From the NCBI GenBank assembly GCA_964016885.1, contig OZ024741.1:317440001-317504000 (forward strand): DNA of 64,000 nucleotides, in the 5' to 3' direction. How positions within the stretch are numbered: the first letter of the stretch is position 1; each line of letters opens with the position of its first letter. Shown in pieces: positions 1-64,000 of the stretch. Position numbers and translations under genes: made by a program. The notes below the pieces were generated by a model, which saw only the letters and a list, made by a program, of their open reading frames with translations, was not told the origin of the DNA and did not search any database. Source of the stretch: Eledone cirrhosa. Its lineage: Eukaryota.

Positions 1-270
1 CCACCACCACCACCACCACCACCACTACTATCACCACCACCACCATCATCACCACCACCACCACCACCATCACCACCACCACCACTATCACCACCACCAC
101 CATCATCACCACCATCATCACCACCACCACCACCACCACCATCACCACCACCACCACCACCACTATCACCACCACCATCACCACCACTATCACCACCACC
201 ATCACCATCACCACCACCACCACCACCACCATCATCATCATCCTCATTACCACCACCATCATCATCATTA
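1..270. repeat. (CAC/CAT)n trinucleotide microsatellite
   Basis: Directly visible; runs off the window start. Confidence 0.95.
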
Positions 271-403
271 ACATATAGTGTCTTCTTCATCTCCTCTATG
301 ATCGTCATGTGAAATCAATATTTATTTTAATATTAATATTCCTACATGCAAGTGTATTGACTTCGATGATGGTGTATTGTGTTACATTGTTTTACTTCTA
401 AAT

Positions 404-585
404 GATAATTGTTTCTACTTTAGGCCCAAGGCCAGCTATTACTCAGTACATTACTGGTACTTTATTTTATCGACCCCATAAGGATGAAAGGCAAAGTTAA
501 CCTTGGCGGGATTTGAACTCAGACTGTAACTATGCTAGAAAGCATGGCGTCCAACCCTCTACCGATACTGCCAATTCACCGCTAA
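404..585 (-). mobile_element. tRNA-derived SINE (family also at 32543, 33798, 33985, 54513)
   Basis: Minus strand has B-box-like GAGTTCAAATCCC, body ...TTTGCCTTTCATCCT..GGGGTCGATAAAATAAAGTACCAGT... and an (ATT)n tail. Five similar copies in the window. Confidence 0.8.
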
Positions 586-702
586 ATGATAATATTCTAA
601 ACACTGTGTCTATGGCATACAATATGTATATCTGTGTGTTTATATGATATATACGTGTGTTTTTATATATATATATATATATATATGGGTGTGTTTATAT
701 AG

Positions 703-2291
703 ACAGACAGATAGATAAATTTCTTTATTAACCACAAGGGTACAAAAGAAGGGGACAAATACAAATGGAGAGTTTACAATATGGTATATGAAAATAAAAC
801 TATTAATAAAATAACAAATAACAATTGATATCCCCAATAGGGGGAGGTGTTACACAGGGGTTGTACACACCCCGAAAAAATGTACAACCCTCATCTCCAG
901 GAGCACCAAGTGTGAGTACTCCCTTCCTCTCTTCCTCTTTTTCCTCAACCTACAGGCTTATATAGAGAGAAAGCCCAACCACTCGGGCCATCTTTGCCAC
1001 ATTCACCCACCTTTTATCAAATTTGCTGGGGTACAGCACCTCTCTCTCCATCCTTATTCTTCTTCCAAAATGATATTTGTAAAAACGAATCAGTTGCTCG
1101 CCGAAGAGAAAGGTGTCTGACCTCAGCCCTTTTAACCTCGTCCACCATATAACCTCTTTCACCATAGCCATAACACAGAGGAAAACCGCCTCTCCATCGT
1201 TTTTGAAGGAGGGTGGCGGTTTGATCATGACAATGGACTCGGTGGTCAACCGGATTGGTCCCACCCGCGACAATAGTCGTTCTACATAGCCCCACAGGTC
1301 GGTAACGCCCGGGCAGTGAACAAATGCGTGCGCGACGGTTTCCTTGTCGCGCACGCATCTCGGACAGATCTATTTCGAAGGGTCCCTACCCGGGCGCCCG
1401 TGTCTGTAGAGCTTGTCTCGAGCTGGTAGAGTTCCTCGGTAGCACTGCCAGGCCAGGGACTTTTGGAAGTTGTCTATTGGTCCCGGGTGGAAGGTCCTAC
1501 CGAACAGACTGGCCAATTCGTCCTCCTCTACGCCTAGAGTTTCTTCGAACGTGTCGTCGCACTTGCTGCGGACCAACCCTCAATAGAATGTCGAAGTGGA
1601 ATCTCCACTGATCGCCGGGTCCGTTTGCCAGAGGACTGTGCGCGCCTGAGCACATTCGATGTGCCAGTCGCCCATTTTCCTCGGTTTTTGCTTGACCCAG
1701 GACTGCAGCTCCGTCAGCAAGACGAGTCGTGGGAAGATTCGCCTCACGAACGGGGCCCACACCAGTTCTCTGGTGAGGAATACGTGGAGGTGCCGCAGCC
1801 TGAGCGCGTGTTTGCGCAGCGTCAGCCACGACATCCCCAGCCCTCCGTTTGAAGGGTGATGGCAGCAGATGGATCTTCTCACCAAAGGAGCCCGTTTCTT
1901 CCAAAGGAATTGGAAGAGTGCGCGCTCCATTTTTGGTGAGCGTTTTGGCTGGACAAGGTACAACGGTCAAGCGGTAGTAGATGACGGACGCTATAAAAGT
2001 GTTCGCCACCTCCGCTCGACCTTTCAAGGATAGTTTGCACTCGGTCCACTTCTGGGTGAGTGCAAACACCTTGGCCGTCACCTCGTTCCAGTTCTTCTCC
2101 ACCTGGAGGTCCGTACCAAACCAGACCTCGAGCAGCTTTACCGGTCCTTCCGTCCAGAGTCCGACGACGCCATCGGAAGGCATCGGTTTGCCTCTCCATG
2201 TTACGAGTTGCAAACCGACGGATTTGTCCCGGTTCAGCTTCGCTCCTGTGAACCTTTCGTATTCCTCCAGTAAGGTGCCGATCTCCCCGAT
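703..2291 (-). mobile_element. 5'-truncated Tx1/L1-group LINE, copy 3 (frameshifted ORF2 C-terminal half, 3' UTR, (CTAT)n tail)
   Basis: ORFs 1497-2366, 1580-1963, 1370-1576 and 950-1354 are successive frame fragments matching the ORF2 at 4150-7578. AATAAA precedes the tail. Confidence 0.92.
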
Positions 2292-2297
2292 TATATA

Positions 2298-3875
2298 GAG
2301 ATAGATAGATAGATAGATATATTTCTTTATTAGCCACAGGGGCACAAAAGAAGGGGACAAATACAAAGGGGGAAGTTTACATACAATAAAAACGTGTAAA
2401 ATGTTATCACAGATGGAATTTAAAAGTTAGTCGATTTTCCCCAATAGAGGGAGACAGTTTATATGGGTAACACAGACCCCCGAAAAAAATGTGCAACCCT
2501 CATCTCCAGGAGTACGAAGAGCTTGTACTCCTTTCCTCTCCTCCTCCTTTTCCTCAACCTACAGGCTGATATAGAGAGAAGGCCCATTCACTCGGGCCAT
2601 TCTCGCCACTTTCACCCACCTTTCATAAAACTTGCTGGGGTACAGCACCTCTCTCTCCATCCTGATTCTTCTTCCAAAGTGGTATTTGAAAAAAAGAATC
2701 AGTTGTTGGCCGGAGAGAAAGGTGTCTGACCTCAGCCCTTTCAACCTTGTCCACCATACAACCTCTTTCGCCATAGCTATCACACAAAGGAAAACCGCCT
2801 CTCCTTCGTTTTTGAAGGAGGGTGGCGGTTTGATCATGACAATGGACTCGGTGGTCAACTGGATTGGTCCCACCCGCGACAATAGTCGTTCCACATAGCC
2901 CCACAGGTCAGTGACGCCCGGGCAGTGTATGAATGCGTGCGCGACGGTTTCTTCGTCTCGCACGCACCTCGGACAGATCTTTTTTGCAGGGTCCCTGCCC
3001 GGGCGCCCATGTCTGTAGAGCTTGTCTCGAACTGGTAGAGCTCCTCGGTAGCACTGCCAGGCCAGGGACTTTTGGAAGTTGTCCATCGGTCCCGGGCGGA
3101 AGGTCCTACCGAACAGACTGGCCAGTTCATCTTCCTCCACGCCTAGAGTTTCACCGAGCGCGTCGTCGCACTTGCTGCGGACCAACCCTCTATAGAATGA
3201 CGAAGTGGAGTCTCCACTGATCGCCGGGTCCGCCTGCCAGAGGGCTGTGAGCGCCTGAGCACATTCGATGTGCCAGTCGCCCATTTTCCTCGGTCTCTGC
3301 TTGACCCAGGACTGCAGCTCGGTCAGCGAGACGAGTCGTGGGAAGGCTCGCCTCACGAACGGGGCCCACACCGGTTGTCCGGTGAGGAATACGTAGAGAT
3401 GCCGCAGCCTGAGCGCGTGTTTGCGCATCGTCAACCACGGCATCCCCAGCCCTCCGTTAGAAGGGTGTTGGCAGCAGATGGATCTTCTTACCAAAGGAGC
3501 CCGCCTCTTCCAAAGGAATCGGAAGAGGGCGCGCTCCATTTTGGCGAGCGTTTTGGCTGGACAAGGCACGACGGTCAAGCGGTAGTAGATGGCGGACGCT
3601 ATAAAAGTGTTCGCCACCTCCGCTCGACCTTTCAAGGATAGTTTGCACTCGGCCCACTTCTGGGTGAGTGCAAACACCTTGGCCGTCACTTCGTTCCAGT
3701 TCTTCTCCACCTGGAGGTCCGGACCAAACCAGACCCCGAGCAGCTTTACCGGTCCTTCCGTCCAGCGTCCGACGACGCCATCGGAAGGCATCGGTCTGCC
3801 TCTCCACGATCCGAGTTGCAAACCGATGGACTTGTCCCGGTTCAGCTTCGCTCCTGTGAGACTTTCGTATTCCTT

Positions 3876-3876
<1 letters not shown>
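2298..3876 (-). mobile_element. 5'-truncated Tx1/L1-group LINE, copy 2 (open ORF2 C-terminal 420 aa, 3' UTR, (CTAT)n tail)
   Basis: ORF 2559-3821 aligns by eye to the ORF2 C-terminus (GGLGMPW; CPRC..ETVAH..HC zinc finger). Confidence 0.93.
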
Positions 3877-3918
<42 letters not shown>

Positions 3919-4149
3919 ATTTCTATTTATTTGCCACGAGGGCACAAAAGAAGGGGACATTTACACAGTGGGGGAGTTTACATAAATCGAGTAAAGAAAA
4001 AAGGAATAACAATAATAATATAACAATAAAAAGTCCTCAAAAGGGAGGGGGCGTGTTGGGGATTGCACATACCCCCGAAAAGTGTGCAACTCTTTTCGCG
4101 GGGGAAACCCAGAGAGGAGGCGCTCCCCCTTTCCTCTTCACTTCTTCAC

Positions 4150-7100
4150 CTACAGAACAATGTAGAGAGAAGGCCCATTTACACGGGCCATTCTCGCTTC
4201 TTTCACCCACCTTTCATAAAACTGTCTGGGACCAAGCACTTCTCTCTCCATCCTGATTCTTCTTCCGAAGTGGTATCGGAAGAAGTAAACCAGGTGATGG
4301 CCGGAGAGAAAGTCACCCGACCTCAGACCTTTCAGGCGCGTCCACCACACAACCTCTTTCATCATGGCTATTACGCACAGAAAGACCGCCTCTGCTTCAT
4401 TTCTGAAGGGAGGAGGCGGCTTGATGTTCACCACAGACTCGGCGGTTAATCGAATCGGCGCCACACGCGACAGCAGTCGTTCGACGTAGCCCCACAGATC
4501 GGCAACGCCCGGGCAGTGTACCAGTGCATGCGCAACGGTTTCCTCGTCGCGCACGCATCTGGGACAGATCTTTTTCGCGGGATCCCTGCCCGGGCGCCCG
4601 TGTCTGTAGAGCTTTTCTCGAACGGGCAGAGCCCCCCGGTAACACTGCCAGGCTAGGGACCTCTGGAAGTTGTCCATGGGTCCCGGGCCGAAAGTTCTAC
4701 CGAACAGGCTGGCCAGTTCGTCCTCCTCCATGCCTAGCGACTCTCCAAGGGTGTCGTCGCCCCTGCTAGCCACCAACCCTCTATAGAATGTCGAGGTGGA
4801 TTCTCCACTGACAGTCGGGTCCGCTTGCCAGATAGCCGTGAGCGCCTGGGCACACTCAGTGTGCCAGTTGCCCAGTTTTCTCGGTCTTTGCTTCACCCAG
4901 GATTGCAGTTCGGTGAGCGAGACGAGCTGTGGGAAGGCTCGCCTCACAAACGGGGCCCACACCGGCTGACCGTTGAGGAATACCTGTAGATGCCGTAGCC
5001 TCAATGCGTGCCTACGCATCAACAGCCACGGCATACCCAGCCCTCCTTTCGAAGGGTGCTGGCAGCAGATGGATCTCCTCACCATGGGAGGCCGCTTCTT
5101 CCAGAGGAACTGGAAGAGCATGCGTTCCATGATGGTGAGCTTTTCCTTGGGGCAAGGCACGACGGTCAGGCGGTAGTAGATGACGGACGCTATGTAAGCG
5201 TTCGTCACCTCCGCCCGACCTTTCAGTGATAGTTTGCACTTGGCCCACTTCTGGGTCAGCGCAAACACCCTGCTCGTCACCTCGCCCCAATTCTTCTCCA
5301 CCTGGAGGTCCGGTCCGAACCAGACCCCGAGCAGCTTCACCGGGCCCTCCGTCCACCGCCCGACGACACCGTCTAACGGCATCGGTTTGCCCCTCCACGT
5401 TCCGAGTTGCAAACCGACTGACTTGTCCCGGTTCAGCTTAGCCCCCGTCAGCCTTTCGTATTCCTCCAGTAGGGTGGCGATCGCCCCGATTTCCGAGGCG
5501 TCCGCCACCATTACTGTTACGTCGTCGGCATAAGCCGAGACCGCTTTGTGCAATCCCGGTTCCAGGGGTATGCCCCGCAGCAACTCCAACTTCCGCAGCA
5601 GTGGCTCGAGAGTCAATACGTACAGAAGGGAGGAGAGGGGGCACCCCTGTCTGATGGATCGGGTGATTTGAAACGGCTCCGAGAGGTAGCCGTTTACTTT
5701 AATCCTAGAGTAGATGTTGCCACTGTGCATGGCAGAAATCCAGCCCCTGAAAACGGGTCCGAAGCCCGCCGCCGCTAGCACCGCATCCAGGTAACCATGG
5801 TCGACCCTATCGAACGCCTTAGATTGATCCAAGTTGATCAGGGCCCCACCAAAGCCGGGTTCGTAGCCAACCCTCTCTATGATGTATCGCATGAGGTGGA
5901 GGTTGTCGTGAATGGACCTGGACGGGATAGCGCATGTCTGCGCGTCTCCCACCAAACCACCCACCACAAGCGCCAACCTCTTCGCCAACACCTTGGCCAA
6001 AATCTGTAACTCTGCATTCAGCAGAGTTATGGGCCTAAAGTTACTTAAGTCGTCCCCCTTGCTCTCGTCCTTCCTCACTAGCGTGACCACGCCCTTGGTC
6101 ACAGAACAGGGAATTCTCCCGTTCTGTTGCCAGTTGCAATAGACAGCCTCGAGGAGTTCGGAGAACAAGACCGGCATAGCTAAATAAAGTTCGTATGGTA
6201 GACCATCGAGACCCGGGGATTTGCGTCTGCTGCATTGGCTGAGCGCTTCCCCGATTTCAGTGGCTGTGATTGGCCCTTCGCAGCACTCCGCTTCGCCGCT
6301 CGAAAGACGCGGTAGACCGTCGAGGTATGGACCGAAGTCCACATCCCCGTCCGGCCCCCCGCCACCTCCGAACAGTCGAGCAAAGTGCCTTTGAAAGGTC
6401 TCGCACATTCGCTCAGGTTCAAGGATCACCCGTCCATCCTGGTCTCGCAAAGACCGAATGGTGGATTTAATCCCACTCTTGGCTTCTGTCACGCGGGCCC
6501 AGCTAACAGCTTTGGTCCCCTCGTTTCCTAAAGCACGTATTTTACTTCGGACAACGCAGCCTTCGTGCTTCGCGTCAAAGAACTGGCTCAATGCCGTTCT
6601 CGTCGCTAACACTCTGGCTACGTCTCCGCTCCTAATCGCCTCTTCTAGTTTATCTGTTAACTCCCTTTCCCTCCTATTTCTATTCACCGCTAGTTCCTTA
6701 CTGTAACCTATCGAACTTACTCTAATCTCTCTCTTTAGAGATATCCACCACCTACTGTTGACGATCGCTCCCGTCAACCGCATCTTAACTAAGCTACTAA
6801 TCCGGTTTCTGTAATCTTTCTTTGTCGGTAAGGACAAGTTCATCTTCCAGTAACCGGGACCCTGTCTATGCGTTCTATCAAGGTTGACCACGCAGGTCAC
6901 TAATTTGTGATCTGAATAGCCAACCATGATCAGTTCTGGACAACTAAATACGTCCCTATCCTTACTCCTAACCAAAAACCTATCTAGGTACGATCTAGAT
7001 TGTCCACTGCGGTTTGCCCAGGTCCAGGTTGGCGCAGTTGGACAATCTAGTCGAAATCTATCGACCAGGTCGAATCGATCGAGTAACCCCTTGAGGCTGC

Positions 7101-7578
7101 TACACCCCCCTCTATCGGGACATGCCCCTGCATAGTCCCAACGCGCATCTAGGATTCCATTCCAGTCCCCCACTAAAAGCAGGGAACGCGACGTTCCTAG
7201 AAAAGTCTCCAGACGTTGGAAGAAGTCGGCTCTCTCCGCCCCGAAGGGAGCATAAAGACCGACCAGTCTGAAAGCCCCGCCTTCACCACCTCCGACGTCC
7301 AGCACCAGTAATCGACCCCCCGGGTCCGAGTGAACAATCTGTACGTCGAGAGTCAGACGTTTATCCAGCAGTAAGGCAACTCCCCCCCCGCCTCCGGGTT
7401 GACAGAGAGATGCGTGCATCTCAAAGTCATCGAAGGCGGGCGCCAGCTGTCTCACGCTGCTGATCCGACTCTCGCAAACAACCATCACATCTATACTTTG
7501 TGACCTGAGGTCACTTAGAAGCTTTGCTTGCTTCCAAGCTGAGCTCAGGCCACGCGCGTTCAAACAGCCAACTCTCAA
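4150..7578 (-). CDS. LINE ORF2: APE endonuclease, reverse transcriptase and C-terminal CCHC finger (no ATG at the start)
   Basis: Uninterrupted 1142 codons. APE motifs: LNARGL, GDWN, SYLDRF, SDH. RT motifs: [40 protein letters not shown]. Zinc finger: CPRC...H...HC. Confidence 0.95.
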   Translation of the reverse strand: MRVGCLNARGLSSAWKQAKLLSDLRSQSIDVMVVCESRISSVRQLAPAFDDFEMHASLCQPGGGGGVALLLDKRLTLDVQIVHSDPGGRLLVLDVGGGEGGAFRLVGLYAPFGAERADFFQRLETFLGTSRSLLLVGDWNGILDARWDYAGACPDRGGCSSLKGLLDRFDLVDRFRLDCPTAPTWTWANRSGQSRSYLDRFLVRSKDRDVFSCPELIMVGYSDHKLVTCVVNLDRTHRQGPGYWKMNLSLPTKKDYRNRISSLVKMRLTGAIVNSRWWISLKREIRVSSIGYSKELAVNRNRRERELTDKLEEAIRSGDVARVLATRTALSQFFDAKHEGCVVRSKIRALGNEGTKAVSWARVTEAKSGIKSTIRSLRDQDGRVILEPERMCETFQRHFARLFGGGGGPDGDVDFGPYLDGLPRLSSGEAECCEGPITATEIGEALSQCSRRKSPGLDGLPYELYLAMPVLFSELLEAVYCNWQQNGRIPCSVTKGVVTLVRKDESKGDDLSNFRPITLLNAELQILAKVLAKRLALVVGGLVGDAQTCAIPSRSIHDNLHLMRYIIERVGYEPGFGGALINLDQSKAFDRVDHGYLDAVLAAAGFGPVFRGWISAMHSGNIYSRIKVNGYLSEPFQITRSIRQGCPLSSLLYVLTLEPLLRKLELLRGIPLEPGLHKAVSAYADDVTVMVADASEIGAIATLLEEYERLTGAKLNRDKSVGLQLGTWRGKPMPLDGVVGRWTEGPVKLLGVWFGPDLQVEKNWGEVTSRVFALTQKWAKCKLSLKGRAEVTNAYIASVIYYRLTVVPCPKEKLTIMERMLFQFLWKKRPPMVRRSICCQHPSKGGLGMPWLLMRRHALRLRHLQVFLNGQPVWAPFVRRAFPQLVSLTELQSWVKQRPRKLGNWHTECAQALTAIWQADPTVSGESTSTFYRGLVASRGDDTLGESLGMEEDELASLFGRTFGPGPMDNFQRSLAWQCYRGALPVREKLYRHGRPGRDPAKKICPRCVRDEETVAHALVHCPGVADLWGYVERLLSRVAPIRLTAESVVNIKPPPPFRNEAEAVFLCVIAMMKEVVWWTRLKGLRSGDFLSGHHLVYFFRYHFGRRIRMEREVLGPRQFYERWVKEARMARVNGPSLYIVL

Positions 7579-7583
7579 TTGAT

Positions 7584-9419
7584 CTATTTTGGTGTTGAAA
7601 GTGAAGAAAGAAAAGCACTTACCTCTCCGGGTTGCGTAATTTCCATGGCATCAGGTGTGTTGGGTGGAGGGATGTTTTGTGGTGATGTGGGGGTACACGT
7701 GTGTGGTGTGGTTGGGGTATTTGGAGTTGTGTCAGGGAGAGGGGCGGTTATGGGGAAATCTTTCAAGAGGACGCGATTCAACGGTTTTAAACAGGGGGGG
7801 CTCACGTCCCGTCTAAATTGTTCTTTTAAGGAACGATAAAGGTCCAGAGGGACCTTTATCATTTTTAAATGGGTGAAGTTCTCTGTTGAGATAAAGTTTG
7901 GCCCTTCGGTCTGCACCATAGGGTTATTGTTTATTAATTTAACCAGTTTTTTGTTTTCTTTATTTATATATGTGTATTGCAACGTCTTTTTTTGTGATGC
8001 TGTCAATGTTTCGGAGAGGGGAGGCGCAGATTTATTTTTGTTTGTTGAGGGTGGGGTGTTTTTGATTGGAGTTGGTGTTTGTGTGTGGGTTATTTGTGGT
8101 GTGCTGGGTGTGTGTTTTCTTTTTTTTCTTTTAACTTGTCTGAAGGCTTCTCCTCCTTCTTCTTCAGAAGTTGGGGGAAACTCTTCAGCGCTAGGTGGGA
8201 GGGACGTGTTGTGTGGTTGTTTTTTTTTTGCGGGAGGGGTAGATTTGTTACTGTTTTTTTTATTATTTGTTTGGAATGGGTTTTGTGGTGGTGGTGGTGG
8301 TAATGTTTGTGTCGTGCTTGTGGTTGGTAATGGTGGTGGTGATGTTTGTGTTGTGGTTGGTGGTGGTGATTTTTGTGTCGTGCTTGTGTTTGGTGCTGGT
8401 GGTGGTGATGTTTGTGTTGTGTTTGTGGTTGGTGGTGTCTGTATTTTGTTTGCTGTGTGTGGTATTAGTGTATTTTTGGAGGTGGGTGGTGCTGGTGTAC
8501 TGTTTGTGGTGGGTGTGGGCAATAGTCCTTTTTGGGGGATACGTTTCGGGCAGTTAGCCTTAACGTGTCCCCTTTCCATGCATAAATAGCATGCTGGTCT
8601 TCTCCCCTCTACAATTATGTCTATTGGGGTAAGGTCATCCAGCCAGATGCGATCCGGGATTTGTGCTATTCTTTCGGGCCTCATTTGGACTAGTATGTCG
8701 AGGCCCATTCCCAGGAACGCATCTCCAGTTGCCTTCCCCATTGACAGCATAGTGTCTTCGCCCATATCAATGAAGCCAGCAATAGCCCACCAGAAGTCCA
8801 TTGTGGGCAGCATTGTTTTTACTTTTATTCTCTGTGTTCTTCTACCCATGTAGGAGGGATAGAAGCTATATGTTGTCGACGAGAGTGGGCTTAGGGAAAG
8901 CTGAACCGCCGTTTCTTTGTCTCTTGTTAGGACCGAAATGCTGCCATAGAGTCGGTCCTTTCGTATGAAGAGAATATTCTTCATATAGTCTTTTAGGACT
9001 AACTCTATTTCCATTTGGCTGGGCTGTGCTGGCTTTCTTGACTGGTTTAGTATAGTTCTGTATATAACTGTGTTTTCTGCTCTGGCTTTCTTGAATTCTG
9101 GGGGGGAGTTAATGGAAAACATTCCGTTCTCCCCCAAAACAATATGTTTCTTTGCTTCGGCCAGTTTTTCTCTGGCGGCAGTTAGGTCAATTGGTGTGTA
9201 TGTAATGGATTGCTTTGTTTTCTGGGCGAAAGTTGCCCTGTCGTTATTTGTATTATTTTCTGTTTGTTTGTTTTCTGTTTGCTCATTTTCCTTAACATTT
9301 GTTTTTTCATTTTGTTTGTTTGTTTCAATGTCTAATTTTGTTGTAATTATTTTTTGTTCTTCAGACTTGGGGGGCGTGGCAGAGCTAATGGCAGACATGT
9401 CTGCCATCTTTTCCGCCAT
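7584..9419 (-). CDS. LINE ORF1 (gag-like nucleic-acid-binding protein with CCHC zinc knuckle and Pro/Thr-rich tail)
   Basis: CYLCMERGHVKANC knuckle; lies directly upstream of ORF2; first ATG at 9419 (MAEKMADMSA). Confidence 0.88.
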   Translation of the reverse strand: MAEKMADMSAISSATPPKSEEQKIITTKLDIETNKQNEKTNVKENEQTENKQTENNTNNDRATFAQKTKQSITYTPIDLTAAREKLAEAKKHIVLGENGMFSINSPPEFKKARAENTVIYRTILNQSRKPAQPSQMEIELVLKDYMKNILFIRKDRLYGSISVLTRDKETAVQLSLSPLSSTTYSFYPSYMGRRTQRIKVKTMLPTMDFWWAIAGFIDMGEDTMLSMGKATGDAFLGMGLDILVQMRPERIAQIPDRIWLDDLTPIDIIVEGRRPACYLCMERGHVKANCPKRIPQKGLLPTPTTNSTPAPPTSKNTLIPHTANKIQTPPTTNTTQTSPPPAPNTSTTQKSPPPTTTQTSPPPLPTTSTTQTLPPPPPQNPFQTNNKKNSNKSTPPAKKKQPHNTSLPPSAEEFPPTSEEEGGEAFRQVKRKKRKHTPSTPQITHTQTPTPIKNTPPSTNKNKSAPPLSETLTASQKKTLQYTYINKENKKLVKLINNNPMVQTEGPNFISTENFTHLKMIKVPLDLYRSLKEQFRRDVSPPCLKPLNRVLLKDFPITAPLPDTTPNTPTTPHTCTPTSPQNIPPPNTPDAMEITQPGEVSAFLSSLSTPK

Positions 9420-9642
9420 GCTGCCAAGAAAGAAATTTTTCGGCAAAAATAGATATTTATTTTACCCCCTAAAAAGGGGGTAAATGCAAAAATGTTTCCC
9501 TAAATAACAGGGGTTAGTGTTCCAAATGTGTTGCACTAAAAAATTTATCCGGTACTTACAATAGTAAGGGTAAATCCCGATGGAATAGCGGAGCCGATGC
9601 GAAGCGTGTCTTACTCTATCAAGATAGATAGATAGATAGATA

Positions 9643-9772
9643 GAGTAATAATAATAATAAATTTGAAGACTAAAATCCAAAGAGGGCTCGATAAGGATAA
9701 ATATATATCAAAATATCAAATATATAAGAACCCTAGAGCAAATATTTATTAAAATAACAGATTAAAGTTTAA
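9643..9772 (-). mobile_element. Short retroelement 3'-end fragment (probably Penelope-like); reverse-complement copy of 16207-16323
   Basis: Near-identical to the reverse complement of 16207-16323, including AATAAA and an ATTATTACT tail. Confidence 0.6.
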
Positions 9773-9785
9773 TTTATTTTAATAA

Positions 9786-9823
<38 letters not shown>

Positions 9824-9866
9824 TTCAAAATATTAACAAAAAATAGAACTCTTGTGATCAAGTATA

Positions 9867-9929
9867 TTTTATTATACATATTTCAAAGGTACTGGGCTAA
9901 CTTCAACAGTACGTCCTCATCAGATAAAA
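9867..9929 (-). ncRNA. Minimal type-I hammerhead ribozyme (Penelope pLTR remnant)
   Basis: Minus strand reads UUUUAU-CUGAUGA-GGACGUACUG..CAGUACCUUU-GAAA-UAUGUA-UA-AUAAAA; stems I and II pair. Confidence 0.65.
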
Positions 9930-10075
9930 TAAGATGATGCATGACATACCCTGACATAGTAGATGGTTAAGATGCAGTCATGTATCACTGTTTTCTAACA
10001 AAAGAAATAAAACCCTTACATTGCCAACAACCTGTTCTAATACTGGGGTTAGTTATTTTCCCGCCCCCCCCCCCT

Positions 10076-10366
10076 TCTAATATATAGAGGCCCCTCTTGC
10101 TGACCAGGGTAATCAAAGTGTAAACTATCATACAAACCTTCATAATCTGCATTTTCAAACTTGCATATCATCGACATTGCTATTTCGCTGTTAATAAACA
10201 ACGCTTTTCACGTCGTTCCACTTCTCATTGTACGCCGTCCAGCCCAAAGTGCATATTTTTATTTTTTTTCCTGAAACTGCTTCTTTATAATAAACTTTCA
10301 ATAATATTTTTCAAATTATTAACTTAATAAAAAGTGGCCCCGGGTGCAACCGGGCTCAGCTGCTAG
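10076..10366 (+). mobile_element. Short non-autonomous Helitron (3' end clear, 5' end tentative)
   Basis: GC-rich subterminal hairpin CCCGGGTGCAACCGGG about 10 nt before a terminal CTAG followed by T. Candidate 5' TC at 10076. Confidence 0.55.
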
Positions 10367-10485
10367 TATTATAATATTATGAGACCAACTCATAATATTA
10401 TAATATTATAAAATGTAAAAAAAAATGTTTAACACAGTGAAGTCATTCTTTTCCCTTTTTTATTCAAATATATTTTCAAATATAT

Positions 10486-11093
10486 AACCCCTGCCAGGAA
10501 ATCATCGGCGGGCATCCTAACATCTGCAAGAGACTGGCAGCTATTGGTGGATCTTGAGCGTCAGCTGAACTTCCTTAGCCACATTGCGGTCACCACCCTG
10601 CGACCAGACATTGTCCTCGTGTCTGAGTCCACCAAACAAGTAGTGCTGCTGGAGTTGACTGTCCCATGGGAAGATCGCCTGGAAGAAGCCTTTGAGAGAA
10701 AGCTCTCCAAGTACGCGGTTCTGGTCAGTGACTGTCAGCGGGCTGGTTGGGGAGCGAGGTGTCTCCCAGTGGAGATTGGGTGCAGGGGTTTCGCAGCCCG
10801 TTCTCTGACCAGAGCCTTCAGCAGTTTGGGCATCGAGGGAGTGAGAAGGGGGAAGGCCATCCGCAGTACCACCGATGCGGCAGAGAGAGCCTCAAGATGG
10901 CTGTGGATCAAAAGAGGAGAGCCATGGTGTCATGGTAGCTAGCTGGCCATCTGGACACAAGCTGGGGTCTGATCAGCCCCAGCTGGGTCACCTGGAGAAG
11001 GGTGTATGATGTTGAAAGACCCGAAACACCCGATGATACCAGGCACATCACTGAAGATGTGTCCAGATGCATGTCATAGATGTATGCACACAA
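10486..11093 (+). mobile_element. 3' fragment of HERO-type RLE LINE (endonuclease domain and 3' UTR), directly upstream of the full copy
   Basis: ORF 10544-10942 has RPDIVL..ELTVPWE..RKLSKY (PD-(D/E)xK). Near-identical to 14085-14696. Confidence 0.9.
10948..11069 (+). ncRNA. Structured 3'-UTR RNA with scrambled hammerhead core (second copy at 14547-14668)
   Basis: Six complementary segments plus CUGAAGA, GAAA and GUA motifs at the helix junctions; see findings. Confidence 0.55.
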
Positions 11094-14000
11094 CGAACAC
11101 TCTGAGTTATCAGTGACAGCCAGGAAAGACTGGAAGACAACCATGAAGAGAGTGGTGACTACTGAAGAGTCAGTGACAGCCCGGAGAGACGGCAACCGGG
11201 GCAGAACGCACTGGCAACCCAATCTGTGTCCTCTGAGAGGAGGACTCCCAGAATAAGCTACGATGAATGTAATGAAGAAATACCTCCAGGGGTGCCCAAG
11301 GGGAGGGGGGTGAATGAGCACCGCAGTCGGACGGACAACATACTCAAGCAATTGACAACAGACTATGAGCAAGAAGTGTACATGCGGTAAAGTCTGCAAG
11401 AACATCCACGGCCTAAAGATACACCGAGCGAGGATGAAGTACCCGTTGGGAGCAGAAACATCACATCGCACAGGTGTTCAACCTGGTGAGACGCAGAAGG
11501 AGCCAGGCCCGGAATCACTCCATAGTGCCAGGAACCTCCAAGTGGTGAAAACTAATCCCCTGAGCATCAAATCTGACAGGAGGCGGATCAAATGGCCAGC
11601 AGCTAGCATGACCTCACTGTGGAAGCAGTTCGATGATGATGTCAACCAAATTCTGGAGGCAACGGTAAAGGGGAGGCTGACAGGAGGCTACAAGCTATGA
11701 CAACAATCATTGTGAGTTTCGCAGTTGGACGATTCAGCGAGGAGGAGAAGAAAAGCTCCGGAACAACTTACTCAAAGAATCAAAGAGCTGTTAGGATCCT
11801 TAACATCAGGCAGGATATGAAGGCACTGAAGTCCCAATACAAGAAGACCGGAGATGAGGAACGCATTGGCCTGACCCAGCTAATGTGCAGCCTACGGAAA
11901 AAGATCAGGGTTCTCCGCCGGGCTGAATGGCACCGAAGGCGGCGCTGTGAGAGGGCGCGCAAGCGTGCTACCTTTATCTCCAACCCCTTCAAGTTCACTA
12001 AAGATTTGTTGGGGAAGAAGCGCAGTGGTAAACTTGCCTCCTCGCAGGAAGACATAAACCGGCATCTGAAGAAGATGTACAGCGACCCCGCAAGAGAACA
12101 GGGGTTGTGAGAATGTAACATCCTCATAGACCCCCCCCCCCCCCCCTTGAATGAGAGCTGCAGCTAAAGGAAGTCGGGGGAGGGGTTGTCCGCAGAGCAA
12201 GAGCAAGCTCTGCTCCAAGACCAAGTGGCACTTCATACAAAGTGTATAAGAACTGTCCCAAACTTCTGCAGCGTCTGTGGAAAATCCTGCGAGTCTTCTG
12301 GAGAAGAGGGAGGATCCCAGAACAATGGAGAGTAGCTGAGGGGGTGTGGATCCCGAAGGAGGAAAACTCCACCCAGATAGACCGATTCCACATCATCTCC
12401 CTGCTGTGTGTGGAGGCAAAGATCTTCTTCAGCATGGTTTCCAAACGGCTGTGTGCCTACCTGGGTCAGAACTCCTATATCGATACATCTGTACAGAAGG
12501 GTGGCATTTCGGGAATACCAGGCTGTCTGGAGCATACCGGTGTGGTAACAGAGCTGATTCGAGAGGCAAGAGATAACAGGTGTATCTATCTGTGCTGTGG
12601 CTTGACCAGGCAAATGCATTCGGCTCCATTCCACACAAGCTAGTACAGCTCACGTTGACAAAAGATCATGTACCAAGCAGGTGCAGAGATCTTATCGCTG
12701 ATTACTACACCAATTTCAGGATGAGGGTCTCTTCGGGAGCAATAACATCAAGCTGGCACAAGGTGGAAATCGGCATCATCACGGGGTGCACTATCTCTGT
12801 GACACTATTCTCCCTAGCCATGAACATGATTACCAAGTCTGCTGAGCCAGCGTGCAGAGGGCCTCTATCGAAATCCGGACAAAGGCAACCACCCATGTTC
12901 ATGGATGACCTCACAGTCATGACAGAATCAGCCCCAGGCTGCCAGTGGATTCTGCAGAGACTCGAAAAGGTGATGGAGTGGGCTCGGATGCGTTTCAAAC
13001 CAACCAAATCAAGATCTATGGTGCTGAGGAAAGGGAAGGTGGAGGACAAGTTCCGGTTTAACATCTCAGGAACAGCCATTCCAACAATCACAGAGAAGCC
13101 AGTCAAGAGCTTGGGCAAGGTTTTCGACAACTCATCGAGAAACACTACATCTATCCAGTTGGCCTGCACTGAGTTGGATGGCTGACTGAAATCCGTGAAC
13201 AAGTCAGGCCTACCTGGGAAGTTCAAAGCCTGGGTCTACCAACACGGCATTCTTCCCAGGATCCTGTGACCCCTCCTTGTCTATGCAGTCCCCATCTCAA
13301 CAGTGGACACCTTAGAGAGGAGGGTCAGCAGCCACCTCTGGGGATGGCTTGGATTGCCAAGGAGTCTGAGCAGTATCGCGTTCTACGGTAACAACACCAA
13401 GCTGCAATTGCCCTTCAAATCATTGGAGGAGGAGTTCAAGGTGGCATGAGCCAGAGAAGTGGTCCAGTACAGGGACTCTTGTGATCCTAAGGTGGCTAAA
13501 GCAGGGATCCAAGTGAGGACTGGCAGGAAGTGGAGGGCAGAAGAAGCAGTTCAAGAGGCAGAGGCTGCGTCAAAGATGACTTGTGGGAGTGGTCACACGA
13601 GGCAGAGCTGTGCTAGGCTCCTTTCCGACTCCCCAAACGAACACCAGCGAGAAGGAAGGGCGCCGCCTTGTTCAGGGGGAGGTGAGAGTTGCAGTGGAGG
13701 AAATGAGAACTTGCAAGGTAGTAGGAATGAAACAAGATGGGAGAATGCGGTTGAGAGGAAAGTGACCTGGGCTGAGCAGTGGAAAGCCGAGCCGAGCCGC
13801 ATTAAATTCCTCATCCAGGCAGTGTACGGTGTGCTTCCAAGCCCATCAAACCTGCACGCATGGGGTATAGCAGAGACACCAGCATGTGCGTTGTACTTCA
13901 AGCGAGGAACCCTGGAACACATCCTCAGCTGCTGCACAGGGGCACTTGGAGAAGGACGGTACCGCTTGAGGCATGACCAAGCCCTTAAGACCATCGCGGA

Positions 14001-14690
14001 AGCCATCAGCGCAGGACTTGTGTGGGCGATGCGGTTCCGACCCTCCAAGAAAACCATCGCCTTTGTCAGAGCTCGAGAGCAGCCAACCCCTGCCAGGAAA
14101 TCATCGGCGGGCATCCTAACATCTGCAAGAGACTGGCAGCTATTGGTGGAACTTGAGCGTCAGCTGAACTTCCCTAGCCACATTGCGGTCACCACCCTGC
14201 GACCAGACATTGTCCTCGTGTCTGAGTCCACCAAACAAGTAGTGCTGCTGGAGTTTTCTGTCCCGTGGGAAGATCGCCTGGAAGAAGCCATTGAGAGAAA
14301 GCTCTCCAAGTATGCGGTTCTGGTCAGTGACTGTCAGCGGGCTGGTTGGAGAGCGAGGTGTCTGCCAGTGGAGGTTGGATGCAGGGGTTTCACACCCCAT
14401 TCCCCGACCAGAGCCTTCAGCAGATTAGGCATCGAGGGAGTGAGAAGGGGGAAGGCCATCCGCAGTACCACCGATGCGGCAGAAAGGGCCTCAAGATGGC
14501 TGTGGATCAAAAGAGGAGAGCCATGGTGTCATGGTAGCTAACTGGCCATCTGGACACAAGCTGGGGTCTGATCAGCCCCAGCAGGGTCACCTGGAGAAGG
14601 GTGTATGATCTGGAAAGACCCGAAACACCCGATGATACCAGGCACATCACTGAAGATGTGTCCAGATGCATCAGTCATAGATGTATACAC

Positions 14691-14696
<6 letters not shown>
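11094..14696 (+). mobile_element. Near full-length, decayed single-ORF RLE LINE, HERO-clade-like
   Basis: N-terminal zinc finger CTCGKVCKNIHGLKIH at 11365. RT fragments QKGG..GCLEH, WLDQANAFGS, GIITGCTISV and FMDD. CCHC remnant and RLE domain. Several frameshifts and stops. Clade assigned from remembered motifs. Confidence 0.85.
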
Positions 14697-14755
<59 letters not shown>

Positions 14756-15562
14756 TATTAGTTTAACAATTATAGTAATAACGTTATTTTACATATTCAT
14801 TTCATTGTTTTGCGATCGTTTCGGAGGGTTGATCATATTGATAGAGTGACTGATCAGTTAGAGAACTGTATACTATCAGACTAGCTGTCGATTATGTGAC
14901 CTTGAACTGTTTCACATTTTGAGTTCGAAGAATAAGTTACTCAACAATAAAATCAAAAGATCAATTTATTGCAACCATAGACTTAAAGAAAAATGTTCGC
15001 GCTACAAGTGCATATCGAACCCTTAACCTCCTACTACCACCTGACAAACTGCATATATTTAGACTTTCTACCCTCTTATTGAATTTAACCCCTTTAATTA
15101 CCCAGTAACCAATACTTATGTACCTCTCTCCTCCTTCATTCCTTTTCTCTTTTTTCGTTTTCTTCTTTTCTTCTCTCCCCATTTTTTTTGTTCTCTTTTC
15201 TTTTCTTCTTTTTTTTCTCTTCCCTCTCTCTTTATATAGTAAATACGATTAAAAAAAAATGTTTTTTATATATATTAAGAACCTTTTACAAATAACTTAT
15301 TCATTATTTTGAAAATTTGGAGGTGAATAACAGTTATTATCGAGTGGCTGCTATTTGCAGTATAGCAATGAAACGGTCATAAATACCTGGATAAAATCCT
15401 TTTTTTAATGCTTACCTGCGTTTTCTCTTTTATTCTTTATACTCCAAGATTGAACGTGATTTACTAACCACATTCTTGCAAACTTGTGGTGTTACCCCTA
15501 ACCGTACGTTGGAAACCGTCCAAGAAACTGGATTACAATAAGCAATTTTCTGCTTCCCTAAC

Positions 15563-16072
15563 TATATTGGACTATTGGCAAAGACTCAAAACCTTGAAGA
15601 TGTACTCAATAGAAAGAAGATTTGAGCGATACCGAATTATATACATTTGGAAAATGATAGAGCAAAAGGTGCCAAACTTTGGTATCAAAACCTACCACTC
15701 ACTGCGCCACGGAAGACGCTGCCAGCTACCACCAATCAACAAAAGGGCTGGCCAGGCAGCAAAAACCCTGCGAGAGTCAAGTCTGTTGGTTCGAGGGGCA
15801 CAACTATTCAACTCCATTCCGGTACATGTCAGAAATCTATCAGGATGTAGTGTGGAATCATTCAAATTGCAGCTGGATAGATACTTAAGCACCATTAGAG
15901 ATGAACCCCATGCCCCAGGATATACACAACGAGCACAAACTGACTCAAACTCGCTCCAACACATGTCAAAATTAAACAGAGAATCCAACCTGGCAACCAC
16001 ACCAGACTCTGAGGGTGGGGTCTTCGACTTGGACTGAGCATGGACTCAAACCCAAATGAAATGAAATGAAAT
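15563..16072 (+). mobile_element. 3' fragment of CR1-group LINE with (AAATG)n tail
   Basis: LDYWQRLKTLKMYSIERRFERY..GAQLFNSIP..FKLQLDRYL, homologous to the C-terminus of the 60250-62652 ORF. Confidence 0.85.
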
Positions 16073-16077
16073 ATACA

Positions 16078-16144
<67 letters not shown>

Positions 16145-16151
<7 letters not shown>

Positions 16152-16319
16152 CAGATTAAAGTTTAAGCAAAGGATCGCTTAAGGGTGAAAGCAGCGATTC
16201 TTTGCTTAAACTTTAATCTGTTATTTTAATAAATATTTGCTCTACGGTTCTTATATATTTGATATATATTTATCCTTATCGAGCCCTCTTTGGATTTTAG
16301 CCTTCAAATTTTTTATTAT

Positions 16320-16323
<4 letters not shown>
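16145..16323 (+). mobile_element. Penelope-like terminal fragment with a 35-bp inverted 5' extension (hairpin 16145-16227), within (TA)n
   Basis: AAAATAACAGATTAAAGTTTAAGCAAAG..13-nt loop..CTTTGCTTAAACTTTAATCTGTTATTTT; second copy at 9643-9772. Confidence 0.6.
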
Positions 16324-16368
<45 letters not shown>

Positions 16369-16370
<2 letters not shown>

Positions 16371-18753
16371 TGGTTACACAACAGTTAGTTCACCATACCG
16401 AGAACAATTGTTTCACCTTCGCGGATCTTCAGCTCGGGATGTATATGGTTATAGAAACAGGAAGGACAACCGTACCTACGCGCATGCGCAGAAACTCGGT
16501 CACTTCACACAGGCAATAGTAGACTGCGTGCGGGGGGTGTAAGGGAGATAACTGCGAAAGTCCGGAAAGTTTTTTGGTTGAAAATAAAATAAAAAAATTT
16601 AAAAATAAAATTACAAAGAATCAGTCCGGAGCCTTGTAGTTATGTAATAGATGTTTGGTGACGTGTGGACAACGTGTGAAAAATTCACTCCTCGTGTTTA
16701 GGCAATCACTATTGCGTAATCTCTTTAGGATAGTTATTCGTTCGTCAATACATAAGCCACACGTTGGATTTCCCCTTGCGTATGGCTTGGACTTAGTGAT
16801 GGCTTTCCATTGAATGGAGTACCCTAAACTTGAGTCTTTGAGGGACCATACGTGACTCGCGAGTTTCGTGGATCAACGTCTGTCCGGGTATCTGAAGGTA
16901 GACTGGTGGTTCAGGAAACGCTCCTTGAATCGGCCCTCCGCCATGCCCACATAGGATTTGACCTCCTGTGGTTCGTTTGGTCGGTTGGAAGTGACCACAG
17001 CTTCATAGATTACAGCTGGTGTGTTGCATTGTTGTTGAAGGGGGCAAGCTTCAGGCTTACGGCAAGAGCACCCTGGTGGGGTGTTGCTCCTAGGGCTGCT
17101 GGTGATGTGGGCCTTCATGTTCTTAGCGAAGGAGTATCCTAGTTTAACTTTGTGTCGGTTAAAGATGGAGCGGTATTTATGACCTATGGGGAAGTGTCTA
17201 TCTAAGAGGGCTAGAAATTGTTTTCCTACATTGGTTTTAACGTTGAGTGAGAAGGGAGGAGAGAACCAGATAGTTTGTCTATTGATAGGCTTACTTTTTT
17301 TAATGGTGTTGTTGCTAGTGGGAGAGTAAGTGATAGGTTGTGAGAAGCCGCTGTTAGCCAACGCCGGGTTATAGTAAGGTGCCGCCCTGTCAAAGATAGC
17401 CTTATTAGAGGAGAGGTTTGATATTCTAGTACTGATATTCTTAACGAAGTTAGACACTTAGATAAACACTTCCCCATAGGTCATAAATAACGCTGCTGGT
17501 GATGTGGGCCTTCATGTTCTTAGCGCAGGAGTATCCTAGTTTAACTTTGTGTCGGTTAAAGATGGAGTGGTCTTTATGACCTATGGGGAAGTGTCTATCT
17601 AAGTGTCTAGCTTCGTTAAGAATATCAGTACTAGAATCTCAAACCTCTCCTCTAATAAGGCTATCTTTGACAGGGCGGCACCTTACTATAACCCGGCGTT
17701 GGCTAACAGCGGCTTCTCACAACCTATCACTTACTCTCCCACTAGCAACAACACCATTAAAAAAAGTAAGCGCATCAATAGACAAACTATCTGGTTTTCT
17801 CCTCCCATCTCACTCAACGTTAAAACTAATGTAGGAAATAAATTCCTAGCCCTCTTAGATAGACACTTCCCCATAGGTCATAAATACCGATCCATCTTTA
17901 ACCGACACAAAGTTAAACTAGGATACTCCTGCACTAAGAACATGAAGGCGCACATCACCAGCAGCCCTAGGAGCAACACCCCGCCAGGGTGCCCTTGCCG
18001 TAAGCCTGAAGCTTGCCCCCTTCAACAACAATGCAACACACCAGCTGTAATCTATGAAGCTGTGGTCACTTCCAACTGACCAAACGAACCACAGGAGGTC
18101 AAATCCTATGTGGGCATGGCGGAGGGCCGATTCAATGAGCGTTTCCTGAACCACCAGGCTACCTTCAGATACCCGGACAGACGTTCATCCACGAAACGCG
18201 CGAGCCACGTATGGTCCCTCAAGGACTCAAGTATAGGGTACTCCATTCAATGGAAAGCCATCACTAAGTCCAAGCCATACGCAAGGGGAAATCCGACGTG
18301 TGGCTTATGTATTGACGAACGAATAACTATCCTAAAGAGATTACGCACTAGTGATTGCCTAAACACGAGAGATGAATTTCACACGCTGTCCACACGTCGC
18401 CAAACATCTATTACATAACTACAAAGCTCCGGACTGATTCTTTGTAATTTTATTTTTTTATTTTTTTATTTTATTTTCAACCAAAAAACTTTCCGGACTT
18501 TCGCAGTTATCTCCCTTACACCCCACCCCCACCCCCGCACGCAGTCTACTATTGCCTGTGTGAAGTGACCGAGTTTCTGCGCATGCGCGTTCGTACAGTT
18601 GTCCTTCCTGTTCCTATAACCATATACATCCCGAGCTGAAGATCCGCGAAGGTGAAACAATTGTTCTCGGTATGGTGAACTAACTGTTGTGTAACTGGTC
18701 ACTTGGACTGAGTGCTCTACCACTACGGATATTACCTTCCAGTGTTCCACTAC

Positions 18754-18755
<2 letters not shown>
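16369..18755. mobile_element. Penelope-like element (RT thumb/linker and GIY-YIG endonuclease) as two inverted ~1.1-kb arms
   Basis: ORF 16873-17457(-) is near-identical to ORFs 17603-18079 and 18110-18418(+): IWFSPP..VKTNVG, CxC..CPL..C, VIYEA..SYVGMAEGRF.ER..H, CGLC..E, LN. Flanked by (TA)n. Confidence 0.88.
18631..18670 (+). ncRNA. Minimal hammerhead ribozyme with palindromic stem III (mirror copy at 16398-16437, minus strand)
   Basis: CCGAG-CUGAAGA-UCC.GCGAA.GGU-GAAAC-AAUU-GUU-CUCGG. Confidence 0.75.
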
Positions 18756-18831
<76 letters not shown>

Positions 18832-19013
18832 TACATATATATATACGCAGTCATCTTCATACTGTCGATGTCATACTCAAGCACACATCACATCACACAA
18901 ACACACACACGGAAACACACGTATACTAATATACACATAAATACATACACACAGACACACACAAGCACACACGCATACACAAACACTCAAGCACATACAA
19001 ATACACCCATACG

Positions 19014-19045
<32 letters not shown>

Positions 19046-19099
19046 CAGAGACACTCAACCATATATATACAGATAACGTTAGCGAATCCTTACATTAGC

Positions 19100-19242
19100 A
19101 AGAAGAAGAAGAAGAAGAAGAAGAAGAAGAAGAAGGAGGAGGAGGAGGAGGAGGAGGAGGAGGAGGAGGAGGAGGAGAGAAGAAGAAGAAGAAGAAGAAG
19201 AAGAAGAAGAAGAAGAAGAAGAAGAAGAAGAAGAAGAAGAAG
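19100..19242. repeat. (GAA)n(GGA)n(GAA)n polypurine microsatellite
   Basis: Directly visible. Confidence 0.95.
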
Positions 19243-19569
19243 ATTGTTACCATACATTGGTTATTGGATTCCACTATCTTTGATGTAGATGTTGATGATG
19301 ATGATAATGTTGTCGATGTTGATGATGATAATGTTGTTGTTGTGCGTCATGTCGCTTTCTGTGCTTGTGTTCCCTGAACGAACTAAAAGTTCACGTGACC
19401 TTTTAGCGCTCTACGCAATCACGTGAAGAGATATTTTTGTTGTTTTTTTTTTTGTTGCTGTTGTTGTCGTTGTTGTTCTTGTAGCGAAACAGTCATGTGC
19501 CTGTTAGATTTAAAGCCTACTGAGTATGTTGCCAATCTACCTTGATATTGCCGTTTAAATTTATTATAG

Positions 19570-20300
19570 CTATAGGCGACGCTGAATTCGCAGAGCTGTC
19601 AAATAAAATACCTGATATTTTATTCTGGAATCTTCTGATCTGAGTTCGAATCCTTGCAGAGAACAATTCATTATAAATAAATAATAAGCAATAAAATTAT
19701 GAAAAATTCATGTGAGCCTTATATCATTTAGCTTAGCTCATTAACTATTTGAAGACTGAAGTCACCTTTATCTTGTATCCTTCCTTCTTAGTTTCGATAA
19801 AATAACTACATGCCTACACAGGTAATAATAGCTGATGCTTAAATTCCTTCTATACCTCAATCGGCAAGTTGCTAAATTAGGAGAGTCGTTGGATCGTTGG
19901 ACGAAATATCTCGCAACATTAATTCCGGCACCATACGTTCTGAGTTTGAATCTTTCCGAGGCTGCTCCCCGACACCACCTTTCTACTGGGATTTGGTGGG
20001 GGGGGGGGGGTAATAAGTTAACTACTAGTCTATATAGATAATCGTTTTTTTTTTAATCACCCTTACTCACATGATATACATGTAATCTTGTGGTCATGCA
20101 CGCGAACGTGCCTGGGTGATTAAGAAATTGAGAATTCGCAGATTCGTTACGCCGTTGGACGAAACTATTTGCGGTGTTTAACTAGGAATCGTACATTCTG
20201 AGTTCAAATCCTGCCGAATTCAAATCAACTTTGCCTTTTCCCATTTTATTCCGGGGATGGTGGGTGATTTCCATAAATCAACTACTAGTCTACACGAGTA
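19570..20300 (+). mobile_element. Cluster of about three degenerate tRNA-derived SINE copies
   Basis: Recurrent TCTGAGTT(C/T)(G/A)AATC B-box at about 19640, 19939 and 20198, followed by SINE-body remnants (CAACTTTGCCTTT, GATAAAATAA). Confidence 0.55.
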
Positions 20301-20457
20301 ATGGGGGTCTTTAAGTCCGACTCTTCCAAGGCTGTAAAATATACATACCCACACTTTTTGTATGACATTTTGGCAATATATGTATGGGTTCTTGTGGCCA
20401 GTAAACAAAGGATATTTAGTAATATCATCAATAATAGCAATAGCTGGATACTTCGTG

Positions 20458-20519
<62 letters not shown>

Positions 20520-20589
20520 GTGTGTGTGTATGTATGTATGTGTGTATGTATGTATTTACGTGTATGTGTGTATGTATATATGTACGTAT

Positions 20590-22560
20590 GTATGTGGGGG
20601 CTGAGTGCTCAAACCCTCCTTCCAGCGGGTCCTGTCAGAGCAATTGTCTCCAATTGATTCGCCTGGATCTCCAAGCGAGACCGGCCAAGGTCATGGATGT
20701 TATCCAACCATCTTGCTCGGGGTCTCCTGTCGGTTGGTTTTGCCCGTAAAATCTGTCCAGGATTCATGCCTGTGACATTCAAACCACATGCCCTAGTATC
20801 GGACCAGTAATCTCTCAATTCGAAGAAGCAGTGGCTCTACCTGGAGCGACTCTCTGATCTCCGAGCTACATACTCTACCTAGTAACATTACTCCAATGAT
20901 CCTCGGAGGAACCCCATTTCGGTCGCTTGTATTTGCGATCGTATTCTTCCTGTCATTACCTAAGATTAATGGCCATAAGTAGGAGTTGGCATGAATATCG
21001 AATTGTAGATAGCGAGTTTGGTTTTTATTACTACCACACGTCTTCTGATTACCGGATGCTGAAGCTGGTGCATTACTGCACCAGCTCCTGTAATTCTTGA
21101 ACTTAATTCAGCCTCCTACCTTCCATCACTCGTGAACACGTCCACCTGCTTCAGTGGAACTCGACTCACATTTAGAGTGCACAGCGCAGGCTTCCTTGAG
21201 AGTACGATTGTCTCAGTATTTGCAGCACTGATTTTCATTCCAATCATGCAGTACTCGGCATCACACCCGTCAAGTGTATGTCGAGGATCACCTTCTGTCG
21301 AGTTAAGTAACACCATGTCGTCTGTAAATTCCAGCCGACTGATTTTACACCCGTTAGTCGTGATACTACTTCCATCCCGGCTGTGCAAGTCATTCCTGTT
21401 CATGAAGATTATAAACAGAAGAGTTGAGAGTACGCATGCACCATTGATGGAGTACGACTCCCATATTGAATGGTTTCGATTTAGCACCATTTATCCAAAC
21501 ACAAATAAATACTTGGCCATTCATATACAGACATCAGGACAACAAGAAGCTGACCATCCTGCAGAATCTTCCACAGCAGGTCACGTGGAACGTGGTCATT
21601 TGCCTTTTCAAGGTTCACAAATGAAACATACAACTCTTGCAAGTACTCCCGCAATTTTTGGAAGACCTGTGAATAATTTGAATATTTGGTCCACTGTGCT
21701 GCGTCCGGGGCGAAAATCACACTGTTCGTCAGCTAGCTTGGACAACAGAATATCTCTACCTCTCTTTGTCAGAGAGTTAGGATAGACTTTAACGGAGAAG
21801 CTTAACAAGGAGATCCCATTATAATTATAACCTTTATTGAAAATTGAAATTATTACTCTCGATTGCCATTGCTTGGTGCCATTGCTTGGTGCCATTGCTT
21901 GGGTGCTTTTCCAGAACACTTTATTTTCTGATCTGAAGTCGGATTCCAGGTTAACTCCAAAATCCTCTCACGTCTTAATTTTGGACGCCCTTACTATCTC
22001 TTCTGCGACTTTTCGCGCCTGCTTATACCGCATGTGGAAGAAGGAGGCCGACGAAGAAGCTTTGTAGGCCCCCTTCTTTGCTCGGATGGCATCTTTGATC
22101 TCTTGATTGAACCAAGAGATCCTTCTGCCATCCGGCGCCACTCCAAGCCTCTTTCGCCCGCAGCATTTGACAGTTGAAGCAGAAACTGCTGATTTAAATA
22201 GTCTCCACTCTGTTTCAATGTCCTCGGTTTGCTCAGGGAGTTCACTGAATTTGAATGCAATAGTATCCACATACCTAGTCCTGACTTCCTTATCCGCCAA
22301 ATCTTCCACTTTATCCTGTAGGTTGACCTGGACCTGCCAGTTTTGTGGACTTCTATGGTTTTAGGTAGTCTAAAGATGGAGATCAGCTGACAGCTCAACC
22401 CCTCTATTAATAGGAACATGTAGCACAGAATCACAAAGGTAATAGCAAAATCAATTACTGATCTCTGTCCCTGATTCCCTTATACCATGTATATTTATGG
22501 ATGTCTCTGTGCGCGAAGGTGTTCATAATAGAGAGGCCATTGCTAGAACAAAACAATAAA
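20590..22560 (-). mobile_element. Decayed RTE-clade LINE (end of APE, RT, 3' end with CATA tail)
   Basis: Fragments YNGISLLS, RPGRSTVDQIF, FVNLEKANDHVPR, LFIIFMN..EFTDD and RPRARWLDNI. Confidence 0.8.
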
Positions 22561-22869
22561 TATATATTTATATATATATTTATATATATATATATAACGA
22601 TAATCTGTCTACCTATATACAGACATACCCTTATTATATTCTATCTGATCTAAGTATATCTATATATGTAATCGAAACTCTGGCAGCCCTTTCTATCACC
22701 ACGTATCACACTTTCCTTAAATAACTCATATGTCGCACCATGACCTATACCAAACATCACACTGAAGTAAAGAAACAGAAGTAACTAATACGTCTCATTA
22801 CGTCCTATACCAACCATCGCGTTGAAGTATGGAAATAAAGAGTATAAGATGATTACAGACACTATCATT

Positions 22870-36921: not shown

Positions 36922-37504
36922 GTGTGTATGTGTGTGTGTACCTGTGTGCGTAATTTTCAGTAGGTGATGATTCATCTGTCGTCAACGCTTTTGTATGCAT
37001 ACGTGTGTGTGCACGCCTGTATGTTTGTCTGTTTGTGTGCATGTACATATACATGCCTGTGTGTGTGTGTTTATTCATGCATGTATGTCTGTGTGAGTTT
37101 GGGCGTGTGCGATTATTTGTGTGCGTGCATGTTTGCGTGCATGAGTGCGTGCATGTGTGCGTGCATGTGTGCATATGTGTTTATTTCCGTGGTGGCCGTG
37201 GTGAGGTGGAAAGAGGGGGGTGTAAGGGAAGAATGCAAGGTGAGGGGGTGAGAAAGAATGAGAAATGTGGGGTTGAGGTTGTTTATGGGGAGAAGGAATG
37301 CAAGTGGTGGGAGGGGAAAAATGGGGCAGTGAGGGTCAGGTAAAGTTCAACAGTTCCTTACTATCCCTCCCCTCCCCCAAACACTTGCAATCAAAAGAAA
37401 TGCAACGTCATTAAACATAGTGCCCCCCCCCCGCCCCCCACACACACACCCTTCAATAACTGCAAACAATATTCCTCACCGCAGATCACAACTAACCCTC
37501 ACCA

Positions 37505-40097
37505 TCCACCCTCACCATCACAACCACCACCCTCACCATCACAACCTCCACCCTCACCATCACAACCACCACCCTCACCATCACAACCACCACCCTCACC
37601 ATCACAACCTCCACCCTCACCATCACAACCACCACCCTCAACATCACAACCTTCACCCTCACCATCACAACCACCACCTTCACCATCACAACCACCACCC
37701 TCACCATCACAACCATCACCCTCACCATCACAACCTCCACCCTCACCATCACAACCACCACCCTCACCATCACAACCACCACCCTCACCATCACAACCAC
37801 CACCCTCACCATCACAACCACCACCCTCACCATCACAACCTCCACCCTCACCATCACAACCACCACCCTCACCATCACAACCACCACCCTCACCATCACA
37901 ACCACCGCCCTCACCATCACAACCTCCACCCTCACCATCACAACCACCACCCTCAACATCACAACCTTCACCCTCACCATCACAACCACCACCTTCACCA
38001 TCACAACCACCACCCTCACCATCACAACCATCACCCTCACCATCACAACCTCCACCCTCACCATCACAACCACCACCCTCAACATCACAACCTTCACCCT
38101 CACCATCACAACCACCACCTTCACCATCACAACCACCACCCTCACCATCACAACCATCACCCTCACCATCACAACCTCCACCCTCACCATCACAACCACC
38201 ACCCTCACCATCACAACCACCACCCTCACCATCACAACCTCCACCCTCACCATCACAACCACCACCCTCAACATCACAACCACCACCCTCACCATCACAA
38301 CCTCCACCCTCACCATCACAACCTCCACCCTCACCATCACAACCTCCACCCTCACCATCACAACCACCACCCTCAACATCACAACCACCACCCTCACCAT
38401 CACAACCTCCACCCTCACCATCACAACCTCCACCCTCACCATCACAACCACCACCCTCAACATCACAACCACCACCCTCACCATCACAACCACCACCCTC
38501 ACCATCACAACCACCACCCTCACCATCACAACCTTCACCCTCACCATCACAACCTTCACCCTCACCATCACAACCACCACCCTCACCATCACAACCTCCA
38601 CCCTCACCATCACAACCTTCACCCTCACCATCACAACCTCCACCCTCACCATCACAACCACCACCCTCAACATCACAACCTTCACCCTCACCATCACAAC
38701 CACCACCCTCACCATCACAACCACCACCCTCACCATCACAACCTCCACCCTCACCATCACAACCACCACCCTCACCATCACAACCACCACCCTCACCATC
38801 ACAACCTCCACCCTCACCATCACAACCTTCACCCTCACCATCACAACCACCACCCTCACCATCACAACCACCACCCTCACCATCACAACCACCACCCTCA
38901 CCATCACAACCTTCACCCTCACCATCACAACCACCACCCTCACCATCACAACCTCCACCCTCACCATCACAACCTTCACCCTCACCATCACAACCTCCAC
39001 CCTCACCATCACAACCACCACCCTCACCATCACAACCTCCACCCTCACCATCACAACCACCACCCTCACCATCACAACCTTCACCCTCACCATCACAACC
39101 ACCACCCTCACCATCACAACCTCCACCCTCACCATCACAACCTCCACCCTCACCATCACAACCTCCACCCTCACCATCACAACCACCACCCTCACCATCA
39201 CAACCACCACCCTCACCATCACAACCACCACCCTCACCATCACAACCTCCACCCTCACCATCACAACCACCACCCTCACCATCACAACCACCACCCTCAC
39301 CATCACAACCACCACCCTCACCATCACAACCTCCACCCTCACCATCACAACCTCCACCCTCACCATCACAACCACCACCCTCACCATCACAACCTCCACC
39401 CTCACCATCACAACCTCCACCCTCACCATCACAACCACCACCCTCACCATCACAACCTCCACCCTCACCATCACAACCACCACCCTCAACATCACAACCT
39501 TCACCCTCACCATCCAACCACCACCTTCACCATCACAACCACCACCCTCACCATCACAACCACCACCCTCACCATCACAACCACCACCTTCACCATCACA
39601 ACCACCACCCTCACCATCACAACCATCACCCTCACCATCACAACCACCACCCTCACCATCACAACCTCCACCCTCACCATCACAACCACCACCCTCAACA
39701 TCACAACCTTCACCCTCACCATCCAACCACCACCTTCACTATCACAACCACCACCCTCACCATCACAACCTTCACCCTCACCATCACAACCACCACCCTC
39801 ACCATCACAACCTCCACCCTCACCATCACAACCACCACCCTCAACATCACAACCTTCACCCTCACCATCCAACCACCACCTTCACCATCACAACCACCAC
39901 CTTCACTATCACAACCACCACCCTCACCATCACAACCTTCACCCTCACCATCACAACCACCACCCTCACCATCACAACCTCCACCCTCACCATCACAACC
40001 ACCACCCTCACCATCACAACCTCCACCCTCACCATCACCACCTTCACCCTCACCATCACAACCATCACCCTCACCATCACAACCTCCACCCTCACCA
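37505..40097. repeat. 21-bp minisatellite CACCCTCACCATCACAACC(A/T)C, about 120 units
   Basis: Directly visible; source of the HHPHHHN / GEGGGCD pseudo-ORFs. Confidence 0.95.
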
Positions 40098-40259
40098 TAC
40101 ATAACTAATCTCACCACCACGACAACGCTTGACAGTCACCTTTACAACCTCCACCACCACCATTACAACCATCACCATCACCATCACCATCACCATCAAT
40201 ATCACAACTAACCTCACCCCACCATCACCACCACAATCCTTGACAGTCACCATCAGAAC

Positions 40260-41676
40260 CTCCACCATCACCATCATCACTACAACCTCCACCATCATCA
40301 CTACAACCTCCACCATCACCATTACTACCACCTCCACCATCATCACCATTACCACCACCTCCACCATCATCACCATTACCACCACCGCCACCATCATCAC
40401 CATTACCACCACCGCCACCATCACCATCATCACTACAACCTCCATCATCACCATTACCACCACCTCCACCATCATCACCATTACCACCACCGCCACCATC
40501 ACCATCATCACTACAACCTCCATCATCACCATTACCACCACCACCACCATCATCACCATTACCACCACCGCCACCATCACCATCATCACTACAACCTCCA
40601 TCATCACCATTACCACCACCACCACCATCATCACCATTACCACCACCGCCATCACCACCATTACCACCACCACCATCACCATTACCACCACCGCCACGAT
40701 CACCATTACCACCACCTCCACCATCATCACCATTACCACCACTGCCACCATCACCATTACCACCACCTCCACCATCATCACCATTACCACCACCGCCACC
40801 ATCACCATCATCACTACAACCTCCATCATCACCATTACCACCACCACCATCATCATCACCATTACCACCACCACCACCATCATCACCATTACCACCACCG
40901 CCATCACCACCATTACCACCACCACCATCACCATTACCACCACCACCACCATCACCATTACCACCACCACCACCATCATCACCATTACCACCACCGCCAC
41001 CATCACCATCATCACTACAACCTCCATCATCACCATTACCACCACCACCATCATCATCACCATTACCACCACCACCACCATCATCACCATTACCACCACC
41101 GCCATCACCACCATTACCACCACCACCATCACCATTACCACCACCGCCACCATCACCATTACCACCACCACCGCCATCATCACCATTACCACCACCACCA
41201 CCATCATCACCATTACCACCACCTCCACCATCACCATCATCACTACAACCTCCATCATCACCATTACCACCACCACCATCATCATCACCATTACCACCAC
41301 CATCATCACCATTACCACCACCGCCATCACCACCATTACCACCACCACCATCACCATTACCACCACCGCCACCATCACCATTACCACCACCACCACCATC
41401 ATCACCATTACCACCACCGCCATCACCACCATTACCACCACCACCACCATCATCACCATTACCACCACCACCACCATCATCACCATTACCACCACCACCA
41501 CCATCATCACCATTACCACCACCTCCACCATCATCACCATTACCACCACCACCACCATCATCACCATTACCACCACCACCGCCATCATCACCATTACCAC
41601 CACCACCACCATCATCACCATTACCACCACCACCATCACCATTACCACCACCACCACCATCATCACCATTACCACC
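40260..41676. repeat. CAC/CAT/ATT compound minisatellite (~21-27-bp units)
   Basis: Directly visible. Confidence 0.9.
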
Positions 41677-41716
41677 ACACAAAATACTACCAATTAATTA
41701 GTCAATCAAAAAGAAA

Positions 41717-41849
41717 AAGAAAAACAAGACATTTCACTATGTGTATGTGTGTGAGAGAACGTGTATATATATATATACATAAATATATATATATATATAT
41801 ATATACACGTTCTCTCACACACATACACATAGTGAAATGTCTTGTTTTT

Positions 41850-41852
<3 letters not shown>
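41717..41852. repeat. Palindrome: ~48-bp perfect arms around a (TA)n core
   Basis: AAGAAAAACAAGACATTTCACTATGTG...GAGAGAACGTG-(TA)n-CACGTTCTCTC...CATAGTGAAATGTCTTGTTTTTCTT. Confidence 0.9.
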
Positions 41853-41938
<86 letters not shown>

Positions 41939-42332
41939 GTTTGAAATCGCTAATGGTTTGCTATGCCGTTTAATGAGCTAACGTCGAAGCCTGTACAATT
42001 GGTCGGGGAAGGGAGACCTAAAGTACCAGGGATGAAATGCAAGTGTGCAAGAAACCGAGGAGGAGGGGCGGAGATTCTGTGCTAAAGATAAAGATATATA
42101 ATGCAACTACAGTAAATAAATGTTTTGGTCTTAAGGCTGAAAAAAGGGGTTTTTACTTGTTCCTCTTGCTGGTTTTTATTTTTATTTTTATTATTTGTAT
42201 CTTTTCCTATACTAACCTAGAAACAAGGTTCTTTCATTGGAATTTAAACATTAACTATGTACTATGTTGTATGTATGTATGTAGGTAGATAGGTATGTAT
42301 GTGTGTGTGTCTGTATGTGTGTCTGTATGTAT

Positions 42333-42594
42333 GTAGGAGAAGGCAACTCAGGAAACTGGGATAACTCCGATATAAAACCTGCGGCTCAGTAGTTACCGAT
42401 GATGTTGATCTTTTCTTCTTTTCGGGTTATAGCTACTGTCGCTCAGAGAGTGGGATTGGCTCAGTGCACAGTCTTTCCTCACTTTAAAAAATATCTTCAC
42501 GCACAGACATTACACGATAAAATTAATTAATAATTATTAATAATGGTATATCGTGCAATGGCCATACTCGATAATGAGGGGGCAGCCATCATCA
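42333..42594 (+). mobile_element. Short RTE-derived non-autonomous element, subfamily 2
   Basis: TAGGAGAAGG..GATGATGTTGA..GAGAGTGGGA.TGGC; 3' end TGGCCATACTCG..GAG..GCAGCCATC followed by (ATGT)n. Confidence 0.6.
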
Positions 42595-42814
42595 TGTATG
42601 TATGTATGTAGTATGTATGTAGTATGTATGTATGTAGTATGTATGTATGTAGTATGTATGTATGTAGTATGTATGTATGTATGTATGTATGTATGTATGT
42701 ATGTATGTATTATGTATGTATGTATGTATGTATGTAGTATGTATGTATGTGTGTATGTGTATGTATGTATGTATGTATGTATGTATGTATGTATGTATGT
42801 ATGTATGTATGTAT

Positions 42815-43430
42815 GTCAGGTCACCAGTATGTCAGGTCACCAGTTGGTGCTACTGGTAACATGTATCCCAGTACAACCCATCTCATGGTCGGGTCGTTGG
42901 AGACAAAAATGGCAACCCCACCAAGGTTTCTTGGTGAGGAGGGTGACTTTGGACATCCTGCAGGACTAAAAACAAAACCTGTCAAAGGGGAAAGGAGCTC
43001 TTAAGAGTCAATGGCCATCCAACATCACCGGGAGAGATGACCCCTTAGCCTTTGTCAAGGCAGAATTCTAGGAGAAGGAAGGCTCTGATATAACACCTGA
43101 TGGTATCCAATGATGTTGACTTGTTCTTCTTTTTGGTAACTATCATCTTGGTTAAGAGAGTGGGACTGGCTTTGTGCTGTGCCTTTGCTCACTATAAAAG
43201 CTTCACGGCACAGGCATTGCGTTATATCTGGAGATCTCTCTGCACTTGTCGTCACATGGTACCAAGGGCCCAGCACTATGTGTCAATAATTGTCACAAGT
43301 GTAGTGTTTGTACCAGAGTTTTCAAGTCGCTGGCTGGACTAAAAAGTCACACTCGTTCAGTGCATCGGTAGGGGTTCTCCTACATGGATATAAAGTAGTG
43401 GCCGTACTCGAAAACGAGTTGGCAGCCACC
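42815..43430 (+). mobile_element. ~615-bp non-autonomous retroelement (RTE 5'UTR-like), subfamily 1, full length
   Basis: Four near-identical copies in the window. CTAGGAGAAGGAA..CTCTGAT motif. No ORF. (TATG)n on both sides. Confidence 0.8.
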
Positions 43431-44241
43431 ATGTATGTATGTACGTGTGTATGTATGTATGTAGGTAGGTAGGTATTATGTAAGTATGTGTGTTTCTATG
43501 TATGTTTGTATGTTTGTTTGTAAGTATGTATGTATGTGTGTGTTTGCATGTACCTACGTATGTATGCATGTACGTATATATGTATGCAATCATGTTTACG
43601 CGTGTACATATCTATGTATACATGTATGTATACATGTATGTATATATATGTGTACGAGAATACTTGCCACAGCATGTATGCATGTGTATATTTTGAGGCG
43701 ATTATATTTGCATTTTATTTTCCGTTTTAGGTGAAGGTTTCGTTAATTTCAGCATTTCTGCAAAGTTTTAGCATAGTAACAGAACGTATATGCGTTATTG
43801 TCCATATAACAGTTTAGACGAGTTGATAACACAGCCATATAAAGGCAAAGAGTAATTGAAAGACCAAATGGTGTTTTATAGTCCACAGAAAGACAGTTTA
43901 GAGTTTATTCCAAGCAGTAAATTTCCAATCACAGTAGTTTGACAATTTCACATTATCACAGAACATTTTTTTTTTCGATATTATTTCCCTATTCTTTATT
44001 TCCTTTTTTTTTCCTTTTTTTATTTTTTCTTACTAAATAAGGTTTTTTGGTTTTTTTTGCTTTTGAATAAATTTGACGTATATAAAATGAATGAAAATGA
44101 AACGTTCATAAACGAATTAAATAATTTAATGTAATTTAATCCTGGTTATGTGTATTCATTTTATATATATATATAGTACCAAAATTATATTAAGGATGTC
44201 ATGTCTGATAATATCAAAATCATAATATAAAATCATTTTGA

Positions 44242-44343
<102 letters not shown>

Positions 44344-44380
44344 CAGCCGGATGGCTGGAACAGGTAAAAGAGTAAAAGAG

Positions 44381-44411
<31 letters not shown>

Positions 44412-44794
44412 ATGTATGTATGTGTATATATATATATATCGACATTCGATCGACTTTCGTCAAAATCGGACCAAAGATCTGTTAACCTAGTTTTCGAATA
44501 TGATTCCACTCTTATGTTCATATATGTGTGTATGTGTGTACATGTGCGTGGGAGTGTGTGTGTATCTGCGCGCATGTATGTGTGCGTGTTTCTGTGTGTG
44601 TCTGTGTGTGTGTGAGTGTGTGTTAGTGTATCAGTGATTGCGTGTGTCTGTGTGTATGTGTGTTTCTCTCTGTGTGTGTATATATAAATCTATCATTCCT
44701 TGTTCACCAAAATCGGAAGACATTTAAACAATAAATGCCAGTAATCAATTCTAGAAAATTATTCATACACACACGAGCGCGCGCACACACATAC

Positions 44795-45095
44795 ATGTTG
44801 GCTGCAAACTCTGCTAATAATACTGCCATCGCTTGTTAGATTATAGAGTTTGATGCACTTTTAGGCTACGCCCAGCTACACGAACCTGTAACATATCCTG
44901 AACAAGCAATGCCTGTGCTTTGAATGATTTTTAAGTGGGGAGAGGCCTTGCACTCGACCAATCCCACTCTCTGAGCATTGAAAACACTGCCCGAAAAGGA
45001 GAACTGGTTAACATCATCGAATGCTTACGAAGCAGCAGGGTTTTTTTTCAGAGTTTCCCTCTTCTAAAAAGGTGTTGTGACAACAACTGGGGGCC
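44795..45095 (-). mobile_element. Short RTE-derived non-autonomous element, subfamily 3 (fragment repeated at 50263-50330)
   Basis: Minus strand: AGAAGAGGGAAACTCTGA..GATGATGTT..GCTCAGAGAGTGGGATTGG..GCACAGGCATTGC..GCAGCCAACATGTATG. Confidence 0.6.
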
Positions 45096-45192
45096 TTTCA
45101 CACACACACATACATACACTCACGCGTATATACATACATACATATAAACATAAAACATACAAATACACGCATACATACACATATATGCATAC

Positions 45193-45244
<52 letters not shown>

Positions 45245-45246
<2 letters not shown>

Positions 45247-46160
45247 GTGATTGTTCCGCCTTCACAGATGGTTGTCGTGTCTTTATGATACGCTGATTCC
45301 ATCAGCATCTCTCCGTCTCTGCAAAATACATACATCAGCATGGCAAGACTAAAACCCCCACCCACTGACAAAACTCTTACATATGGCATAACTAATATGG
45401 CTGCCATAGAACTGCATCTGGTCCTGCCTATACTACGCCTTACGAGATGACGAAACTACTGAAGTGGTGGTATTTCATCAGTGAAAACTTGCATGACATC
45501 CAACAACCACAGTAATATATCTGCTGTCTATAACTAGTCAAGAATTCAGAGGTCTGGTTTGTGCCAGAAAGACAACATAGGGCATCAAAGATACACAAAT
45601 AGAATGCACGACGAGACGATCGTAAAAGAGACATCTGTACATCATTAGATTATACAGATAACGTTTGTACAACACAAGAATCACTTGCGAAGTCTTAGTT
45701 ATTATCTGGTGACAGGCATAAGCAGGATGACCAGTAATCGCATAACTCGCATGTTTCACTTCATGATTTTCCTGTCTCAGAAGAAAGCAGTAACAACACT
45801 TCGAGGTCGTCCAGTAGCCTTACTGTGTGTCCTCACATCAACCAGGAAGCTTTCTGAGTTCCTATGCACAGATGGGTTTGTTGCAACTGCGACTATTGGA
45901 AATCCAGCTACCCCGATTATGAAAACGGACTGATCCGTCTCCAGACGAATTTTTCTCTACCCTTAGACACTGGTTTCAAGGCGCCAGTAGGTCGCCTCTG
46001 CCCCTTCTCCTCGTCAGTTCCAAATATCTCTGCCACGGAACGCTGGGACCTGGGCTTCGGGTGTCAAAGGTTATCTGAAACACAAGCCGATTAAGACATT
46101 TTGTAGTCTAGATACTCAGGCCTACTCCCACCCTGGCAATGATAAGCCCGGGGCATGGAC
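45245..46160 (-). mobile_element. ~900-bp non-coding element between microsatellites, probably RTE-derived
   Basis: RTE 5'UTR-like motif GGCGACCTACTGGCGCCTTGAAACCAG on the minus strand; ends CACCA(TG)n; no ORF. Confidence 0.4.
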
Positions 46161-46246
46161 ACATATGCATACACATACATACATACATACATACATACAT
46201 ACATACATACATACATACATACATACATACATACATACATACATAC

Positions 46247-46490
46247 ATTCCCATTATTGTAAGAGCTACAACCAGCTTGGACCAAAATATAACTGAACTT
46301 GGATTTGTGGAGAAAAAACGTAGCTCATTAATTCATAAGCTACAAATGGCTGTGGTATCTGGAACCTTCAAAATTTATAAAACATTTTTAATGTTCAAAG
46401 GATGAACAAGAGACGAGAATTTCTTCTTTTTAAACCTTGCAACCGGGAAGGTGGCCGATCAAAACTCAAAACGAAGAGAAAGAGAGAACA
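46247..46490 (+). mobile_element. 3' fragment of R4-like family B LINE
   Basis: PIIV..LDQNITELGF..SSLIHKLQMA..FKG* and the 3' UTR match 53570-53819; (CATA)n on both sides. Confidence 0.85.
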
Positions 46491-46551
46491 TACATACATA
46501 CATACATACATACATACATACATACATACATACATACATACATACATACAT

Positions 46552-47270
46552 GGTGGCTGCCAACTCGTTTTCGAGTACGGCCACTACTTTATATCCATGT
46601 AGGAGAACCCCTACCGATGCGCTGAACGAGTGTGACTTTTTAGTCCAGCCAGCGACTTGAAAACTCTGGTACAAACACTACACTTGTGACAATTACTGAC
46701 ACATAGTGCTGGGCCCATGGTACCATGTGACGACAAGTGCAGAGAGATCTCCAGATATAAAGCAATGCCTGTGCCGTGAAGCTTTTATAGTGAGCAAAGG
46801 CACTGCACAAAGCCAGTCCCACTCTCTTAACCAAGATGATATTTACCAAAAAGAAGAACAAGTCAACATCATTGGATACCATCAGGGTTGCAGGTGTTAT
46901 ATCAGAGTTTTCCTTCTCCTAGAATTCTGCCTTGACAAAGGCTAAGGGGTCATCTCTCCCGGTGATTTTGGATGGCTATTGACTCTTAAGAGCTCCTTTG
47001 CCCTTTGACAGGTTTTGTTTTTAGTCCTGCAGGATGTCCAAAGTCACCCTCCTCACCAAGAAACCTTGGTGGGGTTGCCAGTTTAGTCGCCAACGACCCG
47101 ACCATGGGACAGGTTGTACTGGGATACATGTTACCAGTAGCACCAAGATGATATTTACCAAAAAGAAGAACAAGTCAACATCATTGGATACCATCAGGGT
47201 TGCAGGTGTTATATCAGAGTTTTCTTTCTCCTAGAATTCTGCCTTGACAAAGGCTAAGGGGTCATCTCTC
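46552..47270 (-). mobile_element. Non-autonomous element subfamily 1 with internal duplication
   Basis: Reverse complement of 42815-43430; 47143-47270 repeats about 46830-46960. Confidence 0.85.
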
Positions 47271-47382
47271 ATACATACATACATGCATACATACATACAT
47301 ACATACATACATACATACATACATACATACATACATACATACATACATACATACATACATACATACATACATACAGTACGTA

Positions 47383-50240
47383 CGGTAACAGTACAATCAG
47401 TACTCTTCAATATAAGCTGATCACATTCAAACAAGAATTGAGAGTTGTCGGCGAGAAACGCCGATACCTGAAGAAAGTAGATGAAAGAAAAGTAATTAAT
47501 AAAAGATTCAGACGAAACCAAACATCAGTCTATAGAGATATGAAGCGCAAAGTAATAAATGTCACTGAGGCCCCATCCCAGAAAGACATAGATTCCTACT
47601 GGAGAAAAATATGGGGTGAAAGGAAGAATTTCAAGCAAGATGCAGTGTGGCTAAAAGAAATCCAAAAGAACTATTGCTCCTACACTACAACAAAAACATA
47701 CGAAATAAGTGAGGGTACCCTTGAGACTGTGATAGAAAAACTCCAAGATAAGAAAATACTAGGAAGAGACATAATTGTCGGCTACTGGTACAAAAAACTG
47801 ATATTCTATCGGAGGTGTCTTATCGACCTCTACCAATAAGTTCTTAAGGGAGATACACTTATACCAGAATTGTTGACATTAGCACAAATAATACTGATCC
47901 CCAAAGACAAAGACATCCACTTGGTAAAAACATACCGACCCTTTGCATGCCAAAACCTAATGTATAAGATGTATAGTCTGCCTGAACCTATTCCTCCAAG
48001 ATCACTTCGACAGTAATGACATCATCACATATTAACAAGCATCTGGAAAGAAAGGGGTTTGGAGGTGGGCTGAACAACTCATAATCAACAAAACTGCGAT
48101 GTCGGAGGTGCGACAACTTAGGAGGAATATGGCTACAGTCTGGATGGATTACAGGAAAGCTTTCGATTCTGTTCCCCACTCTTGGATGATAGAGGCCCTC
48201 CGACTTGCTAAAGTCCCAGACATTATTATCAGAGCCATAGAGAAGCTGTCTTCTTCTGGGACTACTATCCAAAAGTTAAAAACAGAAAAGGAGAACTCTA
48301 TTTCCACTGATAAAATAGAATAACACAGGGTATATTTCAAGTAAACAGTCTCTCTGTGATGCTATTTATCCTGTTCCTTTTGCTCAAGAAATATGTAGGA
48401 TACATCATTGGCTCACAGGAGGACAGAAATACGATTTTAACCTAAAATTACTTTGTGGATGACCTGAAACTCTATACCAAGAACATAAATGAGATAAAGA
48501 AAAATCTTGACCTGGTTACAACGTTCTCAAAGGATATAGGAATGGAGTTTGGCCAAGATAAATGTTTATATATGATTGTAAAGCGAGGAAAAACTACAAC
48601 CCAATCTAGCAACATTTGTATCAGTGGCCTAACTCTTTCACTGACATCTGATGAGGACTGCTACAGATACATGGGGATAGATGAGAATATATCCTATAAT
48701 GGTATTTGTAATAAGGAACGCGTAACCAGGGAATATTACACCCGATTAAGAAAAATATGGTCATCGGAACGCTTTGCGCACAGTAAAAAAGTGGCTCACA
48801 GCGTGTTTGCTGTGCCTGTCCTAACACCAACGTTTGTAATACTCGAGTGGACAATAGATGAGATCCGAGCAATTGATATTAAAACTCTAAACATTCTAGA
48901 CAACACCGGTAACTTCCACATCAACAGTGACATCGAAACGTCAGCAGAGAGGCAGAGGCCTAACATCGGTTCAGACAACATTTGATTGTCGGATCATATC
49001 CTTCCGACATCATTTACAAACCTCCAAGCGAAGGAGCTCATCCATTGAGCAATCCTGTCCACATGAGACAGATAAGATCATGAGAGTTGGGAAGGAGCTC
49101 TTTGAAAGATACTCCCTGCATGATAATCAAAAACTCACACCCAGGGAAGTCGCTCAGCAGTATCGCAGTGAATCCATGGATGAAAAACTGCATGCTTAGC
49201 AGCAAAAATTCATGCATGTATATGTTGCCAGGAAGCTCCAGAGTGAGAGTAATATAGATAAGGACAGTAGTCTATCTTGGACCAACAACCGCTATATTGG
49301 CTCCAACTTTGAAGGATACGCTTTTGCAATCCAAGAACAGGAAATCAACACGAAATACCTGATTCACAAAAGAGATAGGGATGCAGGCAAAACACCTAGA
49401 TGTGACAACAAGTGCAGACTCTGCAGAATTAACATCGAAGATATCACCCATGTCATCAGCAGCTGTCCAAAGATGTCATCGCGGTACTATCTACCTATGA
49501 GGCAGTATGTAGTGGCCAAAACACTGCACAATGCAATCTGTAGAAAAGATAGCCCCGATAATAAACACATTAAAAGTTACAGCAATGTGAAAGACATACA
49601 TATACATAATATGAAAGAGTACTGGTGGAATGTTCCAGTAAAAACCCCTATAAAATACAGGCATAAGAGACCAGATATAATGATACGGGACTGGGAAAAG
49701 AAGGCATGCACAGTAGTGGAAGTTAGCTGCCCAGCAGATGCCAATATAATATCAAAGATTAGCGAAAAGGAAAATAGCTATGCAGAACTAATGAGAAATC
49801 TGCAGATACTCCACCTTGACTATACTTTCAGATTTATGTCTGTGATTATTGGAGCACTGGGGTATGTTAGTAACTGCCTCAATACAAATCTTGAGAAGCT
49901 GGGCTTCATAGACACAGAAAGAGCACAACTAGTTAGGAAATTATAAGTACAATCCATTAATGGAACAGTAAAAGTATGTAAAACATTCCAAAAATGCTGC
50001 ATCTAATAACTGCATATACACATGTACAGATACGAAGCATATGCACACGCACACATACAACTCAAAACATACACATCCACACATACAATAACATCCATAC
50101 CTGCACATACATGCATGCAGACATGCAGACATATCTACCTAGTTGATGTGTAAATTCCAATGAGAAAGTCTTGTATCTATGTTAGAAACCGACTCTCTCT
50201 CTATTGGCAAAAATTATAAATTTATAAAACCACAAGAACA
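47383..50240 (+). mobile_element. 5'-truncated, decayed R4/Dong-like RLE LINE, family A
   Basis: WMDYRKAFDSVPHSW, FVDDLKLY, CRLC..H..SSC and RPDI..VEVSCP..EK; many stops; (CATA)n flanks. Confidence 0.88.
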
Positions 50241-50412
50241 TACATACATACATATGTTTGGCGCACTTTTAGGCTACGCCCAGCCACACGAACCTGTAAC
50301 ATATCCTGAACAAGCAATTCTTGTGCTTTGATACATACATACATACATACATACATACATACATACATACATACATACATACATACATACATACATACAT
50401 ACATACATACAT

Positions 50413-50801
50413 GGTGGCCGCCAACTCGTTTTCGAGTACGGCCACTACTTTATATCAATGTAGGAGAACCCCTACTGATGCGCTGAACGAGTGTGACTTT
50501 TTAGTCCAGCCAGCGACTTGAAAACTCTGGTACAAACACTACTCTTGTGACAATTATTGATACATAGTGCTGGGCCCATGGTACCATGTGACGACAAGTG
50601 TAGAGAGATCTCCAGATATAAAGCAATGCCTGTGGCGTGAAGCTTTTATATTGAGCAAAGGCACTGCACAAAGCCAGTCCCACTCTCTTAACCAAGATGA
50701 TATTTACCAAAAAGAAGAACACGTCAACATCATTGGATACCATCAGAGTTGCAGGTGCTATATCAGAGTTTTCCTTCTCCTAGAATTCTGCCTTGACAAA
50801 G
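50413..50801 (-). mobile_element. 5'-truncated non-autonomous element subfamily 1
   Basis: Near-identical to 46552-46941. Confidence 0.85.
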
Positions 50802-50881
50802 AGAAGTTGACATACATACATACATACATACATACATACATACATACATACATACATACATACATACATACATACATACAT

Positions 50882-53819
50882 AGAAACGACATTTGAAACG
50901 CTTAATGTTTTGTTATATATTTCAGCTGTCACATTGCTATCATATAACACACATCTAAAACCACGCAATCAAGATACAAACAGAAAGCCTGAACCAGCGT
51001 GGATGCGAAATTTAAAAACCAAAATTTTGTCCCTGAGACGAAGTATCTCACACATCGCAGTCGTTATGAAATGCAACATAGAGAGCAACTTCACACGACA
51101 CCAGGAAGACCTAAAGAAAAAGTTAGAGAGATGATTTGGAGATACAAAATTTAAAACTTTGAACTCCAAATTACACCAGTTGAAACAACAACTCACAGCT
51201 ACAACAGAAAGACTAAAATATAAGTCAACAGCACATAAACGACAAGTGCTAAATAGATTGTTTGCCGGAGATCCTAAATCAGTTTATCGCAGCTTCGGTG
51301 GCAAAAGCTCAATCCCTGTAAACGACACCCCTTCAAAAGAACAGGTTGAGAGCTACTGGAGATCTGTATGGGAAACGGATGACGGATTCAACAGACAAGC
51401 TAATTGGCTAAAAGAACTGGAACAGGACTACTGCCAACATGTCCAGACAAAACAATATGACATAGATGGGTCAATACTGGAAACAGCTCTACAGAAAATG
51501 TCGAATAGGAAATCGCCAGGCCCAGACCTCATTACAGTATACTGGTTGAAGAATTTCACTTTCTATCGGCAAGATCTCATACGACTGTTTACAGAAACCA
51601 TTAAGGGCACACAAGAACTGCCCAGATGGTTATCAACTGCCACTACTCTCCTCATTCCCCAAAATAGCCAAACCACCCTTGCTAAAAATTACCACCCAAT
51701 TGCCTGCCAAAACATCATGTATAAATTATATACTGGGTGCCTTAACCTGTTCTTACAGGATCACTGTGCTACCAACAACATCATAACACCTGAGCAAGCT
51801 GGTCGAAAGAGAGAGGTGTGGGGTTGCATAGATCACCTACTAACTAACAAAATGATTCAGGAAAATACAACAAAGAATCGCAGAAACATGACTGTCGTGT
51901 GTCTGGACTATCAAAAAGCATTTGATAGTGTACCTCATGGGTGGATTATTAAGGCTTTACAGTTAGCTAAAGTCCCACAACCATTGGTAGCTGCTGTTGA
52001 ACGCCTGACCAAGAACTGGTACACCAATTTGATCCTTAGAGGTGGGAAAGAGCAGATTAAGACTGATAAGATACATTACCAGAAGGGCATCTTTCAGGGT
52101 GATAGCTTGTCAGTGCTACTCTTTGTTCTCTCACTGAATCCACTATCTTACCTACTCAGGAAACAAGGTGGACAAAGAAGTGGGCCCAGAAGTATCTCCC
52201 ATCTTTTCTTTGTTGATGACCTGAAGTTGTATGGGCCAAATATCAATGACATCAAGAAATAATTGGACCTCATTACACAATTTTCAACCGACATCAAAAT
52301 GAAATTTGGTGAGTCCAAGTGTGTATATTTGGCAGTAAAACGTGGAAGAGCTGTGCCCTCCTCTAGAAATCTAGAGATGAACGGCCTGACAATACAATCT
52401 CTGCAGTCAGGTGACAACTACAGATATCTTGGACAGGATGAGAATGTCAGATATGATGGACCCATAAATAAGGAGAGAACCAGAACTGAATACCTCAGAA
52501 GAGTAAAGAAAATATGGTCATCAGAACTGTCAGCGTACAACAAATACATTGCCCACAATACTTATGCTGTGCCAATTCTAACGCCAACATTTGGCCTACT
52601 GAACTGGTCATTGCAAGAACTAAGTGAGATGGATGTTAGAACTCGAAAACTTCTCAGTGTTACTGGGAACTTTAACATCAATGGTGATGTGGATAGGCTA
52701 TACTTCTCACGCAAGGAAGGTGGCCGGGGTCTAAAATCAATATTAACAACATATGAGACCCGGATAGTAACACTGAAGCAACACCTTCAACAGAGGAAAA
52801 AGGTTGGCAACCATCTTGCCCAGGTTTATGAGCATGAAAAAAGAAATATCATTAGAATAGCGACTGATCTGGAGGAGAGATATGGAATAAAGCCTGATAT
52901 AAGTCTCTCACCCAGAGAAATCGGAAGATCCTATTCAATGTTCAAACAAGATAAAAAAATTGACCAATTTACAGAAAAAGTTGTGCATGGATACTTGAGG
53001 TGTAAAACACAGACCATAGAGGGGATAAACCACTCAAAAAGCCTGGCATGGAGTTCCGACAAGTTTATGACATCACACCTTGAGGGATATCTCTATGCAA
53101 TACAGGAACAACAACTCCCTACCAAATATCTGCTGCACAAAAGGGAAGGGCCAGCAGCTGACAATAAATGTAGGCTATGTAAAACAAAGATCGAGGATGT
53201 AAGCCACATTGTTGCCAGCTGCGAAAGAATGTCATCTCGCTACTACCTCCCCATGAGACACGATGGGATAGCTAGAACCATCTGGAACGCACTTCGGAAA
53301 ACAAAATTAACAACAAACGAGGAAGAATATATTGAGACAGATGGCACTAAGGAATACTGGTGGAACCTGAAAATAAAAACTGCCACCAAATTAAAGCACA
53401 ACCGGCCTGATATTCTTGTTTGGGACCACACATTGAAAACGTGTTCTGTTGTGGAGATCAGCTGCCCACTTGATGTAAACGATGTCAAAAAAATACAGAA
53501 GGGGGACATCTACGGACCATTGATGAGGAGTTTACAAATCCAGTATCCAAGATACACCTTTAGCTTCATACCCATCATTATTGGAGCTACGGGTTATATA
53601 CCAACCCGCTTGGACCAAAGTATGACTGAACTTGGATTTGCGGACAAAGAGCGCAGCTCCCTAATTCATAGTCTACAAATGGCTGCGATAGCTTGCACCT
53701 TCAAAATTTGCAAAACATTCTTGCGATTCAAGGGATGACAATTTCTTTTCTTTTCAACCTTGCCACCAGGAAGGTGGCCGGTCAAATAAATATACTCGAA
53801 ATTAAGAGAAAGAGATAAC
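50882..53819 (+). mobile_element. 5'-truncated R4/Dong-like RLE LINE, family B (one reading frame, two in-frame stops)
   Basis: ORFs at 50910, 51159 and 52263 share a frame. Motifs: KSPGPD, LDYQKAFDSVPH, GIFQGDSLS, FVDDLKLY, CRLC..H..ASC, RPDI..VEISCP. Confidence 0.92.
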
Positions 53820-53830
53820 ATACATACATA

Positions 53831-56800
53831 GACAGTCAACGCGATCAGTCGCATATTTTGGCGTGGGAGACTATTTATTAAATTTAAAGATGAATACTAT
53901 CTCCGACTGTAATGCCACAACTGCAGTCAGGTTGAATAACTGGTTATTCTTCTAACTATATCTTCTGAAGACACCTTTTATTCGAATTCGTAGAGATATC
54001 CGACTAAATACATAATTCATTTTACAAGGATTTGCTGCAAATAGCATGGCTGAACACAACGTCAACAAAAAAATTAAGGAAGTATCGAAAACAAATAAGA
54101 AGGAACGTAATCAAATTTTATTCAGTTGCAGTTACAGAAGAAACCGAAATTATAAATCGCATTTCTCTTGGAGTTGCGAACTTAATAATGATTTATTTAA
54201 TTGTTATAAAATGGCAAAAAACAATCCCTCCATTGGCTATATGAATAGAATGAAGCTACACTGGGACGAAATGCACCCAGAGCTAAATTATTTCACAGCG
54301 AAGCAATTACGCCAACAAGCGACGTTTGTTGAACGTAAAAATAAGATAAATATTATTAATTGTAAGTCCACCACAACAAACATGGTATCAACAACACGTG
54401 CTACAGATCGCCATGCTACTAGACTTCCTAGCAGCCAGGTCGAACAGCGCCTTGAAACAACTATGCCTGTACCATCTAAGTCTACCTCGAATGCTGGGGA
54501 AAACACTATCGATAATAATAATTGTTTCTACTTTAGGCACAAGGCCAGCAATTATCCCAGTGCATTACTGGTACTTTATTTTATCGACTCCGTAAGGATG
54601 AAAGGCAAAGTTAACCTCGGCGGGATTTGAACTCAGATCATAAAGGGACGTAACTATGCCGGAAAGCATGGCGTCCGACCCTCTACCGATACTGCCAATC
54701 CACATCAAAAGTATAAACAATTGAAAATTTCCCGCAACGAAATCTTCCAGAGAGAAATTAATTCATGTATAAATATCTCTCTTGCTGAACGTGTTAAAAT
54801 GACAATGTTGAATAAAAAAAAAATAATAATAATGAAATGTTACGTGTTATTGACGAAATAGGGGATGAATATTTACGACGGATAAAAACCCCAAAATTTT
54901 GGCAAATCAACGCCTTTATATGCCTTAGCAGCGACAGTGAAGCATTATCTTGGTGATAGCAGATATATTAACAAGAACAGAACACCACCAAAAATACCAT
55001 CATAGAAAAAAAGATTGCTGACCTACGAAAAAACATAGGATATGTGACAATGCTCCTTACATGCAAACAAGCACAAAAAAACCTCACTCCTCACCAACAA
55101 AGAGTCAAAAATAAAATAGAGACGATGTTTGGTAACAGTAGAACCAGAACTCTCCAATATAAGCTGATCACCTTAAAACAAGAATTGAGAGCTGTTAGCG
55201 AAAAACGCCGATACCTGAAGAAGGCAGATGAGAGAAAAGTGCTTAATAAAAGATTCAGACGAAACCAAACATCAGTCTATAGAGATATGAAGGGCAAAAT
55301 AATAAGTGTCACTGAGGCCCATCCCAGAAAGACATAGATTCCTTTTGGAGCAAAATATGGGGGGAGAAGAAGAATTTCAACCAAGATGCAGTGTGGCTAA
55401 GAGAAATCCGAAAGAACTATTGCTCCTACACTACAACAAAAACATACGAAATAAGTGAGGGTACCCTTGAGACTGTGATAAGAAAACTCCAAGATAAGAA
55501 AACACCACAAAGAGACATGATTGTCGGCTACTGGTACAAAAAACTGATATTCTATCGGAGGTATCTTACTGACCTCTACCAACAAGTTCTTAAGGGAGAT
55601 ACACTTATACCAGAATGGTTGACATTAGCACAAACATTACTGGTCCCCAAGAACAAAGATACCCACTTGGAAAAAAATTACCGACCCATTGCATGCCAGA
55701 ACCTGATGTATAAGATGTATACAGCCTGTCTGAACCTATTCCTCCAAGATCACTGTGAAAATAATAACATCATCACAGATGAAGAAGCAGCTGGAAAGAA
55801 AGGGGTTTGGGGATGTGCTGAACAACTCCTAATCAACAAAACTGCGATGTCGGAGGTGCGACAACTTAGGAGGAATATGGCTGGCTGGACTACATAAAGC
55901 TTTCGATTCTGTTCCCCACTATTGGATGATAGAGGCCCTCCAACTTTCTAAAGTCCCAGACATTATTGTCAGAGCCATAGAGAGGCTGTCTTCTTCTTGG
56001 GCTACTATCCTAAGGTTAAATACGGAGAGGGAGGACTCTATTTTCACTGATAAAATAAAATATTGCAGGGGTATATTTCAGGGGGACAGTCTCTCTGTGA
56101 TATTATTCATCTTGTCATTAAACCCCTTGTCCTTTCTGCTCAAGAAATGTGAGTGATACATCATTGGCTCACAGGAGGACAGAAATACGAACCTAACCCA
56201 TAATTTCTTTGTGGACGATCTGAAACTCTATGCCAAGAACATGGATGGGATGAAGAAAAATCTTGACGTGGTTACAACGTTCTCAAAGGATATAGGAATG
56301 GAGTTTGGCCAAGATAAATGCTCATACATGATTTATACAATCTAGCAACATTGTCATCAATGGTCTAACTGTTTCACCGATATCTGATGAGGACTGCTAC
56401 AGATACCTGGGGATAGATGGGAACATATCCTATAATGGTATCTGTTATAAGGAACGCGTAGCCAGGGAATAGTACACCCGATTAAGAAAGATCTGGTCAT
56501 CGGAACTCTCTGTGCAAAACAAAACAGTGGCTCACAATGTGTTTGCTGTGCCTGTCCTAACACCAACGTTTGGAATACTCAATTGGACGATAGACGAAAT
56601 CCTAGCAGTTGATGTTGGAACTCGAAAAATACTGAACAACACCGGAAACTTCCACATCAACAGTGACATAGACCGCCTTTACTTGAAACGTAAGCAGGGA
56701 GGCAGAGACCTAACATCAGTCCAGACAACATTTGAATGTCGCATCATATCTCTCCGACAACATCTACTAACCTCGCAGCGTAGGAACCCGTTTCTCGAGC

Positions 56801-57912
56801 AAGTCTATCTGCATGAAACAGATAAGATCATGAGAGTTGGGGAGGAACTCCTCGAGAGATATTCCCTGTGTGATAATCAAAAACTCACACCCAGGGATGT
56901 CGCTCAGCAGTATCGCAGTGAATCCATGGATGAAAAACTGCATGCCTATCAGCAAAAAATCATGCATGGATATGTTGCCAGGAAGCTCCAGAGTGAGAGT
57001 AATATAGATAAGGAAAGTAGTCTGTCTTAGACCAACAACCGCTATATTGGCTCCCACTTTGAAGGATACGCTTTTGCAATCCAAGAATAGGAAATTAGCA
57101 CGAAATACTTGATTCACAAAAGAGATAGGGATGCAGGCAAAACACCTAGATTTGATAACAAGTGCAGACTCTGCAGAACTAACATCGTGGATATCACCCA
57201 TGTCATCAGCAGCTGTCCAAAGATGTCATCGCGGTACTATCTATAATAAACACATTAAAAACTACAGCAATGTGGAAGACATCCATGTACATAATATGAA
57301 AGAGTACTGGTGGAATGTTCCAGTAAAAACCCCAATAAAATGCAGGCATAACAGGCCAGATATTTTGATATGGGACAGGGAGAAGAAAACATGTACAGTA
57401 GTGGAAATTAGCTGCCAAGCAGATGCCAATATAATATCAAAGATTAGTGAAAAGGAGAATATTTATGCAGAACTGATGAGAAATCTGCAGAAACTCCACC
57501 CTGATTACACCTTCAGATTTATGCCTGTGATTATTGGGGCACTGGGATATGTTAGTAACTGCCTCAATACAACTCTTGAGTAGCTAGGCTCCACAGGAAC
57601 AGAAAGAACACAACTAGTTAGGAATTTACAAGTAATTAATAGAACAGTAAAAATATGTAAAACATTCCAATAATTTTGCATCTAATAACTGCATATACTC
57701 ATGTACAGATACAAAGCATATACACATGCACACATACAACTCAAAACATACACATCCACACATACAATAACATCCATATCTACACATGCATGCATACATA
57801 CATATCTACCTAGTTGATGTTGTGTAAATTCCAATGAGAGAGTCTTGTGTCTATGTTAGAAACCGACTCTCTATTGGTAAAACTTTGTGATATTATAAAA
57901 CCAGAAGAAGAT
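53831..57912 (+). mobile_element. Apparently full-length, decayed R4/Dong-like RLE LINE, family A
   Basis: About 215-bp 5' UTR. N-terminal domain at 54046 (W..ELN.DL..CY..P..GYM.RM..HW..HP..KQLRQQ). RT and RLE fragments closely similar to 47383-50240. Confidence 0.88.
54513..54700 (-). mobile_element. tRNA-derived SINE inserted into the R4-like ORF
   Basis: Same family as 404-585 and 33798-33980. Confidence 0.85.
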
Positions 57913-57988
57913 ACATACATACATACATACATACATACATACATACATACATACATACATACATACATACATACATACATACATACAT

Positions 57989-58592
57989 GGTGGCTGCCAA
58001 CTCGTTTTCGAGTACGGCCACTACTTTATATCCATGTAGGAGAACCCCTACCGATGTGCTTAACAAGTGTGACCTTTTAGTCCAGCCAGCAATTTGAAAA
58101 CTCTGGTACAAACACTACACTTGTGACAATTATTGACATAGTGCTGGGACCATTGTACTCTGTGATGACAAGTGCAGAGAGATCTCCAGATATAAAGCAA
58201 TGCCTGTGCCGTGAAGCTTTTATATTGAGCAAAGGCACTGCACAAAGCCAGTCCCACTCTCTTAACCAAGATGATATTTACCAAAAAGAACAAGTCAACA
58301 TCATTGGATACCATCAGGGTTGCAGGTGTTATATCAGAGTTTTCCTTCTCCTAGAATTCTGCCTTGACAAAGGCTAAGGGGTCATCTCTCCCGGTGATTT
58401 TAGATGGCCATTGACTCTTAAGAGCTCCTTTGCCCTTTTGACCGGTTTTGTTTTTAGTCGTGTAGGATGTCCAAAGTCACCCTCCTCACCAAGAAACCTT
58501 GGTGGGGTTGCCAGTTTAGTCGCCAACGACCCGACCATGAGACAGGTTGTACTGGGATACATGTTACCAGTAGCACCAACTGGTGACCTGAC
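57989..58592 (-). mobile_element. Full-length non-autonomous element subfamily 1
   Basis: Reverse complement of 42831-43430. Confidence 0.85.
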
Positions 58593-58608
58593 ATATATAT
58601 ATACATAT

Positions 58609-59168
58609 ATAAAATATTAAAAAAATAATGAATAAAACAATGAAACAGTTCCTTATATTAAACAAAAAAAGTTCATTATTTAACGATCGTTTCTAGGATA
58701 TATATGTGTTAGAATTGGCATGCATATTCAACAGATCTATGTACAAAATTATACAAAATTATACAAACTATCAAAATTAAATATACATACCAACACATAT
58801 ATATGCCGTCTTCAGAAATAATTATTTCTGAAGACGGCATATATATGTGTTGGTATGTATATTTAATTTTGATAGTTTGTATAATTTTGTATAATTTTGT
58901 ACATAGATCTGTTGAATATGCATGCCAATTCTAACACATATATATCCTAGAAACGATCGTTAAATAATGAACTTTTTTTGTTTAATATAAGGAACTGTTT
59001 CATTGTTTTATTCATTATTTTTTTTATATTTTATCTTGACTCTGTATTCCGTTTATCTTTCACCGAAAGTGATATTTCATTGCATCTCTTCTTTCCATGA
59101 TATCCGGATTACATTGAGTTCTTCATACGGATTGGACACTACCGTAAACTCTTGGTAGATTTATCTAC
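58609..59168 (+). mobile_element. Penelope-type pLTR with a 213-bp perfect fold-back (palindrome 58609-59034)
   Basis: Loopless centre GAAATAA|TTATTTC at 58821/58822; hammerhead in each arm; ~130-bp unpaired tail ending TCTAC(AT)n. Confidence 0.7.
58821..58968 (+). ncRNA. Type-I hammerhead with very long stem II and palindromic stem III
   Basis: AUUAUUU-CUGAAGA-[..AUAUAUAUGUGUUGG..~85 nt..CUAACACAUAUAUAU..]-GAAAC-GAUC-GUU-AAAUAAU. Confidence 0.65.
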
Positions 59169-59179
59169 ATATATGCATA

Positions 59180-59211
<32 letters not shown>

Positions 59212-60001
59212 CATATACATACACATACATATATATACATATATATATATATATACACATACATATATATATATATACATACATATATATACATATATAT
59301 ATATACATATATATACACATAGATATATACATATATATACATATATATATATATACATATATATACATATATATATACATATATATACATATATATGTAT
59401 ATATATATATATACATATACATATACATACACATATATATACATATATATATACATATATATATACATATATATATACATATACATATATATATGTATAT
59501 ATATACATACATACATATATATACATATACATATACATACATATATATATACATATATATATACATACATAGATACATATATATATATATATACATACAT
59601 AGATACATATATATATATACATATATATACATATATACATATATATATACATATACATATATATACATATATATATACATATATATACATGTATATGCAT
59701 ATATATACATGTATATGCATATATATATATGTATATGCATATATATATATATATATACATACATATATATATATACATACATATATATATATACATATAT
59801 ACATACATATATATATACACAAATACATACATATATATATATACATATATATATACATATATATATACATATATATATACATATATATATATACATATAT
59901 ATATACATACATATATACATATATATACATATATATATACATATATATACATATATATACATATATATATACATATACATATGTATATATATATATGTAT
60001 G

Positions 60002-60035
<34 letters not shown>

Positions 60036-60090
60036 TATACATATATATATGTATATATATATATATACATATATATATACATATATATAC

Positions 60091-60121
<31 letters not shown>

Positions 60122-60195
60122 TATATATACATATATATACATATATATATACATATATATACATATATATATATATATATGTATATATATGTATG

Positions 60196-60249
<54 letters not shown>
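59169..60249. repeat. ~1.1-kb (TA)n/(CATATA)n microsatellite
   Basis: Directly visible. Confidence 0.95.
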
Positions 60250-60250
<1 letters not shown>

Positions 60251-62652
60251 TCCTATCCCAACTAGTGCTCGAACCAACGAGGTGCCACAAAAACGTCCTA
60301 GACTTAATTTTCAGCAATCACACTGACAATATCCACAATATTGCAGTGGAGAAAACTCTACTCTCTGATCATGACATGGTTCTCTGTGATCTGAGATTCC
60401 ACCGTCCAATATACAAACCCAATGTCATTTCTCCTGTCCATCCGTTTGACGCTATGGATTTCCACAATGCAAACTGGGAAGCGATCAGTCATGATCTTGC
60501 ACATGTCGACTGGTCCTTCACGCACACTCATACACCCACTAACATCAAAAAGTCCTGGCAGACATTTGTGGACACTGTTACAAACATATGTGCTAAACAC
60601 ACCCCATTAAGAACTATAAACAAATCTAAGAGCAGAATCCCTAGAAATAGAAAAACACTCATCAGAAAAATTAAGAGAACGAACAAAAAAATCAACAAGC
60701 TGAAATACTGTCAGCAGCAACACATCAACTTGACTGCCATTTCATCACTAGAGATTAAAAAACATAACCTCCAAAACAACATAATGTCCCTCATCAACAA
60801 TCAGAGAAGAGCTGAAGAGGCCTGGGCCATTGAGAAGATCAAACTCAATCCCAAAGTGTTCTTTTCATTTGCAAAAAAACACAAAATCACTGGCTCTACT
60901 GTTGGCCCTCTAATTGATGAAAATGGCACTCTTCAAGACAATGCTAAAACCATGGGTGAGATACTGCAGAAACAATACTGCTCTGTTTTCAGCAATCCTG
61001 ATATGGCCGATCTGGGCTGTATCGGCGATGTTACTCCCCATTACACCTTATCGGACATAACGTTTGGCGCCCCTGATGTCTTGGCGGCAATAAAGGAAAT
61101 CAAGCATAATTCAGCAGTAGGTCCCGATAGGTTCCCTGCTTGTGTCTTGAAGGCGTGTCAACACCAACTTGCTTCTCCTCTTGCCAATCTGTGGCGGAAC
61201 TCACTGGATGCTGGATATGTGCCAGAAAACCTTCTATCCCAGTCTGTTGTCCCAGTTTTCAAAAAGGGAAACAAATCCCTTGCCGTGAATTACCGTCCAA
61301 TCTCACTCACCTCTCATATCATTAAGGTATTTGAGCGAGTGGTGAGATCGCGAATGACCCACTTCCTTGAGAGTAACAATATGCTGAACTCCAACCAGCA
61401 TGGATTCCGTAATGGAAGGGATTGCCTGACGCAACTACTGCATCACTTTGATGACATTTTGAGAGCCTTGGGAGAGGGTTCCAACACTGATGTTATCTAC
61501 CTTGATTTCAGCAAGGCCTTTGACAGGGTTGATCATAACATTCTACTGAGAAAGCTGTCCAATATTGGTGTCACTGGAAAGCTGCTGCAGTGGATCAAGA
61601 GCTTCCTGTCAAACAGAACCCAACATGTTGTAGTTGAGGGAGTCAAATCAAGCCCAGCCAAAGTCAGTAGTGGAGTCCCACAAGGCACTGTGTTGGGCCC
61701 ACTTCTCTTCATCATCTATATTAATGACATCACTGACATCATCAAACACAGCAACATTAAAATTTTCGCTGATGATTCCAAGCTCCAAAAGGTCATCAAT
61801 GGCGTGGATGACCGGATAAGCCTTCAGTCAGACCTACTGGCTGTTACCCAATGGGCAGAAAAGAACAACATGCTACTGAACGAAGACAAATTCGAACTGA
61901 TCCACTTTGGAAAAGAGGATGCTCTGAAACTCCCGTACTCCCTTCCCTCCGGGGAAACTCTCGTGGCATCTAACAACATCAGAGACTTGGGAGTAACCGT
62001 GGACAGCAACATAAGCTGGACCACGCATATAAGCAGCAAAGTTGACATGGCCCGCAGAATGTGTTCCTGGATCCTCAGAACCTTCCAGTCGAGAGATTCC
62101 CGCACCATTATCCTTCTCTTCTCTACTTTCGCCCGACCACACCTTGAATACTGTTGTCCACTGTGGTCTCCCCACACGAAACAAAGTATCATGAAACTTG
62201 AAGCTCCTCAAAGGGCAATCACGAAAAAGATAGATGGCATGTCAGACCTTGACTACTGGGGTCGATTGGAAAACCTGAAACTTTACTCACTCCAACGTCG
62301 CCGTGAGCGTTATATTATCTGCATGATGTGGAAAATGTTCCATCATCACTGCCCAAATGATGTTGGCATCGCCTTCAAGATACACCCAAGGCTTGGGCCC
62401 CGTGCTATCCGTCCCATTCAAAAATCTAAATCGCAACTCATAACAACAATACGGCACAATTATTTCACCTCAATCGGCCCTGCTCTCTTCAACATCACAC
62501 CAGGACACGTCAAAACAGAAACTGACCACACAAAATTCAAGAAGTCTTTGGACAAATTCCTCCAAGTAATCCCGGACAAACCACCCACACCCGGATATGT
62601 CTCCGCAAACAGTAATTCTCTTCTCGAATGGGCCATGGTGCCCAAATCCTGA
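60250..62652 (+). CDS. 5'-truncated CR1-group LINE ORF2 (end of APE plus RT), 800 open codons; element ends about 62740 with a (TTCAAAGTTA)2 tail
   Basis: [70 protein letters not shown]. The ORF-track N-terminus is (TA)n read-through. Confidence 0.93.
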
Positions 62653-62737
62653 ATTGAAAGACTTCGCCAGGTGGTGCTATTAAGTTAGACATGGCCTGGG
62701 CCAATACTGGCCAAAACATTTCAAAGTTATTCAAAGT

Positions 62738-62776
<39 letters not shown>

Positions 62777-62798
62777 ATACATACATACATATATATAC

Positions 62799-62851
<53 letters not shown>

Positions 62852-62949
62852 CATACATACATACATATTTACAAACATATTCATACATAAATACGGACAG
62901 ACATACATACTTACATACATACACGTGGGGGTAGTGGTAAGAATGTTGT

Positions 62950-64000
62950 TGGTAGTGGTGGTGGTAGTGGTAGTGGTAGTGGTGTCGGTAGTGGTAGTGG
63001 TGTCGGTAGTGGTGGTGGTAGTGGTAGTGGTGGTGGTAGTGGTAGTAGTAGTGGTAGTGGTGGTGGTAGTGGTAGTGGTAGTGGTAGTGGTGGTGGTAGT
63101 GGTAATGGTAGTGGTAGTGGTAGTGGTAGTAGTAGGAGTGGTAATGGTAGTGGTAGTGGTAGTGGTAGTAGTGGGAGTAGTGGTAGTGGTAGTGGTAGTG
63201 GTAGTGGTAGTGGTGGTGGTGTCGGTAGTGGTAGTAGTAGTGGTAGTGGTGGTGGTAGTGGTAGTGGTAGTGGTAGTGGTGGTGGTAGTGGTAGTGTTAG
63301 TGGTAGTGGTGGTGGTAGTGGTAGTAGTAGTGGTAGTGGTAGTGGTAGTAGTGGGAGTAGTGGTAGTGGTAGTGGTGTTGGTAGTGGTAGTAGTTGTGGT
63401 AGTGGTGGTGGTAGTGGTAGTGGTAGTGGTAGTGGTAGTGGTAGTGGTGGTGGTTGTAGAGGTAGCGGTGTTGGTAGTGGTAGTAGTAGTGGTAGTGGTG
63501 GTGGTAGTGGTAGTGGTAGTGGTAGTGGTGGTGGTAGTGGAGGTGGTAGTGGTAGTGGTGGTGGTAGTGGTAGTAGTAGTGGTAGTGGTGGTGGTAGTGG
63601 TAGTGGTAGTGGTAGTGGAGGTGGTAGTGGTAGTGGTAGTGGTAGTGGTGTTGGTAGTGGTATTGGTAGTGATAGTGGTAGTGGTGGTGGAAGTGGTAGT
63701 GGTAGTGGTAATGGTAGTGGTAGTGGTAGTGGTAGTGTTAGTGGTAGTGGTGTTGGTAGTGGTAATGGTAGTGGTAGTGGTAGTGGTAGTGGTAGTGGTT
63801 GGGGTAGTGGTAGTGGTATGGGTAGTGGTAGTGGTATTGGTAGTGGTAGTGGAGGTGGTAGTGGTAGTGGTAGTGGAGGTGGTAGTGGTAGTGGTAGTGG
63901 AGGTGGTAGTGGTAGTGGTGGTGGTAGTGGAGGTGGTAGTGGTAGTGGTGGTGGTAGTGGTAGTAGTAGTGGTAGTGGTGGTGGTAGTGGTAGTGGTAGT
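62950..64000. repeat. (GGTAGT)n/(GGT)n microsatellite
   Basis: Directly visible; runs off the window end. Confidence 0.95.

Follow-up and report, generated by a model that had tools for sequence, protein, structure and literature searches.

A putative split hammerhead in the 3' UTRs of HERO-type LINEs and its possible place in a circular-RNA life cycle

The 3' untranslated region (UTR) of a LINE in Eledone cirrhosa raises the question of whether a hammerhead can be built from strands in a non-circular order, with its core opened between A9 and G10.1 by two additional helices, and of what such a structure would do for a retrotransposon. The initial annotation of the locus had proposed a hammerhead core of this kind in a HERO-type LINE 3' UTR, and the analysis described below supports that description.

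The element and the layout of its 3' UTR motif

By likeness to Takifugu, Tetraodon, Danio, and Branchiostoma proteins, the element appears to be a HERO-type LINE. It is related to proteins of fish and lancelets; over the C-terminal part, identity is 51% to Takifugu BAC82598 and 55% to the Tetraodon cluster AAN12398/BAC82599, and over an RT stretch, it reaches 64% for the latter. We take BAC82598 to be HEROFr, AAN12398 to be Zebulon, and BAC82599 to be HEROTn; the HERO papers drawn on here name elements from Takifugu, Tetraodon, and Danio but give none of these accessions. In the window (the whole 64,000-nt stretch of DNA that was analysed), a 5'-truncated 3' end of the element (10488..11094, plus strand), made up of the end of the endonuclease, a stop codon at 10940-42, and the 3' UTR, is fused without a spacer to a complete but frameshifted and decayed unit (11095..14695, plus strand) that encodes RT, a CCHC finger, and a restriction-like endonuclease. 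The RT matches Pfam RVT_1, and the RPD and E..VPW motifs of the endonuclease are invariant in an alignment of that region from 22 proteins. The CCHC pattern occurs in 116 of 120 related proteins, and no C2H2 pattern was found in the first 250 residues of any of the 120, some of which are partial proteins. In the passages of the HERO clade papers drawn on here, the members HEROFr, HEROTn, and HERODr (PMC3636483, PMC2790886, and PMC9004415) likewise have a single ORF with RT, CCHC finger, and restriction-like endonuclease and no N-terminal finger, the feature of no zinc finger upstream of RT coming from PMC2790886; these passages mention no ribozyme or 3' RNA structure.

The hammerhead-like motif begins 5 nt past the stop codon of the endonuclease domain and occupies 10948-11069 of the plus strand. 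Each helix and core motif read there in the initial annotation was present in its place, no nucleotide was shared by two helices, and the region folds with a z score of -3.36 against 200 shuffles. The 5' strand of helix P1 (10948..10959) forms 12 bp with its 3' strand (11058..11069), which lies immediately 3' of A9, and clamps the opened A9/G10.1 step. Hairpin P2 (10960..10984, pairing 10960-67 with 10977-84) is the fourth arm of the junction, and its loop carries the palindromic hexamer UGAUCA (10970-10975), a candidate kissing loop. The 5' strand of stem II (10985..10989, with G10.1 at 10985) pairs with 11018-11022, and helix P4, formed by CCUGG (10991..10995) and CCAGG (11039..11043), links the distal ends of stems II and I. 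Block S (11000..11012) consists of the stem III strand GGGUGU (11000-05), A17 (11006), and the stem I strand UGAUGU (11007-12), with the predicted cut 3' of A17, the H17 position, at 11006/11007. Block G (11018..11031) holds the 3' strand of stem II, G12-A13-A14-A15.1 (GAAA, 11023-26), and a stem III strand (11026-31), and the first half of block C (11045..11057) holds the stem I strand ACAUCA (11045-50) followed by C3 to A9 as CUGAAGA (11051-57). A tail (11070..11094, plus strand) leads to the fixed end of the element, where reverse transcription would start, at the head-to-tail junction 11094/11095.

The complete unit ends in a second motif copy (14547..14668, plus strand) with an intact core. 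This copy had been described as keeping the core with one stem I mismatch, which is correct as far as it goes; it differs from the first at three positions, namely, the stem I mismatch (the equivalent of 11011), one linker base, and a mismatch that closes P2 at the junction (the equivalent of 10984), the last of which had been overlooked. The initial annotation had also placed 1-nt linkers at the A9/G10.1 junction. The linkers there are in fact 0 nt long in 49 of 54 nonredundant copies and 1 nt long in 5, so that P1, P2, and stem II abut the core, and the 1-nt linkers of the window motif sit beside P4. Across copies, H17 is separated from G12 by 12 to 19 nt and G12 from C3 by 22 to 29 nt. Rfam gave no match in the window at gathering score and, around the motif at E values of up to 10, chance matches only.

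Distribution, conservation, and covariation

Loci were fetched by protein likeness alone, from the aligned endonuclease region of the 22 proteins, giving a set of 80 that comprised 79 metagenome loci (best 80 of 357, 42 to 83% identity) and one locus from prokaryote assemblies (L122). The full motif was found within 400 nt of the ORF end in 63 of the 80. Ten loci have less than 200 nt of 3' sequence, and two of these (L073 and L087) carry the motif elsewhere on the contig. Of the remaining seven, L076 carries it further along, at +386, and five (L055, L058, L107, L108, and L117) are visibly decayed or deleted copies in which no motif was parsed. No motif was detectable in the seventh, L115, despite its tandem junction and 5' array. 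This locus has a structured-looking stretch (L115:1127-1630, near 1320-1410) with no Rfam match, which may hold another ribozyme; a search of its 3' region at E values of up to 10 gave chance matches only. With the window copy, 64 copies were parsed, of which 56 have an intact core, and removal of near-copies left the 54 nonredundant copies used below. The prokaryote assemblies yielded four loci: L122 with the full motif, L121 and L123, which are too short, and L124, a weak match, the last three being excluded. The HERO-like pieces on short contigs of these assemblies are probably eukaryotic or host contamination. Viral contigs contained no protein relative, none of 120 core-word matches in the 3 of 64 parts scanned showed the architecture (best score, 23), and no motif was found in phage records.

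The core is highly conserved in the 54 copies. U4, G5, A9, A13, and A14 are present in 100%, A6, A15.1, C15.2, and G16.2 in 98%, U16.1 in 96%, and C3, G8, G12, and G10.1 in 94%. Within G12-A13-A14-A15.1, G12 is kept in 51 copies and A13 and A14 in all 54, while the A15.1-U16.1 pair is found as U-A in 51/54 and C15.2-G16.2 as G-C in 52/54. The fixed core positions took 0 to 3 changes each on the protein tree. For a functional core, the initial annotation had expected variation to be confined to N7 and H17, and it is indeed concentrated there: N7 takes all four letters (A8/U31/G6/C9), with 19 changes on the tree, and H17 is A, C, or U (14, 20, and 20 copies) and never G over 23 changes. A G at H17 carried a penalty in the motif parser, but the MAFFT alignment, made from sequence alone, has no G in that column either. 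All four Watson-Crick forms occur at the 1.1-2.1 pair, and the 10.1-11.1 pair is G-C in 44 and G-U in 7 of 54 copies. Three G12-to-A changes sit in a CpG and look like decay. The C3-G8 pair is C-G in 60 of the 64 parsed copies, U-A in 2, U-G in 1, and C-U in 1, a decayed copy; by locus, U3-A8 is found in L073, L082, and L103, with a single origin, and U3-G8 in L076 and L081. Because C3 and G8 form a Watson-Crick pair in the active hammerhead fold, these changes follow the expected compensatory path, with the swap to U3-A8 as a single compensatory event only.

Compensatory changes, the other sign expected of a functional structure, were found in all six helices. When the window structure was imposed on this sequence-only alignment of the 54 copies, 85% of cells paired versus 35 to 42% with slid partners, 38 of 42 pairs showed two-sided changes, and none of 500 shuffles reached the covariation score. 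Cells were paired at 90% in stem I, 97% in stem II, and 92% in stem III. P4 had at least 4 bp in 53/54 copies when the best helix was searched for, and in the MAFFT alignment, 83% of its cells paired, with two-sided changes in four of five pairs. Stem II is found as GGGUC/GACCC, GACCC/GGGUC, GGCGC/GCGCC, and GAUGA/UCAUC. Under a tree-aware null (our own G-test with the null simulated along the protein tree, not R-scape; a quick tree and FastTree were used, from only 135 columns), 12 column pairs were significant at an E value of <0.05, and all 12 lie inside the structure (3 in stem II, 3 in stem I, 2 in stem III, 2 in P1, 1 in P2, and 1 in P4). In a parser-anchored alignment, which is biased to the structure and lacks P4, the count was 23 of 34. 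RNAalifold recovered P1, P2, and stem II unaided.

A chance resemblance or an artefact of the descriptor has to be weighed here, as the parser picked registers by pairing and its pair counts are inflated by that choice. The pairing score (maximum, 29) was 23 to 29 for 45 of the 54 copies versus 12 to 22 for 180 shuffled 5' halves, and it was 12 to 23 for 120 chance occurrences of both core words, correctly spaced, in viral contigs. Together with the protein-only choice of loci, the sequence-only alignment, the slid partners, the shuffles, and the tree-aware null, these viral matches separate the signal from the background. Chance is thereby refuted for the structure, and as an explanation of the motif, we consider it extremely unlikely. 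The motif is real, clade-wide, and strongly selected.

The loop of P2 has a palindrome of at least six bases in 39 of 54 copies versus 13.7% in shuffles. The hexamers are UGAUCA (28 copies), UGGCCA (6), GACGUC (2), and AGUACU, UCAUGA, and UGUACA (1 each), with UGGCCA requiring five changes on the tree. In loops of about 9 nt, the hexamer most often stands with 2 nt before and 1 nt after it (16/39). The palindrome is missing in 15/54 copies, including a group with a tetraloop hairpin. Because the hexamer changes in sequence while self-complementarity stays, RNA-RNA kissing fits better than a protein site, and the palindromic loops suggest kissing dimers. Retroviral dimer initiation hairpins such as the HIV-1 DIS similarly have loops of about 9 nt that contain a self-complementary hexamer, a likeness that serves as an analogy only. 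A stop codon lies within P2 in 22 of 64 copies, and UGA doubles as the stop in some lineages; this use may add to the conservation of UGAUCA but not to that of the other hexamers. Related proteins read into the motif in one frame in 18 of 120 and in another frame in 23, and the constraint therefore acts on nucleotides. In the 18 (P0032, P0067, P0086, P0091, and 14 more), judged from the peptide, the ORF continues through P1, P2, and P4 and stops at or close to the S block, and the predicted cut would fall beside the stop codon.

Relation to known hammerheads

Hammerheads of types I, II, and III have a circular strand order around a three-way junction, and the HERO motif, with the order S-G-C, falls outside them. 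The initial annotation had regarded circular permutations as the only ones known. The scrambled order itself stands, but that premise does not: in the portions consulted of Eckert, Friedrich, Weinberg, and Weinberg 2023 (PMC10085705), the hammerhead is treated as blocks C, G, and S, no block being assumed to be interruptible, and S-G-C is the order of their type SGC (HRIMA-1 and variants). As described there, type SGC shares with the HERO motif this order, a short linker between stems I and II, a helix joining the other sides of these stems, a full core, and several pseudoknots. Its interaction helix joins stems I and II, and its ribozymes self-cleave during transcription, at 0.007 to 0.13 per minute. 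In the HERO motif, P4 takes the part of that helix. In contrast to the HERO motif, however, block C of type SGC is contiguous, whereas here one strand of stem II precedes block S, with P1 and P2 placed between A9 and G10.1. By the same account, type SGC comes from metatranscriptome contigs rather than genomes of known organisms and is about 80 nt long, whereas the HERO motif is found in animal retrotransposons and is about 120 nt long.

A plain type SGC hammerhead with a contiguous stem II was ruled out, as contiguous pairing is not conserved: directly after A9 (offsets 0 to 2), none of 51 copies formed five of five pairs, the maximum being four and most having two or three. The upstream strand formed all five in 45/54 copies. 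A conformational switch, which the initial annotation had entertained, is not indicated either; all six helices can form together, none of the conserved helices found excludes another, and the contiguous alternative to stem II is not conserved. Nor was there support for its suggestion that strain would restrict the motif to acting in trans, given the correspondence of P4 to the SGC interaction helix and how often RNAs adopt a perfect four-way junction. A dimer may nonetheless be of importance by way of the palindromic P2 loop, which the initial annotation had not mentioned. In the simplest geometry, P1 and P2 would stack on each other, with the strands crossing at A9 and G10.1, as a zero-linker four-way junction. 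The natural hairpin ribozyme likewise has a perfect four-helix junction beside its catalytic core, again as an analogy only.

Published hammerheads tolerate only 1 to 2 nt at A9/G10.1 according to the passages at hand of PMC10085705, and a single extra nucleotide is natural there in Penelope and viroid hammerheads according to those of PMC4209133, which makes this a tolerant site. We infer that the HERO motif works like a hammerhead, outside types I to III and outside type SGC as defined. The new features are that block C is split at A9/G10.1 and that the motif resides in a HERO-type LINE; noncircular permutations were already known. In the literature searched, we found no hammerhead in HERO elements and no helix insertion at A9/G10.1.

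Insertions and possible function

The genome of the species (3.0 Gb) gave 84 candidates and 40 scored matches, mostly of a young family (82 to 98%), with older families at 76 to 80%. Of six copies that reach the 5' end of the unit, four extend across one shared junction into the 3' end that precedes them, by 113, 130, 607, and 898 nt, and all four pass the predicted cut at -88. The remaining two start at +4 and, beside an inversion, at +10. In the metagenome set, the first 24 nt of L082 likewise come from its own 3' end. The start of the unit is marked by a conserved array of four short hairpins (11111..11192, plus strand), each after (U)GAC, with GAAAGA/GAAUAG/GAGAGA-like loops. The array has no Rfam match and may act in cap-independent translation, in protein binding, or as an internal promoter; it was also seen, with varying stems, in L059, L066, L078, L092, and 22 more loci. 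The motif lies just upstream of it in 23 of 26 metagenome loci, or 13 of 16 without the ten loci used for the profile, counts that may overstate tandems because short-read contigs can collapse repeats. Insertions retain an intact cut site and end about 88 nt downstream of it, and their 5' ends do not pile up at the cut, where none of the 40 scored copies starts (two start 4 nt to either side). Because insertions keep the site and 5' truncations show no pile-up there, a cut linear RNA is not the template. Template jumps are known for the R2 RT, and Zebulon of Tetraodon forms tandem arrays. Uncut multimers or such jumps account for the tandems just as well as a circle does, and the cut would then serve translation or control.

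Our main reading, to which we give a probability of roughly 0.55, is that the split S-G-C hammerhead cuts head-to-tail transcripts and that the unit lengths are religated to circles for reverse transcription. The RNA would fold as a single molecule in which the P1/P2 stack lies across that of stems II and III as a four-way junction, while P4 joins stems I and II. Self-cleavage after the NUH triplet (11006 in the window) would cut read-through transcripts to unit length, and four helices, P1, stem II, P4, and stem III, would keep the cut products paired (28 bp in the window). Where a transcript carries two motifs, pairing between the 3' half of one and the 5' half of the following one could allow ligation into a circle, with the palindromic P2 loops bringing the two motifs together by kissing. 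From the fixed end, about 88 nt past the cut, the RT would begin copying and roll round the circle, giving more-than-unit insertions that would regenerate the tandem arrangement for the next round. A circle suits what the insertions demand of a template because the site is kept by rejoining and the 5' end continues into the 3' end, and the wiring suits a circle because the four helices would hold the cut ends together. The pattern of conservation makes it very probable that the motif is catalytic; given catalysis, ligation between two motifs with kissing P2 loops is somewhat better supported than not. The fullest statement, of a seventh natural hammerhead topology with a kissing-loop four-way junction that is HERO-wide and drives a self-cut, self-ligated, circular-RNA rolling-circle life cycle, is tentative, at slightly short of even odds.

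Other roles for the motif were weighed against this model. An active hammerhead might instead make the 5' end of the mRNA, the cut in the upstream unit leaving about 105 nt before the 5' array on an uncapped RNA for cap-free translation, while uncut multimers would be copied and no circle would be required. In 11 of 17 loci, 100 to 112 nt separate the cut from the array, which agrees with this, and the absence of insertion 5' ends at the cut fits uncut templates. In the passages drawn on, HDV-like ribozymes of R2 and L1Tc are described as doing likewise from the 5' UTR (PMC6765202), and for RNA viruses, cap-independent translation is reported to be induced by nothing more than self-cleavage (PMC13725137). 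However, the four helices holding the products together and the palindromic loop would be left unexplained, and the motif at the unit's own 3' end would cut too, which, for the 18 of 120 fish-type proteins with a frame that stays open across the 5' half as far as the S block, would place the cut at or near the stop codon. We regard this alternative as unlikely.

A noncleaving docking structure for the element's protein, hammerhead-derived or hammerhead-like and comparable to the folds of the R2 3' UTR, would account for the location of the motif just before the priming end, where LINE proteins bind RNA, and for a site that is uncut in every insertion; the A9/G10.1 step is also interrupted as in no hammerhead tested in the portions seen of PMC10085705. 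Yet the conserved letters are exactly the hammerhead catalytic set and the free ones exactly N7 and 1.1/2.1, H17 avoids G over its 23 changes, and C3-G8 covaries as in the active fold. Docking is compatible with cleaving, and as a replacement for it, we find it decidedly unlikely. Self-cleaving motifs in 3' UTRs can lower expression, and the cut might limit the element by parting the ORF from the priming end, so that only protein-protected or dimerised RNAs are copied. A cut at 11006 would separate the coding RNA from the last 88 nt, and one insertion in the genome of the species (L125) is little more than those 88 nt. This would leave the more-than-unit insertions without a reason, however, and a cut that did nothing but harm would be unlikely to persist among proteins that share only about 42% identity; limitation as the function is very unlikely.

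The cut-ligate-roll model that we favour has also been proposed for Penelope elements, according to the parts consulted of PMC4209133. In the passages used of that paper, PMC6765202, and bioRxiv 10.64898/2026.07.22.740005, the hammerheads of Penelope pLTRs and retrozymes are type I, often minimal, with a weak stem III; they dimerise through loop 3, and their host is a GIY-YIG element. The HERO motif differs in its full stems, noncircular order, two-helix insertion at 9/10.1, and R2-group LINE host. The HDV-like ribozymes of R2, L1Tc, RTE, and Baggins LINEs, as portrayed in the portions seen of PMC6765202, are likewise LINE-borne, free the RNA from a cotranscript, and may aid translation and protein binding. 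In contrast, they belong to another class and cut at or near the 5' end from the 5' UTR, whereas the HERO motif lies in the 3' UTR with its site internal to the inserted copy. If our reading is true, it breaks the stated rule of uninterruptible hammerhead blocks, with its six possible orders; it places a noncircularly wired hammerhead, missed by the Rfam hammerhead models, in animal genomes; and it offers a testable cause for head-to-tail, more-than-unit HERO-type copies. A9/G10.1 would then be a natural site for grafting whole helices onto a hammerhead. HERO-type elements belong to the R2 group, which is at present a subject of engineering for gene insertion.

In the young family of the E. 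cirrhosa genome, core and flanks mutate at an equal pace (13/444 versus 108/3173), which is expected of dead copies, yet gives no support for function. One old copy (L034; G000:C3:196960300-196960560, minus strand) has two tandem motif cores with differing stem I pairs, and in L086 and L088, the S/G stretch is duplicated. Other LINEs in the window, none of which carries the motif, comprise an APE-RT element with an upstream ORF and a further partial copy, and two more RT elements, the LINE regions being 1500-9461 (minus strand), 51135-53735, and 59323-62649. A TA run lies near the 3' end in 14 of 30 copies from the same genome (L001-L030), and several 5' ends adjoin (TA)n; a preference of the element for TA microsatellites is likely. 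The window also contains long arrays of 9- to 15-nt units, some of them inverted, at 1-360, 26100-30100, 37300-41700, and 59100-60300.
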